Assembly: GCA_030645735.1 (NCBI GenBank)
Contig: JAUSNP010000006.1
Location: 196,095 to 260,094 of the forward strand
Direction of reading: 5' to 3'
Source: Candidatus Moraniibacteriota bacterium
Lineage (GTDB): Bacteria; Patescibacteriota; Minisyncoccia; Moranbacterales; UBA2206
DNA: 64,000 nucleotides
This document shows, one piece after another, positions 1-64,000 of this stretch; positions within the stretch are counted from its first letter, which is position 1, and every line of letters begins with the position of its first letter. The notes under the pieces were generated by a model. The model did no database searches, had not been told where the DNA came from, and saw nothing but the letters and a program-made list of their open reading frames with translations. The translations under genes and the position numbers were made by a program.

Positions 1-487
1 TATCTATGTGACCACTACTGGAAATCGGGACATCATCACTGTCTCACATATGGAACAAATGAAAGATGAGGCAATTGTCTGCAACATTGGACATTTTGAC
101 AATGAAATTCAAGTTGAAAAGTTAGAGAAATACAAAGGCATCAAAGAAATAAATATCAAACCGCAAGTGGATAAATTCGTATTTCCAGACGGACATGCAA
201 TTGTACTTCTTTCCCGCGGTCGTTTAGTGAATCTCGGAAACGCAACTGGCCATCCAAGCTTTGTGATGAGTGCTTCTTTCACTAATCAAGTGTTGGCACA
301 AATCAATCTTTGGGAGAAAAAATATGCAATCGGTGTTTATACCTTACCAAAAGAACTAGATGAAGAAGTGGCACGACTACACTTGAAAAACCTTGGCGTG
401 TCTTTGACAAAACTGACCAAGACACAAGCTGATTACATTGATGTCTCTATTGACGGTCCCTACAAACCGGAACGCTATCGCTATTAA
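1..487 (+). CDS. ahcY: S-adenosyl-L-homocysteine hydrolase, C-terminal part (5'-truncated by window edge)
   Basis: In-frame from nt 2: [12 protein letters not shown]...GHFDNEI...[30 protein letters not shown], the conserved SAHH C-terminal NAD-binding/catalytic region; ends with PERYRY stop at 487. Confidence 0.85.
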
Positions 488-547
488 AATTACTTTTATA
501 TAAACCGTAGATAAATGGACAAGCTATAGCATACTTTTGGAAGGGTG

Positions 548-556
548 TGCTATAAT
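548..556 (+). promoter_or_regulatory. extended -10 promoter element TGcTATAAT upstream of the SAM riboswitch/metK
   Basis: gtgcTATAAT at 548-556; same TGCTA(T/G)(A/T)AT extended -10 recurs before the SpoIID-like gene (15449-15457) and, on the minus strand, before rfbA-like and the 464-aa secreted protein gene. Confidence 0.5.
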
Positions 557-574
557 TGTATTACCTTACAATTT

Positions 575-735
575 AATAAATATTTATCAAGAGCGATGGT
601 AGAGCACTGGCTCACTGACCCATCCAGCAACCGTCTCGAAATGACTTTCGGGAAAGGGTGCTAATTCCAGCTCGGCTTGCTAGCGCTTTCCGAGAAGAGA
701 TAAATGGTCGATTTTTTATTTTCTCTTTCTCGATG
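575..735 (+). promoter_or_regulatory. SAM-I (S-box) riboswitch in metK leader
   Basis: TTATCAAGAGcgatGGtaGAGcaCTGGCtcactGAcCCatcCaGCAACC...GGTGCTAATTCCAGC...GAGAAGAGATAAA matches S-box consensus (P1 TTTATC/GATAAA 583-588/699-704, GGTGCYAAnTCCnGC box); followed by a GAGAAGAGA/TCTCTTTCTC helix and T-rich tract (expression platform) before metK ATG at 768. Confidence 0.75.
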
Positions 736-767
736 AAGGAGATTTTTTTATTTTTAATGTTAAATTT

Positions 768-1814
768 ATGTTCTACAAACCCAAAACATACACTGTGGAA
801 AGCGTTACTTCTGGTCATCCGGACAAAGTCTGTGATCAAATTTCCGATGCTATCCTGGACGCGTGTCTGAGAGTTGATCCAATGAGTCGCGTGGCGGTGG
901 AAACTTTTGGCGGTCATGGCACGCTACTTATTGGTGGCGAGGTCACAACAACCGCCGATGTTGATTTCGCTAAGATAGCTAGAGATGTATACAAGAAAAT
1001 TGGCTACGATCAAGATTTGGATATTTTGGTGAAAATCGTCAAACAATCACCAGACATTTCCCAAGGCGTGGACACGGGCGGGGCTGGAGATCAAGGCATC
1101 ATGTATGGTTATGCAACCGATGAGACTAAAGAGTTTATGCCCCTAGCGGTGGTGCAAGTTCATGCACTAGCGAAAAAACTGGAAGAACTGCGAAAAAATA
1201 ATCCAGCTTTTTCTTGGATGCGACCAGATGGAAAAACACAAATCAGCGTGCAGGATGGAAAAATATCTTCCGTGCTAGTGAGTTGCCAGCATGCTGAAAA
1301 TATTGACAGCGCGCAAATTCGCAAACAAATCATTGAACATGTCATCACTCCAATTATCGGAGATATCTCTGAAATTGAAATATTTATCAATCCAACTGGC
1401 CGATTCGTGCAAGGCGGTTTTGAAGGAGACACCGGACTCACAGGCAGAAAAATCATGGTGGACACCTATTGCGGTTTAGTGCCACACGGCGGAGGCGCTT
1501 TTTCCGGCAAAGATTCCACGAAAGTTGATCACAGTGCCGCCTACATGGCGCGCTTTGTCGCCAAGCAAATGGTAGCCCAAGGCCACGCCAAAGAATGCCT
1601 AGTCAGCGTGGCTTATGCTATTGGAAAAGCTGAACCGCTTATGGTTGAAGCGCTGAATGAAAAAGGTGAAAGCCTCGCGGAAATTGTCAAAAAGACTTTT
1701 GATTTCCGCCCACAAGCCATCATCAAAACACTTAATCTTCGCTCACCCATCTTTCAAAACACCGCAGCATATGGACATTTTGGGAAAGATGGTTTTCCGT
1801 GGGAGAAAATATAG
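768..1814 (+). CDS. metK: S-adenosylmethionine synthetase (short form, 348 aa)
   Basis: ESVTSGHPDKVCDQISDA, GGAGDQGIMYGYATDET, TGRKIMVDTYCG..GGGAFSGKD motifs of MetK. Confidence 0.9.
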   Translation: MFYKPKTYTVESVTSGHPDKVCDQISDAILDACLRVDPMSRVAVETFGGHGTLLIGGEVTTTADVDFAKIARDVYKKIGYDQDLDILVKIVKQSPDISQGVDTGGAGDQGIMYGYATDETKEFMPLAVVQVHALAKKLEELRKNNPAFSWMRPDGKTQISVQDGKISSVLVSCQHAENIDSAQIRKQIIEHVITPIIGDISEIEIFINPTGRFVQGGFEGDTGLTGRKIMVDTYCGLVPHGGGAFSGKDSTKVDHSAAYMARFVAKQMVAQGHAKECLVSVAYAIGKAEPLMVEALNEKGESLAEIVKKTFDFRPQAIIKTLNLRSPIFQNTAAYGHFGKDGFPWEKI

Positions 1815-1855
1815 ATACGCTACTTTGAATTGTATATCATATAAAAAGATACACT

Positions 1856-1886
1856 AAAAAAAATCGGAGCTTAGCTCCGATTTTTA
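1856..1886. terminator. bidirectional rho-independent terminator (metK / GT4 convergent)
   Basis: A-run, hairpin TCGGAGC-tta-GCTCCGA, T-run. Confidence 0.7.
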
Positions 1887-3029
1887 ATGTTTAATGATGC
1901 TTTTTTCCAACAAATCAATCGAGTTATTCCAATCCCATTTTTTAGTAGTTTCAAGTCCGGTTGTAATCAACTTATTTCGCAAAGATTCGTCAGATATTAA
2001 TCTCTCAATTGCTTTTTTAGCACTTTCAATATCCTCCACTATCAAACAATTTTCACCATCAACAGCATACTCCTCAATGCCAGTTACCCTTCTAATCACA
2101 GCCACGCCTCCGCAGGCCATCATTTCCAGTGGTGGGTAACAAAAACTTTCCACCTTACTCATTTTCAACAAGATATCACAGGAAGAATATATTTTTGGCA
2201 TATCTTGCAAAGAAACATTTTCAAAAAATCTATCATATTTCCAATCTCTTCTAGGCTTTCCATTGTTGCTCACTATCCAAAGTTCACAATCCAAATCCTT
2301 GACCACCGCATAAGCATCATCCATGCCTTTATATGAAATATTGATTCCGCCTTCAATCAAAATCCGAATCTTGTTGGCTTTCGGCTCAATGGCTTCCGTC
2401 TTGTGAAACATATTCAAATCCAGACCATTCGGCACACAATGAGCATCTTGTCCGAATTCTTTTTTCAGCCATTCCTGAAGCCAAGAAACCGCCACCACAT
2501 ATTCCAACGGGAGTTCATATGTTTTTTTTATTTTTTTAGTTAATTCCGCATCTTCTGGAAAAAAACGACTTTCATCTGATTGCACAAAATATAGTTTTCT
2601 TTTTGCTTTGGACATATCCACTGAAAATGCTGTGCTATAGGCGGTCGCAATCAACACATCCGCTTCATCACTCTCCAATATCTCTTGTGTTTGGCTGTAT
2701 GGCAGAATTTCCACTTCTTGATTTGGAAACCAACTCCCATCGTTGCTATTATTGAGCGACAAGATCTTGACATCATATCCTCTTTGCAACAATCCATTTG
2801 CATGTTGAAATACAACCGCAATTCCGCCAGAAATTTTCACCCCCGGAACCAAATAAAAAATCTTTTGCTCTTTTGCATTTTTTTCTATAAAACTGGCCGT
2901 TGTCTTTCTATCTGCATTAAACTTTTCCCATCTGGCATACTCTCCGTCAAAAAAGAAACGAGTCTTGATCGTTTTGTCATTCAAGCACAAATAGCTCTTT
3001 TTCAAAAATAACCTTATTTTTTGATTCAT
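1884..3029 (-). CDS. glycosyltransferase family 1 (GT4)
   Basis: C-terminal EX7E region ...ESFCYPPLEMMACGGVAVIRRVTGIEEYAVDGENCLIV typical of GT4 retaining glycosyltransferases. Confidence 0.8.
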   Translation of the reverse strand: MNQKIRLFLKKSYLCLNDKTIKTRFFFDGEYARWEKFNADRKTTASFIEKNAKEQKIFYLVPGVKISGGIAVVFQHANGLLQRGYDVKILSLNNSNDGSWFPNQEVEILPYSQTQEILESDEADVLIATAYSTAFSVDMSKAKRKLYFVQSDESRFFPEDAELTKKIKKTYELPLEYVVAVSWLQEWLKKEFGQDAHCVPNGLDLNMFHKTEAIEPKANKIRILIEGGINISYKGMDDAYAVVKDLDCELWIVSNNGKPRRDWKYDRFFENVSLQDMPKIYSSCDILLKMSKVESFCYPPLEMMACGGVAVIRRVTGIEEYAVDGENCLIVEDIESAKKAIERLISDESLRNKLITTGLETTKKWDWNNSIDLLEKSIIKH

Positions 3030-3035
3030 ACCGAA

Positions 3036-4007
3036 TTAACCTAAATATTTTTTCAAAAATTTTATTGGAGAAAATAACATAAACTGCAATTTAGATTTGA
3101 TTTCATTGTTATCAGAGATATGCCATGCCTTTGAATAATCAATTTCTGATTTATTATTTTTCAACCTATTCTCATTAGCTTTTTTGTTGGCAAATTTCAT
3201 CGCTTCTGTATACGGAGTTTGCTTCAAAAAAAACACCATCTTTTTATAAAAATTTGCCTCATTTCCCTCCAGTCTTCTTTTTGTTTCCATTGGCAATTCC
3301 TGCATCATCTTGATCCATAAAGCGTTACCTTCAACAACAACTTTTGGACTTATACTGGAAGCTTGAGATTTATGAACTCTATATTTGGCCAACACCGCTG
3401 GGAGATGAATGAACTTATATGTTTTCATCATTTCAAACCACTTTGCATAATCCTGAGTACATTTCAATTTCTCATCAAAAAAACCATATTGATCAAAAGC
3501 CTTCTTTGGTATTAGCAATGTGTTGCCATTTATGTGGCCATGAAACAAGGCATACTCGGGTTTGGACATCAGCATCTTATGATCCAATCTCATTGTTTTT
3601 ATTTTCCTTGCATTTTCATCTATGAATTCAAAATCTGAATATAATATAACATTCCTATCTTTCAGGGTTGCTAGAATTTCTATCTGCTTTTCAAGCCTAT
3701 TAGGCAAAAACAAATCATCATGGCTAAGCCACGAAAAATATTCGCCTTTCATTTCTTTGAGAGCTAAATTCAAAGCCGAAGATACTCCACCATTTTCCTT
3801 GGCAAAGTATCTAATTTTATCCCCATAAGATTTAGCGATTTTTTCCGTATCATCAGTTGATCCATCATTAACAATAATAGTCTCAATATTAACATATGTC
3901 TGAGCAGAAACGCTTTCTATGGCTTCCCTTAAATAATTAGCACCATTAAAAACTGGTATAATTATGGAAACTAATGGGTTAAATTTTTGATTATTAGATT
4001 GCAACAT
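3036..4007 (-). CDS. glycosyltransferase family 2
   Basis: N-terminal VSIIIPVFNGANYLREAIESVSAQTY..IVNDGSTDDT GT2/GT-A signature (DXD region). Confidence 0.85.
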   Translation of the reverse strand: MLQSNNQKFNPLVSIIIPVFNGANYLREAIESVSAQTYVNIETIIVNDGSTDDTEKIAKSYGDKIRYFAKENGGVSSALNLALKEMKGEYFSWLSHDDLFLPNRLEKQIEILATLKDRNVILYSDFEFIDENARKIKTMRLDHKMLMSKPEYALFHGHINGNTLLIPKKAFDQYGFFDEKLKCTQDYAKWFEMMKTYKFIHLPAVLAKYRVHKSQASSISPKVVVEGNALWIKMMQELPMETKRRLEGNEANFYKKMVFFLKQTPYTEAMKFANKKANENRLKNNKSEIDYSKAWHISDNNEIKSKLQFMLFSPIKFLKKYLG

Positions 4008-4019
4008 TTTGTAAATATT

Positions 4020-5117
4020 CTAATTTGTAGTTTTATCAATCATCACTATTTTCTTAAATTTAAATCGTAATATATCCGCTATATTTAGAATAAAAGGTGT
4101 TAAAATAAAATACAATTTTACCCGCAACGCTTCCACTGCAAGAGCAACTATCGCAACAAGAAAAATAAAAGATAAATCAATCAAAAAATAATACTTACTA
4201 CCAAAAAATATAGTGTACGGTAAAAATTTTTGCAAAAATGTAATAAAAAATACATGTATAATATATCCGCCATACACTAAGCCACCAATATAATTTATAA
4301 TTTCACTATTAAATTTCAATCTATAGAAAAAAAGAAACAGAAATATTCCCTGAATAACAATAAACAAAGAAGATAATTCCACATAATTAAGCGTGGTCTT
4401 ACTGGAATTGAAAATACAATATACAAATATAGATATAGGTATAATCATATAACCCAATAAAAAAAATTGTTTTTTAACCTTAATTTCATATTTACCAAAA
4501 TAAGCGCCTACAACATAAATCGCAATAAAAAGAAAAATGCGAGAACTTACTCCCAATAATCCAGTAAATAAGTGCTTATCAAGAAACAACGATGTTGTAG
4601 GATTAATTGTGGAAACAAATAATAGCAAAAGGAATAAATACAAATGCTGCTTCCTTGAACAGTACAATAAGAGCTTATTTATGTAAGGAATGAATAATGC
4701 TAAAATAACCAAGACCACGATGTACCATAAGTGATAAAAAGCACCTACCAAAGAGATGACATCACCAAAGACAAAAATAATTTTTTTAAAAATATCTCCA
4801 TGTATCGGAAGAATGGTCGAATAATCAAACAAAAACAATGCTGGTGCATATATTAAAAAAGGTGCTCCTAATTTCTTAAAATATTTTTTAATATTAAATT
4901 CTTTATTCACCATCAAAAAACCCGATATTAAAATGAAACCAATAACAGCAGGAGCGACAGAAATCCTCATTAGTGATGCATAATACCATGGAAATGAATT
5001 CTGTTGCATGCCACCACTTTTAAGAACGAGCCCCATAGTTGTTACATGTATTGAAATAACCATCAAGAATAACACTATTCTGAATAATTCGATATTGGAT
5101 TTAATTTTTATCATCAA
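4020..5117 (-). CDS. polytopic membrane protein, probable acyltransferase-3 (O-acetyltransferase) family
   Basis: ~10 predicted TM helices; N-term IELFRIVLFLMVISIHV resembles acyltransferase_3 start; sits among glycan genes. Confidence 0.45.
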   Translation of the reverse strand: MMIKIKSNIELFRIVLFLMVISIHVTTMGLVLKSGGMQQNSFPWYYASLMRISVAPAVIGFILISGFLMVNKEFNIKKYFKKLGAPFLIYAPALFLFDYSTILPIHGDIFKKIIFVFGDVISLVGAFYHLWYIVVLVILALFIPYINKLLLYCSRKQHLYLFLLLLFVSTINPTTSLFLDKHLFTGLLGVSSRIFLFIAIYVVGAYFGKYEIKVKKQFFLLGYMIIPISIFVYCIFNSSKTTLNYVELSSLFIVIQGIFLFLFFYRLKFNSEIINYIGGLVYGGYIIHVFFITFLQKFLPYTIFFGSKYYFLIDLSFIFLVAIVALAVEALRVKLYFILTPFILNIADILRFKFKKIVMIDKTTN

Positions 5118-5155
5118 CTTAAATTTAAATAAATATAACTAATTGACTAGAAAAT

Positions 5156-7606
5156 TTATTTCATTCCTATTTTCTTAAGATACTTTTTTATTTTATTGCC
5201 ATAACGAACTGCCCTGCAACTTGCTAATCTATCGTAAGTCATTTGCACATGCTGATACTGTAACTGCAACTGTTTTTTCTCATCTTGCAAATTATTGTTT
5301 TCTTTTTGCAATTGCGCTTTCTCAGATTGCAATACTATATTATCAGGACTATGCAATTTGCTTAAAATCAATTCTCGCTCTAAAAGTTCCACCTTATTGC
5401 AATCAGGCTTAGTTATTTTTAAACTATTGATTAAAAATTTTAGAGACTTTTCTTTTTCAATATCCAAGATTTTATGCACCATATTATAATCAATCAATTC
5501 TTTATAAATATCCAAATTTGTAATATCATCTATGCTTTTTAGAAACCTATTTTTAATATTTAAGGTAGTCAGTAAACTTTCAAGTCTATTATTTCCAGCA
5601 TAATCTCTAGCAATAACAATAAATTGCTTTTTGAATATGATTGCAAATATTACGCAATGATAGGAATCGGTTATGACAAATTCGCTATTCTTAATATAGT
5701 TCAACCAATGGGAAACACTATGATATACAAATCTTTTTTTACCAAATATTTCTTTTTCTATGCCTCTAATGTTCAAGAGGTTGCCATTCATTTTTTCAAT
5801 AACATTGGTCACGAATGGATTTATTTTTATAGCCTCTTCCAATTTTTCATCTAAGCTAAAATATGCTATATATTTTTCGGTGTGCTCCTCGATAATATCA
5901 TCATTTATTATTTCCTGATATCCACTCTCGTCTATTAGAAAAGTTGGATCTAACACGCATTGCGCATCAAAACCAAAAATATTTTTGCAAATATCAACAC
6001 CTTCTTTTTCACGTACAGATATCGCTGAAAAATTCGTTAGTGCATCCTTAACTTTTTTTATCTCATCAATTGTTCCTTTCCAATGGGTCTCAGCAAAGCT
6101 GGGTGCATAGGAAAAGATATTTTTTGAAGGAAAGACAAAATTTAAAAAATATTTTCCAATATCATTCTTAAATACATTACTTAGATAATTATAATTCCAG
6201 ACTTGATCACTGCCGACTACAAAAGTATCAAATTGCTCGTTCAATTTAACCAAATCATTATCGGTCTTGCATACATGTGTCGTTTTGATAAAATTTTCTC
6301 TAAATTTATAAAATCCTATCGCGCATAATTTATCCTCCTTGCTTTCAGGAATTTCAGAAATATAATTAATTATTTTTGCAGTATAGCCAAGATTTTCAAT
6401 ACTTTTCCACAATGCAAATGCCTGCAATGTTGCACCAAAATTACGGCTAGGGAGTCGCATATTGAAAATTCCCACGCAATTTTTCACTTTATCACCTTCA
6501 TTATTCAGATGCTTGGATATCAAATCTCCAATATTACCATCATGCATCAATAATTCTTCAAAAAATTCTTCTCTCTTGGGATGTTTATCGCATGGCAGAC
6601 TCAATGCAAGATTCCCCTGATGAGCTATAGCAAGAGGAACCTTCTCTGCGATTATTTTAGTTTTTATTTCATTAAAAACAGATTCCCCTTTTGCGCTATT
6701 TACTAAAATCAATGAGGTGCCTTTATCATCATCCAATTCATTCTTATAACTACCTATGGCCCAAAAATCCCCCAATGTTATATCTGATTGCCTCGGAAGT
6801 GTCGCAAATGGACAATTGGTACATAGAGGTTTAAGATATAAATTCCCCAAAAATCCTCTTCCAAAGACATCACCATTATTCATTATTTCTTTATGGATTG
6901 TATTATTATTTTCATCATTCATTGAAAAACTGTATGTTTTCCATCCCGTTGATTTGTCTCGAAATTCTATTTTTCTAACCCTTTCGCCAGTTAACTTCTC
7001 AACATCTTTCATATATTTATCAAAAACCAATGGCGAAGGAGTGCCATGACACATCACATCAACAGTGACCAATTTCTCATAATCTTCCTGCAAAAAAGCA
7101 CAAAGTCCAGCAACCTGGCATGGGGTTCCCACAAACAAAACCCAGTTATCCTCTTGGAGCAGTTTTTTGATGTCCAAAAATATGTCGCCAATTTCACTTT
7201 GTAGATACTTTGAGCCTCGCAATTTAGGCAAATCATTCTCGTCAGCTATTATTACATGTCTCAGTTTGTTATCAGCATCAAATCCAGCTCCACAAACAAA
7301 ACCATTCTTACTGAAAATATATTTCGCGATAATGGAAAATAGACCTCCTGACGAAGAATTTTTCCTAATAAACTCATCCTTACTCCACCCAGCATAGCAG
7401 GCAGGATCTGCACTTTGATTTTTTTTGATGTATTTATTGAGAACAGGGCAGGTTTTTCTGCATAAATTACAACTTGTGCATTTTACTTCATCGATAATAG
7501 GATACAAAAAACCTTCAATGTCTTTCTGCATTGAGATTGCTCCACTTGGACAAACACTATAGCAAGCGCTACATCCAGAACATTTATTTTTTGGAACTAT
7601 TTGCAT
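5156..7606 (-). CDS. fusion protein: 2x[4Fe-4S] ferredoxin + FrhB/FdhB-like (F420 hydrogenase beta-like) domain + polysaccharide pyruvyl transferase-like domain + C-terminal coiled coil
   Basis: N-term CSGCSACYSVCPSGAI...CTSCNLCRKTCPV (two Cx2Cx2Cx3CP); FrhB-like domains are known partners of CsaB/WcaK-type pyruvyl transferases in polysaccharide loci; last ~70 aa heptad-rich (ELLERELILSKL...LQKENNNLQDEKKQLQLQYQHVQ). Confidence 0.55.
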   Translation of the reverse strand: MQIVPKNKCSGCSACYSVCPSGAISMQKDIEGFLYPIIDEVKCTSCNLCRKTCPVLNKYIKKNQSADPACYAGWSKDEFIRKNSSSGGLFSIIAKYIFSKNGFVCGAGFDADNKLRHVIIADENDLPKLRGSKYLQSEIGDIFLDIKKLLQEDNWVLFVGTPCQVAGLCAFLQEDYEKLVTVDVMCHGTPSPLVFDKYMKDVEKLTGERVRKIEFRDKSTGWKTYSFSMNDENNNTIHKEIMNNGDVFGRGFLGNLYLKPLCTNCPFATLPRQSDITLGDFWAIGSYKNELDDDKGTSLILVNSAKGESVFNEIKTKIIAEKVPLAIAHQGNLALSLPCDKHPKREEFFEELLMHDGNIGDLISKHLNNEGDKVKNCVGIFNMRLPSRNFGATLQAFALWKSIENLGYTAKIINYISEIPESKEDKLCAIGFYKFRENFIKTTHVCKTDNDLVKLNEQFDTFVVGSDQVWNYNYLSNVFKNDIGKYFLNFVFPSKNIFSYAPSFAETHWKGTIDEIKKVKDALTNFSAISVREKEGVDICKNIFGFDAQCVLDPTFLIDESGYQEIINDDIIEEHTEKYIAYFSLDEKLEEAIKINPFVTNVIEKMNGNLLNIRGIEKEIFGKKRFVYHSVSHWLNYIKNSEFVITDSYHCVIFAIIFKKQFIVIARDYAGNNRLESLLTTLNIKNRFLKSIDDITNLDIYKELIDYNMVHKILDIEKEKSLKFLINSLKITKPDCNKVELLERELILSKLHSPDNIVLQSEKAQLQKENNNLQDEKKQLQLQYQHVQMTYDRLASCRAVRYGNKIKKYLKKIGMK

Positions 7607-7640
7607 ATTGTAGAAAAAATCATTTACCTCATTTTAAAAT

Positions 7641-9893
7641 TTACATTTTTTTATAAATTTTATAATAAATAATTTTAAATAAATTAAACATTGCTTTTCT
7701 AAAAGTAGTTCTGATTTTTTTAGGAATATGATTTTTATTTCTAAACACCGTGGATACAGGAAGATGAGAACAAATATACAATTCCCACTTTAAATACTCC
7801 CTGCTAAATCCTGATTCAATTGTATTATCGTTGCATATTAACCCCGTGGTTGTATTCTTTTTTAATTGTTGCAAAATCAATTCAGAGCTTTTATCAAGAT
7901 GATGATTTGACATTACTTCACCATAAATACTAATCATTTTTTTCACATAAATATCTTTGGAATAATTCTCCTTCGCAAACTCTAAGGATTTTTTACCTCG
8001 CTCAATAATTTCTTTAGGATTATCAATCAATTTTTGCAACTCTTCTGCAAAATATTTTTCACTAACCGCTAAACCACAACCTGGTGAATTAACAACCTCG
8101 GGTAATGCCGAGCCATCACTTTCTAGTGCCAACACCATCTTGCCACAACTCATAGCCTCAATTGCCATCATGCCAAATGTTTCCTGCCTAGAAGGCATTA
8201 GGAATATGTCACAAGCCTGATATAGTCTTGCCAACAATTTATCATCTTTAATCCAGCCATATTCGATGATATTAAATTTATCCTCAAATCCTTTTAACAA
8301 CCCTTTTTGTCCAACAGTAATTAATGTGATTGTTTTCAAATTTTTTAGTCGCGCTAGGGCGTGCTTTATTATATCTAGACCCTTGTACGAGCCAGCATCA
8401 GCTCTAAACATAATAGTAATTGATTTTTCCTGGATGTTAAATTTTGCTTTTGCTAATTTAATATCTACAGCATCAAACAATTTTTGATTAACACCAAATG
8501 GCAGTAAATAAGCCTTTTTTCCTTGCCAAATTGGTGATTGTTCAACTTTATTTTTCATCCAATTTGATGCTACGACAGCCGTAATTTGTGAATTTTGAAT
8601 AGCCTGCTTTTTTAATTCAAAATTTAATGCACTAATATCCTTATCAAGTACAAATGGCTCATTGATATATGAACAGTCCTTGCAATGAACTTGCCATTTT
8701 TTACAATCAAAATGGTGCACGCAATGGCCACCCAAAAAAAATGGATCATGCAATGATAAAATAGTAGGTTTTAATTTAGTCATAATCGGCAAATAATTCA
8801 AGTCTATAATGTTGTGAATTAGATGCAGATGCACAATATCCGATTCAAAAAATATTCTCTCTTGTATCAAGCCCTTTGTAGCGTCTTTAGTATTGAAATC
8901 ATAAGCATATGTGTTGAAATCATCAGACTCTTTAAATAAAACTAACTGTTTAGAATCTATTGCGTTTTTACGTAAATCCAGATGTAAATCATAGCCATTG
9001 AACTTATTTCCGATTAAATCATAGGAAGAAATTTGTAAATTTTTCACTATTTTTTTCTCTATATATTCTAGGGCTATACTATATTCTGCACACTGAAAGA
9101 AATCACGCATATCATGATAAAAAGTCAACTTATCTGAAGCAAGTAATTTTATATCTTCATCAGTTAAATTATTTATTACTGAGATAAATAACGCGCTGTA
9201 TTCCTCATTACCACGACTCTTACTCCGGATTCCTTGCCTCTTTGAAGAATCGCGAGCCGTAACCAACACTTCAGATATTAATTTGTGAGGAAATTTTAAA
9301 AAGGCTCTATAGAAAAATTCAAAATCTTGAGCAACCAACTGACTTTCATCAAACAAGCCAACCGTATCAAAACACACCTTGGGTATTAGCAACGTGCAAC
9401 CATGAGTTTGATTATAAATAACTGGATGAATATTTGATTTTAATCTTGGAGGATATTTGTCTATATGTTTTGCGTAATCAGTCTGATATATTTTTTTATA
9501 TTTTTCATTTATACCATCAAGATCAGACATTATGATAGTGTCTCTATTTTCCAGCTTACTCAACTCATCAACTTGCCGTGCAATCTTAGTTGGATAATAC
9601 ATATCATCGTGGCTTAACCATGAAAAATAGCTACCCTTCATATTTTTTATCCCAACATTCAATGCTGTCGTAGTTCCACCATTTTCTTTTGAAAAATATC
9701 GCACCTTATCCCCATATGATTTAACTATCTCTTCAGTATTGTCTTTCGAACCATCATTAACAACTATAATTTCAATATTTTTATATGTTTGGGCAAGCGC
9801 ACTGTCAATAGCCTCTCTCACATAGTTTGAACCATTATACACTGGTATAACTATTGATATTAAGGGATTGAAATTAATTGTTACCATAATCAT
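7641..9893 (-). CDS. bifunctional glycosyltransferase, N-terminal GT2 + C-terminal GT4 domains
   Basis: N-term ISIVIPVYNGSNYVREAIDSALAQTY..VVNDGSKDNT (GT2); C-term ...QETFGMMAIEAMSCGKMVLALESDGSALPEVV (GT4 EX7E). Confidence 0.8.
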   Translation of the reverse strand: MIMVTINFNPLISIVIPVYNGSNYVREAIDSALAQTYKNIEIIVVNDGSKDNTEEIVKSYGDKVRYFSKENGGTTTALNVGIKNMKGSYFSWLSHDDMYYPTKIARQVDELSKLENRDTIIMSDLDGINEKYKKIYQTDYAKHIDKYPPRLKSNIHPVIYNQTHGCTLLIPKVCFDTVGLFDESQLVAQDFEFFYRAFLKFPHKLISEVLVTARDSSKRQGIRSKSRGNEEYSALFISVINNLTDEDIKLLASDKLTFYHDMRDFFQCAEYSIALEYIEKKIVKNLQISSYDLIGNKFNGYDLHLDLRKNAIDSKQLVLFKESDDFNTYAYDFNTKDATKGLIQERIFFESDIVHLHLIHNIIDLNYLPIMTKLKPTILSLHDPFFLGGHCVHHFDCKKWQVHCKDCSYINEPFVLDKDISALNFELKKQAIQNSQITAVVASNWMKNKVEQSPIWQGKKAYLLPFGVNQKLFDAVDIKLAKAKFNIQEKSITIMFRADAGSYKGLDIIKHALARLKNLKTITLITVGQKGLLKGFEDKFNIIEYGWIKDDKLLARLYQACDIFLMPSRQETFGMMAIEAMSCGKMVLALESDGSALPEVVNSPGCGLAVSEKYFAEELQKLIDNPKEIIERGKKSLEFAKENYSKDIYVKKMISIYGEVMSNHHLDKSSELILQQLKKNTTTGLICNDNTIESGFSREYLKWELYICSHLPVSTVFRNKNHIPKKIRTTFRKAMFNLFKIIYYKIYKKM

Positions 9894-9908
9894 TGTGTTA
9901 CAAATTAT

Positions 9909-11009
9909 CTACAATAAGGTAGTTTTGTTTATCTTTTTAATCCAAAAGCCATTTGAACCCCAGAATGCCACATTTTTTCCATGGAAAAATAATTCTTTGT
10001 GTAAATCACTATAATTTCTGCTGATGTGTGCATTAGGCAATATAATTTCGAAATCCTTATTGCACGATAAAAAAGCTTGCAAAAGGTAACTCTCAGTCCA
10101 AAACATTCTAAAGGTTGGCGTTGTAAACAACGCCTTGCAATACTCGCGAGGTAAATCTATATCATGAAAATGAATAATCACTCCCTTATTTAAAATAGGT
10201 AATACTTCGAGTATTTCAAAATTAACATCACTTCCTGCCTTACAGACATGCGAAGAATCAATAAATAAGATATCATTTTCTTTAAGTCCAAGGAAAAACT
10301 CTGGATTAAGTAGCTCTACTGGTTGTTTTAGTACCGTAGTGCAATTAGGGTATCCATCTAAATCTACCAAAGAATATGGATCTACAATTGTGTAATTTTC
10401 ACATTTAAATCCATCCTTTTCATTTAATTTTACTGCCTCGCGAATAATCTTCGAGGAATTACCAGAGCCAATCTCAATTATTCTTCTGGGTTTATTTTCC
10501 CTTATCATAGAATGCAAAGCAGAAGCACATCCATAAGAAAAGCACCTATTATTTAAATAAAATTCCCTAGGATCGCTAGTTGGATCCTCACTCCACCTAC
10601 ACTCATCTGCCCATTTTGCAAGTTCTTTTAAATTATTTAAAAAAACATTATCATCGAACTTAATTCCGCTTAGCGCACTCACCTTGTCCCAAGCTTTTCT
10701 TTTTTCAAGTTCTTTTATATCTGGTATTGGTTGGTAAAAATGTACTGGTACAAGTAAAAAATTATTTTCTAAACATTTATCTGAATTATCTCCGGTAGTT
10801 GCCCAATCTTTTATCACCTCAATAATATCACCTATCTGTTCCTCATTTAATACCATTTTTTTTTCAACTTCTATACTTTGTTTATCTTTTTTTTGATTTA
10901 CCATTTGATTAAGAGCACTCGTAGAACTCTCTACCAATTTTGCTACATTTGAAGATAATTTCCCTAATCTGTTAAAGCCCTTTTTTTTAAAAAAATTAGT
11001 TATATGCAT
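9909..11009 (-). CDS. putative class I SAM-dependent methyltransferase (glycan-modifying)
   Basis: RRIIEIGSGNSS glycine-rich SAM-binding motif I; acidic motif II region; ~110-aa N-terminal extension. Confidence 0.5.
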   Translation of the reverse strand: MHITNFFKKKGFNRLGKLSSNVAKLVESSTSALNQMVNQKKDKQSIEVEKKMVLNEEQIGDIIEVIKDWATTGDNSDKCLENNFLLVPVHFYQPIPDIKELEKRKAWDKVSALSGIKFDDNVFLNNLKELAKWADECRWSEDPTSDPREFYLNNRCFSYGCASALHSMIRENKPRRIIEIGSGNSSKIIREAVKLNEKDGFKCENYTIVDPYSLVDLDGYPNCTTVLKQPVELLNPEFFLGLKENDILFIDSSHVCKAGSDVNFEILEVLPILNKGVIIHFHDIDLPREYCKALFTTPTFRMFWTESYLLQAFLSCNKDFEIILPNAHISRNYSDLHKELFFHGKNVAFWGSNGFWIKKINKTTLL

Positions 11010-11025
11010 TGAATTTTTTTATTAA

Positions 11026-12153
11026 TTAACTCGCTTTTTTTCCCCATGTTCTTGTATTAACAATATTGGTGTAACTTTGGATTATTTTTATAACTTTTTC
11101 TGAAACATTATTATCCTGATAATCTTTCACGAGGTTTTTTCTTTCTGCAGAATGTGTCTTGACGGCGATTTCGATGGCACTCAACATATTGTCCGCATCA
11201 ATTCCGCCCAACACGATACTGCCAGCATCCAGTGCTTCTGGCCGCTCTTGGCTTGTTCTGATTGAAACGGCCGGAAAATTCAAAATTGCCGATTCTTCTG
11301 AAATCGTTCCACTATCCGACAACACGCAATAGGCATCTTTCTGCAATTTCACATAATCAAAAAATCCCAATGGCTCAACATTCCTAATCAAATCGTTGAA
11401 TTTGATATTTTTTTCAGCTATTTTTTTAGCAGTCCGCGGGTGTGTTGAAAAGATAATTGGCATTTGATATTTTTCTGCCACCGCATTCAAAGAATTTGCC
11501 AAGATTTCAAAATTATTCCCAACATCTAAATTTTCTTCCCTATGTGAACTAACAACGAAATATTTTTTTTCTGTAATGTCTAATTTTTCCAAAACATTTG
11601 ATTGCTCAATTTTTTCCTTATATGCGTGCAGAACTTCGGTCATTGGTGAGCCTGTCACATACACAAAGTCGTTTTTCATGCCTTCAGCAACCAAATATCT
11701 CCGAGCATTTTCCGTGTAGGCCAAATTAACATCGCTCACATGATCAATGATTTTCCGATTGATTTCTTCCGGTACATTGAAATCGAAACAGCGATTGCCA
11801 GCTTCCATATGGAAAATCGGAATCTTGAGTCTCTTGGCGGAAATTGCCGCCAAACCACTGTTGGTGTCACCGAGAATTAAAAGCGCATCAGGCTTTTCTT
11901 TGAGCATCACCTCATACGATTTTGCAATCACATTACCCATCGTTTGACCCAAATTTTCGCCAGGGGTTTCCAAATAATAATCCGGTTTTCGCAAATCAAA
12001 ATCTTTAAAAAAAACTTCGTTCAGATTATAGTCATAATTTTGCCCCGTGTGCACAAAAACAACCTCAAAAAAGTTTTCCATTTTCTGAATCGTCAGCGCC
12101 AGGCGAATAATTTCCGGCCGCGTGCCAACAATGACCATTACCTTTTTTTTCAT
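11026..12153 (-). CDS. UDP-N-acetylglucosamine 2-epimerase (non-hydrolysing; FnlC/WbvD/Cap5G-like)
   Basis: MKKKVMVIVGTRPEIIRLA...HTGQNYDYNLNEVFF...HMEAGNRCFD...STHPRT WecB-family motifs. Confidence 0.85.
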   Translation of the reverse strand: MKKKVMVIVGTRPEIIRLALTIQKMENFFEVVFVHTGQNYDYNLNEVFFKDFDLRKPDYYLETPGENLGQTMGNVIAKSYEVMLKEKPDALLILGDTNSGLAAISAKRLKIPIFHMEAGNRCFDFNVPEEINRKIIDHVSDVNLAYTENARRYLVAEGMKNDFVYVTGSPMTEVLHAYKEKIEQSNVLEKLDITEKKYFVVSSHREENLDVGNNFEILANSLNAVAEKYQMPIIFSTHPRTAKKIAEKNIKFNDLIRNVEPLGFFDYVKLQKDAYCVLSDSGTISEESAILNFPAVSIRTSQERPEALDAGSIVLGGIDADNMLSAIEIAVKTHSAERKNLVKDYQDNNVSEKVIKIIQSYTNIVNTRTWGKKAS

Positions 12154-12157
12154 AAGT

Positions 12158-13027
12158 TTAGATATGCTTATTTAAAATAATTTGCTTATATTTTTCTTCA
12201 TGGTTGTCGATCCATTCAGACATCTCTTCAATCATCGTTTCATAAGTTGGAATCTGGAAATCAAAGTCGGTTCTGGAATTAATCAGACTCTTATTGCTCA
12301 CATATGCACTGTCTTCCTTGATGACAATATCCTTGCTCATATATTTTTTAAATAAATTGAGCAAGTCATATTTGTTTATTTTCTCATTATTCACCAAATG
12401 ATACAACCCTGTGACATTCCAATCAAAAGATTTTTCAATTGCCTTGGCCAATTCCAAAGTAGTTACACCCGTCCAAATTACCTTGCTAAAACCTTTGGTC
12501 TCGCCTTTTTGTTGCATGAACCAATTGAACAGCCCGAGGCCTTTTTCATTGACATCTGGCCCAACAATTGAAGTTCTAAATGTTACACTTCTTTCGTTAT
12601 TCACTTCCCCTAAAGACTTGGTTTTTCCATAAAAAGATGTGGCATCTGCAAAATCAGTTTCCCCATAATCTCCCTTTTCTCCTGAAAAAACACAGTCAGT
12701 GCTGATATGAACGAATTTGAATTGATATTTTTCAGAAAGCGAATCAATATAGTGAGGCAAAAATGAATTGATAAGCACTGCTCCAGATTTATTATCTTCT
12801 GCAAATTGATTCAAAACACCAATACAATTTATAACAAAATTTGGTTCTATTCTATCAATAATCACTTCCAACTCTTTGAAATCTCCGAGAACGTCAAAAA
12901 AACTATTTTTCTCCATAGTTTCTTTTCTGGTTGTAGCATAGACATCATATTCCTTTTCTTCCAAAAAAGTTTTAATCATATTCCCCGCCATGCCATCTGC
13001 GCCTAGAATTAATATTTTTTTATCCAT
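12158..13027 (-). CDS. RmlD-like NAD(P)-dependent sugar-nucleotide reductase (WbvR/FnlB-like, 289 aa)
   Basis: MDKKILILGADGMAGNMI Rossmann start, YGKTK catalytic motif; positioned between the CapD-like dehydratase and the 2-epimerase. Confidence 0.7.
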   Translation of the reverse strand: MDKKILILGADGMAGNMIKTFLEEKEYDVYATTRKETMEKNSFFDVLGDFKELEVIIDRIEPNFVINCIGVLNQFAEDNKSGAVLINSFLPHYIDSLSEKYQFKFVHISTDCVFSGEKGDYGETDFADATSFYGKTKSLGEVNNERSVTFRTSIVGPDVNEKGLGLFNWFMQQKGETKGFSKVIWTGVTTLELAKAIEKSFDWNVTGLYHLVNNEKINKYDLLNLFKKYMSKDIVIKEDSAYVSNKSLINSRTDFDFQIPTYETMIEEMSEWIDNHEEKYKQIILNKHI

Positions 13028-13034
13028 ATTGTTT

Positions 13035-14030
13035 TTATTTGAATAAATCCAATTTAAGTAATATTTTTTTCATCCCATCGACATCTAGTCGCTCAGTATT
13101 GTGCGAATTATATTCGTCTATTTTATCAAATTCAACATTACCCGCATTTTCATAATTAGTATAATTCAGGGTACGATTATCCGGAAATATTCGATAGTAC
13201 TCTCCTAAATCAGCTGAACTAGCCATTTCTTCCTTTGTCACCAAGACTTCGAATAATTTTTCTCCGTGACGCGTACCGATGTTTTTGATGTTAACATCCG
13301 AATTTTTCAATTCTTTGATGGCTTTTGCCAAAACATCGATTGTGGCGGCTGGTGCTTTTTGCACAAATAAATCGCCTTGCTCCCCATGCTCAAATGCGTA
13401 CAAAACCAGATCCACTGCGTCTTCCGCAGTCATCATGAAACGCGTCATATCCGGATTAGTAATAGTGATTGGTCCACCATTTTCAATCTGTTCCACAAAC
13501 AATGGGATGACTGAACCGCGTGATCCCATCACATTGCCATAGCGCGTTCGACATATAACTGTCTCGTCTTTTCTCAAATTGCGCCCCTTGGCAACTGCCA
13601 CCTTTTCCATAAGAGCCTTTGTCATGCCCATTGCGTTGATTGGATAGGCGGCTTTGTCTGTGCTAAGCACGATAACCTTTTTGACTTTTTTATTTATTGC
13701 AGCTTCCAAAACATTATCAGTTCCAAGTATGTTCGTTTTGACAGCCTCGATTGGGAAGAATTCACAGGACGGAACTTGTTTCAAGGCCGCAGCATGAAAA
13801 ACATAATCGACGCCTTCCATTGCATTCTCAATACTGCGATAGTCGCGGACATCACCTATATAGAATTTGATTTTTTCATTGTTATATGCTATTCGCATAT
13901 CCTCCTGTTTTTTTTCATCTCGAGAAAATATTCTTATTTCCCTTAAATCAGACTCTAGAAATGTCTTCAATACTGCATTTCCGAAAGTCCCTGTTCCACC
14001 AGTTATTAATAAAATCTTATCGTTAAACAT
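13035..14030 (-). CDS. UDP-N-acetylglucosamine 4,6-dehydratase/5-epimerase, short CapD/FnlA/WbvB/PseB family
   Basis: MFNDKILLITGGTGTFGNAVL..., STDKAAYPINAMGMTKALMEK, YGNVMGSRGSVIPLF motifs. Confidence 0.85.
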   Translation of the reverse strand: MFNDKILLITGGTGTFGNAVLKTFLESDLREIRIFSRDEKKQEDMRIAYNNEKIKFYIGDVRDYRSIENAMEGVDYVFHAAALKQVPSCEFFPIEAVKTNILGTDNVLEAAINKKVKKVIVLSTDKAAYPINAMGMTKALMEKVAVAKGRNLRKDETVICRTRYGNVMGSRGSVIPLFVEQIENGGPITITNPDMTRFMMTAEDAVDLVLYAFEHGEQGDLFVQKAPAATIDVLAKAIKELKNSDVNIKNIGTRHGEKLFEVLVTKEEMASSADLGEYYRIFPDNRTLNYTNYENAGNVEFDKIDEYNSHNTERLDVDGMKKILLKLDLFK

Positions 14031-14055
14031 ATTTTTAAAAAATTATTTATTAGAA

Positions 14056-15375
14056 TTATTTTAATAGCCATTCATGTTTAATATCACAAAGGCCTCTATA
14101 TTTAGCTTTTAATCCTACTGCAAATATTTTTAATTCTTTATATTTTTGTTTCACATCATAGTAAATTTTTTCGCTATCGTCAAAGCAAGCAACGTTCAAA
14201 TAATAATCTCCTTTTAATATCGGCATACTATCAAAATGCAAAACGATATAGTCGCTCCTATTGCCAATTTCAAAATTATCCATCTGAGTATTATAACTAA
14301 AAATTCTTTCGTCTTTCTCAATTCCATAAAGGCCTATGCCAATATTAACACCATTAGCTTCCTTATTAATTTTATAATAAATTTTTATATCCACTGATTC
14401 ACCTGTTTCAAAAGCATTTTTTACTTTTCCGTCCTTATCCAAAAATTCAATGTTGGTTATTTCTGCGACTTTATTTTTTCTTTCTTCCTCCAATTTTATT
14501 TTTTCCAATTCGATTCTTTTCTTTTCAAATTCCAACTCCCGTCCCTTCATATTCTTCAGGTTTTTTTCCGCTTGAATGATTTTCTGTTTTTCAATTTCTT
14601 CCATTCGCCTTTCCTCATCTGACATATTTTCATAAACATAAGCATTGCCCACCTCTTCAGCCTTTCCAATTTTCACAATTTTTCCGTTGCGCAAAAGCAT
14701 TGCTCGATCACAATATCTCTGCACCGTGCCAGTATCGTGCGTCACTAAAATAACCGTTTTACCCATTTTCTTATAACGATTAAATTCCGTCAGACATTTA
14801 CTCTGAAAATTTGAATCTCCTACTGCCAATACCTCATCCATCAGCAAAATCTCACGATTAGCATGAATAGAAACTGAGAAAGCTAAACGCACTTGCATAC
14901 CAGAAGAATAATTTTTCAATTTTTGATCGATGAATCGTTCTAACTCTGAAAAAGCTACGATTGAATCAAATTTTTCATCAATCTGTTTTTTGGTCATTCC
15001 TAAGACAGTTGCATTTAGATATACATTATCTCGTCCAGAAAGCTCGGGATTGAAACCAATGCCCAATTCCAAAAATGGTGAAATCATGCCGTCTATTTCC
15101 ACTTTTCCTTTGTCGGCCTGATAGATGCCAGCCAAAACCTTCAAAAGTGTTGACTTACCTGAACCATTGCGACCAATGATACCAAAAAACTCACCTTTCT
15201 TCACTTCAAAAGAAACATCGTCCAATGCTTGAAATTCCTCAAAACCGCCACTCTTAAAAAGACCCGTGACCGCGCCACGCACAGAAGTCACCTTTTCATG
15301 AGGGATGCGGAAGGTTTTTGAGACATTTTTGACTGAAATAGCAATATCTTTATCCATTTTTCTATTGTACAACAT
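14056..15375 (-). CDS. wzt: polysaccharide ABC exporter ATP-binding protein Wzt/TagH-like with coiled-coil linker and C-terminal putative glycan-binding domain
   Basis: Walker A GRNGSGKST, signature SSGMQVRLAF, Walker B LLMDEVLAVGD; then Glu/Lys-rich coiled coil and ~150-aa beta-rich C-terminal domain. Confidence 0.8.
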   Translation of the reverse strand: MLYNRKMDKDIAISVKNVSKTFRIPHEKVTSVRGAVTGLFKSGGFEEFQALDDVSFEVKKGEFFGIIGRNGSGKSTLLKVLAGIYQADKGKVEIDGMISPFLELGIGFNPELSGRDNVYLNATVLGMTKKQIDEKFDSIVAFSELERFIDQKLKNYSSGMQVRLAFSVSIHANREILLMDEVLAVGDSNFQSKCLTEFNRYKKMGKTVILVTHDTGTVQRYCDRAMLLRNGKIVKIGKAEEVGNAYVYENMSDEERRMEEIEKQKIIQAEKNLKNMKGRELEFEKKRIELEKIKLEEERKNKVAEITNIEFLDKDGKVKNAFETGESVDIKIYYKINKEANGVNIGIGLYGIEKDERIFSYNTQMDNFEIGNRSDYIVLHFDSMPILKGDYYLNVACFDDSEKIYYDVKQKYKELKIFAVGLKAKYRGLCDIKHEWLLK

Positions 15376-15427
15376 TTTTTACCCCCTATCAAGCCGGGTT
15401 TTCAGATACTTTTTAACTTTATGGACT

Positions 15428-15457
15428 TTCGACTTTATGGACTTATCATGCTATAAT
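15428..15457 (+). promoter_or_regulatory. candidate promoter (-35-like CGACTT, 17-nt spacer, extended -10 TGcTATAAT) giving a near-leaderless transcript for the SpoIID-like gene
   Basis: atgcTATAAT at 15449-15457, ATG at 15470; preceded by two GACTTTATGGACTT repeats. Confidence 0.45.
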
Positions 15458-15469
15458 ACCAATGAAATT

Positions 15470-16846
15470 ATGAAAAAAATACATACAAAAATTATAATTA
15501 CTTTGGCGATTTTTGCGTTTTTGCTGTCTGCCAAAAGTGTCTCAGCAGCCGCATCCTGTTCTGCGATTTCAGTTGTTGGCGATTGGAATGGTGACGGGAA
15601 AACCAAGATCGGCATCTTTAGAAATGGCAATTGGTACTTAGATAGCGACGGGAATGGCAAACTTGAATATGATAAGGATATTATTGGAAAACTTGGCATG
15701 TTGTCTGGAGATGTTCCTATTGTTGGCGATTGGAATGGTGACGGGAAAACCAAGATCGGCATCTTTAGAAATGGCAATTGGTACTTAGATATAAATGGAG
15801 ATAGTCTGTGGGATGGTGGCTTAGTTGATATTCTTTCTCCCAATTTTGGAATTGAATTAGCATGCCCAGCAAATATTGGACCAGATATTTCTGTTGGACT
15901 TTGGAGCTATACTCGAGATGACATACGCTCAACTGGAGAACCTTTTAAGATCACTGCTAACAAGAACTATGTCATAAAAAAGGGTGACGGAACCATCATA
16001 GCCACTGTCATATCAACTCAGCAAACAAGAGCTATTTATGAAAGCGCTGGCAATCTGCAGGTCTATAGTACCGATGATGGCATTCCACTGACAAACATGG
16101 GTGATAGAATTATTTTTGAATCGGCAGACGGAAACAACACTGATATGATATTTGATGCCCATCGCCCATCAATTCCAACACCGGAATATAGCAACTACAA
16201 CCACTATCGCGGAAAAATAGAATTGCGCTACACGGATAATTCAAAAAACAATGCCATCTATGGAGATGGTGAGACTAAGCGTATCTGGGTAATCAACGAA
16301 CTGCCCCTCGAACACTACACTTGGGGCATGGCAGAGTTGAATCTTGCTAATGTGACCGAACATAATAAAGTGATGGTGAGCATTTTCAGAACTTACGGAA
16401 AAAGTAAAACAGAACTAATCACATATTACAACCAACTAGGTTTTGATTTGGTTTCAACTCCCTCCTCACAAAAATACAACGGCTATGACTATGAAATATC
16501 TCATCCCACGATAAAAAAGGCAGCTGAAGAAACCAGCGGTAAAATCATCACTTATCAAGGCAAGACTGCTCTCACGGCCTATTCCTCTTGGAGTGACGGA
16601 AGAACCAGAGCGCTAGATCTCAATCTCTATCCTTACCTGAAACCAGTTGATGATCCGTATGGCGACTACAATGGGGCTTATTGGAATAATGCCTACAAAA
16701 GTACCAGTGACCTTCTTGCTAGTGGAAATCACATGAAAGGTCTAATCGCGCATGGCTCCGTCACACTTGCCTATGACTTCCATTGGGATTGGCAAAGAAT
16801 TCTGAAATATTATTACACTGGGATAGGAATAACTTCGGCATATTAA
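15470..16846 (+). CDS. secreted SpoIID/LytB-domain protein with two N-terminal FG-GAP-like repeats
   Basis: Signal peptide MKKIHTKIIITLAIFAFLLSAKSVSAAAS; duplicated VVGDWNGDGKTKIGIFRNGNWYLD; C-term TYQGKTALTAYSSWSDGRTRAL..YPYLKPVDDPY resembles SpoIID motif (tYnGkpi.A.fhSsSgGrTe...PYLrsV.dP); the ORF-track start at 15305 is a spurious extension overlapping wzt. Confidence 0.6.
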   Translation: MKKIHTKIIITLAIFAFLLSAKSVSAAASCSAISVVGDWNGDGKTKIGIFRNGNWYLDSDGNGKLEYDKDIIGKLGMLSGDVPIVGDWNGDGKTKIGIFRNGNWYLDINGDSLWDGGLVDILSPNFGIELACPANIGPDISVGLWSYTRDDIRSTGEPFKITANKNYVIKKGDGTIIATVISTQQTRAIYESAGNLQVYSTDDGIPLTNMGDRIIFESADGNNTDMIFDAHRPSIPTPEYSNYNHYRGKIELRYTDNSKNNAIYGDGETKRIWVINELPLEHYTWGMAELNLANVTEHNKVMVSIFRTYGKSKTELITYYNQLGFDLVSTPSSQKYNGYDYEISHPTIKKAAEETSGKIITYQGKTALTAYSSWSDGRTRALDLNLYPYLKPVDDPYGDYNGAYWNNAYKSTSDLLASGNHMKGLIAHGSVTLAYDFHWDWQRILKYYYTGIGITSAY

Positions 16847-16852
16847 ATCTTT

Positions 16853-17398
16853 ATGAAAACATCTTCAAAAATTTTTAGCGTTCTGTTCCTAGGTGCTTTA
16901 ATTGTACTTGCCTATTTTGCCTTTCCCATCATAAAACAGCGTTATTTTACAGATGAGCCGGTCACGCCCGTGAAAATTAATATCTCCACGGATGATTCAA
17001 CCGCAACAGAAAACACTAATCCCAATGATCAGGCAAGTCCAGAGATTTCCGATGACACTGAACAAACAGATGGATCTATCCCAGTTGAGCAAATAGATGT
17101 TTTCAAAACTATCACCAAGCAAGATTGTCTAAATGAATGCTCCGCGTTCAAAAGCACTTCCGACAAAGAATATTGCCTACAAGTCTGCAGTTCATCCTCC
17201 TCTACTGAAAATAACACTCAATGTTCTGAGAAATCCGGATTGCAAAAAGACTATTGCCACAAAACTCTTGGTATTACAAACAAAGATTTCGAAGAATGCA
17301 AAAAAATAACCGACAAAAACATACAAGAATCATGCATAAACACAGTCACTGATAAAATTCTTGAGCGGAGCGATTCAACGGAAGATCGAAATCCCTAA
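16853..17398 (+). CDS. small secreted/membrane-anchored cysteine-rich hypothetical protein
   Basis: N-terminal hydrophobic anchor, Ser/Thr/Asp-rich linker, 10 Cys in C-terminal 90 aa; 7 nt downstream of the SpoIID-like gene. Confidence 0.45.
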   Translation: MKTSSKIFSVLFLGALIVLAYFAFPIIKQRYFTDEPVTPVKINISTDDSTATENTNPNDQASPEISDDTEQTDGSIPVEQIDVFKTITKQDCLNECSAFKSTSDKEYCLQVCSSSSSTENNTQCSEKSGLQKDYCHKTLGITNKDFEECKKITDKNIQESCINTVTDKILERSDSTEDRNP

Positions 17399-17506
17399 AA
17401 ATGGCTGTTATTATCCCACTTGGCCAAAACCGCATCCTCGAAGACTCACTTGAAAACCAACCAAAATCCAACACGCTAGATTTCTAACCTCGCAAAAAAC
17501 TTTCCA

Positions 17507-17536
17507 CAAAAAAACGGAGTCGAACTCCGATTTTTT
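17507..17536. terminator. bidirectional rho-independent terminator
   Basis: A-run, CGGAGT-cgaa-CTCCG hairpin, T6. Confidence 0.65.
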
Positions 17537-17541
17537 GTGTA

Positions 17542-18579
17542 TTATTGCAACTTACTTAATTCGTAATATTTTTGCTTAAGCGTAATTGAAATTTTTCTGA
17601 GATATTCTGATGTGGCATGCGCTTCATCTTCCGGATTTATTTTAGTATTTTTATATTTTTTCAATACCTCTGCATAAATTTTTTCAATTTCATCGACTGC
17701 CTTTTGAATACTGACAATTGATCGAATTTTTTTGGTCAGCTCAGCAGAATCAGCCGCGGCATATTTGTTTATTTCCTCATAAATCAATTCAGAATCTACT
17801 TCAGCATACATAGTTGATGTTCCGAAATTGAAATTATACAATCTTTCTACATTGTCTGCTGTAACCATTGGGCCAATGCCGTGCTCATTGCAAATCACCA
17901 CCGCAGCTCCAACAGCCAAAGCTTCAATAGCGCTTCTGCCGACTGCAAAAACCAAATCATAATTTACCAGCACCTCTTCCGGCTTATCAGTCTGATTGCC
18001 CGTAGCTAAACCAACAACATCCAAATCAATTCCAGCTCTGTCGCAAGCCTTGCGAACCAATGAGACATAATTATTTTCACCAGCGCGATTGTTGAAAATC
18101 AAAGCTTTTTTAGGTTTTTCCGGCAAAGACTCCCGCTGTTTGAAACGCTCCAAATCTACAAAATTATGCACCAAACGAATATCATTTTCCGGCACATGAT
18201 GTTCCTCAATAGATTTTTTCAAAGTCAACAAATCAACTATTGCATATTCCATGATTCTCGGATGAAGTGGCGGAGTTTCCTGCCAAGGCCTCCAGCCATG
18301 GCAAAAATATACAACTGGAACACCTGGAAAATACGTCAGAGCTGTCATAGTGTCCAAATGATGTTGTCCATGAATAATGTCAGGCCTCCAAGAAAGTTTT
18401 GCTAAATCATCAACTGTCTGGATTCCCTCTTGATTCATAATCTCACCCAAGGCGCCCACAAATGTGCTATAGGCAGCCACGGTGTGCCCGCGACGCATCA
18501 ATTCTTCAGCCACCTCTCTGACATACAACTCACTTCCAGTGCGCTTAGTTAGATTGTTGTTGGTTATCAAGATCTTCAT
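17542..18579 (-). CDS. glycosyltransferase family 1 (GT4)-like
   Basis: MKILITNNNLTKRTGSELYVREVAEELMRRGHTV N-terminal GT-B start; ATG at 18579 preferred over upstream TTG at 18618. Confidence 0.6.
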   Translation of the reverse strand: MKILITNNNLTKRTGSELYVREVAEELMRRGHTVAAYSTFVGALGEIMNQEGIQTVDDLAKLSWRPDIIHGQHHLDTMTALTYFPGVPVVYFCHGWRPWQETPPLHPRIMEYAIVDLLTLKKSIEEHHVPENDIRLVHNFVDLERFKQRESLPEKPKKALIFNNRAGENNYVSLVRKACDRAGIDLDVVGLATGNQTDKPEEVLVNYDLVFAVGRSAIEALAVGAAVVICNEHGIGPMVTADNVERLYNFNFGTSTMYAEVDSELIYEEINKYAAADSAELTKKIRSIVSIQKAVDEIEKIYAEVLKKYKNTKINPEDEAHATSEYLRKISITLKQKYYELSKLQ

Positions 18580-18630
18580 AATATTCCAATCATAGCATAT
18601 TTTCACCGAATTGTTCAAAAATCCTCAAAT

Positions 18631-18666
18631 TCTGTAGGGGTTCTGTAGGGGTTTCCCTCCTACAGA
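18631..18666. repeat. REP palindromic element copy 1 (partial half-copy + full imperfect copy)
   Basis: tCTGTAGGGG + tCTGTAGGGGTTTCCctCCTACAGa immediately 3' of the RAYT stop codon. Confidence 0.8.
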
Positions 18667-19305
18667 TCACTCTTCCAGCAAATATCTTCTCATCTCACTT
18701 CTGCGTTGATTTATTTCTTTCGCGTTTATATCAACAAATTCACTATAATCACTCCTGTCTTTAAATTGACTTAAAATAATTTCTGAATTACATAATTTTT
18801 CAACACTATCATCCAAGTAGTTTTTCAAACTTGATCTAAATTCTCTTGAATTATGAATAATATTGTTGCCATTAACATAAGCTGACAGGTACAATAAATA
18901 TTCATTGCTATTTACATGCACAGCCTTGAATCTTCCTTGAAATAATGAACCACTTCTTTTGTTCCTGTGATTAAAATATCCTGTATAGCCACCGCTAATG
19001 CGTTTCATAAATTCAGATATACCGCCATCTCTCAACTGTTTTAATATGAAATGAAAATGATTTGGAAGTAAATTATAGGCAATTATCTCAACCAATGCAT
19101 CATTCTGTAGGGGTTTCACCCCTACAGAGTTTGTTTTACTTTTTATATATAAACTAATGACTGGCTCAATTTGATTAAATTCTCTTATTGATTTAAGAAA
19201 TCTTGAATAATCATATTTGTCCAAAAAAATATCTCGCTTCTCCACTCCGCGATTAAATATATGATAATATTCTCCATTTACAAACTCAAAAGAAAAATTT
19301 CCCAT
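18667..19305 (-). CDS. IS200/IS605-family Y1 (HuH) transposase, REP-associated tyrosine transposase (RAYT)-like, carrying an in-frame REP insertion
   Basis: N-term EYYHIFNRGVEKRDIF (YHV..RG..IF motif), HuH motif NHFHFIL, Tyr-containing helix YLLYLSAYVNGN; residues SVGVKPLQ are encoded by REP copy 2. Confidence 0.7.
   Translation of the reverse strand: MGNFSFEFVNGEYYHIFNRGVEKRDIFLDKYDYSRFLKSIREFNQIEPVISLYIKSKTNSVGVKPLQNDALVEIIAYNLLPNHFHFILKQLRDGGISEFMKRISGGYTGYFNHRNKRSGSLFQGRFKAVHVNSNEYLLYLSAYVNGNNIIHNSREFRSSLKNYLDDSVEKLCNSEIILSQFKDRSDYSEFVDINAKEINQRRSEMRRYLLEE
19105..19127. repeat. REP palindromic element copy 2 (inside RAYT ORF, in frame)
   Basis: CTGTAGGGGTTTCACCCCTACAG perfect 9-bp arms, 5-nt loop. 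Confidence 0.85.
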
Positions 19306-19327
19306 CTTTTTTGTTTTATTTTTATAT

Positions 19328-19349
19328 CTGTAGGGGTGAAACCCCTACG
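19328..19349. repeat. REP palindromic element copy 3 (degenerate right arm)
   Basis: CTGTAGGGGTGAAACCCCTACg followed by ttaCCCacac. Confidence 0.75.
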
Positions 19350-19372
19350 TTACCCACACATTATTATTTTTT

Positions 19373-19786
19373 TTAAAAACTCGTGAAAATTATAAATACC
19401 AGCCAAGCAAAAAGCAATGTCAAAACCAATAGCCCAACCAACCATATGATTAGAAAAAGAAACGCTGTTCTATTTAGCCAGATATGCTCTTTTAGAAATT
19501 TTGGCTTGTAATTTTTAAATCCCTTCCACAATCCCCCTGCAATGAAAATTGTATCTATTACAGGCCAAACAATGAGTATTATAAATCTAACAATACTATT
19601 GCGGGAAAAGTTAGTAGTTGAAGTCAACAACACAGATGCAACTAGAATATTAAATGCTATTGAACCCCACATAATCAAAGCCAACTTTCGCATGAAAACA
19701 AAAAGCAAAGCATTGGATATTGCGAACAAAACAAGCGCCAAAATCATAATATTGACCGTAAACTGATCCGGCCCTATATCACTCAT
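19373..19786 (-). CDS. small polytopic membrane protein (4 TM), hypothetical
   Basis: 137 aa, four hydrophobic segments; second gene downstream of the LCAT-like lipase gene on the same strand. Confidence 0.4.
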   Translation of the reverse strand: MSDIGPDQFTVNIMILALVLFAISNALLFVFMRKLALIMWGSIAFNILVASVLLTSTTNFSRNSIVRFIILIVWPVIDTIFIAGGLWKGFKNYKPKFLKEHIWLNRTAFLFLIIWLVGLLVLTLLFAWLVFIIFTSF

Positions 19787-19847
19787 ATTTTTACACTTAA
19801 TAATTAAACAAGTTAATCAAGCCTTATTTACTTTTTATTTCCTATAT

Positions 19848-19883
19848 CCGTAGGGGTTTCACCCCTACATTACCCCTACATTA
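19848..19883. repeat. REP palindromic element copy 4 (with duplicated right arm)
   Basis: CcGTAGGGGTTTCACCCCTACAttaCCCCTACAtta. Confidence 0.8.
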
Positions 19884-20291
19884 TTTCTTACTTTTATAAA
19901 CCGACATGATTTTGACTAGGGAGGTTACGATGAAGACGGCGTAGAAAATGCCAATTATCAGCATGTTGAAACTGCTGGATATAGCACCGCTGATGCCCAT
20001 GCCACCACTTCGGCCTTGAGAGTTGATCAAGAAAGTGACCAGCATAATCACCGGCACAAACCAGCGGGCAAATCTCCACCAAGCCTGAAAAACTTCGTCA
20101 CGCATTTTGTAGGTGATGAGAGAGAGGAGAAAAACAAACGGAAGAGGAGAAAAAGGATATACAATAAAACCAAAAGTTTCCTTACAAATACCCCGATATG
20201 CTCCGCAAAAATTATATAGAAGCGCGAGCAATAAAAACACAAATGCTCCCCCTGCTATCCCACTTATCCATAATACACTTTTTTTGCTCAT
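19881..20291 (-). CDS. small polytopic membrane protein (4 TM), hypothetical
   Basis: 136 aa, four hydrophobic segments; immediately downstream (18 nt) of the LCAT-like lipase gene. Confidence 0.4.
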   Translation of the reverse strand: MSKKSVLWISGIAGGAFVFLLLALLYNFCGAYRGICKETFGFIVYPFSPLPFVFLLSLITYKMRDEVFQAWWRFARWFVPVIMLVTFLINSQGRSGGMGISGAISSSFNMLIIGIFYAVFIVTSLVKIMSVYKSKK

Positions 20292-20308
20292 ATTTTTTAA
20301 TAAAAGAA

Positions 20309-23300
20309 TTAATACTTAATTTCGACTATGCCTTGTTTGGTTGTTAGCTCAGGAACAATCAACCCTACCAACTTCTGTTTGATTGCTCGCCTATCAGCAT
20401 CATCGTCATCATCCCTGTCATCATGCAATTCTTGCGGTCTAGTCATAATCATTGTGACATTTTGCTTTGGTCGATAGTGTGATTCGATGGCACTAGAAGA
20501 TGTGCGCAGATTAGTGGCGAACATCGAATATGTCGCGCCCTTTCTATTTAAGCTCCAGTTGTACTTTGCCATTGTATCATGAAGCTTGGTCACCACGCCA
20601 TTATAGCTAATTGAATTTAGCTCAACAGCCACCCTGCGATCATGGCTTACGAATTTTTCTGTATATTTGAGAATTGTGACATTTCCTGCTTGATCAGTGA
20701 TTGTGGCTGTGGTCATTTTGCCAACATATCTCTCATTTTCTCTTTCTCTGTCGCTATACTTTGAATTCTTTTTGGATATTGCGGAGGTGACATAAGTCAC
20801 TGTGGTTGGATTTTCGTCAATGCCTTCAACTCTCATTGAATTGGTCTGAGTGTCAAAAAATATTCTGGCTTCTGGCGGGGTTTGATCTGCTGTGGGTTGC
20901 ATGACTGTTTCGCCGACTTTCGGTTGCAAAGAAAAATCAATGACGCTGTTTCCATCAAAGTCCACTGCCAATGGTGAGGCATTTTGAATTGTCCCATCAA
21001 TCACTTCCATAGTAACCTTGGCCTTGTCAGAAGAAGGAACTCCGGCAAAAGTTGTTTTGGCCACCACCGCGTCATTTTCCACCTCTTGCATCTCCAAGGT
21101 AAATGAACCTTCGGCCAAGCCGTCCAGCGTCACTGTGTGCGCCACAGAGGCTGACAAAGAGATGAATTGCACTTCGCCAAAGCGTTTGTATATTGCCCCA
21201 GGAATGGTCGAAACTGAAGCACTGATTTCATTGCCAGAGGTGTCATGAGCTGACAGTGCCAAAGGTGAATGCAAGATATAATGCAAACGCTTTTCGGAAC
21301 TATTTGATGGTTTTGAATCTGAAATAAATTGAGGAAAAGATGTTGATGATTGAGTTAAAATATTATCTTTAATAAAACTTCGTAATTCTGAAACTTCTAG
21401 AATATCCGCATGCTCTATGCTTCTGACAACGGGAATATTATAATCATCCAAATCTACCCAATACCTCTTCACATTTTCATTTGCACTCATCGCCAACGCA
21501 CTTGGCGCCACCACTGTACCATCGCCATCAATCACTGTGTCCGGAGTATATTGAATCTTGTCCCGATATGCGAGACATTTGCCTTCAAACACCTCCGAAC
21601 ATTCGATGCCTGTCCAATATTTGATTGTTCCAAGCGTCTCTTCGCCAAAACCAGCGATTTGATAAACAGAAATTGATGCTGGCACTGTCCAATTGTCATC
21701 TAGTGCTTGATGCACATCTTCAGCATTACCTAACAGTTTTGCATTGATTGAACTTGGACTGACAACATCATTTGAATCAGCTGAAACTTTTCTTTCAGAA
21801 TCCAAAAGGAAATCATGCAATTCAGTTGGGTTGTCGATTTCATTGCCATATTTATTGATGAAAGATTGCGTAAGTGATCCATTTTCAAATGAAATCATTG
21901 GTGTGCTCGTTGAACTGCCATTTCCATTGAAATATGCGCTTGATGGCAAAAGATTGTATGCGCTTGGCATGTTATTAGCTAATGTTCGAGCAACTTTTGG
22001 AGCAAGCAGCAAGGGAAACCAATCTGCAGGCAAGCCTTGATCATAGCCATGCAAGATTCCACCAATTGCTTGTGGCGTTCCGACTTGTGGCACGGCCACC
22101 ATAACAATCTTGTCAATCAGACTCTCAGCCTCTGCTCCCAATTTGTTGGTCAACGCTTTTGCCAACAGCCCACCATTGGAATGCGCTACGATGGTCACTT
22201 TGCCAGTTTTGGAAGTTTCCGCCAATCGTCTCAACTCACGCACAATGTATGGCGAGATTGACGCTTGGGTATAAGAAATATTTTTCCCATCAAATGTTCC
22301 AGAAGTCAAAATATCTTCCAGTGACAATCGCCAATCATATGGCATAGCCACATAATCATTGATAATTTTGTCATCATTTTTCCATTTTTCCAAATCAGCC
22401 TTAAATGAATTGTAAATATTTTTTTGCCCAATGAGTGGCGATACATTCACCTCATCCAAAACATCTCTTGTATAAACATCTGGATCTAGACTTTTGCCGT
22501 TTTTATCTAGAAATAATTTTTCCACATCCGCATCGCGATTAGGTTCCCAAAGTTGATTCTCTGTTCCAATCACTCCATCAGTATACAACCGACTCGCCTC
22601 CAATCCTGGCAAGAAAAGGACGTTGGATGCGCCACTGGCTGTTACTGATGGCACAGAATTTTCAATTTCTGTGGCGCTCCAACTTTCTGAAGTATAGTCG
22701 CCAATTAGTTTTTCTCCGCCTACATTTGGCGCGGATTCAATTTCAGGTCCGGCTGGATCGCCGTACCAATTGCTTTTCAAAAGAACTTTGGTTTTGTCAT
22801 GAAAGCTCGGGTCACTGCCTGCGACATTGGTGCAATATCCACCACAAATCGGACCATAGATTCCATAGTCATCTGGATAATTCAGCTTGCACTCATTGAA
22901 ACAGTTTTCAAAAAGTGCATTATATACATCTGGCTTTGTGACTTTGGCTGTGACAGCCGTGTCTTGAGAATTGTTTTGGAAATTGGAGTTTTCTATGAAC
23001 AAATAACTTTGTGAATTCCATTCGCCATATTCCGTCTCAACTTTTATATCCGCATAGGCATTGTTTTTGAAATCACAGTTGCTCATTTTCACTCGGCCTG
23101 AATAGAGGGTCATAGCTGGAGCAGCCTCATTCACAGGCGCCGCGTAGGCTACTGGAAAAAACATATCCTTGAGGCCGTTATTCATTCCCAAGCCAGGACA
23201 GCTGTCCGTGTCATAGGAAAATTCATCACCCATCTGAGAAAATTCGACAAATTCAAAAATAGATTCTGGATCGTCCACATAATCCCCTGGGGCGCTGAAT

Positions 23301-23686
23301 TCAATCGTGGCGGTTGGCGACATAAAACAACGCGGATTATATGCTCCGCCCTCTTCAAAAGTCAGTGGGATTCCAGCCAATTTGATTTTTTCTTCTTTGG
23401 TGCCTTGAGCAATGACATTTCCACTGATGGACAAGTGACGAAAAGCTAATTGCGTTCCTTTTTCAATAGTCAAAGTCACGCCCCAATTGACATAAATGTT
23501 TCCATAGTTAGATAAATCCGTACTATTGTTCCAAGTGGTGTTTTCACTGATATACAAATCTTCCAATGGCAAAACTTCGCCAGCTACAATATTTTTCGAC
23601 AAAGCCATGAGATCAATCCGCAAAGGACTGATGGCAAAGATAACGATAAAAATTATGACACCCATGTTTTTGATTGTCTTGTGCAT
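20309..23686 (-). CDS. large secreted multidomain protein with LCAT/PGAP1-like alpha/beta-hydrolase (lipase/acyltransferase) domain
   Basis: N-terminal signal/anchor MGVIIFIVIFAISPL; central PYDWRLS motif (LCAT-family hallmark) followed by lipase nucleophile elbow VTIVAHSNGG (A-H-S-x-G as in Bacillus LipA); N-terminal region with beta-helix-like NxxN repeats; acidic DDRDDDDDADRR near C-terminus. Confidence 0.6.
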   Translation of the reverse strand: MHKTIKNMGVIIFIVIFAISPLRIDLMALSKNIVAGEVLPLEDLYISENTTWNNSTDLSNYGNIYVNWGVTLTIEKGTQLAFRHLSISGNVIAQGTKEEKIKLAGIPLTFEEGGAYNPRCFMSPTATIEFSAPGDYVDDPESIFEFVEFSQMGDEFSYDTDSCPGLGMNNGLKDMFFPVAYAAPVNEAAPAMTLYSGRVKMSNCDFKNNAYADIKVETEYGEWNSQSYLFIENSNFQNNSQDTAVTAKVTKPDVYNALFENCFNECKLNYPDDYGIYGPICGGYCTNVAGSDPSFHDKTKVLLKSNWYGDPAGPEIESAPNVGGEKLIGDYTSESWSATEIENSVPSVTASGASNVLFLPGLEASRLYTDGVIGTENQLWEPNRDADVEKLFLDKNGKSLDPDVYTRDVLDEVNVSPLIGQKNIYNSFKADLEKWKNDDKIINDYVAMPYDWRLSLEDILTSGTFDGKNISYTQASISPYIVRELRRLAETSKTGKVTIVAHSNGGLLAKALTNKLGAEAESLIDKIVMVAVPQVGTPQAIGGILHGYDQGLPADWFPLLLAPKVARTLANNMPSAYNLLPSSAYFNGNGSSTSTPMISFENGSLTQSFINKYGNEIDNPTELHDFLLDSERKVSADSNDVVSPSSINAKLLGNAEDVHQALDDNWTVPASISVYQIAGFGEETLGTIKYWTGIECSEVFEGKCLAYRDKIQYTPDTVIDGDGTVVAPSALAMSANENVKRYWVDLDDYNIPVVRSIEHADILEVSELRSFIKDNILTQSSTSFPQFISDSKPSNSSEKRLHYILHSPLALSAHDTSGNEISASVSTIPGAIYKRFGEVQFISLSASVAHTVTLDGLAEGSFTLEMQEVENDAVVAKTTFAGVPSSDKAKVTMEVIDGTIQNASPLAVDFDGNSVIDFSLQPKVGETVMQPTADQTPPEARIFFDTQTNSMRVEGIDENPTTVTYVTSAISKKNSKYSDRERENERYVGKMTTATITDQAGNVTILKYTEKFVSHDRRVAVELNSISYNGVVTKLHDTMAKYNWSLNRKGATYSMFATNLRTSSSAIESHYRPKQNVTMIMTRPQELHDDRDDDDDADRRAIKQKLVGLIVPELTTKQGIVEIKY

Positions 23687-23846
23687 GTTTTTGTTTGTTT
23701 TTTATTTTTTTAGATATTAAAAAACCACGGAGTTACCCGCGGTCGATTGGCATAAAAATATCGCACAACACAAAAGCTCTCAGATATCCTGAAAAATTTC
23801 TAGCGACTATCACAGTGCGTCTTGTATTTTTGTTTTTCACACCTAA

Positions 23847-23875
23847 ATTATACTAGATGCTCATTATTTTGACAA
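23847..23875 (-). promoter_or_regulatory. sigma70-type promoter for the LCAT-like gene (minus strand: TTGTCA-17nt-TATAAT) embedded in palindrome TTGACAaggTGTCAA
   Basis: plus-strand attata 23847-23852 (= TATAAT on minus), 17-nt spacer, tgacaa 23870-23875 (= TTGTCA); palindromic 15-mer 23869-23883. Confidence 0.5.
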
Positions 23876-23924
23876 GGTGTCAAGAATTCATCATGACCCA
23901 AAGTTATCCACAGCCCATCTGATT

Positions 23925-23947
23925 CTGTAGGGGTGAAACCCCTACAG
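23925..23947. repeat. REP palindromic element copy 5
   Basis: CTGTAGGGGTGAAACCCCTACAG perfect, immediately 3' of the wzm stop. Confidence 0.85.
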
Positions 23948-23949
23948 AG

Positions 23950-24774
23950 CTAGATGTCCTCCGCGATCCGTGGAGCCATTTTTCGGTAGGACCAGATGCT
24001 GAAGGCGAAAGCGCCGAGCACGATGGAGATAAAGGCAGTGTATTGAGTGGAGCTGGCGAAGTGATTATTAATCAAAGATTCTTTGGTGAAGTGGATGATG
24101 AAGGCCAAAGGATTGAGCAGAATCAATGTGTGATATTTAACTGGCAAAGTTACTAAAGGATAGATGATGGGTGAAGCATACATGATGATCATGAGAAGCA
24201 CTTCCCAAATCATGGAAAGGTCACGGAATTTCACGTAGAGTGGTGCCGTTATCAGAGCAAAAGACAGGATTATAATATAAATGAAAACTGAGAACAGCAG
24301 AAATACGCCAATGGCAGCAAGACTTGGCATGAAACCCTTGAGAGCGAAAAAGAAAACAATCACGACTAGATTCATTAGGAATATCAAGGTGGCGTTGATA
24401 GTGGAAGCCAAAATGATGGTCCAACGCGGAACATAAATTTTGGTCACCAATTGTGATTTGCTCAACAGCGAATTCATGCCGGCACCGGTACCCTCAGCAA
24501 AAAAATAGAACATCATCAAAGAAACCAAAAGTTGCAAAGAATAGGTATCTGTTCCATCGACATTTCTTAGATTGAAAACTGAAGAGAAAACAAAATTCAA
24601 AATCGCAAAAGTCAAAAGCGGTTTCAAAAGCGCCCATAAATAGCCCAAAACACTGCCATGATAGCGCAGTTTGAAATCGGTTTTGGCTAGCATCCAAATT
24701 AGCTCTTTGTAATTCTCATGTTGTCTCATATAGAAGTCCATAAAGTCCGTAAAGCTTAAAGTCCATAAAGCCAT
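23950..24774 (-). CDS. wzm: polysaccharide ABC exporter permease (ABC-2 family) Wzm/TagG-like
   Basis: YKELIWMLAKTDFKLRYHGSVLGYLWALLKPLL ABC-2 signature start, 6 TM; first ~14 codons overlap the decamer repeat array so true start may be at a downstream Met. Confidence 0.8.
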   Translation of the reverse strand: MALWTLSFTDFMDFYMRQHENYKELIWMLAKTDFKLRYHGSVLGYLWALLKPLLTFAILNFVFSSVFNLRNVDGTDTYSLQLLVSLMMFYFFAEGTGAGMNSLLSKSQLVTKIYVPRWTIILASTINATLIFLMNLVVIVFFFALKGFMPSLAAIGVFLLFSVFIYIIILSFALITAPLYVKFRDLSMIWEVLLMIIMYASPIIYPLVTLPVKYHTLILLNPLAFIIHFTKESLINNHFASSTQYTAFISIVLGAFAFSIWSYRKMAPRIAEDI

Positions 24775-24833
24775 CGGTCTTATTTTTTAATACAGTTCAA
24801 AAGCTTAAGGTCCGAAAGCTATTGGTCTAGCTT
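24733..24833. repeat. phased AAAGTCC / GGACTTT decamer array (imperfect large palindrome) B
   Basis: AAGTCCATAAAGTCCGTAAAGCTTAAAGTCCATAAAG...AAGGTCCGAAAGC. Confidence 0.7.
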
Positions 24834-25178
24834 TTTGATAAAACCAGAAAGCATCTTAGAAATTTCAAATGATAAATTATATAATCTTGTGAATTCCTCC
24901 TCTTTAATATAGCCTAGATCCAAAGATAGATAAAGCATGGAACGAACCTCGCCACACGAGCCCTTGGCAATAAATAAAAAGTGTTTAAATTCTTTATCAC
25001 CTTTTCTCTCAAACCCCTCAGCGATATTGTTCATCACCGAAACTGCCGCTCTTTGAATTTGGTCTCTAAAAGAAAAGTCCCTATTCAATTTAAAAATATT
25101 ATAGATATCCAAAGTGAGCATGCGCGACTTTTGCCAAGCAATAATATCCTCAAATTTTTCTATTTTTATATTTTGCAT
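24819..25178 (-). CDS. four-helix-bundle protein (TIGR02436 / 23S rRNA intervening-sequence protein family; Avd-like fold)
   Basis: AWQKSRMLTLDIYNI...FRDQIQRAAVSVMNNIAEGFERKGDKEFKHFLFIAKGSCGEV matches the family consensus. Confidence 0.8.
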   Translation of the reverse strand: MQNIKIEKFEDIIAWQKSRMLTLDIYNIFKLNRDFSFRDQIQRAAVSVMNNIAEGFERKGDKEFKHFLFIAKGSCGEVRSMLYLSLDLGYIKEEEFTRLYNLSFEISKMLSGFIKKLDQ

Positions 25179-25182
25179 TGAT

Positions 25183-25222
25183 AGACTTTATGAACCTTAT
25201 GGACTTGATGGACTTTTGACTG
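25183..25222. repeat. decamer array C
   Basis: GACTTTATGAACCTTATGGACTTGATGGACTTTTGAC. Confidence 0.6.
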
Positions 25223-25224
25223 TC

Positions 25225-26298
25225 TTATACATTATCCATTGTTTTGTACCACTCTGGCATCATTTGAAAGACTTCAACTTGCCTTCTAACACCTTCTTCC
25301 ATATTCATTTTTGGCTCATAGCCTAGCATCTCCCTGGCCTTGCTAATATCAGCCGAAGAAACTACATCTCCTTTGTCACTTTCTACTAGTTTATATTTCA
25401 CCGGAGTACCCAAAACCTTGCCAATGATATCCAGCCAAAGTCTGATCGGCTGCGGATCAGATGTTCCAATATTGAACACATCAAATTTCGTCTTGTGATC
25501 TAGGAGTAATAACAAACCATCTACCTGATCATCGATATAAGTGCTGTCTTTAGCTGTGTCTAATCCCTTGCTACCATAAATAGAAATTTCTTTCCCATTG
25601 TAGGCAAAATTGATGGCGCGTTGCATGAACATGCCATACATTCTTTGCAATGGTCCATAAATTGGTCCGAAAATTCGGTCCACACACACATCCAATCCAT
25701 ATACCACCGAAGCTGCGTGGCACAAAACCTCTCCGGAAACTTTCGTGGCGCCATAAGGAGAAACGGCATGCATCACATCATCAGTTTCTGAAACTTTTTT
25801 GTCATCGCGATTGCCATAGACCGATGAAGATCCACCGAATACAAATTTCTTGGTGCCAAAATTTCGGCAGGCATCCAGCAAGGTCACCGTTCCCACCACA
25901 TTAACATTGGCATAGGTCACTGGTTTTTGTACTGACATCGGCACGCCACCCCAAGCCGCCAAATGAATGACAGCATCAATGCCTTCAGTCCTAAACATTT
26001 CATTCACCTTTTCCGCATCCGTAATGTCCATTTCATAGAATTTGAAGCTTCCAAGCTTGCCAGTTGGTTTCGGATAGTAACTTTCCATCTTTTCAAAAAC
26101 ATTTTGGATTTCATCCAATGGAGTTTCAATCGGCAAGCCAGCTAAAATATTTATCAAATCAACATTAAATTGCTTGCAGCGTCTTGGATAATATTCGTTG
26201 AAATTGTCGATACCCACTACATCATCTCCACGGCGAATCAATGCTCGTGAAACATAGTTGCCGATAAAACCTGCTGCACCCGTGACTAATACTTTCAT
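25225..26298 (-). CDS. NAD-dependent nucleotide-sugar epimerase (UDP-glucuronate/UDP-hexose 4-epimerase-like)
   Basis: MKVLVTGAAGFIGNYVSRALIRRGDDVVGIDNFNEYY Rossmann/extended SDR start, YGATK catalytic motif; ~55-aa insertion after the first beta-alpha unit. Confidence 0.75.
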   Translation of the reverse strand: MKVLVTGAAGFIGNYVSRALIRRGDDVVGIDNFNEYYPRRCKQFNVDLINILAGLPIETPLDEIQNVFEKMESYYPKPTGKLGSFKFYEMDITDAEKVNEMFRTEGIDAVIHLAAWGGVPMSVQKPVTYANVNVVGTVTLLDACRNFGTKKFVFGGSSSVYGNRDDKKVSETDDVMHAVSPYGATKVSGEVLCHAASVVYGLDVCVDRIFGPIYGPLQRMYGMFMQRAINFAYNGKEISIYGSKGLDTAKDSTYIDDQVDGLLLLLDHKTKFDVFNIGTSDPQPIRLWLDIIGKVLGTPVKYKLVESDKGDVVSSADISKAREMLGYEPKMNMEEGVRRQVEVFQMMPEWYKTMDNV

Positions 26299-26307
26299 AT
26301 AAATTTT

Positions 26308-26392
26308 AGTTCATAAAGTTCGTAAAGTTAAAGGTTCGTAAAGTGTCGACTTTAAAAAACCTTATAAACTTGATGAACTTTATAACTTCGAT
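26308..26392. repeat. decamer array D (palindromic: AAAGTTC arm / GAACTTT arm)
   Basis: AGTTCATAAAGTTCGTAAAGTTAAAGGTTCGTAAAGTGTCGACTTT...CTTGATGAACTTTATAACTTCG. Confidence 0.7.
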
Positions 26393-27567
26393 CTTAAATA
26401 ATTATAATATTCTTCGTTATGACTATTTTTGTTGGTGTATTTTTCTATGGTTTTTTCTTGAGCTTTTTTGCCAATTTCTTCTCGAAGATTAGCATCGACA
26501 ACCAACTTTTCCAATTTTTCAACCCATTCAGCCGTTGTTTTTGCTACATAGCCGTCAATTCCATCAGCGATAGCCTCAGAAAATGTCTGGTTGGCCACGG
26601 CCACGGTCGGCACACCTAGAATTCCAGCTTCAAAAAATTTCAATTCCGATTTGGCTTCACAAAATGGATCACCTGGTTCAAGTGGAGCTAGATTGATATC
26701 CACTTTGCTAATATTTTCCAAGTGTTTCTCCCAAGGCGCCAAGGGAAATTGTTCAATTCGATCTTGAAATTTGTTCAGAGCATTTTCAACTTCCAGTGGC
26801 CCCACCAATACAAGTCTGACTTGCGGATATTTCTCCATAATTATCATCAACGCCTCCGTGATTGTAGCAAAATCTTTATTGTGGCTCATTGTGCCAGAAA
26901 AATAACCTATGCGTATCTTTTTTTGGTTTTTGGTTTTTGGTTTTTGGTTTTTATGAATATTTTCTGCCACAGTCACATCATATTCGGTGAGTTTATTGGG
27001 CACAATAAAAACCTTCTTGCCATAACTTTCCAAAACTTTCGCCAAATAGGTTGTCGTGGTGGTGCAAACTTTTACATAATCATCCCTCAAAATTTCTTCG
27101 CCCACACCTTTTGCATATTGTTTCTTTTCAAAGAAACTCATTTTTTTATACATATCTGTGGCGTGCATATATTTCGTATCAAAAACCAAATCATCTGTTT
27201 CAAAGATAATTTCCTTGCCTTGTTTTTTCACTCGCTCCAACAATTTCTTGACGGTCGGGGTGACGAGGGTGCGATGAAAAACAAAAACCTTAAACTTACT
27301 GGCAAACAATGCCAGAAATGGATTGTCTTGAATCATCACTTCAGCCTTGATGCCATGAAAATTCAATTCCTCGGCAACTTTGTAGGCTCGATATTTCGCG
27401 CTATCACCTACACCGCCTGTAATAAACAACACATCGCCAGATTTAAAAGTGGATATTGTTTTCAAAAATGTTGCAAAATAATTCAACACGCGACGACCGC
27501 CTACCAGGATTCCATCTCTTCTAATCGCAGTAAAGGCCTTGCCGATTTTGATTAAAAATAAATTCAT
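26380..27567 (-). CDS. glycosyltransferase family 1 (GT4) carrying an in-frame (CCAAAAA)4 heptamer tract
   Basis: GT4 C-terminal LAPLEPGDPFCEAKSELKFFEAGILGVPTVAV; heptamer tract at 26918-26952 encodes KNQKPKTKNQKK; ATG at 27567 preferred (MNLFLIKIGKAF). Confidence 0.75.
   Translation of the reverse strand: MNLFLIKIGKAFTAIRRDGILVGGRRVLNYFATFLKTISTFKSGDVLFITGGVGDSAKYRAYKVAEELNFHGIKAEVMIQDNPFLALFASKFKVFVFHRTLVTPTVKKLLERVKKQGKEIIFETDDLVFDTKYMHATDMYKKMSFFEKKQYAKGVGEEILRDDYVKVCTTTTTYLAKVLESYGKKVFIVPNKLTEYDVTVAENIHKNQKPKTKNQKKIRIGYFSGTMSHNKDFATITEALMIIMEKYPQVRLVLVGPLEVENALNKFQDRIEQFPLAPWEKHLENISKVDINLAPLEPGDPFCEAKSELKFFEAGILGVPTVAVANQTFSEAIADGIDGYVAKTTAEWVEKLEKLVVDANLREEIGKKAQEKTIEKYTNKNSHNEEYYNYLRSKL
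26918..26952. repeat. heptanucleotide tandem repeat (TTTTTGG)4 inside coding sequence
   Basis: GG dinucleotides at 26925, 26932, 26939, 26946 with period 7. Confidence 0.85.
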
Positions 27568-27576
27568 AAAAATTTT

Positions 27577-27670
27577 AGTCCGTAAAGTCTGAAAGTTCTT
27601 AAAGTCGAAAGCTAACAATGCTTTATGGACTTTATGAACTTTATGGACTTTTGGACTTAGTCGACTTTTA
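27577..27670. repeat. decamer array E (palindromic)
   Basis: AGTCCGTAAAGTCTGAAAGTTCTTAAAGTCGAAAGC-taacaatg-CTTTATGGACTTTATGAACTTTATGGACTTTTGGACTTAGTCGACTTT. Confidence 0.75.
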
Positions 27671-28843
27671 ATTTGTTATCTTTTTATAAATCTCATTTAT
27701 CTTTTCCGCCGAAGCTTCCCAGCTGAAATCCACGGCGCGCTTTTTGTTGTTGGCGCCTTTTTCCTGCGCTTCTTGTGGATTTTGCGCAAAATGCAAAATG
27801 CCTTTTGCAATGCCAGCAGCCGTTGATTCACAGAAATAACCGCCGTCATCCAAATATTTGCGATTATTATCTTTGTCAAAACATACCACCGGCAAACCCG
27901 CTGACATATAATTGAGCATCTTGCCACTGGCTTGATTGGTGTCCGTGTCTTTGGGATCCACTGCCACATCGGCCACGCAATTGAATTTCGGCAATTCAAA
28001 ATAGTTCAAAGGACTCACCACGCGAACAAATTTTTCCAATTGATTTTCTTTGACAAATTCTCTCACATGTTGATCTGGAAAACCGCCAATCAGGAAAAAC
28101 ACATTCGGATTTTGTTCCACTGTCGGCTTGATGGCTGCAAAAAGATGAGCGACGCCTTTGTTGGGCACCAAACCGCCAGAATATACAACCACAAACTTGT
28201 CTTCTGGAATTTCCATTTCTCTGCGCAACTCGCTCTTGCTTTGTTTCAAATTAAAACTCGCTAGACTTGTTCCGTCTAGCATCACTTCAGCACCCTCTCC
28301 GCCTCTAGCTGATTTGATTGGCTCCAAGCCCTCCCAAGAACTGACAATCGCCCAATCACCCCGACCATTGATAAATCTTTCAATAATTCTGAAAAGCCAT
28401 TTCAAACCTTTTTTCAAATAACCATGCGAAACCATCTCGCCTGTCAGACTGCCATGAAAATCAGCCACCAATTTGATGTCGCGCCAAAAAAGCAATTTCT
28501 GCACAATCCAGCCAATCAAAACACCTTCGTGCAAATGACCATGAATCACATCCGGTTTTTGCGTACGCGCTAAAAACAGAACTTTTTTAATAAGCGCCAA
28601 ATCCAAAATAATTTTTTGCCAATCTGGACCAGCTTCCAGCTTCTTATACCAAAAAAGTAGTCGCCTGATTCGTCGGACATCAATCTTGGTATCAATTTCA
28701 GCTGGAATGTCCTTGCCGATATGATAGGTGGCGATTGTAATTTGATTGCCCAATTTTTCCAAGGCCAGCGCTTCTTCTAGAATCCGAATGTGGGTTCCGC
28801 GATCAGCAAAAAATGGAGTTGGAGCAACGACTAAAATTTTCAT
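27668..28843 (-). CDS. glycosyltransferase family 1 (GT4)
   Basis: MKILVVAPTPFFADRGTHIRILEEALAL start (ATG 28843); C-term LVPNKGV...GGFPDQ...AGLPVVCFD GT4 features; upstream 43 codons of the ORF track lie in the repeat array. Confidence 0.8.
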   Translation of the reverse strand: MKILVVAPTPFFADRGTHIRILEEALALEKLGNQITIATYHIGKDIPAEIDTKIDVRRIRRLLFWYKKLEAGPDWQKIILDLALIKKVLFLARTQKPDVIHGHLHEGVLIGWIVQKLLFWRDIKLVADFHGSLTGEMVSHGYLKKGLKWLFRIIERFINGRGDWAIVSSWEGLEPIKSARGGEGAEVMLDGTSLASFNLKQSKSELRREMEIPEDKFVVVYSGGLVPNKGVAHLFAAIKPTVEQNPNVFFLIGGFPDQHVREFVKENQLEKFVRVVSPLNYFELPKFNCVADVAVDPKDTDTNQASGKMLNYMSAGLPVVCFDKDNNRKYLDDGGYFCESTAAGIAKGILHFAQNPQEAQEKGANNKKRAVDFSWEASAEKINEIYKKITN

Positions 28844-28935
28844 AAAGTTTATAAAATTCTTAAAGTTTATACGGTCAAAAGAGTACGGAATCCAACACTT
28901 TACGAACTTGGTGGACTTTATGAACTTTTGACTCT
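28841..28935. repeat. decamer array F
   Basis: CATAAAGTTTATAAAATTCTTAAAGTTTATACGGTCAAAAG...CTTTACGAACTTGGTGGACTTTATGAACTTTTGACTC. Confidence 0.65.
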
Positions 28936-28965
28936 GCCAACTAATTCTACCCCATAAATTCTCGT

Positions 28966-30807
28966 TTGGCAAAAGGCTGTTTAGGCTATATAATTACACC
29001 AATGATCAAATTTAAAATACCCGAGGTAAATTTAGATAAATTCCAGCTATTCACGGCTTTTGTCCTTTTTTGGATAGGCTTGGGATGGCTTGGCTTGGCC
29101 CTTTCACTTTTAGGGATTTTTTATAATGCAATTTTAGTTAGTTATATCCTCTTGGGTATTATATTCCTAGCTTATTTGATCAATTTCAATCAGACCAAGA
29201 TTGCCATCAATTTTCGTTTTTTTCTGATTTTCATCCTAACCTTGATTTCGATTTTCATTTTCTCATTCTATACTACGCCGACCATCTTTTCCGGACGCGA
29301 CCAAGGCTCACTCAGTGAAGCTGCTATCCGCCTGGCGCAAAATCATCATTTGTCTTTTGCTTCAGTTGCTTCCCAAGAATTTTTCAAAATCTATGGCGCT
29401 GGACCAGCATTGAATTTCCCTGGCTTTCATTATACTGCGCAGGGCAACCTTTCCACACAATTTCCGCTGGGCTACATTTCTTGGTTAGCAATTTTCTATT
29501 CCCTGATAGGTCTCAATGGTTTCGTGCTGGCCAACAGCATCACCTTTGCCATTTTTATTTTTTCTTTCTACCTAGTCGCCCGCTATTATTTGCGCGCCTC
29601 TTCAGCCATCATGGCAACTCTTCTGATTTTAAGCTCTTTTATTTTTGCTTGGTTTTTCAAATTCACGCTCAGTGAAAACCTCGCGATGATGCTGACTTGG
29701 TTTGGAATCTATGAGTTCGTGCTGTTTACTAAAAATAAGTCGCGTTTTTATCTTCTAGCGTCTTTGACCGCTTTCACTCTGCTTGTTTTCACTCGCGTAG
29801 AGGCTTTGGGATTTTTGGCGGTCGTCACTGCAATGCTACTCATCAAATACAAAGATTGGAAATATCTATTCTTTGTTGTAATTGGCAAAAAAATTCTGCT
29901 CGTTGCTGGCGGGTTTTTAGTATTATATTTTTTCAACTTGGCACTTGATAGCTCATCATATTATTCAATGTTGAAAGGCATCCTCAGTCCGTTCATTTCT
30001 CTGGGCTCTGGACTTAAAGATTATTCGTCAGCAGATTCTGTGCCATTTTTGGCCACCTCCTTTTATGTGCTCAAAGTTTTCTCAGCCTACGCGCTGTTCA
30101 ATTTCTTGCTATTTGGCATCATCGGATTTATTTATTTATGGCGCCACAAAAAATTTGAAATTTTGGTGCCATTTCTGATTATCCTGCCAACCTTTGCCTA
30201 CATCATACACCCCAGCATTTCAGCTGATCATCCTTGGATGTTGCGCCGCTTTGTTTTTTCCATCATTCCCGTCAGCATTCTTTATGCCGTTTGGTTTTTT
30301 GATCACTTCTTCAAGAAAAGAATGTATTTCTATTTTGTTATAGTCCTGCTCATTGCCACCAACCTGATGGTTTTTGTGCCCTTTCTGACAATCTCGCCCG
30401 ACAAAAATCTGTTGCCACAAATTGAAAAAATTTCCGAAAACTTTGTTGAATCAGACTTGATTTTAGTTGATCGCGATGCCACCGGTGATGGTTGGTCAAT
30501 GATGACTGGGCCGTTGAATTTCTTGTTCGACAAACAAGCAGTCTATTTTTTCAATCCCAAAGATTTGGCAAAGATTGATCAGAAAAAATTCAGTGCCATC
30601 TATTTCATCATTCCTGACAACAAATTAGACTTCTACCGTCAAGGCGGAATTTTGCAAAGACTAGTGCCTGTTCAAGATTATTCAATTGAAAACAAAATGC
30701 TCAGCCTGAAGACCGGCGAGAAACAAGAAATGTTTAGCGCGCCAATCGAGTTGCCAAAAATGCAAGATAACGCAGTTTATGGTAAAATTTATTTATTAAA
30801 AAACTAG
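28966..30807 (+). CDS. polytopic membrane protein (~12 TM + C-terminal soluble domain), putative GT-C-fold glycosyltransferase or O-antigen ligase-like
   Basis: Hydrophobicity pattern; first extracytoplasmic loop with SGRDQGS acidic motif; C-terminal ~200-aa non-membrane domain; alternative ATG at 29002. Confidence 0.35.
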   Translation: MAKGCLGYIITPMIKFKIPEVNLDKFQLFTAFVLFWIGLGWLGLALSLLGIFYNAILVSYILLGIIFLAYLINFNQTKIAINFRFFLIFILTLISIFIFSFYTTPTIFSGRDQGSLSEAAIRLAQNHHLSFASVASQEFFKIYGAGPALNFPGFHYTAQGNLSTQFPLGYISWLAIFYSLIGLNGFVLANSITFAIFIFSFYLVARYYLRASSAIMATLLILSSFIFAWFFKFTLSENLAMMLTWFGIYEFVLFTKNKSRFYLLASLTAFTLLVFTRVEALGFLAVVTAMLLIKYKDWKYLFFVVIGKKILLVAGGFLVLYFFNLALDSSSYYSMLKGILSPFISLGSGLKDYSSADSVPFLATSFYVLKVFSAYALFNFLLFGIIGFIYLWRHKKFEILVPFLIILPTFAYIIHPSISADHPWMLRRFVFSIIPVSILYAVWFFDHFFKKRMYFYFVIVLLIATNLMVFVPFLTISPDKNLLPQIEKISENFVESDLILVDRDATGDGWSMMTGPLNFLFDKQAVYFFNPKDLAKIDQKKFSAIYFIIPDNKLDFYRQGGILQRLVPVQDYSIENKMLSLKTGEKQEMFSAPIELPKMQDNAVYGKIYLLKN

Positions 30808-30813
30808 GAGATT

Positions 30814-30896
30814 AGTCAAAAGTCCATCAAGTCAATAAAGTCCGTAAAGTTATAGGAACTTTCGACTTTACGGACTTTGGACTTTACGGACTTTGA
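30814..30896. repeat. decamer array G (palindromic)
   Basis: GTCAAAAGTCCATCAAGTCAATAAAGTCCGTAAAGTTATAGGAACTTTCGACTTTACGGACTTTGGACTTTACGGACTTTGAAC. Confidence 0.75.
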
Positions 30897-32236
30897 ACAT
30901 TATGACTCTGGATTTAACCGCTCACATCAAACTCGACAAAAAAAATCTTCGACTCTACCGCATCCTGCAGGTTATTTTTTATTTATCCGCCATTTCTTTG
31001 GCAACCTATTTTGCTATCCGCATTCTTTTTCCAACCTCCTATTTCATATTTGATTTTAACAAGCCCTTTGCCAAAAGCAACAATATTTATGATATGCATG
31101 ATAACACCAAGCTTGTGCCCGGAAAAGGAATATTGCCCGCCAATGCAACTTTGAATTTCAATGCTTCTCTCTTTGATTTCTTTTCTAAAGCGCTAGTGAC
31201 TTTTTCCCTGGATAAAAAATCCGCACCACTTCAATCTGGTTCAGTTCTGGTTAAAAAATCTTTTCGAGCTTTTCTCTATCCAGATGGAGCCATCATGGGC
31301 TTCAAGGATGGCACGCTCCTCAAAAGCGAAGGAAATTATTATATAGTTTTTAATGGCAAGATGCATAAGTTTGCCAAGCCGAATTTGGTGACTGAACTGG
31401 GTTATGCGCCAGAAGCTTTTCGAGAGGTCACACCAATTGAAATCAATTATAACAAAAAAGGTGATTCCATCACCAAAGCGCAATATCCCAACAAAACTTT
31501 TTTTAGAGTTAATGATGAATATTATTTATTGCAAAGCGAACACTTACAAAAATTTATCAGCGCCAACGCTTTCCTCAGCCAATATGATTCCAATCAAGCC
31601 ATCGTGAAAGATACCAGCTTTCTATCAACCTTCAAGCCGTCGAATAATTTGATTGGTTTTGCCGATGGCTCGATCCTGTCATATGGTGACACAATTTATA
31701 TTACTAACGGTAAAAATATTCTGCCCGTCGATAGTCCTGAAACCTTTCTTAGCAAGGGCTATGCCTGGGAAGATGTCATTCCAGTCAGTCCGGAAGAAAT
31801 CGCCCTCTATGTCAAAGAGAAAAATTTCACCATAGCCAGCTTGCATTCCAACGGTACAATTTTCAAGACCAGCGAAAGTGGCAATCATTATTTGATTCAA
31901 GATGGCAAAAAAAGACTCTTGCCTTCAACCAATGTCGTGGCTTCCTGGCTCAAGAAAAATCCAATCATGGTTTCACGCGATAGTCTCAGTCTGACAAATT
32001 CCTGCCTGCTCAAAAAAGACGCGCTCAGCGCCAATTCATATTCCTGTGAAATTCCAATTGCCAATATGCAAAATTTGCTTGGCAGTGACTATGAATTTTT
32101 TGCCAAATCAAGCTCTGCCATTCAAATCGATACTGTCAACATTGAATTCAAAAAAGATGTCACCCGCGACAATTTATTGCTAACTCTCAGCCGCATATTT
32201 AATCGCGTAAAAAACAATTATGTTCCCACAAATTAA
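30893..32236 (+). CDS. membrane-anchored (single N-terminal TM) hypothetical extracytoplasmic protein
   Basis: TM LQVIFYLSAISLATYFAIRILF then 400-aa soluble region; no recognisable motifs. Confidence 0.4.
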   Translation: MNIMTLDLTAHIKLDKKNLRLYRILQVIFYLSAISLATYFAIRILFPTSYFIFDFNKPFAKSNNIYDMHDNTKLVPGKGILPANATLNFNASLFDFFSKALVTFSLDKKSAPLQSGSVLVKKSFRAFLYPDGAIMGFKDGTLLKSEGNYYIVFNGKMHKFAKPNLVTELGYAPEAFREVTPIEINYNKKGDSITKAQYPNKTFFRVNDEYYLLQSEHLQKFISANAFLSQYDSNQAIVKDTSFLSTFKPSNNLIGFADGSILSYGDTIYITNGKNILPVDSPETFLSKGYAWEDVIPVSPEEIALYVKEKNFTIASLHSNGTIFKTSESGNHYLIQDGKKRLLPSTNVVASWLKKNPIMVSRDSLSLTNSCLLKKDALSANSYSCEIPIANMQNLLGSDYEFFAKSSSAIQIDTVNIEFKKDVTRDNLLLTLSRIFNRVKNNYVPTN

Positions 32237-32624
32237 ATTCAGTGCCGGACCAAAAGTAGTCATTCTATACAAACTTCTCAATGATAGTCTATTGGTTATG
32301 CTAACATTTTTCATGCTTACCCTGCTGGCTGAAGGTGCATTGCCAGGAATCATTTCCTCCCACATTGGACTCTACAAAATTGTAATTGCCATTCTTGTGA
32401 ATATTTTAGCTATCACAGCGATTGGAAAAATCATCAAGGCGCCTGAAAACGCAACCAACAAAAAAATAGTAGAGACGCGATTAATCGCGTCTCTACTTAT
32501 CATCTGCGCGCTATTGCTTTTCAACAGTCTGCTCAAGCTCAATATATACTTGAATATTTTTATTCTAATCACACTCTTTGTGATTAGCTATTTTTTGATT
32601 AGAGTTTTTCAAGAAGAAAAATAA
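32220..32624 (+). CDS. small membrane protein (3-4 TM), hypothetical
   Basis: hydrophobic segments; overlaps end of preceding gene by 17 nt. Confidence 0.3.
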   Translation: MFPQIKFSAGPKVVILYKLLNDSLLVMLTFFMLTLLAEGALPGIISSHIGLYKIVIAILVNILAITAIGKIIKAPENATNKKIVETRLIASLLIICALLLFNSLLKLNIYLNIFILITLFVISYFLIRVFQEEK

Positions 32625-32704
32625 GTCCATAAAGTCTTTAAAGTCAAAAGTCCGAAAGCACTGGAGCTTTTGACTTTATGGACTTGACGGACTTTAAGGA
32701 CTCT
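32624..32704. repeat. decamer array H (palindromic)
   Basis: AAGTCCATAAAGTCTTTAAAGTCAAAAGTCCGAAAGCactggaGCTTTTGACTTTATGGACTTGACGGACTTTAAGGACTC. Confidence 0.75.
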
Positions 32705-33812
32705 CTATGTATTCCAAAGTCTCCTTGGCGCATTTCTCCCAAGAGAATTTTTGCAACTGCTGTTTGCCTTTGACAATCAATTCGGCGCGCAATTTTTCAT
32801 CCGTCAAAAGCCGCTCCATCTGTTCACTCATCTCAGAAACATTCTCAGCGTCAAAATACATTGCCGCGTCGCCACCCACTTCTCGCAAGGATGAATTGTC
32901 CGCGGTCAAAAGTGGCACGCCTGCCGCAAAGGCTTCCAGAACCGTGATGCCAAAACCCTCATAAAGCGAGGGGTGGGCAAAGACAGTGGCCCCCCGGAAC
33001 AAGTGCCCTATATCGCAAAATTTGAGCCTACCGGGCATCACAATGTCCTCACTATATGGGCTTTGCTTGGCCTTTTTCTCAATATTTTCGCAGAGCCAGG
33101 CCTTTTCTCCAGCCAAAACCAGTTTAATGCTCGATTTTGAGCGAGTTTTATAGGCGTCATACGCCTCAATCAATCTTTCAATGTTTTTTCGCGGTTGCAA
33201 GGCGCCCGTATATAAAATATAATCACCCACAATTCCCGCTTCTTTTTTAGCTCTTTCTTCTTCCGAAAAATCACGCGGCTGCGAAAAAACTCCCTCAGTG
33301 AAGCCGTGATAAATGACTTTGATTTTGTCTGCTGCGACTTCTGGATAGAATTTCAAGATGTCTTGCTTGGTTGATTGCGAAACGGCAATAATTTTGTCAG
33401 AATTTCTGATTGAATAGTCCGCAAAAAAATTCAACTTGCGTAAATCTTTTTTGGTGAAATATTGCGGAAAATATTTGAAAGCCAAATCATGGATTGTGAT
33501 GACAGTTTTCAAATTCTTGCGACGCACCAACGGCAAAGCTGCCATCGGCATCCACAAAACATCTGGCGCATCTTTCCACAACTCTGCCGCAAAACAAATT
33601 TGGGTCCACAAAAAAGGAAAGTTTTTTTGAATGATTTTATAATTGAAAAATGCAGGCGGAGTCAGTTCTAGATTGAAATCATTTTTATGATATAACAAAA
33701 ACTCGCTGTCAGAATCTAATTGGCCAAAATGTTTCAGCAAATTGAGAATATAGACGCGAGTTCCGTCGATGCGCTTGTGATCAAGATCAGCAACCTGAAT
33801 TGCTATTTTCAT
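32694..33812 (-). CDS. glycosyltransferase family 1 (GT4)
   Basis: FAHPSLYEGFGITVLEAFAAGVPLLTADNSSLREVGGDAAMYFD EX7E motif. Confidence 0.85.
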   Translation of the reverse strand: MKIAIQVADLDHKRIDGTRVYILNLLKHFGQLDSDSEFLLYHKNDFNLELTPPAFFNYKIIQKNFPFLWTQICFAAELWKDAPDVLWMPMAALPLVRRKNLKTVITIHDLAFKYFPQYFTKKDLRKLNFFADYSIRNSDKIIAVSQSTKQDILKFYPEVAADKIKVIYHGFTEGVFSQPRDFSEEERAKKEAGIVGDYILYTGALQPRKNIERLIEAYDAYKTRSKSSIKLVLAGEKAWLCENIEKKAKQSPYSEDIVMPGRLKFCDIGHLFRGATVFAHPSLYEGFGITVLEAFAAGVPLLTADNSSLREVGGDAAMYFDAENVSEMSEQMERLLTDEKLRAELIVKGKQQLQKFSWEKCAKETLEYIESP

Positions 33813-34679
33813 TTATACTTTCAAATCTTTTAAAAAGGCTTTCAATTTTTCTCCGATTTCTGGATGCTTCATGCCTAACTTAATTGTTGCTTTAACAAAA
33901 TTGAATTTATCTCCTGTGTCCAGCCATTCACCATCCAAAATCTTTCCATATAGTGGGCGATTATTTTCCAACATAATTTCAAAAGCATCAGCCAATCGGA
34001 TTTCTCCGGATTTACCAGTTTTCATATTTTTCAAGACATCCATAATCTCCGGGGTTATAATATACTTACCGACCGCAACTAGATTTGATGGCGCGTCCTC
34101 CATCTTCGGCTTTTCCACAATTTTTTTGATTTCAATCGTGCTTGCATCAATTTTCACTCCATCAATCACACCGAATTTTGAAACTTCACTCATAGGAACT
34201 TCGCTAAGCCCGATAACTGGGTCTCCATATTTCTCAAAAACATCCATCAATTGCCTTGAAGCTGGAATCTCACTATCATACAAACAATCTCCAAAAATAA
34301 CCAAAGCTGGTTCATCACCCAACAAATGTGCCGCTTGCAAAAGCGCATGCCCATCGCCTAACGGCATGGATTGACGCACATAGGAAAATTTAGCTAGACC
34401 AGAAATTTTTTGCACAACCTCCAAAAGATCCTGCTTATTTTTTTCTACCAAAGTATCTTCGAGTTCATATGAAACATCAAAATGATCCTCAATTGCTCTC
34501 TTGCCACGCCCAGTAACAAAAATGATTTCTTCGATTCCAGAAGCCACTGCCTCTTCAACTAAATATTGAATAACTGGCTTATCAATGACAGGCAACATTT
34601 CTTTTGGTTGCGCCTTAGTGGCTGGCAAAAATCTTGTTCCAAAACCAGCAACTGGCAAAATAGCTTTTTTGATTTTCAT
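33813..34679 (-). CDS. galU: UTP--glucose-1-phosphate uridylyltransferase
   Basis: AILPVAGFGTRFLPATKAQPKEMLPVIDKPVIQYLVEEA... and C-terminal GalU-type region. Confidence 0.85.
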   Translation of the reverse strand: MKIKKAILPVAGFGTRFLPATKAQPKEMLPVIDKPVIQYLVEEAVASGIEEIIFVTGRGKRAIEDHFDVSYELEDTLVEKNKQDLLEVVQKISGLAKFSYVRQSMPLGDGHALLQAAHLLGDEPALVIFGDCLYDSEIPASRQLMDVFEKYGDPVIGLSEVPMSEVSKFGVIDGVKIDASTIEIKKIVEKPKMEDAPSNLVAVGKYIITPEIMDVLKNMKTGKSGEIRLADAFEIMLENNRPLYGKILDGEWLDTGDKFNFVKATIKLGMKHPEIGEKLKAFLKDLKV

Positions 34680-34724
34680 ATTGTATAAATTTAAAAATAA
34701 TTTTTTATTTTTTTCAAACTAAAC

Positions 34725-35855
34725 CTAAACTTTCTTGTTTTGCTCTTCACGCAAGAAGATATTGTAGGCTTCTAGGTTTCTTTTTAACCGTGTCTTCATC
34801 TCTTCATTGAACTTTCTAACTGCATCTTTGATGATTGGATGAAAGTTGGCGGAGATACCTTTATCCTTTACTATTTTACCAGCTTCCAGCAAAGAATCAA
34901 ATGTTCCCGCATCCAACCATTCTCCGTCAAATACGGTGACTTTCAATTTTTCTTTATTCAAATAGAAATTATGCAAATCAACAATTTCCAATTCGCCTCT
35001 TTCAGACGGCGCAAGGCTTTTCGCCACTTTCACAACTTCACTATCATAAAGATACAATCCTGTGATAGCATAATCACTAATCCATTCTTTTGGTTTTTCC
35101 ACAATTTGCACAGCTTTGTTATTTTCATCAAATTTAACTACGCCTGATCTTTCTGGATCTGAAACTTTTTTAGCAAAAACATGACCGCCTGATTTGAAGT
35201 TTTTAATGGCTTCAGAAAAATTATCTTCAAAAATATTATCGCCCAAAACCAAGGCCACACTATCATTGCCGATAAATTTTTCGGCTAGGATGAAAGCGTC
35301 CGCCAAACCACGGGGAACTTTTTGCACTTCGAAATATATGTTGATGCCATATTCTTTGAAAATTGATCCGAGCAAATTCAAAAACGGTCCACTGTTTTCT
35401 GGACTTACAATCATAAAGATATCTTTGATGCCAGCGCTGATCAAAGTGTTCAATGGATAGAAAATCATTTGATAGTCATAGATTGGCAAAAGTTGTTTGC
35501 TGGTAGTGATGGTCAACGGAAAAAGTCTGGTGGCCGTTCCGCCAGCCAGAATAATTCCTTTCATACCGGCTGTAGCACTTTTGAAATATGATAGGTTGTG
35601 TACATCCTCTTCAATTTTTTGCAAAATCTTTGAATCAGATTCTTTTTCTTTGATGATGATTCGCAAACGATTGAACTCATTCAACAGAAAAATAGCTGCG
35701 AAAAATTCCATCGTCAAAAATACGGCCTGCACAACTTCTCGTGGAACTATTCCTGTGCCAGAACTGATTAGAAATGGCGTGCAAAGCATCAATAAAACAA
35801 TACCAATCATTGCGCTCATGACCACCCAAACCTTTGTTTTTGGAGTTAGAAACAT
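34725..35855 (-). CDS. rfbA: glucose-1-phosphate thymidylyltransferase (RmlA-like) with ~97-aa N-terminal two-TM extension in the same ORF
   Basis: MKGIILAGGTATRLFPLTITTSKQLLPIYDYQMIFYPL (internal Met) through C-terminal; upstream in-frame MFLTPKTKVWVVMSAMIGIVLLMLCTPFLI...AAIFLLNEF hydrophobic segments. Confidence 0.7.
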   Translation of the reverse strand: MFLTPKTKVWVVMSAMIGIVLLMLCTPFLISSGTGIVPREVVQAVFLTMEFFAAIFLLNEFNRLRIIIKEKESDSKILQKIEEDVHNLSYFKSATAGMKGIILAGGTATRLFPLTITTSKQLLPIYDYQMIFYPLNTLISAGIKDIFMIVSPENSGPFLNLLGSIFKEYGINIYFEVQKVPRGLADAFILAEKFIGNDSVALVLGDNIFEDNFSEAIKNFKSGGHVFAKKVSDPERSGVVKFDENNKAVQIVEKPKEWISDYAITGLYLYDSEVVKVAKSLAPSERGELEIVDLHNFYLNKEKLKVTVFDGEWLDAGTFDSLLEAGKIVKDKGISANFHPIIKDAVRKFNEEMKTRLKRNLEAYNIFLREEQNKKV

Positions 35856-35892
35856 AATATTTTTACTTAATTGTTTAAAATCACAACCTAGT

Positions 35893-35925
35893 ATACTAGC
35901 ACATATTTAGAAAAAAAGCAAGTGT
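35893..35925 (-). promoter_or_regulatory. candidate extended -10 promoter (TGcTAGTAT, minus strand) for rfbA-like gene, with upstream GGCTCAAA direct repeats (35941-35990)
   Basis: plus-strand atactagca 35893-35901. Confidence 0.35.
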
Positions 35926-36061
35926 TTTGGGGTCAATTCAACGCTTTGAGCCAAATATTGACAATTATGCCTTATTTGAGCCAAAAACACTCAAATCCCC
36001 CTTAAAAATAGGATAGCATGGGATATGGAAAAATGCAAAACAAAATTAATGCGTATTTTTA

Positions 36062-36105
36062 CAAAAAAACACCCCCGGCTTCCAGATTTGACTGGATGCC
36101 GGGGG
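36062..36105 (-). terminator. rho-independent terminator of the 184-aa GC-rich gene
   Basis: 8-bp GC stem CCCCCGGC/GCCGGGGG, on minus strand followed by T8. Confidence 0.75.
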
Positions 36106-36139
36106 CAAAACACACTTCTGCAGAAGAGGCTGATTGATG

Positions 36140-36694
36140 TTAGTTGGCTTTGAGCCAGCGACGCAGAGCCATGACCGCCTCGCGCTCGACGCCGTCACGG
36201 ACAGTGTCGTAAAGCTCAAGCCATTCGTCGGCCTTGAGTTTTTTGAACTTCTCGGTGTCCGCGACGCTGATAGTCACGGCCGATGGTTCCTCGACCCTGT
36301 CGGGCGTGGCCTCAATCACGCCCACGATCATATGCCCGTCTGGTAGGGCATCGTTTTCCGTCGTCCGACGACGACTGCTCATCACTGGCTTATTGCTGGC
36401 GTCAAAAGCGAAATTAACCACGCCACACACCAGCTCGCCACCAAACGGGAGCTTGAATCCACACACTTTCCAGGCGCCATACGGAGGCCGCGATTCAATC
36501 GCGCAATTATAGAAAGGCGACAAAAATTTTGTGTCCTCAAGCCTGGGCCCAACCTGGAGTGCCCAATTCTTTGGTCCAAGGTCAATTTTTACCACCTTAC
36601 CTCCCTGGGCAAACCATGCAAGAAAGCCTTCAGGATCCCCAAACTCTACTGGCTGTTGCTTGACTCCTGTCATAATAATCCTCCCTTCCTCCAC
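36140..36694 (-). CDS. hypothetical cytoplasmic protein (184 aa), GC-rich (>55% vs ~35% background)
   Basis: Long ORF with strong Shine-Dalgarno GGAGGAAGGGAGG 5 nt before ATG (unusual here); no recognisable motifs. Confidence 0.5.
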   Translation of the reverse strand: MEEGRIIMTGVKQQPVEFGDPEGFLAWFAQGGKVVKIDLGPKNWALQVGPRLEDTKFLSPFYNCAIESRPPYGAWKVCGFKLPFGGELVCGVVNFAFDASNKPVMSSRRRTTENDALPDGHMIVGVIEATPDRVEEPSAVTISVADTEKFKKLKADEWLELYDTVRDGVEREAVMALRRWLKAN

Positions 36695-36879
36695 TACTTA
36701 ATTATAGTGGCTGAAGTTGTCAGTAGGGTAAGGTCGCAGGACCCATTCCCAAAACCGACCTACTGACTTACTGCAAAGAGCAAAGCTAATCAGGAACAAA
36801 AGTTCCAAAATCAACTTCCCAACAGTTTAGCATGTAAAGTGATTTTAGTCAATAGACCAAAAATAGGTCTTGTTTTAGC

Positions 36880-37833
36880 CTATTTTTGTTTAATCCTAGG
36901 TAATTTTTCCATAATATCAGCTTCATTGCGGTATTTTTCAGCTTTTTGAAGATTGCCTTGTAAAACATAAATTCTGTGTAAAACTTTGTGCGCCCGAATA
37001 ATAGCATTGGTGTAGCTTCCCAAATCGTGGGATTTTTTCAAGGATTCTAAAGCTAAAAACTCTGCCCTATCCAGATTATCAAAATCAATTATTTTTTTCG
37101 ATTCTTTCAACTGTCGCTCTGCTAAACTTGTGTAAGCGTCAGCCGCCTCATTCATGGCTCGAGCCGCCTCAATCTCATCACCATTCTCTTCAAACACTTT
37201 TTGATATTTTTCAAACGCAATCGCCTTGTCTTTGGGTTTCAATACTCTATTATATGTCATTCCAAAGCCAACTTTAGCCTCTAGCACTTGATCCCCTATT
37301 TCCCTAGCCAATCCAACAACTTTTTTATTCGTCTCAACAGCTGCATTTGGATTTTTCTCAACCATTGATTGCCAAGTAGCCAAATCATGCATTGCCCTTG
37401 TATAAACTGACGGATCTGAAAATTTGTTTTCATTTGCAAAAACAATATTTATCAACCTGAAAAATCGCAATTCATCGCGCGTATAATAGGCCAAGCCAAT
37501 CATTTCGTTCAAAATATTTTCCGGCCAACCGATTTTGTGAATCCAATCCAAAACTTTTCCGCTATCTACATAATATATGTCGTCCATCTTTCCAAATTCT
37601 TCTTCAAACATCCGGTCAAAACCAGCCCGCAAAAGAAGCAAATTCTGGTTATTATTTTCCCGATTCAACATAGCACCCCGCCACAAACCAGGGTTTTTCA
37701 AAATCTCCTGAATCCGACTTAGATCCTTACTCGCCAGCGCTTCTGGCATAGATCCAACAGTCTCAATAACCTCTTTGGGAGGCTTAGCTATCCATTTCTC
37801 TTTATGATCAATTGGTCCAGATTCAATTCCCAT
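36880..37833 (-). CDS. hypothetical cytoplasmic alpha-helical protein (317 aa)
   Basis: Long ORF, helical/TPR-like C-terminal half; no recognisable catalytic motif. Confidence 0.45.
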   Translation of the reverse strand: MGIESGPIDHKEKWIAKPPKEVIETVGSMPEALASKDLSRIQEILKNPGLWRGAMLNRENNNQNLLLLRAGFDRMFEEEFGKMDDIYYVDSGKVLDWIHKIGWPENILNEMIGLAYYTRDELRFFRLINIVFANENKFSDPSVYTRAMHDLATWQSMVEKNPNAAVETNKKVVGLAREIGDQVLEAKVGFGMTYNRVLKPKDKAIAFEKYQKVFEENGDEIEAARAMNEAADAYTSLAERQLKESKKIIDFDNLDRAEFLALESLKKSHDLGSYTNAIIRAHKVLHRIYVLQGNLQKAEKYRNEADIMEKLPRIKQK

Positions 37834-37906
37834 AAGTTTAACAAAAAATTACATAGATATTTTTGAAAAATATCCTTCTTTAGATATTCTAACATATTCT
37901 CTAGCA

Positions 37907-37958
37907 AAATAAAAAAGGCCGGCAGGATTTCTCGCGAATGCGAAATTTCCTGCCGGCC
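37907..37958 (-). terminator. rho-independent terminator of Nudix gene
   Basis: 11-bp stem GGCCGGCAGGA/TCCTGCCGGCC with inner TTCGC/GCGAA hairpin; on minus strand followed by TTTTTTATTTT. Confidence 0.75.
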
Positions 37959-37969
37959 ACGTCAACACA

Positions 37970-38641
37970 CTAAATAATTTTGGCAAGCAATCTGGAGATT
38001 GCAGCAAGGGAAAACATATCACCAACTTTGGTTGCTATTTTCCAGGGCAATAGGTAACAATCTTCAACCCCTTCATCATCCATCGACTTATTGCGACAAA
38101 CAATAAATGGGTCAATTTTGTACAAACCTAGAATGCCATCGAAAATAATTAGATTTGAATCAAGTTCACAAGCAAATACTTGTACGCCATCATCTCCACT
38201 TGTCTTAAAGTGGGTACTGTTAGGATTCATGGGGTCACCGTCCAAGATCGTCAAGCTCGATGAGCTAATTCCTAGCTCTTCAGCCAACTCACGTTCCGCA
38301 GCCTGCATATGAGTTTCTCCCTTTCTTTTTCCCCCTCGTGGAATGTTGAGTGTCCAGCCGTCTTGATTGGGTCGATGTTGTAAAAGCATACCAACATAAA
38401 ATTGCTGGTCAATGAAGGCATACGGAACAATAATTGAACCGCCGCCGCCTTCTTCCTTGAAACTCCAGAAAACTTTTCCGTCCAAAGTCCTCCAAACAGA
38501 AAGCTCTCCTGAAGCCGTCTTGATTTGCAAATCCATCTCTAGCTTGATCACGGTCATCCCCCTCATTATATTGGGTATCTTTTTAATATTTTTAATAAAG
38601 AAGCTTTGCTTCTTATTTTTTAATGAACCATCAAGGGCCAC
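37970..38641 (-). CDS. NUDIX hydrolase
   Basis: Nudix box GGKRKGETHMQAAERELAEELGI (Gx5Ex7REuxEExGu). Confidence 0.8.
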   Translation of the reverse strand: MALDGSLKNKKQSFFIKNIKKIPNIMRGMTVIKLEMDLQIKTASGELSVWRTLDGKVFWSFKEEGGGGSIIVPYAFIDQQFYVGMLLQHRPNQDGWTLNIPRGGKRKGETHMQAAERELAEELGISSSSLTILDGDPMNPNSTHFKTSGDDGVQVFACELDSNLIIFDGILGLYKIDPFIVCRNKSMDDEGVEDCYLLPWKIATKVGDMFSLAAISRLLAKII

Positions 38642-38695
38642 CTTTCAATGTACGATTTTAGCATAAGTAAATTATACAGTCAATGTTTTGACAAT

Positions 38696-38723
38696 ACAAA
38701 AAATGGCTTTTTTCAAGCCATTA
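38696..38723 (-). terminator. rho-independent terminator of glyA
   Basis: AATGGCTT-ttttca-AAGCCATT then T-run on minus strand. Confidence 0.6.
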
Positions 38724-38741
38724 TTTGATTAGATAATATCT

Positions 38742-40004
38742 TTATTTCAAGCCTTTATATAGGGGGAATTTTTTGCACAAGGTGATCACTTCTTTGTGAA
38801 TTTCTCGCAACTTCTTTTCATCAGTGTGATTTTCAATCACCTGTGTGATCCACAAAGCAATTTTGCGAATTTCTTTTTCTTTCATACCTCGACTAGTGAT
38901 AGCTGGCACACCGATGCGCACGCCACTTGGATCCATCGGGCTTCGCGGATCATCGGGAATCATATTTTTGTTCAAGGTGATGCCAACTTTGTCCAAAGCT
39001 TTCTCCGCTTCTTTGCCAGTCACACCCTTTGATCCAAAAACATCCACCAAAACCATATGGTTGTCGGTGCCGCCAAACATCAATTTGAAGCCATGTTTTT
39101 TGAGTTCAATTTCCAAAACCTTGGCGTTGGTAATCACTTGCTTGGCATATTTTTGGAAAGATGGTTTCAAAGCTTCACCAAAAGCCACCGCCTTGGCGGC
39201 AATGATTTGTTCGTGTGGTCCGCCTTGGAAACCTGGGAAAGTGGCTTTGTCGATTGCGCTGGCAAATTTTTCTTTGCACATAATCATGCCTCCACGTGGT
39301 CCACGCAAAGTTTTGTGGGTGGTGGTGGTCACAATATCAAAATATGGAACTGGATTTGGCAAAGCCTTGCCCGCAATGAGTCCTGCAATATGCGCAATGT
39401 CAAACATGGTGATGGCTCCAACTTTTTTGGCAATGGCCGCGAATTTCTTATAGTCCAATTGGCGAGTATAAGCTGAGAATCCTGCCAAAATCATTTGTGG
39501 TTTTTCTTTTAAAGCCATCTTCTCCAATTCTTTATAATCTATCTTGCCATTCTTGTCAGTTTTATAGCGCACGAAGTTATAAATCTTGGCTGACAAAGTC
39601 ACTGGATGACCATGGGTCAAATGTCCACCATGTGACAAATCCATACCCAAAACTTTGTCGCCTGGTTTCAACACGGCGCTGTAGGCAATCATATTAGCTG
39701 GCGCGCCAGACAATGGTTGCACATTCACGTGTTCTGCTCCAAAAAGTTCCTTAGCTCGATCAATGGCCAATTGTTCCACAATATCAATATATTCCTGACC
39801 ACCATAATATCTTTTTCCGGGATAACCTTCCGAATATTTGTTGGTCAAAACTGAACCCATTGCTTCCAACACCGCCTCAGAAACATAATTTTCTGACGCA
39901 ATCAATTCCATACCCTCGCGTTGTCTTTTCAATTCTCCTTGGATCGCTTTATACACCTTTGAATCCTGTTTTTTCAATATTGACATAGGATTTTTTATTG
40001 TCAT
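38742..40004 (-). CDS. glyA: serine hydroxymethyltransferase
   Basis: [41 protein letters not shown] (PLP-lysine region). Confidence 0.95.
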
Positions 40005-40099
40005 CCCGGGCTTGACCCGGGATCTACTCTGCGTTTCACTGAATTAAATTTAGATTCGCAATTACAGTGAGCAGATTCCGGCTCAAGGCCGGAATGACA
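39999..40099. repeat. GC-rich 101-bp extended palindromic element with TGTCATCCCGG / CCGGAATGACA terminal inverted repeats (MITE-like)
   Basis: hairpins CCCGGG-cttga-CCCGGG and CCGGC-tcaag-GCCGG, central TCACTG...CAGTGA; a related copy lies at 43504-43576. Confidence 0.55.
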
Positions 40100-40108
40100 G
40101 TTTATTTA

Positions 40109-41044
40109 TTATTTTTTAGTTGATTTTAAATACTCCTTTAGAGCATCTTTATAACTCCGCATCGGATTCAATTTCGTGTTGAGCAAAACTGAATAGTGCG
40201 GTCTAGCTGCTGGTCTGGGAAATTCTGAACCCAGAACTGGAGTGACTTTAGTTTTCACTTTAGTCTGCTTATACAATTCTAGAACAGCTTCGTACCAAGT
40301 GCAAGCATCGCCATTCATGATGTGATAGATGCCAAATGGCTTTTCCGCCTCGATGATTTCTTTGGTTTTTTGAGCCAAATCTGGCGCATAGGTGAAACAA
40401 CTCGTTTCTTCATCCACCACTTTGACTTCTTTGTTTTTCTTACCCACCTCCAACATTATATCAAAAAAACTCCGCTTAGCTCCCTCACTAGTAGCTGGCT
40501 TACCGAAAAGTTTTGAGAGTCGGATAATATAAAAATTCTTGGAATTTTTGGCTACTTCTTTTTCGCCCATCAATTTTGTTTTGCCATACTTGGAAATCGG
40601 ATTGGGTTTCGCCTCTTCATCAAAACCGATCTGTGGCACAAAATCTTCATGCAGACTGCAAGTTGAACAGCGATGTGAACATCCATTTGGTTCTGGAATT
40701 TCGGGTTGACCATCAAAAACATAATCCGTCGAATAGTGCACCAATGTGGCTTTGATTTTTTGGGCCACTTTTGCCAAATAGCCTGGCGCACTGCCGTTCA
40801 GTTTTTTCGCCAAAGCTAATTCTTTTTTGTCTTCCTCGCATTTGTCCACTGCGTTATAGGCAGCAGAGTTGATAATCACATCTGGTTTCAACTTGGAAAT
40901 TTTTGTATTCACTTCTTTTTCTGAAGTCACATCAATATCCCCGCGATCCCACGCCACAACCTCATAGTCAGAATCTTTTTTGAAAACTCTGACGAGCTCT
41001 TGCCCCAGCATACCATTGGCGCCAATTATTAGAATTTTTTTCAT
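40109..41044 (-). CDS. rfbD: dTDP-4-dehydrorhamnose reductase with ~30-aa Cys-rich insertion
   Basis: MKKILIIGANGMLGQELV..., HYSTDYVFDG...YGKTK RmlD motifs; inserted PEPNGCSHRCSTCSLHEDF (Cx3Cx2C) between them. Confidence 0.8.
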   Translation of the reverse strand: MKKILIIGANGMLGQELVRVFKKDSDYEVVAWDRGDIDVTSEKEVNTKISKLKPDVIINSAAYNAVDKCEEDKKELALAKKLNGSAPGYLAKVAQKIKATLVHYSTDYVFDGQPEIPEPNGCSHRCSTCSLHEDFVPQIGFDEEAKPNPISKYGKTKLMGEKEVAKNSKNFYIIRLSKLFGKPATSEGAKRSFFDIMLEVGKKNKEVKVVDEETSCFTYAPDLAQKTKEIIEAEKPFGIYHIMNGDACTWYEAVLELYKQTKVKTKVTPVLGSEFPRPAARPHYSVLLNTKLNPMRSYKDALKEYLKSTKK

Positions 41045-41058
41045 ATTATTTTTTTTAT

Positions 41059-41787
41059 TTAAACATTAATAATTCCTTCAAGATATTTTTTAACTTCCAG
41101 TTGCTCCTTAAACGAGTTTTCTAATTCGATGCTGATAATATCCGGCAGATATTGTAAATATTTTTTTATATAATTCACTTCGGAAAGGTCTTTCAACCAA
41201 TGATCTGAGCATATCACATTGCCTGGGAGATGTGGGTCTTCTTTGGGATGATTAACAGCTGAGATATGCGCGCAACCAACAGGAAATTTCTCCAATATCT
41301 TCATTATTACATCTTTTTTTACATCATAATCCGACCCACACTGGAAAATATAATCCTCCCAGTGGCTAACATCCAAACAGAAGCCGCCATAAAATGCCAG
41401 CTCATCGGCTGTAGGCACAACGATTGAATTTTCAACATAAATCCGTTTGGCATATTTTGAAAAATTATCAACCAATGGATATTGACTTGTTGCGGAGTGT
41501 ATATTGAAAACTTTCACATCATATCTTTCAACCAAATAATCAACTTCGGCAAGTGTCATATCGCCTCTGAGATGGACATGCGGCACACTGCGCAAAGGAG
41601 TTTCTTCAAGCCTTTTATACAACTCCTGCCGATCTTCAACAGCTAGGTTAGTGAGGAATAAAGATATCTCCGTTAAATTGTATAATTTTATTTCTTCAAT
41701 TTTTTCCCTCCAATTTGAACCCTCTGTCGTTGTCAGACTGAGAAGGATTTTTTTATTTCCCGTACTGTTTTTCATAATATTTGGCAT
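41059..41787 (-). CDS. hypothetical protein (243 aa from MPNIMK)
   Basis: ORF between rfbD and rfbB; ATG at 41787 chosen to avoid overlap with rfbB; several His/Asp/Cys residues (HWEDY, GCAHISAVNHPKEDPH) suggest a metal-dependent enzyme. Confidence 0.4.
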   Translation of the reverse strand: MPNIMKNSTGNKKILLSLTTTEGSNWREKIEEIKLYNLTEISLFLTNLAVEDRQELYKRLEETPLRSVPHVHLRGDMTLAEVDYLVERYDVKVFNIHSATSQYPLVDNFSKYAKRIYVENSIVVPTADELAFYGGFCLDVSHWEDYIFQCGSDYDVKKDVIMKILEKFPVGCAHISAVNHPKEDPHLPGNVICSDHWLKDLSEVNYIKKYLQYLPDIISIELENSFKEQLEVKKYLEGIINV

Positions 41788-42757
41788 ATTCACCGCTTTT
41801 GATGTCTTTCCACCAAGCCTCATTGTTTTTGTACCATTCAATTGTTTTTTGTAGCCCTTCTTCAAAACTCACACTTGGTTCCCATCCCAATTCATTCTTG
41901 ATTTTAGAAAAATCAATTGCATAGCGCCTATCATGTCCTGGACGATCTTTTACGAATTCGATCATATCCTCACCTTTACCCATCAATTCTAAAATTTTGT
42001 AAGTAATCTCCTTGTTATTCTTTTCCGCATCACCTCCCACACAATAGGTCTCGCCAATTCTGCCCTTGTGAATAATTGCATCAATCGCAACGCAATGATC
42101 TTCCACATAGAGCCAATCACGCACATTCATGCCATCACCATACAATGGAACTTTTTTATCTTCAATCAGATTAGTAATAAACAATGGGAAAAGTTTTTCT
42201 GGAAACATATATGGTCCATAATTATTGGAACAATTGGAAATTGTTATTGGCAAATTATAGGTGTGAAAATAGGCTCGCACCAAATGATCTGATGAAGCCT
42301 TGGAAGCTGAATATGGACTGCGTGGATCATAGGGAGTTTTTTCATTGAATTTTGGATCATCCATTTTCAACGCGCCAAAAACTTCATCCGTTGAAACATG
42401 ATGAAATCTTTTGTTGCCGTTGTTTTTTGCGGCTTCCAAAAGCGTGTGTGTGCCGATCACATTGGTGCGAATAAATTCTTCTGAATCCAGAATTGAACGA
42501 TCTACATGTGATTCAGCCGCAAAATGCACGATTATATCACAATCTTTCACGAGATTATTCACCAATTCAAAATCAGCAATGTCCCCTTTTACAAATTTAT
42601 AATTTGGATTGTTCTCAAGCTCTTTCAAATTCTCCAAATTTCCAGCATAGGTCAAAAGATCCAAATTGACCACCTGATAATCCGGATATTTTTTGAGAAT
42701 ATAATGCACAAAGTTTGAACCAATAAAACCTGCGCCACCTGTGACTAATAATTTCAT
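41753..42757 (-). CDS. rfbB: dTDP-glucose 4,6-dehydratase
   Basis: MKLLVTGGAGFIGSNFV..., HVSTDEVFG, YSASKASSDHLVRAY. Confidence 0.95.
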   Translation of the reverse strand: MKLLVTGGAGFIGSNFVHYILKKYPDYQVVNLDLLTYAGNLENLKELENNPNYKFVKGDIADFELVNNLVKDCDIIVHFAAESHVDRSILDSEEFIRTNVIGTHTLLEAAKNNGNKRFHHVSTDEVFGALKMDDPKFNEKTPYDPRSPYSASKASSDHLVRAYFHTYNLPITISNCSNNYGPYMFPEKLFPLFITNLIEDKKVPLYGDGMNVRDWLYVEDHCVAIDAIIHKGRIGETYCVGGDAEKNNKEITYKILELMGKGEDMIEFVKDRPGHDRRYAIDFSKIKNELGWEPSVSFEEGLQKTIEWYKNNEAWWKDIKSGEYAKYYEKQYGK

Positions 42758-42764
42758 AAAAAAT

Positions 42765-42848
42765 AGTCTATAAAGCTGAAAGTCTATAAAGTCTATAAAG
42801 CATTTTGCTTGACGGACTTGATGGACTTTACGACTTTATGGACTCTGC
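42765..42848. repeat. decamer array I (palindromic)
   Basis: CTATAAAGCTGAAAGTCTATAAAGTCTATAAAGC-attttgc-TTGACGGACTTGATGGACTTTACGACTTTATGGACTC. Confidence 0.75.
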
Positions 42849-42850
42849 AA

Positions 42851-43396
42851 TTAAAACGGTGAATTAAAATCTCTAAAAAACTGTTGCTTCTGATCTTTTT
42901 CTGACAAAATCGGATTTTCAATCGGCCAATAGATTTTCAAATCGGGATCGTTCCAGGCAATTCCACTATCTTGCGTGGGCGCATAAAAATTGTCGCATTT
43001 ATATTGAAATTCAGTATAGTCTTCCAAAGTACAATAACCATGCGCAAACCCGCGTGGGACAAACAGCATCCAAAAGTTTTTAGCCGTCAACTCAAAAGCT
43101 TCCCACTTGCCATAGGTTTCTGAATCTTTGCGCAGATCAACTATCACATCATAAACCGCGCCTTTAGTCACCCGCACCAACTTAGCTTGCGCCGCGTCTC
43201 CCAATTGAAAATGCAAGCCACGCAACACACCCTTGGTGACTGACATGGCATGATTATCTTGCACGAAATCCGCTTCAATTCCAGCGGCCTTGAAATCCTT
43301 TTCGGAATAAGTCTCCATGAAAAAGCCTCGTTCATCTTGAAAAACTCTGGGCTTGATTATGTAAGCACCTTTGAGCGTTGTTTCTATGATTTCCAT
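42851..43396 (-). CDS. rfbC: dTDP-4-dehydrorhamnose 3,5-epimerase
   Basis: cupin RmlC motifs: RGFFMETY, GVLRGLHFQ, AQAKLVRVTKGAVYDVIVDLR. Confidence 0.9.
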   Translation of the reverse strand: MEIIETTLKGAYIIKPRVFQDERGFFMETYSEKDFKAAGIEADFVQDNHAMSVTKGVLRGLHFQLGDAAQAKLVRVTKGAVYDVIVDLRKDSETYGKWEAFELTAKNFWMLFVPRGFAHGYCTLEDYTEFQYKCDNFYAPTQDSGIAWNDPDLKIYWPIENPILSEKDQKQQFFRDFNSPF

Positions 43397-43469
43397 ATAT
43401 ATTTTAGGCTTATTTTGCTTAATTCACTGCTTCCCCATTTTACCTCAAATCAGCTTTTTTGACAAAAAA

Positions 43470-43500
43470 ACCGCCTTGCCTGCGCAAAACGGTTTTTTTA
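43470..43500. terminator. bidirectional terminator
   Basis: A-run, AACCG...CGGTT hairpin, T7. Confidence 0.5.
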
Positions 43501-43503
43501 TAT

Positions 43504-43576
43504 TGTCATTCCGGCCTCCCGCCTCGCTTCGACGAGCAATCGTCTTTGCGAGTCGAGGCGGGTGAGCCGGAATCCA
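43504..43576. repeat. GC-rich palindromic element, second copy of the TGTCATTCCGG...CCGGAAT family
   Basis: TTCCGGC/GCCGGAA outer stem, CCCGCCTCG/CGAGGCGGG inner stem. Confidence 0.5.
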
Positions 43577-43585
43577 CTCAAAAGC

Positions 43586-44572
43586 TTATTTAAAAATTCC
43601 TCCACTCAAAAGCTTGTTCAATCTTTCCTTGACCTCCTCTGGAGTGGCTTCATGAGTGGTGTCTTTGGCTACCGCGTCAGAAACAATCATTTCGGCTGAT
43701 TCAGTTTTTTCAACTGGTTGCGCAGGTGTCGCGCTGAAAGAAAAATCTTCTTCGGCGATTGGCAAATTGGCTGGCGCAGCGGCTTTCTTTTCACCGCCAA
43801 TCAACTCATTCATTTTCGGAGCCACCAAAGCAGCTTCTTCTTCAATATTGAAATCTAGAGTTTTTTTATCTCCAAAAGCTTGTCCAAAATCCGGAAAAGA
43901 AAACTTTGGAAACGAGAATGATTTTTTTTCATCTTCCATTTCTCTAGGTTGTTCTACAAATTCTTCAACCATCAAATCTTCCCCATCTGAATTTTTTGCA
44001 AACAAAGTTAGTAAAAATTGAAATAACAATCCCACCAACAACCCCAACACCAAACTGATCATTGCAACTTTTGCAACTGAATCTTTTTTTGTAACTGCGG
44101 AAACGATTGGGCCATCGATCTTTTTCATGCCCAAATCCTCCATCGTATAATATTTACCCATCACAAAAATCAAGTCCGCTGCTGTTTGTTTGTTTACAAT
44201 TTCAGCTTGCAATTGAACATCATTGAAAGTCTTGACTCGCACCACTCCACTTCGACGAATTTGTTCCACTGAAACCATTGCGTTCCAAGCAGACTTTCTT
44301 TGGGCATCTGCCAATTGTGATGCTGAGTCTTCAATGTCAGAATTTTTTTCCAACAGCTTATCATAGAAAGACAACGACATCGGAATCTGCTTAGCATTGC
44401 CAATGATCTGGTCAATATTGCGCGCTGTCCAGTCATTCTTTGGCAACAGCAAGATGTCCGTTTCCACTTGAAAAGTCTTGTTTGTTCCCATCGCAACCAC
44501 AAAAAACACCACTGCCACTACCACGGTAGCGAGCCAAAAAGTCACTGCTTTGAATGTTTGTCGCATGTCCAT
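43586..44572 (-). CDS. bitopic membrane protein with two TM helices flanking a ~180-aa extracytoplasmic domain and acidic C-terminal tail; possible Wzz-like chain-length regulator
   Basis: TM1 TFWLATVVVAVVFFVVAM, TM2 VAMISLVLGLLVGLLFQFLLTLF; start MDMRQ chosen because the upstream in-frame extension contains REP copy 6. Confidence 0.35.
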   Translation of the reverse strand: MDMRQTFKAVTFWLATVVVAVVFFVVAMGTNKTFQVETDILLLPKNDWTARNIDQIIGNAKQIPMSLSFYDKLLEKNSDIEDSASQLADAQRKSAWNAMVSVEQIRRSGVVRVKTFNDVQLQAEIVNKQTAADLIFVMGKYYTMEDLGMKKIDGPIVSAVTKKDSVAKVAMISLVLGLLVGLLFQFLLTLFAKNSDGEDLMVEEFVEQPREMEDEKKSFSFPKFSFPDFGQAFGDKKTLDFNIEEEAALVAPKMNELIGGEKKAAAPANLPIAEEDFSFSATPAQPVEKTESAEMIVSDAVAKDTTHEATPEEVKERLNKLLSGGIFK

Positions 44573-44659
44573 ATTATTTGAAAAATTATGATAATTTACT
44601 CGATTACATAGCTTAGCACTCCGCCCAAAAAAGTCAATAGGCAAACCCACCAAACATTC

Positions 44660-44682
44660 CTGTAGGGGTTTCACCCCTACAG
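44660..44682. repeat. REP palindromic element copy 6
   Basis: CTGTAGGGGTTTCACCCCTACAG perfect. Confidence 0.85.
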
Positions 44683-44775
44683 AACTAATTTTTCCAAATT
44701 TAAAGGGCAGTTGTCGTAATAGACTTCTGCCCTTCATTGGCCTGGTGGTTTCCTAAACCAACCTTAGCCAAAATC

Positions 44776-45309
44776 TTAGTGTTTGTGGAATGGCTTCCAC
44801 CCCATGACGGTTGCCAAGCCGATATAGACGAACCCTACCAGCACCAGCAAGGCTAGCCACCCCAGCCAGACAATGCTACTGGATGCGTTATTCTTGGCCT
44901 CGGAAGCATTGGCCTTGGCCTCAGTGACTCCCGTATTGAGAGTCGCATCTTCAGCCCTGAGCTCATCCAAGGCGCTATCGGTGGCCGCGCGATAATCTTC
45001 ATCACTCTTGATGTGATTCGCGAGACCATCCTCGACGCCTTTGACTCGTGTGTCGAGCTTCGCAACTCCCTCGTCGGTAGCCGCCTGCTTTTTGGCAAGG
45101 GCGGACAAATCTTTCTGCAACTTCGAAATTTTGTGACTCTCCTCCCGTTTGAAAGACTTCATTTCATCTGCTGTCGCCCAATAACCCTCGGCGACTCCAG
45201 ACGATTTGACTGCCACTTCACCGGCAGTTGTGAAAGCCTGCGCCATAATCGGCACAAACAACGTTGCCAATATTGCCCACACTACCATTATTTGTTTCAT
45301 GTGCTTCAC
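44776..45309 (-). CDS. secreted coiled-coil protein with C-terminal TM anchor, Ala-rich, hypothetical
   Basis: Signal peptide MKHMKQIMVVWAILATLFVPIMAQA; heptad-rich middle; C-terminal IVWLGWLALLVLVGFVYIGLATVMGW. Confidence 0.45.
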   Translation of the reverse strand: MKHMKQIMVVWAILATLFVPIMAQAFTTAGEVAVKSSGVAEGYWATADEMKSFKREESHKISKLQKDLSALAKKQAATDEGVAKLDTRVKGVEDGLANHIKSDEDYRAATDSALDELRAEDATLNTGVTEAKANASEAKNNASSSIVWLGWLALLVLVGFVYIGLATVMGWKPFHKH

Positions 45310-45354
45310 CTCTGAAAAATTTTTGGAACGGGCTTCGCGTGAAGCCCGTCCTGG

Positions 45355-46749
45355 TTACGGGTTGAATTCGGTTGGGACTTTCCTTCCGTCCTCGATGCGC
45401 TTTCTGACCACAAAGTCATTCAACGCATTTTGGCCATGCAGAACATAGGTCACTCCCGCCCAAGTCATATATCCGTCAGCCATAAGCTTGTCGGCCTCTA
45501 CTTGATGCTTGGAGATGTCCCATCCCAACTGATGATTGCTCTCTGCGATCTGATAATCATTTTCTGCCAGACGCAGATATTTCACGTCACGCGTACAAGC
45601 ATACAGCTCGATATAATCATGCGCACGCTCCAACCGCTTAGTCATGTTGTAGAAAGACCAGCGATCACAACCATCAATCTCGTCTGAGTGCTTTTTGAGC
45701 AACTCATTGAACTTGGTAATTGTTTCGTTGGAGCATTTTGAACACGGTGGTTCCGCAATCTTCGCAGGCGGCGGAACAGCGGGTGTGGTTGTCGCAAGTG
45801 CCGGCTCACTCTTGCAAGTGACATTGACATTAATCGTCCTTTCCTCAGAACGAGTGTCAGCCAGCGGCGTGGATGTAACCGGCTTTTCATCGGCCAGCGG
45901 TTTTTTCTCAGCCTTCACAGGCGGAGATGTGACCAGAAACGCTGCATACTCGTCACTGAGACAAACCGCCTCAGCTTCCCAGTATCTCTCATTTCGCACT
46001 CGATTATTTCCGAGTTGACCGCCAACTGCGGCTGCTGTTCCTGTTTTAGAACCAACCTCCGAGGCCGCTGCTGACAATCCTAATGAGTTACCATAAGTAG
46101 CCGTCTCATGCTGGCGTCCACCACGGATTGCATAATACTGAAATCCGAGATTCACGCAAGCGTCCTCAATAGACGCCTCAACCCGAGCCTGCGGAGCTCT
46201 GGTGTCGCCCGCCAATGTCATGCTAGCAGTACTCCACTTTTCATCCTTTGGCCAAGGCAGGCACTGCACCTCTTTGACCTCACGATCAATCGGTTCGGAA
46301 ATTTCCGTGATGTCCAAAGACTTTCGCCCCTTGAACAAGTCATGAAAAAATCCCGTACCCCCTTTGGCGCGCCTAATCTTCTCGACTGAAACTGGCTCGG
46401 AGCTCGGGCAATATTCTGCCCATTCTCCACTCTCGGGAGCTGTTCCTGGAATAATCCCAGTCACAAACCCCGGCGCCGCAAGAAACTGGCGCGGAGTATT
46501 GACATGTTGCCCACCGCCATTAACAGCAATGTCGCCAATGGTCGCATCGGCGTCGCCGCCAGTGCCGATAGCCAAGCTTTCGGCGTCGCCACCGGTTGCG
46601 GTGTTGTTGTTGGTATTGGTACTGGTATTGTCCAGACCAATACCGATGTTGTTTCCGCTTCCCGATACATCGCCGACATCGCCGGCGAATACATTAGCAG
46701 AGAACAACAACGCCATAGCCATCACTACAAAAATCTGCATCCTTTTCAT
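45355..46749 (-). CDS. secreted hypothetical protein (464 aa) with Thr/Asn/Gly-rich N-terminal module paralogous to the LPXTG protein
   Basis: Signal peptide MKRMQIFVVMAMALLFSANVFA; shared module NTSTNTNNNTATGGDAESLAIGTGGDADATIGDIAVNGGG; strong RBS AGGAGA. Confidence 0.5.
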   Translation of the reverse strand: MKRMQIFVVMAMALLFSANVFAGDVGDVSGSGNNIGIGLDNTSTNTNNNTATGGDAESLAIGTGGDADATIGDIAVNGGGQHVNTPRQFLAAPGFVTGIIPGTAPESGEWAEYCPSSEPVSVEKIRRAKGGTGFFHDLFKGRKSLDITEISEPIDREVKEVQCLPWPKDEKWSTASMTLAGDTRAPQARVEASIEDACVNLGFQYYAIRGGRQHETATYGNSLGLSAAASEVGSKTGTAAAVGGQLGNNRVRNERYWEAEAVCLSDEYAAFLVTSPPVKAEKKPLADEKPVTSTPLADTRSEERTINVNVTCKSEPALATTTPAVPPPAKIAEPPCSKCSNETITKFNELLKKHSDEIDGCDRWSFYNMTKRLERAHDYIELYACTRDVKYLRLAENDYQIAESNHQLGWDISKHQVEADKLMADGYMTWAGVTYVLHGQNALNDFVVRKRIEDGRKVPTEFNP

Positions 46750-46964
46750 GGTGTCTCTCCTGAAATCTTATTGGCACGATTGCGCGAACACACCCCTACG
46801 GCGGTCCATCAGCAATCGGCGAATTCTTCACTACAATATATATCATCCGAATTCATAACTGAGTATTCGGTTGTCAAGGGACATAAAAATCTATAATTTC
46901 ACAGCGTCCGTCAAAAAACGACCGACACTGAATCGAACATAGATAGAACTTTAAGGAACCTCGT

Positions 46965-46993
46965 ATTCTAGCAAAAATTTTGGTTTTTGTCAA
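46965..46993 (-). promoter_or_regulatory. sigma70-type promoter (minus strand TTGACA-17nt-TAGAAT with TGc extended -10) for the 464-aa secreted protein gene; GGCTCAAAttGGCTCAAA direct repeat immediately upstream of -35
   Basis: plus-strand attcta 46965-46970 and tgtcaa 46988-46993; repeats at 46997-47020. Confidence 0.5.
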
Positions 46994-47037
46994 TGGCTAG
47001 GCTGTTTTGAGCCAATTTGAGCCTCCGAATGGCTATG

Positions 47038-47160
47038 CTTAATAAAATCACTGTCATTGCGAATGAGTTCCGCCGCAGAACGACTGTGTGGCAATCTCAA
47101 GTTTCAGTGCATAGAACAAAGGGATTGCCACACTCCTTTCAGTCGCTCGCAATGACAAAT
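47038..47160 (-). terminator. long compound hairpin + U-tract, probable terminator of the sortase operon
   Basis: outer stem GTCATTGCGA/TCGCAATGAC (47055-64/47148-57), inner stem GTGTGGCAATC/GATTGCCACAC; minus-strand downstream GAUUUUAUU. Confidence 0.45.
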
Positions 47161-47165
47161 AAATG

Positions 47166-48062
47166 TTATTTCATCAACTCTGCTTTCACGATGAGTCTTT
47201 TGAAGTTTGTGCCCAACGGCCAACAAGTGGAAAGTGTCAAAGATGAATTCTGTGTCTCAGCAAAAATTCGCTCATCGTCTGGCACGGTCACAAATTTGTC
47301 GCCCACCGCATAACGATTCACAATTATTTTGCCATTTTTTTGCATAGATCTAACAATGATTGTATCGCCTTGTTCCAAATCATTTAGATTTTTGAAGATG
47401 TGATTGAAGTTTCCCTTGGCCCAAATATAATTGCTAGAATGGCCAGAAATGACCGCGTTGCCATTTTGTCCTGGAGCGGCCGTCTTGAAGAAATGACTCA
47501 CGCCATTTTCCAATTCCGACAACATATTCTTTTCATCATTGCTCAATGACCAAACCATTGGCGCCTCCACACCGATTTTTTCAATTTGAATGTTTACCAT
47601 CGGTTTGGAATCTCCAGGTGCGTCTGGATCATAGCCATTGGCAATTTCCTGTTTGTCAGAAAAACCATCTTTGTCAGTGTCGACATTGTTCGGATCCGTG
47701 CCGTGCGTATATTCCAAATAGTTCGCTAGGCCGTCGCCATCCGCATCAGCGTCATAGATGTTGGCGCCGGTTAGATTGTTGGCTCTGGCCCAATCGACAA
47801 ACCCAATCGAACCAACTTCAGTTGAGCCAATTCTTTTTTGCAATTCATCATCAGTTTGAGTCTTTTGAATCGACCCTGTGATCTGAGTTGTTTTTCCAGT
47901 CAAGAAAGAAAAATCCAAATTAACCAGATAGAATGCCCCCATGAATACAGCCAAAGAAAGGCTGGCGATAAGCGCAGCCCTCTTGGAATACTGTTTGATT
48001 TTAACCAGTATTTTGCTCATTTTATATAAATGAAACGATTTATTATTTTGTGCGAGTTGCAA
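47166..48062 (-). CDS. sortase (transpeptidase) with N-terminal TM anchor and thrombospondin type-3-like Ca-binding repeats
   Basis: Sortase His region AVISGHSSNY and TLxTC motif SSLTLSTCWP; TSP3-like DADADGDGLANYLEYTHGTDPNNVDTDKDGFSDKQE. Confidence 0.75.
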   Translation of the reverse strand: MQLAQNNKSFHLYKMSKILVKIKQYSKRAALIASLSLAVFMGAFYLVNLDFSFLTGKTTQITGSIQKTQTDDELQKRIGSTEVGSIGFVDWARANNLTGANIYDADADGDGLANYLEYTHGTDPNNVDTDKDGFSDKQEIANGYDPDAPGDSKPMVNIQIEKIGVEAPMVWSLSNDEKNMLSELENGVSHFFKTAAPGQNGNAVISGHSSNYIWAKGNFNHIFKNLNDLEQGDTIIVRSMQKNGKIIVNRYAVGDKFVTVPDDERIFAETQNSSLTLSTCWPLGTNFKRLIVKAELMK

Positions 48063-48618
48063 ATTTCTTCACACCTACAACTGTAGCAAACAAAGCTAGG
48101 CCAGCGATTGACGCCAACACAAGACTATCACTTCCAGTAGCTGGCAATCTTTTCTTATATACAACCCTACGCACCTTTTTATCGCGATGATCAATTTTGC
48201 CGTCATGATTAGTATCTTCACGAACAATTTCCACTTCTGTATTTATGCGCGAGTTTGTATTTGAACTACTTGATCCGCCAGTACTAGCTGTCGATGTAAA
48301 GCTTGACCCGCCAGTTGAACTAGCAGATACAGCACCCACTGTAGCAGAGCTAGAACCACCATCAACAGAGATGTCACCGACACTAGCAGTCGCATTGCCA
48401 CCCGTAGCAATTGCCGTGCTAGAAGCACTGCCACCTGTAGCAGTATTTGTGTTGGTATTGGTGCTAGTGTTATCAAGATCAATCTCAATATTATCCGCTG
48501 ACACAAAATTCACCGCGAATGTCATTGCCAACACTGCAAGCACTGCTACGAAGATTAAAGTTTTTTTACTCATACATTTATTTATCCCGTTAAATTGCGC
48601 CTTATAGCGCGTATTCAA
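48043..48618 (-). CDS. LPXTG-type cell-wall-anchored surface protein (sortase substrate)
   Basis: Signal peptide, Thr/Ser/Gly/Ala-rich region, C-terminal RLPATGSDSLVLASIAGLALFATVVGVKKFATRTK (LPXTG + hydrophobic span + basic tail); 20-nt overlap with sortase gene. Confidence 0.75.
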   Translation of the reverse strand: MNTRYKAQFNGINKCMSKKTLIFVAVLAVLAMTFAVNFVSADNIEIDLDNTSTNTNTNTATGGSASSTAIATGGNATASVGDISVDGGSSSATVGAVSASSTGGSSFTSTASTGGSSSSNTNSRINTEVEIVREDTNHDGKIDHRDKKVRRVVYKKRLPATGSDSLVLASIAGLALFATVVGVKKFATRTK

Positions 48619-48781
48619 CTGAGATCTTATTTATTACTTAAATTATATTAAAATTCTGAGATATTACAGACTATCATAAAGGCTGATTTTTGTCAATGCA
48701 TAATTTTTTAAACGCAAAAAAACGCGTTAACAAGGCGTTTTTTGTGTGTTTGTTTTGGTTTTATTTTTAGAGCAGCTTTGG

Positions 48782-49936
48782 CTACAACTGCACCGCAACC
48801 TTCATTTCTTGCCCATCGCGCAAAACTGTCAGTTCAATTTGCTCGCCTTTTTTGTGTTGATAGAGCAAATCTGAGAAAGATTTTTCCAAAGTAATTTTTT
48901 GTTCCCCCACTGCAGTGATGATGTCATTCAATTTGAGTCCAGCTTTTTGGGCGGGAGAATTGGCAATGACAGCAAGGCCTTGTTGGCCGGAAGCGGAATA
49001 GATCAATGCCCCCGTTTCCACGCTCAAATTATTTTCCAAAGCATAGGTTTTGGAAAGTGGTATATAGTAGGCGCCCAGCACTGGATTTGCTTCCAGTTCT
49101 TTTCGGATCGCGCGTTCAATCACCAATTTAACTTTGTTGGAAGGAATCAAGAAAAAACTTGACGCTCCATTTTTTTCAACCACACCAGCCATGCCCACAA
49201 TTTGTCCGCTATAATCCACAGCTGGTCCGCCGATGAAATATTTTTGGAAATTGAAATCAGCTTCGTAGACGCCTTCCAATTTTTCAGAAGATGATATGGC
49301 CAATCCCGCCAAATTATATTCTGGATTGAAATCACTAATAAGCCCGGCCGCATAACGATTTGCATATGAGCCAAAGCTGTTGGCGATAGTTATCACTTTC
49401 TCACCCGCTTTGATGCTATTGGAATCTGCAAAGGAAGCCGCGGAAAGGTTGTTGGCATTCACTTTCAAGAAGGCTAAATTGCTATAGCTATCAACGCCCA
49501 AAAGACTGGCTTCATAAACTGCGCCGTCATAAGTCATGACTTGATATTTGGAATCCGCCAAATTGATAGCCGAAGCATAAGTCAGAATCATACCGTCGCC
49601 TGTCACAATCACGCCGGTGCCATTTTTGGAAGCCACGGCTTTTTTCGCAGTCACGTTCTTAGCATCCTTGTTGGTATAGGAAACAATGTTGACCACCGAA
49701 GACGAGACTTGATTGGCGATTTTGCTGATGGAAGTTTCTTCTTTGACTGTCAATTGTTCCGTTCGGTTGATAATGGTGATGTCTTCTGAGCCTTTTTTCA
49801 AAAATTCATATTGCGAGAAAAACTTGGTCGTGCTGAGATATGGAAAAAAATAGCGATCCGCGATGATGCCACCCAATCCACCAAAAACCATTAGAACTAG
49901 AATAAAGATAACTTTTTTCGTAATTTTTTTTGTCAT
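48782..49936 (-). CDS. HtrA/DegP-family trypsin-like serine protease with PDZ domain
   Basis: N-terminal TM; GTGVIVTGDGMILTYASAI (His region), GGPAVDYSGQIVGM (Ser nucleophile GxSGGP-like), C-terminal PDZ GLKLNDIITAVGEQKI. Confidence 0.8.
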   Translation of the reverse strand: MTKKITKKVIFILVLMVFGGLGGIIADRYFFPYLSTTKFFSQYEFLKKGSEDITIINRTEQLTVKEETSISKIANQVSSSVVNIVSYTNKDAKNVTAKKAVASKNGTGVIVTGDGMILTYASAINLADSKYQVMTYDGAVYEASLLGVDSYSNLAFLKVNANNLSAASFADSNSIKAGEKVITIANSFGSYANRYAAGLISDFNPEYNLAGLAISSSEKLEGVYEADFNFQKYFIGGPAVDYSGQIVGMAGVVEKNGASSFFLIPSNKVKLVIERAIRKELEANPVLGAYYIPLSKTYALENNLSVETGALIYSASGQQGLAVIANSPAQKAGLKLNDIITAVGEQKITLEKSFSDLLYQHKKGEQIELTVLRDGQEMKVAVQL

Positions 49937-49969
49937 TTTTTTAACTTTAAAAACTTTATGGACTTTTGG

Positions 49970-50710
49970 CTATACCACTGGCAACCATTTCGCGCTCAGT
50001 AGCACCAAACTAATTATCACTGAGAAAAAAATCATATTAGCCACTACCCGCTTTTTGCTCAATAAATTGAGTAAAAAACTCTGCACGAGATCCCACAGAA
50101 CATAGTATAGTATAAGGGCAATCACGCCTGTCGTCAAATAGCCAAATGGCCAAAAATTCATCGTCCAAACAAGTTCAGCCATCACCAATGCCAACAGAAA
50201 GCTATAAATCCAGGCGGTTTTTCGATCATCTGGCTTGATAATTAGAAAATATTGATAACTCACCAACAGTGTTACCACCAGATACACTAGCATCAAATAA
50301 TAGAGGGGTACGAAAAAATTCAGATACAAGCCGTAAGCGCCTGAATAGGTGAAGAAAATCGTGGCTGCCATAGCGGCCATATTCATACCCTTGGCTGTTT
50401 GATCGCCCGCATACAATCCCAATCGATAGGCGCCAAAAAGCGCCAAATAATACATACCGCTGGCTAGGAATATAAAAATTTGTTCTTCAAAAGACAGGGT
50501 TATTAGATATAAAAGTGCTGCCGAAGACAAGGTGAAGAAAATTGGCAAAACCGCGAAAAACCATTTACCGCCAATTTTTCTGGCTCCGTAGGCCGAAATT
50601 ACAAGCAAAGACAAAATTATCCAAACTACCAAATCTTCCTTCCACAAAATCAACTCCAAACCAAGGAGAAAAATGAGGCTTTGCAAGAGTGGTTGTAATC
50701 GTAGAAACAT
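49970..50710 (-). CDS. polytopic membrane protein (~7 TM), hypothetical
   Basis: hydrophobicity pattern only. Confidence 0.4.
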   Translation of the reverse strand: MFLRLQPLLQSLIFLLGLELILWKEDLVVWIILSLLVISAYGARKIGGKWFFAVLPIFFTLSSAALLYLITLSFEEQIFIFLASGMYYLALFGAYRLGLYAGDQTAKGMNMAAMAATIFFTYSGAYGLYLNFFVPLYYLMLVYLVVTLLVSYQYFLIIKPDDRKTAWIYSFLLALVMAELVWTMNFWPFGYLTTGVIALILYYVLWDLVQSFLLNLLSKKRVVANMIFFSVIISLVLLSAKWLPVV

Positions 50711-50722
50711 CCGAAAAATTTA

Positions 50723-50906
50723 GAGCCTGTTCAAAATCTCATGCCTAGATAAAATTTTCTAATTTCGAGCGAAAACCATGAAAAGTGAGAAAGGCTATCG
50801 AGATAACCTGACGAGCTTTGAAGGGTTTGCAGTCGAAATTAGAAGATTTTAGCAGGCAAGCAATATATTAGTTTTTAAAATAAGCGGTGAGATTTTGAAC
50901 AGGCTC
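50723..50906. repeat. 184-nt element bounded by perfect 19-bp terminal inverted repeats (GAGCCTGTTCAAAATCTCA / TGAGATTTTGAACAGGCTC) with nested inner inverted repeat
   Basis: seen directly; inner CTAATTTCGAG/GTCGAAATTAG pair; candidate structured ncRNA or MITE. Confidence 0.6.
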
Positions 50907-50972
50907 TTATTACTTAATATCCTTACTATATCATTTTCCCGTGGCAAAAACAAATTTCATGACTTTGCCACA

Positions 50973-51010
50973 AAAAAAGACCTGCATTTTCATAGCAGGT
51001 CTTTTTTCTG
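50973..51010. terminator. bidirectional rho-independent terminator
   Basis: A7, AGACCTGC-attttcatag-GCAGGTCT, T6. Confidence 0.7.
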
Positions 51011-51025
51011 AAATATCAAATCAAT

Positions 51026-51205
51026 TTATTCAACTGAAATTGCGCTCACTGGGCAGCTGTCAGCTGCTTCTTGACAATTGCAATCGCCACATTCCTCGGA
51101 GATAACCTTAGATTTTCCATCCTCGATTTTGAACACTGTTGGACAAAGTGACTCACAAGTCCCACATCCGATGCAAAGGTCTTCATTTACTACTGCTTTT
51201 GACAT
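51026..51205 (-). CDS. small [4Fe-4S] ferredoxin (59 aa), not in ORF track
   Basis: MSKAVVNEDLCIGCGTCESLCPTVFKIEDGKSKVISEECGDCNCQEAADSCPVSAISVE: Cx2Cx2Cx3CP and a second C-cluster. Confidence 0.65.
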   Translation of the reverse strand: MSKAVVNEDLCIGCGTCESLCPTVFKIEDGKSKVISEECGDCNCQEAADSCPVSAISVE

Positions 51206-51249
51206 ATATTTTTTATTAAAAAATTAATTATTTAACCTCTATTTGATAT

Positions 51250-52290
51250 CTAAAATATCACGGAAATATCTCCAGCCGAATTGGTATCAAGATTTTTTTC
51301 AAAATCTTGCATATCAGCCTTCACAAAATCAACTATGGCCGTCTCTTTGTTCCAGCGATAATCTTTAAGCAAAATCAAAACACTCATATTTTTTTCTTGT
51401 TCCAACAGCCAATCAGCAAAATCCTTTTGACGCACTATAACTTGGCTAATCTTAACCTTATCTATGCCATCTTCAGTCTTTTTATCATCCACTTGGACAA
51501 TGTGAAATCCAATGGAACTTTCAATCACATCACTTTGATCGCCTTTTTTCATAATGAAAGCCGCTGTAGCAATTTCCGGCATCATTTGATCAGCTGTAAA
51601 CCAACCTAAGTCTCCGCCATTGCGCCCACTCTCACCTTCCGAATATTTTTTGGCCACCTCTGCAAAAACTGCGCCGCTTTTCAATTCCGTTTGTGCTTGG
51701 GTTATTTTATTTTTTGCCTTAGTAAAATCCGCATCATTCTCACGCATATTTTTTTCCAATTCAGCGCGGTACATATCCGGTCGCACAATTTTGTCTTCAA
51801 AATCACTCATTGTCCAACCATACAAATCAAGCATAGTTTTGGACACATCCGTTCCTCCATTAGACAGTTGCGAAATTTCCCGATCAACATTTTGTGAAAC
51901 CATAGCTTTGCTGATAACAATATTTCTGTCCGTCGCCAATTTTTCAATAATCTTATTTTCGATCAATTTGTTCAGCAAATCTTTTTCTTTGATTTTCAGT
52001 CTCTTTTGCCCATCAGCTGTGGCAAAATCAACTCGATAGCCAATGTCCGAAAAATTTTGATTTTCATAGAATTTTTTGACTGAGGCTAAATTGTCCGCCA
52101 ATTCACCAGAGACCACTAAAGCATTTCCAGAAACAATCGCCACTGGAAAATGCAACAAATTAGCTGCCTTGCTTACTGCTGAATTGCGCATGCCAAAACC
52201 ATAGAACAAAATTGCCATCGCCAAAACAAACGCCAAAAGTATAGCCAGACAGGATATGATAATTGTGCTTAGTTTGATATTTTTTTCCAT
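51250..52290 (-). CDS. membrane-anchored parvulin-type peptidyl-prolyl cis-trans isomerase (PrsA/SurA-like foldase)
   Basis: N-terminal TM; C-terminal NGGDLGWFTADQMMPEIATAAFIMKKGDQSDVIESSIGFHIVQV parvulin signature; ATG at 52290 (upstream ORF extension overlaps FtsB-like gene). Confidence 0.75.
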   Translation of the reverse strand: MEKNIKLSTIIISCLAILLAFVLAMAILFYGFGMRNSAVSKAANLLHFPVAIVSGNALVVSGELADNLASVKKFYENQNFSDIGYRVDFATADGQKRLKIKEKDLLNKLIENKIIEKLATDRNIVISKAMVSQNVDREISQLSNGGTDVSKTMLDLYGWTMSDFEDKIVRPDMYRAELEKNMRENDADFTKAKNKITQAQTELKSGAVFAEVAKKYSEGESGRNGGDLGWFTADQMMPEIATAAFIMKKGDQSDVIESSIGFHIVQVDDKKTEDGIDKVKISQVIVRQKDFADWLLEQEKNMSVLILLKDYRWNKETAIVDFVKADMQDFEKNLDTNSAGDISVIF

Positions 52291-52303
52291 TGTGACTATA
52301 TAC

Positions 52304-52699
52304 TTAATATTTGAATAAATAATTCCACCACTTTTGATAATTCGGCAAAGATTCTTTCTTTTCTGGGCTGCTAATTCTGACGGGTTGTTCAACTGCGCTC
52401 TCCTTAACCATATTTGGCCGCACCACAATCAAGTGTTCGTCTGGCTTTTGCTTGTTCAATTCCTTGCTTTGTTTTTCAGCATAATCACTGCTTCCATAAT
52501 AGGCCAATTTTTCTTGTAGCATGGAATTGTCTCGACTGATGCGGTCTTTTTCTTCTATCAAAGCATTGATGATGTCTTGTTTTTGTTTTTTCTGCTGTGT
52601 TTCTTTGTAGATTGAAAAAATAACCAATCCCAGAATTACCACTCCCACCAGCAAACCGATTTTTATCAAAATTGGACTGATATTTATTTTGTCGCGCAT
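52304..52699 (-). CDS. FtsB/DivIC-like septum formation initiator (TM + coiled coil)
   Basis: single TM ILIKIGLLVGVVILGLVIFSI then coiled coil KKQKQDIINALIEEKDRISRDNSMLQEKLAY. Confidence 0.5.
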   Translation of the reverse strand: MRDKINISPILIKIGLLVGVVILGLVIFSIYKETQQKKQKQDIINALIEEKDRISRDNSMLQEKLAYYGSSDYAEKQSKELNKQKPDEHLIVVRPNMVKESAVEQPVRISSPEKKESLPNYQKWWNYLFKY

Positions 52700-52886
52700 A
52701 ATCTACATATTCATTAAGGCTGGAGCGACTGTAAAACCAATCATCGCCAAAACCGCCAAGATGGAAATTACCACCCAAAGCTTATGCATCAGCTTAGTTC
52801 TCTTTTTTATACTCATAAAAAACAACTTTAAATTTCATTTAAAACCATATGGTTATTTTAGCAAATTTTGCCTCGCAAGACAACTA

Positions 52887-53630
52887 TTAGAACAACTTGT
52901 TTGGACTTAGATATTTATCCAGGGTGAAAATCCAATTTTCATCGTTTTCTAAGCCATTCTCACGCGCCATCACTTTTTGATTGAAAAGCCATGCTAAATA
53001 GCCCACGTCTTTTTTGGCCACTTCACTCACCTTCTCGCCCATATATTTTCCAAAATTGAATTTTTTGATCAAAACCGGACGAGCGGAAATTTCCATCATT
53101 TCTTGCAAAACTCTTTCTTCAGAGCTAAGGTCAATTAGCATTTGTTGAAAATATCTTTCGAAAAGTCGTTCCAAAACCCGCACATCTCCCAAGGCATCAT
53201 GCGCTGAAGCGTTCTCGACTTCTAAATCAAAATAGTAACGCAAATATTGCAAATTATATTTCGGAATCTCGCCATCCACATCCAAGTGTTGCGCGATTTT
53301 CAAAGTATCGATAATATTTTTGATCTCAATATTTTCTCGTTTCAAAATCCCCGCGTCAAACTGCGCATTGTGTGCCACCAAAATATTGTCGCCAGCAAAA
53401 ATGTTTTCCACATCCGTTTTCATCTGTGAGCCCTCGAAAGATTCTTTGTCAGCCACCATTTTGTTGGTGATATGCGTCACTGACATCGCTTCAATTTCAA
53501 TCGGCACTGGCGGTTTGAAAAGCGCCTCAACTTCTTTGCCAGCAAATGAATAGGCCACCTGACACAATCGCCCATCTGCGCCAATACCAGTGGTCTCTGT
53601 GTCCAAAAATACTAAATTGCTTTTATTCAT
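52887..53630 (-). CDS. DEDDh 3'-5' exonuclease (DnaQ/RNase T-like)
   Basis: Exo I FLDTETTG, Exo II HNAQFDAGIL, Exo III SAHDALGDV. Confidence 0.8.
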   Translation of the reverse strand: MNKSNLVFLDTETTGIGADGRLCQVAYSFAGKEVEALFKPPVPIEIEAMSVTHITNKMVADKESFEGSQMKTDVENIFAGDNILVAHNAQFDAGILKRENIEIKNIIDTLKIAQHLDVDGEIPKYNLQYLRYYFDLEVENASAHDALGDVRVLERLFERYFQQMLIDLSSEERVLQEMMEISARPVLIKKFNFGKYMGEKVSEVAKKDVGYLAWLFNQKVMARENGLENDENWIFTLDKYLSPNKLF

Positions 53631-53709
53631 ATTTTTTTATTTTTATTATATTAGAAGTGATTTGCATATTCGCATCATTCGCATACATTCGTAGATTTGT
53701 ATTATATTT

Positions 53710-55530
53710 TTATTTCTTCAACACCGCCAAAAAAGCATCCGATGGAATGTTGACCTTGCCGAGACTTTTCATTTTTTTCTTGCCGCGCTTTTGTTTGTCC
53801 AAAAGCTTATTTTTTCGCGTTACATCGCCGCCGTATAGATAGCCTGTCACATCCTTGCGATAGGGCTGAATGTTTTCACGCGCGATGATTTTTCCACCAA
53901 TGGCTGCCTGCAAAATAATCAAAAAGTTTTGTTTCGGCACTGAATTTTTCAATTTTTCTACAATCGCCTTGCCTTCGCTGACCGCCTTTTCTCTCGGCAC
54001 GATGCGAGAAAAAGCTTCATATTTCTCACCAGCGACCAAAATATCCATCTTCACCAAATCGTTCGGTCGATAGTCTCTGATTTCATAATTGAGTGATGCA
54101 TAGCCCGAAGACGCGCTTTTCAAATCATCATGCAAATTCGTAATCACATCCGTCAGTGGACAATCGAAAGTCAAAATGATTCTTTCGCTATCGATATATT
54201 CCGTATTCACATATTGTCCGCGCGTGTTGCGCATCACTTCCATAATTGAACCGAGATAGTTAGCTGGCGAAATGACATCTAATTTAGCATAGGGTTCATA
54301 AATTTTGTCCAAAACTGAAGCATCAGGCATTTCCGTGGCTGAATAAATCTTGGTGCGCCCAGGTTTATTTTTGACTTCAATTTCATACACAACACTGGGC
54401 GTGGTGATGGTTGGACTAATTTCAAATTCTCGTTCCAATCTTGATTGAATGATTTCCAAATGCAACATACCCAAAAATCCGCAACGAAAACCACGGCCAA
54501 GTGCCTGGCTCGACTCTGGTTCAAATTCAAAAGCGGCGTCATTGAGTTTCAATTTATCCAATGCGTCGCGCATGAAGTTATAATCATCACCTTCAGTTGG
54601 ATAGAAAGACGCATACACCATTGGGGTCACTTTCTTGTAACCTGGCAACGGCGTGATCAAATTGGTTTTGGCGCGCTTATCTTTTTCATACATCAGAGTG
54701 TTGGTGATGGTGTCACCCACGCGGCAAAACTCCACGCTTTTGAAACCCGTCGCCAAATAACCAATGTCGCCTGCTGTCAAAAGATCAAACTTTTGCATAT
54801 CTGGCTTGAAATATCCCACTTCCACCACATCACTATCTGCCATACCAGCCATCATCGTCACTTCGTCATCACGCTTCACTCGACCATCCAAAACTCGCAC
54901 ATAGGCCACCACGCCTTTATAGGTGTCATATTTTGAATCAAAAATCAAAGCGCGCAAAGGTTTTTCAGCGTCGCCTCGCGGATGTGGAATTGTGCGCACA
55001 ATTTCTTCCAAAAGTTTATCCACGCCCAAACCAGTCTTGCCAGACACTTCAAAAATTTCTTCTTCTTTGCAACCCAAAACATGAATAATTTCTTTTTTGA
55101 CTTTCGGCGCATCGGCATTGGGCAAATCCACCTTGTTGACCACGGGAATGATTTCCAAACCCTGCTCAATCGCTAGATATAAATTCGACAAAGTCTGCGC
55201 CTGCACGCCCTTGGTGGCATCCACCAACAGCACCACGCCTTCCACTGCGGCCAATGACCTTGAGACTTCATAACCAAAGTCGACATGTCCTGGAGTGTCG
55301 ATCAAATTCAAAACATATTTTTGCCCATCCAATTCATAATTCATTCGCACGGGTTGCAATTTGATGGTGATGCCACGCTCGCGCTCCAAGTCCATTTGGT
55401 CCAATAGTTGCGCCTTCATATCGCGTTTTTCCACGGTTTTTGTCAATTCCAAAAAACGATCAGACAAGGTAGATTTCCCGTGATCGATATGCGCGATTAT
55501 GGCAAAATTTCGAACATTTTTCTGATTCAT
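53710..55530 (-). CDS. lepA: translation elongation factor 4
   Basis: RNFAIIAHIDHGKSTLSDRFLELT, DTPGHVDF, NKVD; LepA-specific C-terminal domain. Confidence 0.95.
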   Translation of the reverse strand: MNQKNVRNFAIIAHIDHGKSTLSDRFLELTKTVEKRDMKAQLLDQMDLERERGITIKLQPVRMNYELDGQKYVLNLIDTPGHVDFGYEVSRSLAAVEGVVLLVDATKGVQAQTLSNLYLAIEQGLEIIPVVNKVDLPNADAPKVKKEIIHVLGCKEEEIFEVSGKTGLGVDKLLEEIVRTIPHPRGDAEKPLRALIFDSKYDTYKGVVAYVRVLDGRVKRDDEVTMMAGMADSDVVEVGYFKPDMQKFDLLTAGDIGYLATGFKSVEFCRVGDTITNTLMYEKDKRAKTNLITPLPGYKKVTPMVYASFYPTEGDDYNFMRDALDKLKLNDAAFEFEPESSQALGRGFRCGFLGMLHLEIIQSRLEREFEISPTITTPSVVYEIEVKNKPGRTKIYSATEMPDASVLDKIYEPYAKLDVISPANYLGSIMEVMRNTRGQYVNTEYIDSERIILTFDCPLTDVITNLHDDLKSASSGYASLNYEIRDYRPNDLVKMDILVAGEKYEAFSRIVPREKAVSEGKAIVEKLKNSVPKQNFLIILQAAIGGKIIARENIQPYRKDVTGYLYGGDVTRKNKLLDKQKRGKKKMKSLGKVNIPSDAFLAVLKK

Positions 55531-55585
55531 AGTATATCTAGCTTAGCCTAGAATCGCAGAATAATCAAGAATTATGAATAAACTC

Positions 55586-57232
55586 CTAAATCCCACTTAC
55601 CTCTTCTGTGCTTTCGAGGATGATTTGTTTGTTTTTGAAAATCTTGCGAGTGAAGGAGTCACGGAACAAGATGAATTCTTCCAGCTTGAGTAGATAGCTA
55701 ATCCCGATGAAAATGGCAAAGCCTACGATTAGTGAAATGACTAGTTGCGCAAAAACACCCACGAAAGTGTCGAGATTTGCAAAGGAAGCAACTAGGTATT
55801 TTGTAATTTGAATTCCAACACCCGCCACAACTGAAGCCACCGCAATTTTAGAAAGCGATTTGATGATATTTTTGTCATCCAGATTATCAAAACGCGCGCG
55901 CAAGAAAAACAACAACAAAAACATTTGCACAATATTGGCCAGTGAAAAAGCGATAGCTAAGCTCAAAATCTGAACATGACCAATCAGCAAAACCACTGTG
56001 ATAATATTTATTGCTTCCACCACAATAGCAATGTAAAAAGGGGTTTTTGTATCTTGCAAAGCATAAAAAGATCTGGCGAGAAGTTGCACTGCACTTTGCG
56101 CAAACAAACTAAAAGCCAAGATTCCCAAACATTGAAAAGTCAAAATGGTGTCCTCCCAATCGAATTTACCGGCACCTAGGACTACTCGCACAATTTGTGC
56201 CCGCAACACAATCATAAACACACTCAGCGGAATAACGAAGAACAAAATCTGACGGAAAGTTTCCGAAAATGCTTGCACAAATTTTTCTTTTTCATCCTTA
56301 GCTGCCAAAGCCGCTAGAGTTGGAAAAACGGCAATGGAAAAAGAAATACCAAACACACTAAATGGCACACTGGCCAAGTTCTGGGAAAAATTAAAAACAG
56401 CCAAACTACCGGCAGCCAAAGTTGAAGCAAAGATCGTGATGATCATCAAGTTGAACTGACTAATAGCAATGCCAGTCATTCTCGGCAACATCAAAGTGAA
56501 AACTTTGCGCACATTCTTGTTTTTCCAGGCTGAAACAAATTCCCAATTGTGCTGATAGCCCAATTTTCGCACCGTCACATATTGCAACAACATGTGCATC
56601 AAAGCGCCAAACACCACGCCCCAAGCCAAACCAACTGGTCCCAAAAATCTCACCAACACTGCAATACCAAAAATAATTCCAATGTTATACAACAGTGGCG
56701 CCACGGAATAGACTACGAAATGCTTCATAGATGTCAACACTCCACCCATAATCCCGCTGATGCCCAACAGAATCGGACTCAAAAACATAATGCGCGTAAA
56801 CAACACTACGCTTTCAATTTTTTCCGGTGAAAATCCCGGCGTAAGCAGTTTCATCAAAAATGGCGCAAAAATCGCACACACAGCAGAAACCAACACAATA
56901 AACAGCAAGGCTAGATTCATAATGCCATTAGTCAATTTCCAAGCTTCTTCATCATTATCTTGACTGCGTAGTCCCGTAAACACTGGAATAAAAGCCGCGC
57001 TCATCGCGCCCAAAATCAACAAATTGTAAATCAAATCTGGCACCCGAAAAGCCGCATAATAGACATCCAGTGTGTCGCCTGCGCCAAAAGTTGAAGCCAG
57101 CATACGATCGCGCACCAGACCCAAGAGATTGCTCAATAAGCCAGCTACCGTAATTACGAAAGCAGCTGAAATCACCGACTCAGTCGGCCGAGAATTCATA
57201 AGGAAATTATTTTTAAAAAGTTTTTGAATCAT
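55586..57232 (-). CDS. murJ: lipid II flippase MurJ (MviN family)
   Basis: 14-TM MOP-family pattern; LGLVRDRMLASTFGAGDTLDVYYAAFRVPDLIYNLL matches MurJ N-terminal conserved region. Confidence 0.85.
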   Translation of the reverse strand: MIQKLFKNNFLMNSRPTESVISAAFVITVAGLLSNLLGLVRDRMLASTFGAGDTLDVYYAAFRVPDLIYNLLILGAMSAAFIPVFTGLRSQDNDEEAWKLTNGIMNLALLFIVLVSAVCAIFAPFLMKLLTPGFSPEKIESVVLFTRIMFLSPILLGISGIMGGVLTSMKHFVVYSVAPLLYNIGIIFGIAVLVRFLGPVGLAWGVVFGALMHMLLQYVTVRKLGYQHNWEFVSAWKNKNVRKVFTLMLPRMTGIAISQFNLMIITIFASTLAAGSLAVFNFSQNLASVPFSVFGISFSIAVFPTLAALAAKDEKEKFVQAFSETFRQILFFVIPLSVFMIVLRAQIVRVVLGAGKFDWEDTILTFQCLGILAFSLFAQSAVQLLARSFYALQDTKTPFYIAIVVEAINIITVVLLIGHVQILSLAIAFSLANIVQMFLLLFFLRARFDNLDDKNIIKSLSKIAVASVVAGVGIQITKYLVASFANLDTFVGVFAQLVISLIVGFAIFIGISYLLKLEEFILFRDSFTRKIFKNKQIILESTEEVSGI

Positions 57233-57244
57233 ATTTTTATTTAG

Positions 57245-59848
57245 TTACAGAGCCTTAACAAACGCTACGCCTAAAAATTTATCTGTTTTCAAATCAGTTT
57301 CTTTTTTAATAGAGTTGCCTTCTCGAACAGCATCTTCTGGATAATTCCAAATTGTTTTTAAATTATCAGGATAAATAATTTGTGAAATAAACTGGCTGCC
57401 CACACTGCCAGATTGTTTTTGCGCTAGCAATGAATAGCTATCCGCCGCCGTGCCAGAAGTCGAATTTGAGAAAATTTTGAAAGGTAATAAATATTTATAT
57501 GTCACTTCCACTGTTTCCTGCGGACTGACATAAATCCAATTGGCAAACACGGTTTTATCGGAATCTTCATAAACTCGCGTGCCACTCTCTTCATCAATTA
57601 CAATTGAATCTTCTTCTGTCTGCACTTGCGCGTCATGTTTGAAGGCCAACGCCGCATAATCTAACGGCGGAGTATTGAACTCACGGGTCTGTCCCTGCGC
57701 TGAAATCAAAGTTGAGCCTTTCGGTACATAAACGCGCATATAATCCGCGTTAACTTTGTTCCACCATTCCTTGTCCAAATTACCTCCATTATGATGACGC
57801 TTAACCGTCACCGTGTCAATCACTGAGCCATCAGATTGAATCTCAGCTTTGTGCGAAATGGTTTCGTCCACCACGCCATCCGTCTTATAACCATTTATAT
57901 TAGTATTGATTATGCTCAGATAATCTTTTTGCGTGTTCAAAACTTCGCCCGACCAACCGGCTTGCGACAAGATTTTTTCAATGTCATAATTTTTTGAATA
58001 AATCAAAATTTGTTTTTCATTCAAACTTTGCATCAAGACATTCATCGTCTTGGCCATATCAGCAAAATTTTTCGTCGTGAAAATTTTGTCTAAAATTTTC
58101 GGCGCTAAATCCGCCAAAATCTTTTTCGGTTCGTTCAATTCCTTATCATAATCCACTTCCACTTCATATTGAATTTGCTCGATGAAATTCTCGCTGTCCA
58201 CTGTCACGCCATAGTCTGGCATTTCAATCGGTCCAGTTACTGCCAAAAGTTTCTGCATCACCACTGGGGTCATCGTGATTACGCCGTCCACCGTAGGCCC
58301 ACCCGTTTTTTCATAAAACCAAGCAGCCTTTTCGGCCGATTTTGGAAAATCAGGAAACCAATTACTGTCGTGCAAACTCCAAGCCGCGGAAATTTTTTGA
58401 ATTGGCGCTGGTGGAATAATCTGTGCTCGCAATTGTCCATCTGGATTGAAGATTCCGTCAATGAAAAATTTCTTGATGCTGCCATTGGAAATGTCCATCA
58501 GGCCATAGGTTCCAATAAATCCTCCTGTAGCGCGCATCTCTTGATTGTTTTGAAAAAGAAAAAGATATTTTCTTGGACCATTGCCACCCAGCACATCGAT
58601 GAAAATTTTACTATTATCCAGAAAATTAGACACGAAGTATTTTGCATCTGGTAATTTACCTTTCAACTCCACAAACTGCGCTCTTTGTGCTTCTGGAATA
58701 TCAGAAACATCCACCTTGTCCAAATTATCTTGCAAGTCATCTACTAGAGTTTTGATTTCTTGCAAATTGTTATCCGCATCTTGGAATATCTTCAAAAAAG
58801 AAACAGGCTCGCTATTCTTGTCCAAAGGATTTTTAATGCCATCCGCCGATTGCATAATCTCTCCAGCCAAAACTCCCATGCGCGACACATCCTTGCCAGC
58901 TTGCGCAATGTGCGCGCCGGAAGAAATTTTAGACAAACCTGGAATGAAATGAGAAGACTCCACCAAAATTTTTCCCAGACTATCAATATCTTTGGAAATT
59001 TCGCCAAATTTATCATAGGCCTCATTGAATTCAAATTTTGATTTGGCAAAATCCTTACCCGCCATACCATCCTTAGCCAGCGACAAATTCGCATAAGCAT
59101 CCTTGCCCGTACCCAAAACATCATATTTGATTTTCATGCCACGATTGAAAAATCCAATGCCGAAAACCAAAACGAAAATGATGGTCGCCATGCCAGAAAA
59201 GGAAAAAGCAAATTTTTTATAATTATTTAGCGTGAATATTTCAGTCCAAGGAATTTCATTTTGTTCCTTATATTCATCAATTCTTTCAAAAAAATTATTC
59301 TGTGAAATTTCACTGTCTATTTGACTTTTCTGTGCAAATTCCACATTCACATTTTGCACATTTTCCAATTCCGGATAGAGCGACACTTCTTCATGCAGAA
59401 CCATCCTCTCTGGTGCGGATTTTTCTTGTGGCATAAAATATTCAGAATCAAATACAACTGATTCCTGCGGAACTTTTTTAATCTCCGCAATTACTGGTAC
59501 ACTTTCTCGTCGCACGGCTGGCTCTGGAGCTTGGTATTCAGATTTAAAAACTACTGGTACGCTGTCTGACCGAAAGGTTTCACCAAAACGATACACCATC
59601 GCCATTTGCTCTTCCTTTGGCTTTGCTATAACATTCTGCACGATACCATCGCTTCTCCTGACATCTTGGAAATTTTGTCCACCATGTTGCAGTGGAACAG
59701 TTTTCTGTTTTGCAACTTTTTCAGTTCTTTCAAATTGCAAAACCGCACCACTTAGTTTGATTTTTTCCAAATCCAAATCACCCGCCGCATTGACTGGTTT
59801 TACATCAAACATCTGTGGGATTATTTTATTTCGATTTTTGTTTTGCAT
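57245..59848 (-). CDS. large membrane-anchored hypothetical protein with DUF4012-like extracytoplasmic domain
   Basis: TM FAFSFSGMATIIFVLVFGIGFF; RATGGFIGTYGLMDI motif typical of DUF4012; start uncertain (ATG ~59848 avoids overlap with upstream GT4). Confidence 0.5.
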   Translation of the reverse strand: MQNKNRNKIIPQMFDVKPVNAAGDLDLEKIKLSGAVLQFERTEKVAKQKTVPLQHGGQNFQDVRRSDGIVQNVIAKPKEEQMAMVYRFGETFRSDSVPVVFKSEYQAPEPAVRRESVPVIAEIKKVPQESVVFDSEYFMPQEKSAPERMVLHEEVSLYPELENVQNVNVEFAQKSQIDSEISQNNFFERIDEYKEQNEIPWTEIFTLNNYKKFAFSFSGMATIIFVLVFGIGFFNRGMKIKYDVLGTGKDAYANLSLAKDGMAGKDFAKSKFEFNEAYDKFGEISKDIDSLGKILVESSHFIPGLSKISSGAHIAQAGKDVSRMGVLAGEIMQSADGIKNPLDKNSEPVSFLKIFQDADNNLQEIKTLVDDLQDNLDKVDVSDIPEAQRAQFVELKGKLPDAKYFVSNFLDNSKIFIDVLGGNGPRKYLFLFQNNQEMRATGGFIGTYGLMDISNGSIKKFFIDGIFNPDGQLRAQIIPPAPIQKISAAWSLHDSNWFPDFPKSAEKAAWFYEKTGGPTVDGVITMTPVVMQKLLAVTGPIEMPDYGVTVDSENFIEQIQYEVEVDYDKELNEPKKILADLAPKILDKIFTTKNFADMAKTMNVLMQSLNEKQILIYSKNYDIEKILSQAGWSGEVLNTQKDYLSIINTNINGYKTDGVVDETISHKAEIQSDGSVIDTVTVKRHHNGGNLDKEWWNKVNADYMRVYVPKGSTLISAQGQTREFNTPPLDYAALAFKHDAQVQTEEDSIVIDEESGTRVYEDSDKTVFANWIYVSPQETVEVTYKYLLPFKIFSNSTSGTAADSYSLLAQKQSGSVGSQFISQIIYPDNLKTIWNYPEDAVREGNSIKKETDLKTDKFLGVAFVKAL

Positions 59849-60981
59849 CAATTTAAAACATTTTTGTAAATTTCTTGGGTTTCCTGCGCCATTTTTTTCC
59901 AACTATAAATCTTGGTTTGTTCAAAGCCTTTCTTAATCAAATCTGCGCGCAGTTCATTGTTGCTGATTATTTCCTGCATTGCCCGCGCAATCGCCGTCAT
60001 GTCGAGACCATCAAAGAAATGCGCGCTTTCACCCAACACTTCTCGCATACATGGATGATCCGAAGAAATGACCGGCACGCCCTTGCTCATTGCTTCTAGG
60101 GGTGGCAAACCAAAACCCTCATAGAGTGACGGGAAAACATTGGCCAATGACTGATGAAACAACAAGTCCAATGTGTGATCAGAAATGTCTGACAGCAGGA
60201 TGATGTTGCCGATTTTCTGATCAGTTATCAAGTTGCGCAAACGATCATAAAAATAATCCCGCTTACCTACCAACACCAATTGCAAATCGCTATTTTTTTG
60301 TAAAACCTGAGCAAAAGCCAACACCAACCGCTCCAAATTTTTGTGTGGATAGGCATTGCCGACATAAATCAGATATGGTTTTATTATACCATATTTTTGC
60401 AAAATTTCTTGCGCATTTTTAGCGCTGAACATACAATGATCTTCGGCTGATTCGTAGGTCACAAAAATTTTATTTTCTACTGCCGTGCCATAGTTTTCTA
60501 TGATATCTTTTTTGGTGAATTGCGAGATAGTGACAATGCGCTTAGCGCGTGTAATAGCTAACTTAATAGCCATGCGATAAGCTAAAAATTTCAAACGATA
60601 AAAAATTGGATGCAAAGTGCTATTCCTCACAGTCGGAAAATGCAATAAGGTCAAATCATGAATGGTCACTACAAACTTCTTGCAATACAAAATCGGCACA
60701 TTGAAATGTGGGAAGTGCATCAAATCCAAATTATATTTATACAAAGTCCAAGGGAAATATATTTGTTCAGCAAAAGTGTACCACTGATAGTCAGCTAGAA
60801 CTTTTTTGAAATTGGGATTCTGGGGCTGATATTCTTCAAAATTTTCCTTTTTGAGAAACACAAAATACTCGTTCCCGTCACCCACCGAAACCTTTTCCAA
60901 ATTCTCTACCAATTTTTGTGTATAGCGCCCCAAGCCCTTTTGTTTGATCCCAAAAAAGCGCGCATCAATGCCAATCCTCAT
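59848..60981 (-). CDS. glycosyltransferase family 1 (GT4)
   Basis: ANVFPSLYEGFGLPPLEAMSKGVPVISSDHPCMREVLGESAHFFD EX7E motif. Confidence 0.85.
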   Translation of the reverse strand: MRIGIDARFFGIKQKGLGRYTQKLVENLEKVSVGDGNEYFVFLKKENFEEYQPQNPNFKKVLADYQWYTFAEQIYFPWTLYKYNLDLMHFPHFNVPILYCKKFVVTIHDLTLLHFPTVRNSTLHPIFYRLKFLAYRMAIKLAITRAKRIVTISQFTKKDIIENYGTAVENKIFVTYESAEDHCMFSAKNAQEILQKYGIIKPYLIYVGNAYPHKNLERLVLAFAQVLQKNSDLQLVLVGKRDYFYDRLRNLITDQKIGNIILLSDISDHTLDLLFHQSLANVFPSLYEGFGLPPLEAMSKGVPVISSDHPCMREVLGESAHFFDGLDMTAIARAMQEIISNNELRADLIKKGFEQTKIYSWKKMAQETQEIYKNVLN

Positions 60982-61051
60982 AGTCCAATTATACCACTAA
61001 AACGCCAAAAAAAGGAGCTTATCTCCCTCCGTAGAAACGCTTGAAATTATC

Positions 61052-61723
61052 CTATTTATACATATTCAAAAAAGTCACAACCTCATTGAAATCTCTAGCA
61101 ATAAAATCAGCTTGAGAAACAACCTTGTCGCGAAAAACATTCTCCACATAGGCAATGAACTTGTGAGCCATGCCAGCTTCTCGAATTTGAAAATCCGTCC
61201 AGCCATCCCCAATAGCCACAATTTCACCGTCCAGCGCCAACGCCTCCAATTGTCTAACTTTTCCATTTTCCATCGCCAAAAAGTTTCGCTCATCAAATCC
61301 AATGATTTTCCCAGCTTCATCAAAAACAAAATCATTGGCCAATACATTTTCACCCTTGATTCCAAATTCAGCCACCACTGGCACAATGAAATCACGAAAT
61401 CCTCCGGAAATTATAAAAATATTTTCTGAGTTTTCTTGAAACCATTTTTTATTTTCCAAAAAAGATTGCGAGATATTGTCTTTCAAATATTGCACCAATT
61501 CCTGCAAATGATCTTTCGTCGCTGGCAAAACTGCAAATCGCATATGCAAAGACTGTGGAAATGAAATTTTTCCTTCCATTCCAAGATCAGTGATATCCGC
61601 AATGTTTTTGGCAATTTCATTTTTGCGTGGATTTCCTTGCAACGCAATATCCGCTAAATCACACAATGATTCGCTTTTCACAAAAGTACTATCAAAATCA
61701 ATGATAATCTTTTTAATTTTCAT
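61052..61723 (-). CDS. HAD-superfamily hydrolase, phosphoserine-phosphatase-like
   Basis: motif I IIDFDST, motif III/IV VAIGDGWTDF. Confidence 0.7.
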   Translation of the reverse strand: MKIKKIIIDFDSTFVKSESLCDLADIALQGNPRKNEIAKNIADITDLGMEGKISFPQSLHMRFAVLPATKDHLQELVQYLKDNISQSFLENKKWFQENSENIFIISGGFRDFIVPVVAEFGIKGENVLANDFVFDEAGKIIGFDERNFLAMENGKVRQLEALALDGEIVAIGDGWTDFQIREAGMAHKFIAYVENVFRDKVVSQADFIARDFNEVVTFLNMYK

Positions 61724-62610
61724 TGTTTTTTATTTTTACTTAACAGTATCATCCCAAAAAACATTGGAATAAATGAAAGTAGTTGAAATTTAGTTGGTAT
61801 ATCACCCAACATAACCCAGGCAAAAAATAATGTTAGCAATGGCGAGATTCCACCGATAGCGCCAGCCTTAGCAACATTAATCCGATGAATTCCTTCTATC
61901 CATAAAAATTTAGAAAGTCCCAATAAGAAAAACCCGTTGATTACCAAAAATATAAAAGTTCTTTCGGCATGCACCATTGCAAAACTGACTTTAGCGAAAT
62001 AAGCCACACCAAATATAACAACCGCTCCAATTAAACTTCTAACAAATAATATGGTTTCGCTATTTACCTTTCTCCTCGCTCTTCTTTGAAAGAAATTACC
62101 CAATGGCGCGATGAAGGCTGCTGACAAAATAAGCAAATCACCCAGCCTAAACTCATGCACGTTGGGATAAAAAACAATGCTCGCACCCAAAATCATCAAC
62201 ACTGCTCCGGCGATATGTGCCACAGAAATGCATTCTTTTCGCCAAACATTGAAAAAAATAAAGCTAAAAAATATTTCACTCAAACCAATCAAACTTGCAT
62301 TACCAGAACTAGTATATCTAAGTCCAAAAAAAACAAGCAAGTAAAAAGCGACTCCCTGAATAAATGTCGCCATCATTATATCAAAAAAAGCGTCCCTGTC
62401 TCCAATTTGTTGCCAACCTTTTTTGATAGACACGATAATCGCAAAAAATATAGCTGCAAAAAGTGTACTCCAAGCAAGCGCCAACATAGTCGGGACATCT
62501 CGCAAAGAAAGAATTGTAATAACTGGAAACAACCCCCATAAAAGAGCTTCGAAAAAAATAATAATTTCCCCCTTTCTTTCTTCAGACAATACTCTTCCTG
62601 AAATCAACAT
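61720..62610 (-). CDS. EamA/DMT-family transporter (10 TM)
   Basis: two-fold repeated 5-TM hydrophobic pattern. Confidence 0.5.
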   Translation of the reverse strand: MLISGRVLSEERKGEIIIFFEALLWGLFPVITILSLRDVPTMLALAWSTLFAAIFFAIIVSIKKGWQQIGDRDAFFDIMMATFIQGVAFYLLVFFGLRYTSSGNASLIGLSEIFFSFIFFNVWRKECISVAHIAGAVLMILGASIVFYPNVHEFRLGDLLILSAAFIAPLGNFFQRRARRKVNSETILFVRSLIGAVVIFGVAYFAKVSFAMVHAERTFIFLVINGFFLLGLSKFLWIEGIHRINVAKAGAIGGISPLLTLFFAWVMLGDIPTKFQLLSFIPMFFGMILLSKNKKQ

Positions 62611-62682
62611 ACTCTTTATAAAAACTTTTTTAACTTATGCATTTATATTCTAACTCTATTTACTGTCCTCTACAACTTGTCT

Positions 62683-63960
62683 CTATTTTAATTTATTTTT
62701 GGCTAACTTATGTTCAACAACATTTTCTTGTGAAAGCTCTTTTAATTTTTTATCCAATTCATAGACCTTCGGGTTCACTTGCAAAGCGCGCGAATTGATG
62801 CCGAGCAGTTTGATGCCAGCCAAGGTGCGGACGCGCGACAAGGCCACATAGCCCATGCCGTATTCAAAGGCCTTGCTCAGATCCATTTCCACGGCATCCA
62901 GGGTCATGCCTTGGCTTTTGTGAATGGTGATGGCCCACGCCAAGCGCAATGGCACTTGACTGATGGTGGCCAGCGGCGAACCATCTTCTTCAATCGACCA
63001 TTTCTCCGGTGTGGCAATGATCATCTTGCCGGCCATGGTGTGCACAATTGGAATGCCTTTGGCCGTGAAGCCCGTGACTTCACCCAAAGTGCCGTTGACA
63101 TAGCCAGCTTCAAAATTGTTCTTCACAAACATCACTACAGCACCTTTTTTGAGCACCAGAGTTTCCGGCGCCAAGCAACCCTTCTTCACTGAGTTGGCGA
63201 TATATTCTATTCCGGTGCAAGTCATCTTGAATGTGCGTGGCTCTTCTTTGATTTTTTGCAATTCTAAATCATTGATCACATCCACATTGGCATTATGCGT
63301 ATAAAGTTTGGTTGGGGTGATTTTGTTTTTGATGACTTTGTTTTCTCGCGCTGTCAAAAGTTGCATAGTTTTTTCATCACAAGACCGCGAACGAATGTCG
63401 CTCAAAATTTTCAACATTTGCCGATCCTCTTGTCGATGTTGTTCTTCCAGATAGCAAACTTTTGGACGCATCTCTTCCCAAGCATCCGATTGATTGACCA
63501 AAAAAGTTTCTTGACCAAATTTCGTGATGGGTGGCAACTGAAAAAAGTCACCACACAAGATGACTTGCAATCCACCAAACGGCAAAAATGGTTCTCTGAA
63601 TTTTTTGCAAATACTGTTGATGATATCTAACTGATGCGCATGCAACATTGAAACTTCATCAATAATCAAAACTTGAGTTTTTTCAAAACGCTTTTGATGA
63701 TAGGCACGACTTTTGAGTTTTTTGAAATCCGCTTCCGTGAAAGTCTCACTGATGCCCATACCCGACCAGCTGTGAATAGTTTGGCCATTCATGTGTGTAG
63801 CAGCAATGCCAGTGGAGGCTGTGATAGCCACGCCAATGTTTCGCTCTTTGAGATGGTCAATATATTGTTTCAACAAATAGGTCTTACCGCTGCCGGCTGG
63901 ACCCGTCAAAAAAACATTGTGTCCAAGTTTCAAAATTTCTAAAGCTGTTTTTTGTTTCAT
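62683..63960 (-). CDS. PIF1/RecD-family ATP-dependent DNA helicase
   Basis: Walker A GPAGSGKT, Walker B LIIDEVSML, PIF1-like motifs ITIHKSQGMT. Confidence 0.8.
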   Translation of the reverse strand: MKQKTALEILKLGHNVFLTGPAGSGKTYLLKQYIDHLKERNIGVAITASTGIAATHMNGQTIHSWSGMGISETFTEADFKKLKSRAYHQKRFEKTQVLIIDEVSMLHAHQLDIINSICKKFREPFLPFGGLQVILCGDFFQLPPITKFGQETFLVNQSDAWEEMRPKVCYLEEQHRQEDRQMLKILSDIRSRSCDEKTMQLLTARENKVIKNKITPTKLYTHNANVDVINDLELQKIKEEPRTFKMTCTGIEYIANSVKKGCLAPETLVLKKGAVVMFVKNNFEAGYVNGTLGEVTGFTAKGIPIVHTMAGKMIIATPEKWSIEEDGSPLATISQVPLRLAWAITIHKSQGMTLDAVEMDLSKAFEYGMGYVALSRVRTLAGIKLLGINSRALQVNPKVYELDKKLKELSQENVVEHKLAKNKLK

Positions 63961-64000
63961 ATTTTATTGACCAGCTTCAAAAAATCTTCAGCTGGTTTTG

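Follow-up and report, generated by a model that had tools for sequence, protein, structure and literature searches.

The LCAT family is the one well-known enzyme family that shifts acyl chains between lipids without acyl-CoA, and its members are acyltransferases by mechanism. LPLA2/PLA2G15 and LCAT (PF02450) are only about 15% identical to the protein described here, which is encoded by a tiny bacterium of the Moranbacteria that has not been cultured and which we call the lipase. In contrast to LPLA2 and LCAT, the catalytic domain of the lipase lies inside a protein of about 1100 residues, with a beta-helix before it and a beta-sandwich after it; the protein is restricted to Patescibacteria as far as seen and is paired with a small membrane protein, mp1. 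A second point of comparison is the Tle4-Tli4 pair of Pseudomonas aeruginosa (PDB 4r1d), which is a type VI system, whereas the lipase is predicted to be exported by a signal peptide and stands outside any T6SS context. Tli4 and the other Tli proteins are soluble periplasmic proteins; mp1, on the other hand, is a polytopic membrane protein with four predicted helices and without similarity to Tli4. The immunity proteins of pore-forming colicins are small and polytopic, and each is encoded beside the gene of an exported protein that targets membranes. mp1 resembles such bacteriocin and colicin immunity proteins (about 110-180 aa, three to four transmembrane helices, adjacent gene). However, no sequence or fold relation between mp1 and colicin immunity proteins was detected, the partner here is an enzyme and not a pore former, and the very conserved, cytoplasm-facing motif of mp1 is atypical for fast-evolving immunity genes such as those of colicins. 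A PF02450 lipase has been mentioned as T6SS cargo in Pantoea (PMC3942780).

The CPR bacteria, or Patescibacteria, account for a large share of bacterial diversity. In general their lipid synthesis is incomplete and they show an enrichment of lysolipids; it has been proposed that they obtain lipids from other cells, and phospholipase A has been suggested as one possible origin of the lysolipids (PMC7242380). Their acquisition of nutrients from hosts has been described as largely unknown, and for Patescibacteria it has been suggested that phospholipases damage the host envelope (PMC11665869). In Vampirococcus lugosii, the secreted phospholipase Vamp_34_196 was proposed to damage host membranes and to supply lipids; the passages of that paper that treat this protein describe no conserved membrane partner (PMC8080830). 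The Moranbacteria lipase can be likened to Vamp_34_196 by its proposed role in a lipid-auxotrophic CPR bacterium. The literature that we searched contained no description of the lipase-mp1 family or pair, only general proposals of secreted CPR phospholipases. The kind of enzyme is already known, but the conserved two-gene module appears to be undescribed. It joins a predicted exported enzyme from a family that moves acyl groups independently of acyl-CoA with a membrane partner that lacks a Pfam model. The vague idea of lipid theft thereby becomes two named genes with defined candidate catalytic residues, and the pair is a concrete candidate for the means by which CPR bacteria take or attack the membrane lipids of other cells.

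Family, candidate catalytic residues and domains of the lipase

An earlier sequence-only reading of this DNA had reported an ORF of 1125 aa and two small ORFs, and all three were located on the minus strand of the window, by which we mean the whole 64,000-nt stretch that was analysed. The features of these ORFs are as follows.

20309-23686, minus strand: lipase gene, 1125-aa ORF; predicted exported lipase/acyltransferase of the LCAT/LPLA2 fold
23597-23686, minus strand: N-terminal export signal or signal anchor, residues 1-30, with a hydrophobic core
22667-23569, minus strand: right-handed parallel beta-helix domain (predicted fold), about residues 40-340, with a helical insert at 252-291
21317-22633, minus strand: LCAT/LPLA2-type alpha/beta-hydrolase catalytic domain, about residues 352-790, assigned by fold and PF02450
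22328-22342, minus strand: PYDWR motif, residues 449-453; Y450, D451, W452 and R453 invariant in 52 homologs
22178-22180, minus strand: codon of Ser503, candidate nucleophile in AHSNGG; invariant in 52 homologs and aligned with LCAT Ser181
21521-21523, minus strand: codon of Asp722, candidate triad acid in DGDGTV; invariant in 52 homologs
21410-21412, minus strand: codon of His759, candidate triad base in IEHADILE; invariant in 52 homologs
20312-21304, minus strand: C-terminal beta-sandwich region, about residues 795-1125, all-beta in the AF2 model
19881-20291, minus strand: mp1, 136-aa four-helix membrane protein, starting 17 nt past the lipase stop
19373-19786, minus strand: mp2, 137-aa hydrophobic orphan ORF, outside the conserved module

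The description of the large ORF as an LCAT-like lipase carrying PYDWR and AHSNGG motifs was borne out. Both motifs are present, and the catalytic region matched PF02450 (LCAT) at 55 bits, well above the Pfam gathering score of 21 (E=1.1e-14). The match spans residues 424-763 and profile positions 68-389 of 392, and PF02450 is annotated in essentially all homologs among the matches listed. Conservation was assessed in 52 lipase homologs of 37-82% identity. AHSNGG occupies residues 501-506 (22169-22186, minus strand), and its core, H502-S503-x-G505-G506, is invariant across this set, as are G721 and D722 within GDGTV. In the human LCAT sequence used for comparison, the positions S181, D345 and H377 were confirmed. 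Against this sequence, Ser503 aligned with Ser181 both by BLASTP and by profile alignment, the PYDWR of the lipase aligned with that of human LCAT, and DGDGTV parallels the LCAT segment DGD(345)DTV. Asp722 and His759 lie inside the Pfam match, but the pairwise and profile alignments with LCAT stop short of both. Because the profile alignment covered the nucleophile segment only, the equivalence of Asp722 and His759 to the LCAT residues stays motif-based. In the AF2 model the Asp722 loop has a pLDDT below 50, and two nearby loops are also of low confidence.

The profile of the 52 homologs gave no match to PDB sequences at E<=0.01 and did not reach the LCAT and LPLA2 chains, while a single-sequence PDB search returned marginal matches only, at the nucleophile. 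A comparison of structures was needed. The predicted structure of the lipase shows the three-dimensional architecture of LPLA2/LCAT, and its fold is related to that of a Tle effector. The large protein is a multi-domain LCAT-family alpha/beta hydrolase with an intact candidate Ser503-Asp722-His759 triad. The sequence-only reading would have been given up had no triad been alignable or had the domain belonged to a non-lipolytic family; what was found is an invariant candidate triad and a match to the LCAT family.

Hydrophobicity at the N-terminus of the lipase peaks at about residues 8-28. This segment, noted earlier as a signal anchor, may be either an export signal or an anchor. A corresponding hydrophobic segment is present in 50 of the 52 homologs, many of them with AxA-type cleavage motifs, and from this signal-type N-terminus the lipase is predicted to be Sec-exported. 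The beta-helix-like region suggested to follow it was likewise recovered as a right-handed beta-helix in the predicted structure, although PF13229 (Beta_helix) itself fell below threshold in the lipase (15.9 bits against a cutoff of 25.9, E=0.01); some homologs carry PF13229 or NosD matches. The beta-helix probably serves to bind a glycan or a surface. It is less conserved than any other part of the lipase, and in many homologs other N-terminal regions take its place. The C-terminal region contains a DxDGxxxxD-like motif and ends in a conserved Tyr. In the 52 homologs H806, S807, P808, L809, D909 and D934 do not vary and Y1125 hardly varies, while one variant (L018/P0026) has a C-terminal transmembrane helix instead of the distal part of the beta-sandwich.

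The partner mp1, the orphan mp2 and the gene neighbourhood

Relatives of the lipase occur in at least 589 species-representative genomes, nearly all of which, where named, are Patescibacteria, and several copies of the module are often found in one genome of about 1 Mb. As judged with an mp1 HMM, 63 of 68 assessable non-redundant lipase loci have a gene of the mp1 family immediately downstream, in the same orientation, and the remaining five have a diverged mp1 look-alike in its place. The adjacency is present in every contig inspected individually. Where one genome encodes paralogous lipases, each has its own mp1 (L008/L011; L005/L050/L052). Moreover, seven loci carry tandem arrays of mp1 paralogs that have diverged to 30-60% identity, and at L017 a remnant of a lipase C-terminus is followed by an extra mp1. 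The mp1 family comprises 1037 cluster representatives. mp1 is thus the conserved cognate genomic partner of the lipase, in a near-universal pairing, and because the lipase gene is so regularly accompanied by it, as an obligate partner in the genome, the idea of a lipase-plus-partner module has substance. Of the two small membrane proteins noted previously, mp1 alone is conserved with the lipase. These two proteins had been described as four-helix proteins of about 136 aa on the same strand; their lengths (136 and 137 aa) and shared strand agree with this, while the number of hydrophobic segments is three to four in each.

mp1 is predicted to have four transmembrane helices with both termini in the cytoplasm. 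In the predicted topology its outer loops are very short, one of them containing a Cys-x6-Cys pair, and the segment that joins TM2 to TM3, which is rich in Trp and Arg and strongly conserved, lies on the cytoplasmic side. This placement of the most conserved part, together with the very short outer loops, runs contrary to an immunity function; mp1 is also unlike known lipase immunity proteins, and its degree of conservation is unusual for an arms-race gene. No Pfam match was obtained for mp1, and its model had no match below E=1 among PDB folds. We also considered mp1 as a mere anchor acting through the C-terminal domain of the lipase, a role that is weakened because the lipase of L018 has its own C-terminal transmembrane helix and yet keeps mp1.

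mp2 falls outside the conserved module. A search among 5.8 billion proteins returned only mp2 itself, no relative was present among all ORFs of 87 lipase loci, and mp2 is unrelated to mp1. REP-like palindromes at 19328-19350 and 19848-19870 flank mp2, which is possibly not a real gene. One candidate homolog, an uncalled 87-aa ORF upstream of the L002 lipase, was rejected (27% identity, pairwise E=0.015; E=2 over the 87 loci). Since NCBIfam, PADLOC and PHROGs yielded no match for any of the lipase, mp1 and mp2, a defence-system or phage reading of the three proteins was dropped.

Within the window, the lipase-mp1 pair lies between the genes for Wzm (23950-24774) and Wzt (14056-15375) and is surrounded by a large glycosyltransferase/epimerase/rhamnose locus of the cell-surface glycan type. 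Its neighbours are genes of glycan synthesis and export, a Y1 transposase-like gene and housekeeping genes; the T6SS delivery genes vgrG, PAAR and hcp are not among the neighbours of the lipase in the window. The order glycosyltransferase-epimerase-Wzm-lipase recurs at L003/L026, L018 and L036 and in part at L007, L013 and L014, in the Moranbacteria lineage only, and glycan genes also adjoin the lipase at L006. At L001, L004 and L005 the pair is placed among ribosomal, SecA/Obg or tRNA-synthetase genes. The position of the Moranbacteria pair within a Wzm/Wzt glycan locus, contrary to a foreign-membrane target, also fits a role on the producer's own envelope.

Possible roles of the lipase-mp1 pair

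We lean towards the lipase being an interfacial phospholipase A or transacylase that acts on foreign membranes, with mp1 as its cognate partner in the producer membrane. From the observed family, fold, candidate catalytic residues, export signals and pairing, we infer the action of the enzyme and the role of mp1 as follows. Ser503 would form an acyl-enzyme from a glycerophospholipid at the membrane surface, as in other LCAT-family enzymes, and transfer of the acyl chain would follow, either to water in a phospholipase A reaction or, in a transacylation, to an acceptor with a hydroxyl group. Host or neighbour cell membranes would be the likely substrates, because the enzyme is predicted to be extracytoplasmic and the lineage is reported to be without lipid synthesis. 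The outcome would be a release of lysolipids and fatty acids, membrane damage, or both. mp1 would reside in the producer's own membrane as the cognate partner of the enzyme. Tentatively, it may protect that membrane in an immunity-like manner, in which case it would represent a new type of lipase immunity protein; somewhat more doubtfully, it could handle a lipid product or acceptor; and another task, for instance in maturation or retention, is rather unlikely. Neither mp2 nor the palindrome described below belongs to the proposed mechanism. A bolder form of the proposal, which we regard as quite doubtful, is that the pair is a CPR lipid-acquisition machine working by extracytoplasmic transacylation without ATP or acyl-CoA. 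Acyl chains from host phospholipids would be transferred to acceptor lysolipids, with mp1 presenting these acceptors in the epibiont membrane or taking them up there, which, if true, would explain both membranes without fatty-acid synthesis and the richness in lysolipids.

In one alternative the enzyme works on the envelope of its producer. Acting outside the cytoplasm as an acyltransferase or esterase, it would add acyl groups to the cell-surface glycopolymer of the Wzm/Wzt locus, remove them from it, or anchor it to lipid. The beta-helix would then bind the glycan and mp1 would present a lipid donor or acceptor. The location of the pair between Wzm and Wzt, the recurrence of this synteny in related loci and the glycan neighbours at L006 agree with such a role, as do the acyltransferase mechanism of the LCAT family and the beta-helix, a fold typical of polysaccharide-active proteins. 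However, the synteny is limited to the Moranbacteria lineage, pairs elsewhere stand among ribosomal, SecA/Obg and tRNA-synthetase genes, the beta-helix is the very part that is least conserved and swapped in many homologs, and mp1 is the only universally linked gene. We consider this role unlikely. The conservation of the pairing itself could instead reflect a pure toxin-immunity module analogous to Tle-Tli, in which the lipase lyses host or competitor membranes and mp1 is strictly an immunity protein, with no acquisition of lipid. In favour of such a module, lipase and partner are strictly adjacent; the diverged mp1 arrays and the orphan unit of lipase remnant and mp1 look like immunity-gene arrays, several lipase paralogs with variable N-terminal "targeting" regions occur per small genome, and damage to host envelopes by phospholipases has been proposed for Patescibacteria (PMC11665869). 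Against it, the lipase has a Sec signal peptide for delivery and not contact-dependent injection, and mp1, with minimal exposed loops and its strongly conserved motif on the cytoplasmic side, differs from the soluble Tli proteins and was linked by the searches to no known immunity family, either in sequence or in fold. Attack and scavenging are, moreover, compatible with each other, and a toxin-immunity module in this strict form seems improbable.

Promoter, palindrome and 5' leader

Upstream of the lipase ORF, three further features were located.

23847-23875, minus strand: sigma70-like promoter candidate TTGTCA-17-TATAAT, 11/12 consensus positions
23869-23883, no strand assigned: perfect 6-3-6 palindrome TTGACAAGGTGTCAA, exact, single copy, containing the -35 hexamer
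23723-23744, minus strand: terminator-like GC-rich hairpin with a T-run, in the 5' leader of about 155 nt, 37 nt before the ATG

The promoter proposed in the sequence-only reading is thus present as a prediction. The window contains four sites that match at least 11 of the 12 consensus positions, where a first-order Markov simulation gives an expectation of 2.2, so the match alone is not significant. The hexamers and the 17-nt spacing are identical in L001/L008, L001 being the closest relative (82% identical), and the intergenic position, the orientation and this conservation in L001 lend the candidate moderate support.

The palindrome TTGACAaggTGTCAA had been put forward as a possible operator, and it could be supposed to control a three-gene operon of lipase, mp1 and mp2. 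It is indeed exact and overlaps the -35 hexamer, and the three ORFs share a strand without a canonical terminator between them. We nevertheless regard this explanation as highly improbable. One site was found where 0.45 would be expected per window with one mismatch allowed, and 34 of 100 shuffles contained at least one match. The left arm is missing in L001/L008, where the promoter hexamers and the leader are kept, and none of the other relatives examined, whose upstream regions are unrelated, has the palindrome. There is no pointer to an operator, and the palindrome is probably fortuitous. The three-gene operon is further contradicted by the lack of an mp2 homolog in the proteins and loci searched, by the REP-like hairpin between mp1 and mp2, and by the terminator-like hairpin between the promoter and the ATG. 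The palindrome TTGACAAGGTGTCAA reaches 8 nt beyond position 23875, the end of the stretch that had been described.

The leader hairpin was detected both by a terminator scan and by RNA folding. A search of Rfam with the 5' leader returned nothing at the gathering threshold or at E<=1, and the leader fold reached only z=-2.0; therefore we make no claim of a riboswitch. L001 keeps the hairpin with three one-sided, pair-preserving changes, as read by eye.

The LCAT-like lipase and its distribution

The lipase, its partner mp1 and the small ORF mp2 were identical in protein sequence to three entries of a 329,606-bp Candidatus Moranbacteria MAG contig:

20309-23686, minus strand: lipase ORF, 1125 aa, NCBI Q7T51_04295
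Lipase residues 449-453, minus strand: PYDWR, seen in the translated ORF
Lipase residues 501-506, minus strand: AHSNGG, seen in the translated ORF
19881-20291, minus strand: mp1, 136 aa, starting 17 nt past the lipase stop, Q7T51_04290
19373-19786, minus strand: mp2, 137 aa, Q7T51_04285

The sequence-only reading had picked out both motifs in the large ORF and proposed LCAT-family membership. The motifs were confirmed, and Pfam PF02450 matched residues 424-763 (55 bits; gathering score 21). PGAP1, the other family it had named, matched below the Pfam threshold, as did DUF7379 and Beta_helix. An AF2 model computed from an input alignment of 52 homologs (mean pLDDT 82.7) consisted of an N-terminal helix, a strand-rich region (~40-340), an alpha/beta domain (~352-790) and an all-beta C-terminal region. 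Y450, D451, W452, R453, H502, S503, G505, G506, G721, D722 and H759 were invariant in the 52-sequence alignment. Ser503 aligned with the nucleophile Ser181 of human LCAT, in a sequence whose S181/D345/H377 numbering was consistent on checking. Asp722 (DGDGTV) and His759 resembled DGD345DTV and H377 of LCAT by motif, where the alignments ended short and the Asp loop was modelled with low confidence. Judged from its sequence, the lipase is clearly a member of a known enzyme family, and the LCAT match together with the invariant candidate residues leaves standing its earlier placement in a lipolytic family, with a candidate Ser-Asp-His triad.

A basic n-region and hydrophobic core were found at the N-terminus of 50 of the 52 homologs, followed in many by an AxA-like site; the subgroup containing the window lipase carries a conserved ISPLRID after the core, without a clear AxA site, so its N-terminus may be either a cleaved signal or a signal anchor. 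A later TM segment is absent from most family members. Since matches to the lipase often begin only at residue ~300-350, the N-terminal region is variable, with the catalytic and C-terminal regions conserved. P0026, the variant lipase of relative locus L018 (6001-9502), lacks the distal C-terminal beta-region, in place of which it has a terminal TM helix; an mp1 homolog still lies downstream.

The protein search returned more than 700 relatives; among the matches listed, all those named were Moran-, Kaiser-, Pace- or Minisyncoccota-type CPR bacteria (Patescibacteria). Scanning one genome per species yielded at least 589 lipase loci, the best 80 of which were nearly all from Patescibacteria where named. 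A few automatic labels, such as "Bdellovibrionales" and "Nitrospira", are taken here to reflect doubtful binning or naming. Several genomes hold two or three copies, such as the relative loci L008 and L011 on one contig and L005, L050 and L052 in one MAG.

Pairing of the lipase with mp1

A word-indexed search returned 99 relatives of mp1, many sharing a contig with a lipase homolog, and an exhaustive profile search returned 1037 representatives at 50% clustering; Pfam, NCBIfam, PADLOC and PHROG gave no match. All eight individually inspected relative contigs had a small gene (76-144 aa) just 3' of the lipase, separated by 11-25 nt in seven; the exception, L006, has a called 76-aa fragment 214 nt 3' of the lipase. 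The mp1 profile matched each of the seven downstream small genes with DNA at hand. Across 68 non-redundant loci with sufficient downstream DNA, 63 had an mp1-HMM match immediately 3' of the lipase on the same strand, and the other five had a 130-145-aa membrane protein of the same layout with a recognisable F-x-S/K-W motif. More than one mp1 copy was present at seven loci (maximum four; within-locus identity 30-60%). Relative loci L076 (3985-6824) and L084 (2953-6005) carry four and three diverged paralogs, respectively, 3' of one lipase (30-54% identity). At L017 (11634-12358), a remnant of the last ~100 lipase residues precedes an extra mp1 copy, a unit resembling orphan toxin-tip/immunity modules.

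In the mp1 alignment, the first outer loop has two conserved Cys, the second is rich in Gly, and the TM2-TM3 linker carries a near-invariant stretch, SLITYKMRDEVFQAWWRFARW. Charge distribution indicates that both termini are cytoplasmic. The AF2 model is a helical bundle (pLDDT 81.7), with no PDB fold neighbour below E=1.

Both small membrane proteins had been proposed as lipase partners; mp1 holds that place, but mp2 has no relative across the 87 fetched lipase loci. No relationship between mp2 and mp1 was found, and among 5.8 billion proteins mp2 matched itself alone. It lies in an AT-rich stretch between REP-like palindromes and may be a lineage-specific gene or no gene at all. An uncalled 87-aa hydrophobic ORF overlapping the lipase start at locus L002 (4760-5023) was rejected as an mp2 relative (pairwise E=0.015, unconfirmed in a database-style search).

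Proposed roles and genomic setting

LCAT-family enzymes form an acyl-enzyme on Ser and transfer the acyl group to water or a hydroxyl acceptor. What the analysis shows for the lipase is its family and fold, the conservation of its candidate catalytic residues, the presence of export signals and an obligate pairing with mp1. CPR bacteria are reported to have no complete lipid-synthesis pathway and a high lysolipid content, and they may obtain lipids from other cells, phospholipase A being named as a possible lysolipid source (PMC7242380). Their nutrient acquisition is largely unexplained (PMC11665869), and PMC11665869 and PMC8080830 propose that phospholipases breach host envelopes. Taking this chemistry and literature together, we favour, by a modest preference, an interfacial enzyme, either a phospholipase A or a transacylase, that would work at the epibiont surface on foreign membranes; mp1 would be its probable cognate partner within the producer's membrane. 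For mp1, an immunity-like role is a tentative proposal, consistent with the strictness of the pairing, the arrays of mp1 paralogs, the orphan unit of lipase remnant and mp1, and the retention of mp1 beside a TM-anchored lipase. The very conserved cytoplasm-facing motif and tiny exposed loops point instead to a conserved biochemical function, for instance in handling the product or acceptor lipid, which we put forward still more tentatively.

The window spans a large locus for envelope glycans (glycosyltransferases, epimerases, dTDP-rhamnose genes, pyruvyl transferase, MurJ, sortase), with exporter genes on either side of the pair:

23950-24774: Wzm permease gene, one side of the lipase-mp1 pair
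14056-15375: Wzt ATPase gene, other side of the pair

The order GT-epimerase-Wzm-lipase recurs at several Moranbacteria loci, as would suit a lipase acting on the producer's own surface polymer; however, it is missing from other lineages, where housekeeping genes are the neighbours. The glycan neighbourhood is a lineage synteny, and we consider action on the producer's own polymer unlikely. No description of a CPR-wide module made up of an exported LCAT-like lipase and an obligate four-helix partner was found in the literature searched. The pair is not astonishing, since secreted phospholipases had already been proposed for CPR, and it offers two concrete genes and three candidate catalytic residues for testing how CPR bacteria acquire lipids.

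Wzt and Wzm, which encode one glycan ABC exporter, are separated by 8.5 kb. Besides the lipase, mp1 and mp2, this gap contains a RAYT-like gene and genes for a GT4 glycosyltransferase, a secreted Cys-rich protein of 181 aa and a SpoIID-domain protein. The lipase pair likewise splits Wzt from Wzm at relative locus L003. The epimerase-Wzm interval contains a gene (24819-25178, minus strand) of the "23S rRNA intervening sequence protein" family (PF05635, E=3e-36), a homolog of which adjoins Wzt in L003. Elsewhere in the glycan locus, an 816-aa fusion (5156-7606, minus strand) joins a 4Fe-4S / FrhB-FdhB-like module to a polysaccharide pyruvyl transferase. A SAM (S-box) riboswitch (581-706, plus strand; 50 bits, over the gathering score) lies 5' of a SAM synthetase ORF (768-1814), an ordinary arrangement with the AdoHcy hydrolase gene 3' end at 8-487.

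Upstream region and REP/RAYT-like elements

Candidate signals upstream of the lipase were as follows:

23875..23847, minus strand: sigma70-like promoter candidate TTGTCA-17-TATAAT, by sequence match
23869-23883: exact palindrome TTGACAAGGTGTCAA, enclosing the -35 hexamer
23744..23723, minus strand: terminator-like hairpin and T-run in the lipase 5' leader, 37 nt before the ATG

The promoter sequence described earlier is thus present. On statistics alone these elements are weak: the window has four sites that agree with the promoter consensus at 11 or more of 12 positions, where 2.2 are expected, and the chance expectation for the palindrome pattern, one mismatch allowed, is 0.45. In L001/L008, an 82%-identical relative, the left arm of the palindrome is missing, and the two hexamers, their 17-nt spacing and the greater part of the leader are conserved; upstream regions of more distant relatives are unrelated to that of the window. 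A lipase promoter is therefore plausible, whereas the suggested operator, although an exact palindrome enclosing the -35, is unsupported. The leader hairpin is retained in L001 with pair-preserving changes and matched no Rfam family; it could be an attenuator, a small-RNA end or the upstream Wzm terminator.

A-rich tracts precede the lipase, mp1, mp2 and RAYT genes, e.g. AAACAAACAAAAAC-ATG (23687-23722), and Shine-Dalgarno sequences are absent there. Such a tract also lies just 5' of the lipase ATG in L001, L009, L010, L011 and L014, including relatives whose upstreams are otherwise unrelated. In L014 (~5790-5990), a ~95-nt sequence occurs twice in tandem directly 5' of the lipase start.

The REP-like 23-nt palindrome CTGTAGGGGTTTCACCCCTACAG occurs six times in the window against none expected by chance:

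18643-18665, 19105-19127, 19328-19350, 19848-19870, 23925-23947, 44660-44682: REP copies
18667-19305, minus strand: Y1-transposase/RAYT-like gene (Pfam Y1_Tnp, E=4e-8)

NCBIfam REP_Tyr_transpos was the top match of this gene, below cutoff. Two inverted copies flank it and another, within the ORF, encodes SVGVKPLQ; other copies lie around mp2 and just 5' of the lipase promoter. The arrangement resembles a REP/RAYT system, here in a CPR genome. At L018 (10890-11587), a close RAYT-like relative (E=2.6e-107) with two flanking and one internal REP of identical core lies ~1.4 kb 3' of the lipase-mp1 pair. RAYT-like ORFs were found within 6 kb of the pair at six of the 87 fetched loci, in addition to the window, a proximity that seems commoner than expected for a low-copy gene.

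Follow-up and report, generated by a model that had tools for sequence, protein, structure and literature searches.

To our knowledge, the S23p/IVP proteins and the ribosomal intervening sequences (IVSs) have been without a known function since the early 1990s. The puzzle of intergenic tandem heptamer repeats is just as old, and genes annotated as "four helix bundle protein" without context number in the thousands. The Coxiella IVS has stem arms of GACAGAT heptamers and S23p in its loop, and RNase III cuts the stem (PMC4990558). Like it, the other 23S rRNA IVSs that carry an S23p ORF (Leptospira, Brucella, Azospirillum) sit in rRNA helix 25 or 45, require host transcription, and combine a PF05635 protein in the loop with terminal inverted repeats that form an enclosing stem and whose arms are made of tandem short repeats. 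The Correia repeat-enclosed elements (CREE/NEMIS) of Neisseria and similar MITE-type hairpins are short intergenic palindromes of strain-variable presence that can donate promoter hexamers; CREE/NEMIS are co-transcribed with neighbouring genes, and CREE, not known outside one genus, carry terminal repeats of 26 bp, a TA duplication and an IHF site and, as far as we know, neither tandem sub-repeats nor an associated protein gene. RNase III binds these elements and then either cleaves or is blocked (PMC2649163). Intergenic heptamer arrays (TAACTGA) are distributed patchily across phyla (Beggiatoaceae, Cyanobacteria, Bacteroidetes), often end just before a start codon and have no known mechanism (PMC4679880). 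Finally, Avd of the diversity-generating retroelements is a pentameric, positively charged four-helix-bundle barrel that binds an RNA stem-loop via flipped-out bases in crevices between protomers (bioRxiv 10.1101/2023.10.23.563531).

Here we analyse a 64,000-nucleotide stretch of DNA from a Candidatus Moraniibacteriota bacterium (the window), whose spacers carry arrays of AAAGT-containing units. These elements resemble the 23S rRNA IVSs in the PF05635 protein, the enclosing stem, the tandem repeats in its arms and an apparent need for host transcription; however, they lie between protein-coding genes, their units are AAAGT 9/7-mers kept across phyla, most copies in the window lack an ORF, and their protein is under strong purifying selection, whereas in Coxiella S23p is in decay. 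Cleavage by RNase III has been demonstrated for the Coxiella IVS; in the window elements it would be expected by analogy. A true 23S rRNA IVS was considered for the window cassette and rejected, as the window has no rRNA by Rfam and the flanks are protein-coding. By analogy, CREE/NEMIS would be the best functional counterpart of the gene-less hairpins described below, although the CREE sequence is unrelated. Cyanobacterial STRR and TAACTGA arrays likewise consist of tandem short units (7 nt) in intergenic spacers, but are described as direct repeats, whereas the window arrays are paired inverted arms. The fold of Avd is homologous to that of the window protein.

Results

The repeats at 24733 and 25183, which a preliminary description had listed as separate spacers, proved not to be independent half-arrays: together they form a single 490-nt palindrome around an ORF, each supplying one of its arms. 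The 5' arm in the mRNA sense (25179-25224, minus strand; AAAGTCC, AAGGTTC and AAAGTCT units) ends 3 nt before the ATG of the enclosed gene, base-pairs with 24734-24770 in the MFE and centroid folds alike, and was also recovered as an inverted-repeat pair. The 3' arm (24731-24818, minus strand) comprises an arm proper (24731-24775) and a partial arm duplication (24776-24818), which accounts for the extra 48 nt of the window cassette in an alignment with the relative L002, and stops 1 nt short of the wzm ATG at 24729. The claim that one array overlaps the wzm start holds for the longest ORF call (23950-24774) but not for the ATG of the orthologue, which the array abuts. The presence of a 23S_rRNA_IVP gene within a single palindrome is a key fact that had been overlooked.

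This loop ORF (24819-25178, minus strand, 119 aa; hereafter IVP) encodes a four-helix-bundle protein (S23p, Avd-like) that matches Pfam PF05635 over profile positions 1-106 of 106 (E = 2.9e-36, 124.3 bits, cut-off 33.8) and TIGR02436 (E = 4.5e-35, 120.2 bits, cut-off 24); the bAvd model, unlike PF05635 with its strong match, did not match it. The RxxxSxxxNxxE motif, named for PF05635 proteins in PMC3936711, is present in the translation as RAAVSVMNNIAE. A phmmer search of the PDB returned 2GSC (5.4e-11) and 2RLD, both deposited with 5 chains; by homology, the protein thus belongs to a family with solved pentameric four-helix bundles, and its own oligomer is predicted. Judged from a dN/dS of 0.05 between the window and L002, it is under strong purifying selection.

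We found that AAAGTCC occurs 25 times in the window (vs. 8.2 ± 2.5 expected; at least 25 in 0/100 shuffles) and that AAAGT/ACTTT is concentrated between genes (11.9 per kb intergenic vs. 3.9 coding; Fisher p = 6e-12). Arrays were present at all 10 spacers named earlier, with 3-5 units per arm, far above chance, and forward units preceded reverse-complement units without exception, as had been described. The proposed 10-11 nt unit spacing did not stand: 9 nt is the modal value, spacings of 7 and 8 nt also occur, and TRF returned a period of 9, or of 16 (= 9+7), in every array and of 10-11 in none, so that the term 'helically phased' is wrong. A typical 5' arm is a tandem run of 4-5 units, either AAAGTYYRT (9 nt) or AAAGTYR (7 nt), with its reverse complement as the 3' arm, and the loop measures 4-16 nt in bare hairpins and holds a 360-nt ORF in the gene-carrying form. 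The element fits exactly into the space between one gene's stop codon and the following gene's start; the stop usually falls within the first unit or is joined directly to it (TAA|AGTCC, TGA|GTCC, RTAAAGT), and an AU-rich tail of 5-15 nt separates the element from the following ATG. Array-bearing spacers make up 10/36 of the window spacers of at least 30 nt. The statement that arrays occupy almost all spacers of the glycan locus is accurate for 24.7-32.7 kb (7/7 spacers), but not for the glycan genes at 1.9-15.4 kb, whose spacers are short, AT-rich and array-free.

Long imperfect hairpins fold in five gene-less spacers (z = -5.1 to -7.4), with predicted transcript hairpins of 30-40 bp. On the minus strand, the hairpin at 26308-26387 between the GT1 and epimerase genes (AAAGTTC subfamily, centre AAAGTCGACACTTT, z = -5.1) contains the GT1 stop codon within its first unit; that at 27577-27657 between GT4 and GT1 belongs to the AAAGTCC subfamily (-30.5 kcal/mol, z = -7.4); and that at 42765-42844 separates rmlC (dTDP-4-dehydrorhamnose 3,5-epimerase) from a dehydratase gene (z = -6.7). 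On the plus strand, 30815-30898, between the gene for a 601-aa membrane protein and a 444-aa ORF, forms 16 contiguous base pairs (-35.5 kcal/mol, z = -6.7). The hairpin at the convergent junction 32625-32701 folds on both strands (z = -5.4 on plus, -6.1 on minus). At 28829-28934, in a divergent spacer and within the 5' leader of the operon on the minus strand, the palindrome is decayed (arms 74% complementary, z = -1 to -1.9; an orthologous copy is held by L002), and RNA folding found no fold for the solitary arms at 15414 and 49951. The former (15409-15445, plus strand, ACTTT units) is a 3'-type arm in the wzt/SpoIID-like divergent spacer; the latter (49937-49969, minus strand) is a degenerate three-unit remnant between the genes for a DUF5656 protein and an HtrA-like protease, a non-glycan context.

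Of the roles suggested previously, that of an intercistronic mRNA stem-loop fits the folds, the placement of arrays between stop and start of co-oriented genes, and the promoters, the only good ones of the region falling outside the arrays; promoter-like sites at 28966-28994 (plus) and 28972-28944 (minus), for example, lie outside the 28829-28934 palindrome. An intrinsic terminator role does not fit, as none of the 17 terminator-like matches in 23500-33500 is an array. Rfam 15 yielded no match in the window at the gathering threshold; the sole match at E<=1 was a chance miRNA-precursor hairpin (E = 0.38).

Arrays are missing from ~70/72 orthologous glycan loci. At the convergent junction, the relative L093 has a GC-rich terminator-type hairpin instead, and its hairpins at GT4|GT1 and orf444|orf613 are 85-90% identical to the window hairpin at GT1|epimerase, compared with 79% for flanking DNA. 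The 27577-27657 hairpin is a clean presence/absence indel with respect to L002, in which the two genes overlap at TAATG, and the hairpins that do occur at orthologous junctions of relatives are non-orthologous. Since the hairpins of the closest relative sit at different junctions and are more alike than the flanking genes, the family is dispersed and probably mobile; on these comparisons, it is probably not an ancestral control element of the glycan locus.

We then compared cassettes at 71 loci in genomes of Patescibacteria, Bacteroidota, Spirochaetota, Nitrospirota, Pseudomonadota and further groups. AAAGT occurred at 3.9 per 100 nt upstream of the PF05635 gene and ACTTT at 3.5 downstream (background ~0.2 per 100 nt; opposite orientation ~0.4), and 56/71 loci had at least two repeats on each side. 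Unit spacings over the 71 cassettes were 9 (206 cases), 7 (120), 8 (41) and 10-11 (5), and the number of units per arm in related cassettes had a mode of 4-5. Cognate arms paired better than non-cognate arms (-34.8 vs. -27.0 kcal/mol; rank above median in 55/72, p = 8e-6), with weak arm complementarity in ~1/5 of loci. The cassette had the same orientation as its neighbour in 67/69 cases upstream and 57/67 downstream; the arrays fully occupy the spacers around PF05635 genes (median gaps 45 and 61 nt), and all but a few of the related cassettes (n=80) lie between ORFs. Their neighbours span 173 different families, mostly non-glycan and in many phyla, with ABC2_membrane and ABC_tran occurring 7 times each among 136 neighbours. 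A locus-specific regulator, as had been proposed, is not compatible with arrays that are missing at nearly all orthologous glycan loci yet flank PF05635 genes beside so many families.

The AAAGT core, always in the 5' arm, persists between phyla despite saturation at synonymous sites within the enclosed gene; this pattern indicates purifying selection on the core and contradicts the suggestion that selection acts on structure and not on specific sequence. In PF05635 genes that are more remote, the layout is unchanged but the units differ (Nostoc GGGAAAA, Riemerella AAGGTTCA, Anabaena GGTGACA, Picosynechococcus GAGGAGATAA), and a PF05635 gene of Azospirillum (L092) with GGACAGA/TCTGTCC arms lies inside the 23S rRNA gene. 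The cyanobacterial PF05635 genes analysed are flanked by heptamers of the STRR/TAACTGA intergenic type; among the papers searched, none links such heptamer arrays to PF05635. Within the same protein clade, L062 has TTAGGGA and L076 CTAAGTA units, and in L014 and Pseudanabaena L090 the arrays are direct instead of inverted, which together weaken a strict protein-repeat code.

Discussion

We consider it probable that the arrays are the arms of a family of palindromic, IVS-like cassettes that reside in operons and are co-transcribed with them, the full form carrying a PF05635 gene and the short form being a bare hairpin. The family is widespread and selfish-looking, and is neither a bent-DNA nor a locus-specific control element. 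Such an element, having no promoter of its own, would be transcribed along with the host operon; in the transcript its arms would form an imperfect 30-40-bp helix, broken into segments, which RNase III would cut, releasing the loop and splitting the polycistronic mRNA at each spacer. By likeness to ribosomal IVSs, RNase III most probably cuts the helix; notwithstanding, the helices are AU-rich with small internal loops every 5-7 bp, and might for that reason be cut poorly by the enzyme. The related Patescibacteria locus L003 has an RNase III gene, and none was found among the window ORFs scanned, that is, all but six (8-487, 61052-61723, 61720-62610, 62683-63960 and small internal calls).

As to the mode of spread, inverted arms, one feature expected of a MITE, are present, and the cassette holds no transposase, integrase or reverse transcriptase; nor, apart from the Y1 gene discussed below, do the scanned window ORFs. 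No target-site duplication was seen at the filled/empty site pair or at cassette boundaries. It is therefore the distribution that argues for mobility, and gene conversion or recombination could yield the same distribution of hairpins. Decayed and solitary arms fit a neutral or selfish element and speak against a needed host function.

We also put forward, tentatively and as a possibility that we regard as rather doubtful, that the AAAGU units are docking registers of a pentameric IVP/S23p protein (4-5 units per arm, five protomers), with the full cassette autonomous, the bare hairpins non-autonomous copies, and the protein acting in trans on all of them. RNA binding by Avd provides a precedent, by analogy, for an IVP protein that may bind a hairpin; as for other parts of a diversity-generating retroelement, no reverse transcriptase was found among the scanned ORFs of the window, and the window has neither a template repeat nor a variable repeat.

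Another reading is that the hairpins are host-selected, REP/BIME-like intercistronic RNAs that stabilise or differentially process glycan cistrons, with the PF05635 gene an incidental passenger. Their intercistronic placement and strong folds, the complete occupancy of the 24.7-32.7 kb sub-cluster, and the recurrence of PF05635 cassettes beside wzm/wzt exporters (IVP-wzm synteny in the window, L002, L025 and L128) would suit it; the lack of arrays in nearly all orthologous loci and in the remaining glycan genes of the window, the non-orthologous hairpins at orthologous junctions, the decayed and solitary arms and the mostly non-glycan neighbours make it unlikely.

Non-autonomous DNA transposons (MITE/REP-like), mobilised in trans by a transposase whose gene lies elsewhere, such as an IS200/RAYT-type Y1 enzyme that acts on hairpins in DNA, with PF05635 as cargo, could produce palindromes with a dispersed, copy-like, intergenic distribution, and the window does contain a Y1_Tnp/RAYT-like gene (18667-19305). 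However, this gene is flanked by hairpins of another family (CTGTAGGGGT..ACCCCTACAG), on which ground a REP/RAYT system for the AAAGT arrays was rejected; Y1_Tnp does not rank among the 25 commonest Pfam matches of the 136 cassette neighbours, target-site duplications were not seen, and a tight, phylum-spanning linkage of array and PF05635 is not expected of cargo. We judge this explanation quite improbable.

Recombination sites (attC-like or homologous-recombination hot spots) bounding exchangeable cassettes and shuffling glycan genes would account for imperfect palindromes that separate single genes, and for the epimerase slot between hairpin and IVP cassette, which holds non-orthologous genes in relatives (35-38% aa identity vs. 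88-91% for wzm). This is very unlikely: none of the 48 window ORFs scanned encodes an integrase, conserved attC-type core sites are absent and palindromes also occur at divergent and convergent junctions, findings that led us to reject an integron attC/cassette array; mosaic glycan loci are, moreover, common without such sites.

DNA-level elements (curvature from helically phased A-tracts, promoter modules that are UP-like or donate a -35, or operator arrays of a glycan regulator) are the most improbable of all, since TTGACT-like hexamers in the units, weak promoter-like matches inside two arrays and the solitary arm that supplies the -35 of an overlapping extended -10 promoter-like site (TCGACT-17-TG-TATAAT at 15429-15457, correctly noted beside a half-array before) are set against a 9/7 period where curvature or a UP element needs 10-11 nt, no enrichment of promoter-like sites in the region (30 vs. 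23.9 ± 4.5 expected), the position of most arrays within operons just 5-15 nt from the following ATG, and arrays that are unconserved in orthologous loci and adjoin unrelated genes in many phyla.

On the cassette reading, a compact unit of repeat arm, small gene and complementary arm slots exactly from stop to start, uses host transcription and leaves gene-less hairpin copies; riding on host operons, it explains why PF05635 genes lie inside cas and polysaccharide operons to which they do not belong. The S23p/IVP genes, ribosomal IVSs and intergenic heptamers are probably one phenomenon. The model is concrete and testable, in RNase III cleavage and in binding of the protein to a defined 9-nt RNA or DNA unit, and it carries a caution for annotation, as gene calls get extended into the arrays. 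Should the docking idea be true, the IVP protein would control RNase III processing, mRNA fate or spread, and the idea would unite ribosomal IVSs, orphan 'four-helix-bundle' genes in cas/glycan operons, cyanobacterial heptamers and RNA binding by the Avd of diversity-generating retroelements in a phylum-spanning class of operon-resident intervening elements with lineage-specific 7-9-mers. In the reduced genomes of Patescibacteria, such elements could rank among the main sources of structure between cistrons and of mosaicism in surface-glycan loci.

Arrays in the window and their period

The window contains 25 copies of the heptamer AAAGTCC where 8.2 ± 2.5 would be expected (25 was reached by no shuffle), and intergenic sequence has three times the AAAGT/ACTTT core density of coding sequence (11.9 vs. 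3.9 per kb, p = 6e-12). Arrays of 3–5 units are present at all ten spacers named in the preliminary description; its statement that they occupy nearly every spacer of the glycan locus holds for 24.7–32.7 kb (7/7 spacers), but not for the glycan genes at 1.9–15.4 kb, which are separated by short AT-rich stretches with no arrays, and over the whole window arrays occur in 10/36 spacers of at least 30 nt. Every palindrome has AAAG-type units first and CTTT-type units second; because a palindrome is identical whichever strand is read, every transcript has the purine-rich (AAAGUCCAU)n arm on its 5′ side. The 10–11 nt period ascribed earlier to the units was not borne out: spacings in the window are 9 (the mode), 7 and 8 nt, TRF gives every array a period of 9 or 16 (9 + 7) and never 10–11, and these two measures together with 71 related loci rule out helical phasing. 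The arrays matched no Rfam family at gathering or E ≤ 1 thresholds.

Several other features of the window were recorded. A 212-aa Y1_Tnp/REP-associated-transposase-like gene (18667–19305) lies amid a separate hairpin family, CTGTAGGGGT(GAAA)ACCCCTACAG, with copies in four neighbouring spacers (18619–19880 and about 23920–23949), and resembles a REP/RAYT-type unit, with no relation to the AAAGT arrays. Equally unrelated to the AAAGT family are GC-rich palindromes in the long spacers 40005–40108, 43397–43585 and 46750–47165 (GTCATTCCGGC...GCCGGAATGAC and GTCATTGCGA...TCGCAATGAC). Within the GT1 ORF (26380–27567, −), a perfect heptamer repeat, TTTTTGG × 4.7 (100% match; 26920–26952), is a candidate slipped-strand phase-variation site, as adding or dropping a single unit would cause a frameshift. 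A SAM riboswitch (RF00162, 50 bits; 581–706) precedes the S-adenosylmethionine synthetase gene (768–1814).

An IVP gene between two arrays

The key fact overlooked in the preliminary description is that two arrays it had treated as separate, a forward-only one at 24731–24775 and a reverse-only one at 25179–25224, flank one 119-aa ORF (24819–25178, −), a full-length match to PF05635, 23S_rRNA_IVP (E = 3e-36), and to the TIGR02436 four-helix-bundle protein (E = 4.5e-35). Its closest solved structures, 2GSC and 2RLD, are both pentamers. When the 506-nt minus-strand RNA is folded, the two arrays pair in both the MFE and centroid structures and the ORF forms the loop; an independent repeat search returned the same arms as 86% complementary and separated by 431 nt. 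The cassette is thus like a ribosomal intervening sequence (IVS) in having an inverted-repeat stem around an S23p ORF, and the stem of terminal inverted repeats in a ribosomal IVS is an RNase III substrate. The stem region of the Coxiella IVS contains three to four tandem GACAGAT heptamers (PMC4990558). A diversity-generating retroelement setting was rejected, since a scan of 48 window ORFs (all but six) turned up no reverse transcriptase and the match is to PF05635, not bAvd; nor did that scan find a transposase or integrase.

Homologous cassettes across phyla

Homologues of IVP number more than 8000; the top 120 are 69–99% identical, and those that are named are Patescibacteria (a Candidatus Moranbacteria MAG encodes a protein 99% identical, P0001), while a scan of genome contigs found relatives at 59–77% identity in many other phyla. 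A viral-contig scan with the IVP protein found no relative. In 71 usable loci, on contigs from a set with one genome per species, AAAGT is present on average 3.9 times in the 100 nt before the ORF and ACTTT 3.5 times in the 100 nt after it (per 100 nt: background ~0.2, opposite orientation ~0.4), and 56/71 have at least two core units on each side. Spacings are 9 nt (206 cases), 7 (120), 8 (41) and 10–11 (5), units conform to the consensus AAAGTYYRT or AAAGTYR, and the mode is 4–5 units per arm. Judged from these flanks, the arrays belong to the PF05635 gene, across phyla. Exceptions are two loci with other units (L062 and L076) and two whose arrays are direct, not inverted: L014 and Pseudanabaena, the latter with ~16 AAAAGCT units upstream and AAAAGCC units downstream in the same orientation.

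Pairing is stronger between cognate arms than between arms of different loci (−34.8 vs. −27.0 kcal/mol; 55/72 above the median rank, p = 8e-6), and the arms thus co-evolve beyond the common motif. The IVP gene has a dN/dS of 0.05 against its closest relative, and between phyla its synonymous sites are saturated (pS 0.8–0.9); that the AAAGT core is nevertheless retained, always on the 5′ arm, implies selection on sequence and not on pairing alone, and contradicts the earlier proposal of structural rather than sequence-specific selection. In some loci the IVP ORF is broken by stops or frameshifts and the arrays are intact (L128, 10003–10341; L035, L058, L060 and L065); such ORFs may mark steps on the way to gene-less hairpins, or may be errors of assembly.

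Placement between host genes

Nearly everywhere, 80 related cassettes lie between protein-coding ORFs and not in rRNA, a context judged only from ORF coverage on both sides. They share the orientation of the upstream neighbour in 67/69 cases and of the downstream neighbour in 57/67, and under a cruder stop-to-stop ORF call none is anti-oriented to both. Arrays fill the spacer: the IVP start codon lies a median of 45 nt beyond the preceding gene's stop, and the ATG of the following gene a median of 61 nt beyond the IVP stop. As a rule, the stop codon of the preceding gene merges with the first unit or falls within it (TAA|AGTCC, TAA|GTCCAT, TAG|AAAGTT, TGA|GTCCAT); ACTAA or ACTTT closes the last unit, and the next ATG follows 5–15 nt further on or sometimes lies within the last unit itself (e.g. 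ACTTTATGAAC). Most units, read directly, contain a stop codon (RTAAAGT, TGAAAGT, TAGAAAGT), and the mixture of 9- and 7-nt units distributes these stops among the reading frames; an arm would quickly terminate any upstream reading frame on either strand. Neighbouring genes span 173 Pfam families in 136 proteins, among which ABC-2 and ABC exporters recur modestly (7 each), and this diversity implies that the element is not glycan-specific.

Automatic gene calls enter the arrays at 23950–24774 of the window (274 aa rather than 259 aa for wzm) and, in related loci, at L001 4408–5232 and L002 3844–4830, the last an epimerase call that runs on across the 5′ arm. These cases suggest systematic ORF over-extension beside such elements.

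Gene-less hairpins form a dispersed family

On the transcribed strand, five window spacers fold into segmented 30–40 bp helices (z = −5.1 to −7.4): 26308–26387, 27577–27657, 30815–30898, 32625–32701 and 42765–42844. These gene-less hairpins are identical in kind to the gene-carrying cassette in units, arm order and stop-to-start placement. A decayed palindrome (28829–28934) and two solitary arms (15409–15445 and 49937–49969) were also found, and in other phyla, too, similar palindromes lacking the gene occur close to IVP cassettes (e.g. L009, L032, L043, L045, L056, L059).

Of 72 loci with an orthologous GT4 gene, about 70 have no adjoining array, and most have none within 6 kb; the hairpins are not conserved features of the glycan locus. 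The closest relative, L093 (79% nucleotide identity over 7.4 kb), lacks the IVP gene and has no hairpin between GT1 and the epimerase gene; its hairpins, at the GT4|GT1 and orf444|orf613 junctions, are 85–90% identical to the window hairpin of a different junction, GT1|epimerase, and its convergent junction carries a GC-rich terminator-type hairpin. Hairpins at orthologous junctions are not themselves orthologous. Its divergent spacer (5905–5995, orthologous to window 28844–29001) holds an ATGTTAA/GCTAAC-type palindrome, not AAAGT units. A second relative, L002, shares the IVP cassette and the divergent-spacer palindrome with the window; the hairpin between GT4 and GT1 is cleanly absent from it, its GT4 and GT1 overlapping at TAATG, and no target-site duplication was seen at this one clean filled/empty pair, whose sequences are too diverged for certainty. 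The distribution reads as the pattern of a dispersed, copy-like family.

A proposed mechanism and its alternatives

Good promoter-like sites lie outside the arrays. Those of the divergent spacer (28966–28994, +, and 28972–28944, −) are outside the decayed palindrome, placing it in the 5′ leader, and consensus scans flag no arrays except one solitary arm and two weak matches. We propose that the hairpins would be transcribed as part of the operon and that RNase III would cut them, as in the homologous ribosomal IVSs, so that the loop (IVP mRNA or nothing) would be freed and the cistrons separated. For the gene-less copies, the closest precedent in function is the Correia element of Neisseria, which is bound by RNase III that either cleaves or is blocked (PMC2649163). 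More speculatively, the pentameric protein might bind the repeats: Avd, an IVP homologue, grips an RNA stem-loop via flipped-out bases between protomers (bioRxiv 10.1101/2023.10.23.563531), and the arms, of 4–5 units, consist of 5–7 bp helices broken at each unit boundary.

The intercistronic stem-loop suggested earlier agrees with the folding of the five spacers, but its terminator variant does not hold, none of the arrays being terminator-like. A host-selected stabiliser function may have been acquired secondarily, by domestication; as the reason for the arrays' existence it is not supported. A transposase-driven MITE is possible, at low probability; hairpins of another family flank the sole Y1 transposase gene of the window. 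An attC-like recombination role is highly improbable, lacking both an integrase (among the 48 ORFs scanned) and a consistent orientation, although the epimerase slot, from hairpin to IVP cassette, holds non-orthologous genes in relatives: same-slot epimerases are 35–38% identical in amino acids (window 25225–26298; L002 3844–4830; L093 8476–9432) against 88–91% for flanking wzm and 69–90% for GT4, which indicates gene replacement at this hairpin-bounded slot. Curved DNA, UP-like promoter elements and operator arrays for a locus-specific regulator are contradicted by the 9/7/8 period, the intra-operon position and the diverse neighbours in many phyla.

Relation to known elements and distant PF05635 genes

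Ribosomal IVSs with an S23p ORF, the Coxiella heptamers and many orphan four-helix-bundle genes were already known. In the literature covered, with most subscription journals outside it, we found no rule of PF05635 genes between inverted tandem 7–9-mer arrays, no phylum-spanning AAAGT version in operon spacers, no description of gene-less derivatives or of the stop-to-start fit, no AAAGTCCATAAAGT-type strings, no link of STRR or heptamers to S23p and no discussion of four-helix-bundle genes in CPR.

More distant PF05635 genes keep the layout and change the unit. The arms are GGGAAAA and TTTTCCC (5′ and 3′) on a Nostoc plasmid, and AAGGTTCA and TGAACCTT on a Riemerella plasmid. In Azospirillum lipoferum (plasmid AZO_p2, L092, 13992–15130), an unannotated PF05635 ORF flanked by GGACAGA and TCTGTCC, units that resemble the Coxiella GACAGAT heptamers, lies within an apparent 23S rRNA gene and, judged from sequence, is a bona fide IVS. 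On cyanobacterial plasmids (L089, L090, L091), PF05635 genes sit within CRISPR-cas operons with lineage-specific heptamer arrays alongside: GGTGACA and TGTCACC between cas6 and cas4 in Anabaena, and GAGGAGATAA and its complement between cas10 and cmr3 in Picosynechococcus. IVP genes within cas operons were reported earlier and interpreted as possible cas-associated functions (PMC3936711); the flanking arrays suggest that these genes, too, are interlopers.

Follow-up and report, generated by a model that had tools for sequence, protein, structure and literature searches.

A perfect heptanucleotide repeat lies in the middle of a glycosyltransferase gene of an uncultivated Candidatus Moraniibacteriota bacterium, within a contiguous stretch of 64,000 nucleotides that was analysed as a whole and is henceforth called the window. 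The repeat is most probably a coding microsatellite of the "mutable" class, which would have been born by replication slippage in a tolerant loop between the two domains of the enzyme, rather than a switch shaped by selection. An earlier note, made from the sequence alone, had put the repeat forward as a candidate slipped-strand phase-variation switch. Part of this stands, i.e., a real, non-random, mid-gene repeat that can shift the frame and that is located in a surface-glycan island; the switch itself is not supported, as no variant or off alleles were found, the tract is short, it is the lone simple sequence repeat (SSR) of the window, and the loop that it encodes is tolerant.

On the plus strand, the tract reads T7GG(T5GG)3T5, i.e., TT(TTTTTGG)4TTTTT, corresponding to (AAAAACC)4AAAAA(AA) on the coding (minus) strand. 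Tandem Repeats Finder reported an array of period 7 with 4.7 copies, 100% matches, and a score of 66. As a null model, 200 dinucleotide-preserving shuffles of the 64-kb window were generated, in which the longest perfect period-7 array had a mean length of 15.5 nt and a maximum of 21 nt, compared to 33 nt observed; for periods 4–6, 8, and 9, the longest arrays of the window were inside the range of the shuffles. An exhaustive scan of the window for perfect arrays (unit of 2–9 nt, at least 3 copies, at least 14 nt) detected just one (ATTT)3.5, at 30126, beside the heptamer tract, and the window contains no homopolymers of more than 9 A/T or more than 6 G/C. Apart from the heptamer tract, no simple repeat of the 64 kb exceeds what is expected by chance, and the (TTTTTGG)4 repeat of the earlier note is confirmed by the sequence itself, by Tandem Repeats Finder, and by the shuffles. 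The positions of the tract, its gene, the encoded domains, and the neighbouring genes are compiled in Table 1, together with the tracts found at the same site in homologues.

Table 1. Features of the tract-bearing locus in the window, and tracts at the corresponding site of homologous genes
Feature	Position in window	Strand	Description
Glycosyltransferase gene (GT-B/GT4-type, predicted)	26380..27567	-	395 aa; ATG at 27567, stop codon 26380–26382
N-terminal (acceptor-side) Rossmann domain (predicted)	26953..27567	-	Residues 1–205; all that would be left after a frameshift in the tract
Linker codons	26917..26952	-	Residues 206–217, KNQKPKTKNQKK; in the model, end of helix 195–207 and coil 208–217 joining the Rossmann domains
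Heptanucleotide tract	26918..26952	-	Perfect period-7 array at 26920–26952, 33 nt, 4.7 units
C-terminal Glycos_transf_1 (nucleotide-sugar-binding) domain (predicted)	26383..26916	-	Residues 218–395; would be lost upon a change by ±1 or 2 units
Upstream GT4 glycosyltransferase gene	27668..28972	-	Same conserved block
Downstream NAD-dependent sugar epimerase/dehydratase gene	25225..26298	-	
ABC-2 (Wzm-type) polysaccharide exporter permease gene	23950..24774	-	Same block
Tract of P0061 (L002–L006, L008)			AAAAACC AAAAACA AAAAACT AAAAACC AAAAACT; 5 units, 2 substitutions; peptide KNQKQKTKNQKL
Tract of L009 (Ga0209048_10003890)			(AAAAACC)3 AAAAACT; 3.9 perfect units; peptide QKPKTKNQKL
Tract of P0100			About 2.5 units
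Tract of L007			4 degenerate units

The product of the tract-bearing gene (protein P0001) is recorded as "glycosyltransferase [Candidatus Moranbacteria bacterium]", and the identical protein is on record from a metagenome-assembled genome (MAG), on a contig of 329,606 bp. A 412-aa open reading frame (ORF) with a TTG start results from mechanically extending this gene at its 5′ end. Residues 222–381 matched the Pfam families Glycos_transf_1 (PF00534, 1.3e-11), Glyco_trans_1_4 (PF13692, 1.3e-09), and Glyco_trans_1_2 (PF13524, 1.2e-07), all of them exceeding the gathering scores, and the N-terminal domain had no Pfam match. An AlphaFold model of the 395-aa protein was built on 44 homologues (pLDDT 89.7, pTM 0.86) and consists of two Rossmann-like halves with alternating beta and alpha elements. 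The top Foldseek matches of this model were BshA, PimA, PimB′, MshA, TarM, PglA, and TreT (E-values of 2e-12 to 1e-10, probability 1.00), at an identity to these solved GT4 enzymes of merely 11–16%. With its C-terminal nucleotide-sugar-binding domain and two predicted Rossmann domains, the product is a predicted GT-B-fold glycosyltransferase of the GT4 type, and Pfam, model, and Foldseek searches thereby support the assignment to GT4 that had been made beforehand.

Within the protein, the tract encodes KNQKPKTKNQK(K) at the junction of the two predicted domains. In the model, the coil is followed by strand 218–223 (IRIGYF), which is the first strand of the C-terminal domain, and the two 10-residue blocks that span residues 201–220 have pLDDT values of 84 and 72, the lowest apart from the N-terminal helix. 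The linker was compared across 44 aligned and 120 inspected homologues, among which the tract segment is the most variable part of the protein in both length and sequence, ranging from the consensus length up to in-frame insertions of about 26 residues with unrelated sequences. Its flanks (VFIVPNKL… on the one side and …IGYFSGT.SHNKDF on the other) are nearly invariant. Because the linker is the most variable segment, has the lowest model confidence, and is bordered by nearly invariant flanks, the tract is judged, from alignment and model, to occupy the one site of the enzyme that is essentially free in length and sequence.

The array is uninterrupted and intragenic, and its unit of 7 nt (4.7 copies) alters the reading frame. 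When changes in unit number were simulated, products of 217 aa (loss of one unit), 232 aa (gain of one), 225 aa (loss of two), and 224 aa (gain of two) resulted, each devoid of the entire C-terminal donor-binding domain; a change by three units kept the frame and yielded 388 and 402 aa. These simulated products bear out the statement of the earlier note that gain or loss of one unit shifts the frame and truncates the enzyme, and the cut that it had placed after ~205 of the 395 residues was right to within about 10–25 residues.

The family of the gene has more than 3,288 members, and the gene itself is a conserved, syntenic core gene with 60–75% identity across Moranbacteria and Parcubacteria. 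The order GT4 gene, tract-bearing glycosyltransferase gene, epimerase gene, and ABC-2 permease gene was also found in the distant lineage L002. In the window, this block is part of a large surface-glycan island comprising 7 glycosyltransferase genes and the genes of a Wzm/Wzt-type ABC exporter, along with sugar-nucleotide epimerases and dehydratases, rhamnose-pathway genes, and acyl- and pyruvyl-transferases. SSRs were absent from every other gene of the 64-kb window; similar tracts had been thought worth seeking in other glycosyltransferase genes, and the six others within the window have none.

The origin of the periodicity was addressed at the level of codons. For this peptide, and with the codon usage found in the genes of the window, the DNA would form a perfect heptamer repeat with a probability of about 7e-4, as the perfect repeat requires the minor codons AAC (23% of Asn codons, needed twice) and ACC (24% of Thr codons). 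From this value it follows that the periodicity was created at the DNA level and not by selection on the peptide. A potential starting point is present in homologues that are not expanded. P0086 has CAA AAT AAA AAA CCA AAA ACT at this site, which contains AAAAACC AAAAACT, i.e., the two-unit seed AAAAACCAAAAAC (encoding K-P-K-T). Many homologues encode ..N-K-(K/Q)-P-K-T.. at the linker, and similar N-K-(K/Q)-P-K/R-T peptides are encoded by P0077, P0007 (closest of the relatives with an N-K-K-P-R-T linker), and P0108.

Three lineages, none of them nearest relatives of each other, have an expanded tract at this site, namely the window, the clade of P0061, L009, and P0100, and L007. Outside the linker, the proteins of P0061, L009, and P0100 are mutually 85–89% identical and share 62–63% identity with the protein of the window, and that of L007 has an identity of about 60% with each of these. 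The nearest relatives of each tract-bearing lineage are devoid of a tract. P0061 and L009 differ by an in-frame indel of 6 nt and not by a 7-nt unit. The tracts of the window and of P0061 share 30 of 33 nt, whereas the identity of the two proteins is just 62%. Gene conversion or transfer was considered as the cause of this near-identity; the codons flanking the tract differ between the two and their nearest relatives are tract-free, and parallel expansion from the shared seed is the simpler account. The states of the tracts in the window, P0061, L009, L007, and P0100 fit the life cycle of a microsatellite, the simplest reading of the aligned sequences being that the tracts would have expanded in parallel from a shared proto-repeat and subsequently decayed by point mutation.

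Length variation was searched for in genomes, metagenomes, and protein collections. A DNA pattern independent of the reading frame, AAAAACNAAAAACNAAAAAC N{0,30} GGNTAYTTYWSNGG (i.e., three AAAAACN units no more than 30 nt away from the GYFSG codons), was scanned against 185,579 GTDB species genomes and 241 million JGI metagenome records, neither of which includes the genome of the window itself. This retrieved one locus in GTDB and three in JGI, all of them intact ORFs and exclusively the loci of P0061, L009, and L007. With so few matches in a family of this size, tract-bearing alleles are rare. All tracts at the linker site are in frame, and in two lineages they are interrupted by substitutions. 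At the P0061 locus, an identical allele is shared by at least 5 contigs of separate samples (ENA ERZ27249449, the Logan runs SRR6484324 and SRR18595301, JGI 3300037810, JGI Ga0172379, and a GenBank MAG). For the source sample of the window, the Logan assembly of run SRR13727526 is an exact match to 5,802 nt of the window that include the tract, where the contig is unbroken, so that two independent assemblies of this sample have the same tract length. Among about ten tract-bearing contigs, neither a length polymorphism nor an off allele was detected, a result of little weight considering that one population of the species is on record. When the protein collection was queried with residues 1–205, neither a truncated allele at an identity of at least 90% nor anything above 66% was retrieved, which is weak evidence given that only shorter proteins were returned and P0001 itself was not listed.

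Split versions of the gene exist in three homologues. L010 is divided at the linker into 199 aa and 186 aa, in a GC-richer region that contains no repeat; the adjoining GT4 gene is split as well, so the split more likely reflects assembly indels or decay. L011 and L012 are cut elsewhere in the gene. None of the three is related to a repeat, and they were rejected as off alleles of an SSR.

Selection may nonetheless have kept the tract as a slipped-strand on/off switch that alters the exported surface glycan of an episymbiotic bacterium of the Candidate Phyla Radiation (CPR), e.g., for evasion of phages or adaptation to the host. This reading of the tract as an evolved contingency locus is considered unlikely, although several properties speak for it: the 33 nt are perfect and undecayed, the unit is not a multiple of three, a change by one unit would delete the predicted catalytic C-terminal domain, and the gene resides in an island for a Wzm/Wzt-type exported surface polysaccharide. 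The DNA repeat is likewise left unexplained by peptide and codon usage, and the recurrence of tracts at one site in three lineages (with that of L009 also being perfect), as well as the close similarity of the tracts of the window and P0061 in otherwise divergent proteins, could reflect selection for a mutable sequence. Against it, substitutions break up the sister tracts, and these are stable from sample to sample, which is the opposite of what selection for mutability would produce. The gene is moreover conserved and syntenic instead of accessory, the tract is positioned mid-gene in a neutral loop, away from the 5′ end, and no second SSR accompanies it in the 64 kb despite six more glycosyltransferase genes. 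Neither in the assemblies nor in the protein collection was a polymorphism in repeat number with on and off alleles found, although missing variant alleles weigh little with a single population on record.

Known switches of this kind provide a yardstick. The lipopolysaccharide glycosyltransferases lic2A, lgtC, and lex2A of Haemophilus influenzae are controlled by tetranucleotide tracts, which usually have at least 10 units, are located near the 5′ end, are polymorphic among strains, and occur in genomes with many further contingency loci. In Neisseria, the repeat unit of pglE is CAAACAA. The tract of the window resembles the lic2A, lgtC, and lex2A tracts in principle, as slipped-strand mispairing in the reading frame of a glycosyltransferase would result in on/off expression, and differs in being short, mid-gene, and the lone SSR in 64 kb. 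The closest precedent is pglE, a galactosyltransferase of the pilin glycan that undergoes phase variation via an intragenic heptanucleotide repeat, the number of which varies between isolates and during carriage, with on and off alleles confirmed by immunoblot (PMC7157529). This precedent agrees with the earlier note in that heptamer tracts in genes for surface-glycan transferases are a classic mechanism of phase variation, and it shares with the tract of the window a 7-nt, A/C-rich unit that is not a multiple of three within the coding region of such a gene. In contrast to pglE, the Moranbacteria tract has 4.7 units, shows no length variation or off allele, encodes an interdomain loop, belongs to a conserved core gene, and stands alone in 64 kb.

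The rate of switching falls steeply in short tracts. Functional heptanucleotide tracts of H. influenzae have 13–38 units and are found in the promoters of hmw1A and hmw2A, with an (AATTTTG)14 tract inside hmw1a being associated with a frameshift, and in a permissive screen three or more heptamers qualify as a candidate (PMC2651432). Both the hmw tracts and the tract of the window consist of heptanucleotide units in genes for surface structures, but most of the former act on promoters, and the latter is barely above the threshold of at least three units. In a published scheme for SSRs, tetranucleotide tracts of 3–12 units are rated "mutable" (1e-7 to 1e-5 per division) and those above about 10 units "hypermutable", with tracts of 3–9 units belonging to the "mutable" class alone and one pentanucleotide rated hypermutable from 3 units (PMC4235727, Table 1). 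Switching is more than 10-fold less frequent in short tracts (PMC4235727, PMC7157529); for the pentanucleotide tracts of meningococcal Opa, for instance, rates of 0.007 per month were reported for tracts of up to 5 units, compared to 0.09–0.16 for longer ones (0.16 for at least 9 units) (PMC7157529). By analogy, the 4.7 units of the window would fall in or near the "mutable" class and not the "hypermutable" one, even though the permissive threshold for heptamers is exceeded and a pentanucleotide may be hypermutable from 3 units, and this comparison is extrapolated from Proteobacteria, from which replication and repair in CPR bacteria may differ. The steep drop of rates in short tracts argues against an evolved switch, and a still bolder version of it, in which several Parcubacteria and Moranbacteria lineages would retain, and time and again re-create, a true contingency locus at the interdomain linker as an on/off switch for a surface glycopolymer, is regarded as distinctly improbable.

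For CPR bacteria themselves, a search of the literature on CPR, Patescibacteria, Saccharibacteria, and Parcubacteria for SSRs or slipped-strand phase variation yielded no relevant report except that of an in-frame 9-mer repeat in Gracilibacteria, and no repeat-mediated phase variation was found for Parcubacteria or Moranbacteria, which agrees with the remark of the earlier note that none has been described for such organisms. In the Gracilibacteria (BD1-5) genome concerned, a hypervariable gene with a 9-mer repeat (encoding PTD) was reported, for which slipped-strand mispairing was discussed (PMC6851277). This is also a perfect short tandem repeat within a gene of a CPR bacterium; unlike the heptamer tract, however, its 9-nt unit keeps the frame, and the array is very long, heterogeneous among reads, and varies the length and sequence of the protein instead of switching it on and off. 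With ordinary coding microsatellites and low-complexity linkers between domains, the tract of the window has in common the location in the least constrained loop, a proto-repeat in relatives, expansion followed by decay, and in-frame states only. They differ from it in unit length, as units that are not a multiple of three are uncommon inside genes and here a single slip would amount to a knockout.

Selection on the peptide was weighed as another explanation, in which the basic KNQKPKTKNQKK loop itself would matter (e.g., through contact with the membrane or an anionic acceptor) and the periodicity of the DNA would be a side effect. Most homologues do have a Lys-rich K-N-x-P-K motif encoded by other codons (e.g., AAT AAG CAG CCG AAG ACT in P0077), and the window and P0061 have retained nearly the same 11-residue peptide in spite of their overall divergence. 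This explanation is nevertheless rather doubtful: many homologues have linkers that are wholly different, acidic, or much longer, and the low model confidence at the loop is consistent with flexibility. As the sole cause of the periodicity it was rejected on the grounds of codon usage, given the probability of about 7e-4 and the need for minor codons described above.

Recoding was examined at the 3′ end of the tract, where CAA AAA AAG (Q215 K216 K217, window 26,917–26,925) forms A_AAA_AAG, the slippery heptamer of dnaX, in the correct frame. Programmed −1 ribosomal frameshifting of the dnaX type, or alternatively transcriptional slippage, would generate a fixed share of truncated N-domain protein, and the −1 frame indeed terminates 15 codons later, corresponding to a product of about 232 aa. 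The 71 nt downstream fold at −9.6 kcal/mol with a z-score of 0.03 relative to shuffles, i.e., without a stimulatory structure; the upstream region is the A/C tract itself and has no Shine-Dalgarno-like element, and the A run measures just 7 nt. The slippery heptamer is missing in P0061, L009, L007, and P0100, which have CAA AAA CTG or CTA instead. Programmed frameshifting at A AAA AAG was rejected based on the lack of both a downstream structure and conservation, and recoding in general is considered very improbable.

An artefact of sequencing or assembly, e.g., a collapsed or chimeric low-complexity join of the kind for which repeats in metagenome bins are notorious, can hardly be credited, as the independent Logan assembly is identical across the locus, the uninterrupted ORF aligns colinearly with over 100 homologues to either side of the tract, and homologous tracts are present in unrelated samples.

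The slippage-born microsatellite thus preferred can be outlined as a succession of steps. An A-rich stretch of the linker, composed of Lys, Asn, Gln, Pro, and Thr codons and with an ancestral ..K-N-K-K-P-K-T.., would have held the two-unit seed, and replication slippage would have expanded it to 4.7 perfect units in the Moranbacteria lineage. The expansion would have survived because the loop tolerates almost any length or sequence as long as the frame is kept. By analogy with measured tracts, the present array would be expected to slip more often than ordinary DNA, at roughly 1e-7 to 1e-5 per division, with each slip by one unit leading to a null allele and hence an occasional knockout of the gene. 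We thus infer a slippage origin, a mutation rate of this order, and a lack of adaptive switching, with the tract being a by-product of mutation and relaxed constraint.

If the tract were a contingency locus after all, it would be the first case of slipped-strand phase variation reported in the CPR, and would imply that these ultrasmall, probably host-attached bacteria, with their tiny genomes, uncertain repair capacity, and episymbiotic life, share with host-adapted pathogens the variation of surface structures through contingency loci. The conserved block of GT4, glycosyltransferase, epimerase, and ABC exporter genes would then be a target of fluctuating selection, e.g., by phages or through host recognition. 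A repeat in a glycosyltransferase gene does not by itself equal phase variation, and caution is warranted in reading it so. As the evidence stands, the locus indicates that the length-free loop of an enzyme can be the site where a microsatellite able to shift the frame emerges, undergoes parallel expansion, and decays.

The homologue of the glycosyltransferase (GT) gene that carries the heptanucleotide tract was found in two pieces (199 + 186 aa) at positions 1286-3685 of L010, a 402-kb contig from another Patescibacteria genome (ENA ERZ25039524), where the GT4 gene is split as well (337 + 86 aa). The frameshifts that split both genes fall in non-repetitive sequence; the splits are likely long-read indel errors or the result of gene decay, not of switching at a simple sequence repeat. 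The tract itself ends, at its 3' side, in an in-frame A AAA AAG (window 26917-26923, minus strand), the dnaX slippery heptamer. Since neither a downstream structure nor conservation was found for this site, the heptamer is probably incidental.

Following the GT, epimerase and ABC-2 permease block, an LCAT / PGAP1-like gene was found both in the window (see the table) and at positions 6473-7182 of L002, a distant lineage with the same gene order; this linkage is conserved between the two. The PF05635 gene sits as an insertion between the epimerase and permease genes, and is missing from the block of L002, which is syntenic in other respects.

Features of the window in and around the glycan island
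Feature	Window position	Strand	Length	Remark
Ferredoxin / FrhB/FdhB-like / pyruvyl transferase fusion	5156-7606	-	816 aa	
LCAT / PGAP1-like alpha/beta-hydrolase domain	20309-23686	-	1,125 aa	very large protein
'23S rRNA intervening sequence protein' (PF05635)	24819-25178	-	119 aa	four-helix-bundle
ORF	28966-30807	+	613 aa	no Pfam match
ORF	30893-32236	+	447 aa	no Pfam match
~9-nt-unit array	24734-24774			
~9-nt-unit array	25178-25215			
~9-nt-unit array	26308-26344			
~9-nt-unit array	27578-27660			
~9-nt-unit array	28897-28928			
~9-nt-unit array	30819-30895			
~9-nt-unit array	32623-32702			
~9-nt-unit array	42765-42844			

Between genes of the glycan island, the window contains arrays of a unit of about 9 nt, AAAGTCCAT, and its complement, ATGGACTTT, together with variants of these, frequently in the form of two inverted arms. 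On the minus strand, the spacer that precedes the GT gene (27570-27668) folds into a single long hairpin, at -30.5 kcal/mol and with z = -7.5 vs shuffles. Judged within the window alone, the arrays resemble a family of intergenic elements that are periodic and palindromic; they may be terminators or REP-like.

The fusion protein combines a 4Fe-4S ferredoxin domain with FrhB/FdhB-like (F420 hydrogenase beta) and polysaccharide pyruvyl transferase domains, and its gene lies within the lowest-GC part of the window (GC 0.30 at 4-8 kb vs ~0.39 elsewhere). Separately, a SAM riboswitch (RF00162; 581-706, plus strand; 50 bits, E 1.7e-08) was detected upstream of the ORF at 768-1814.

The two large ORFs of 613 and 447 aa adjoin the GT genes in divergent orientation. 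From its sequence, the product of the former looks like a polytopic membrane protein, and both ORFs may encode membrane proteins that resemble glycan polymerases or ligases.
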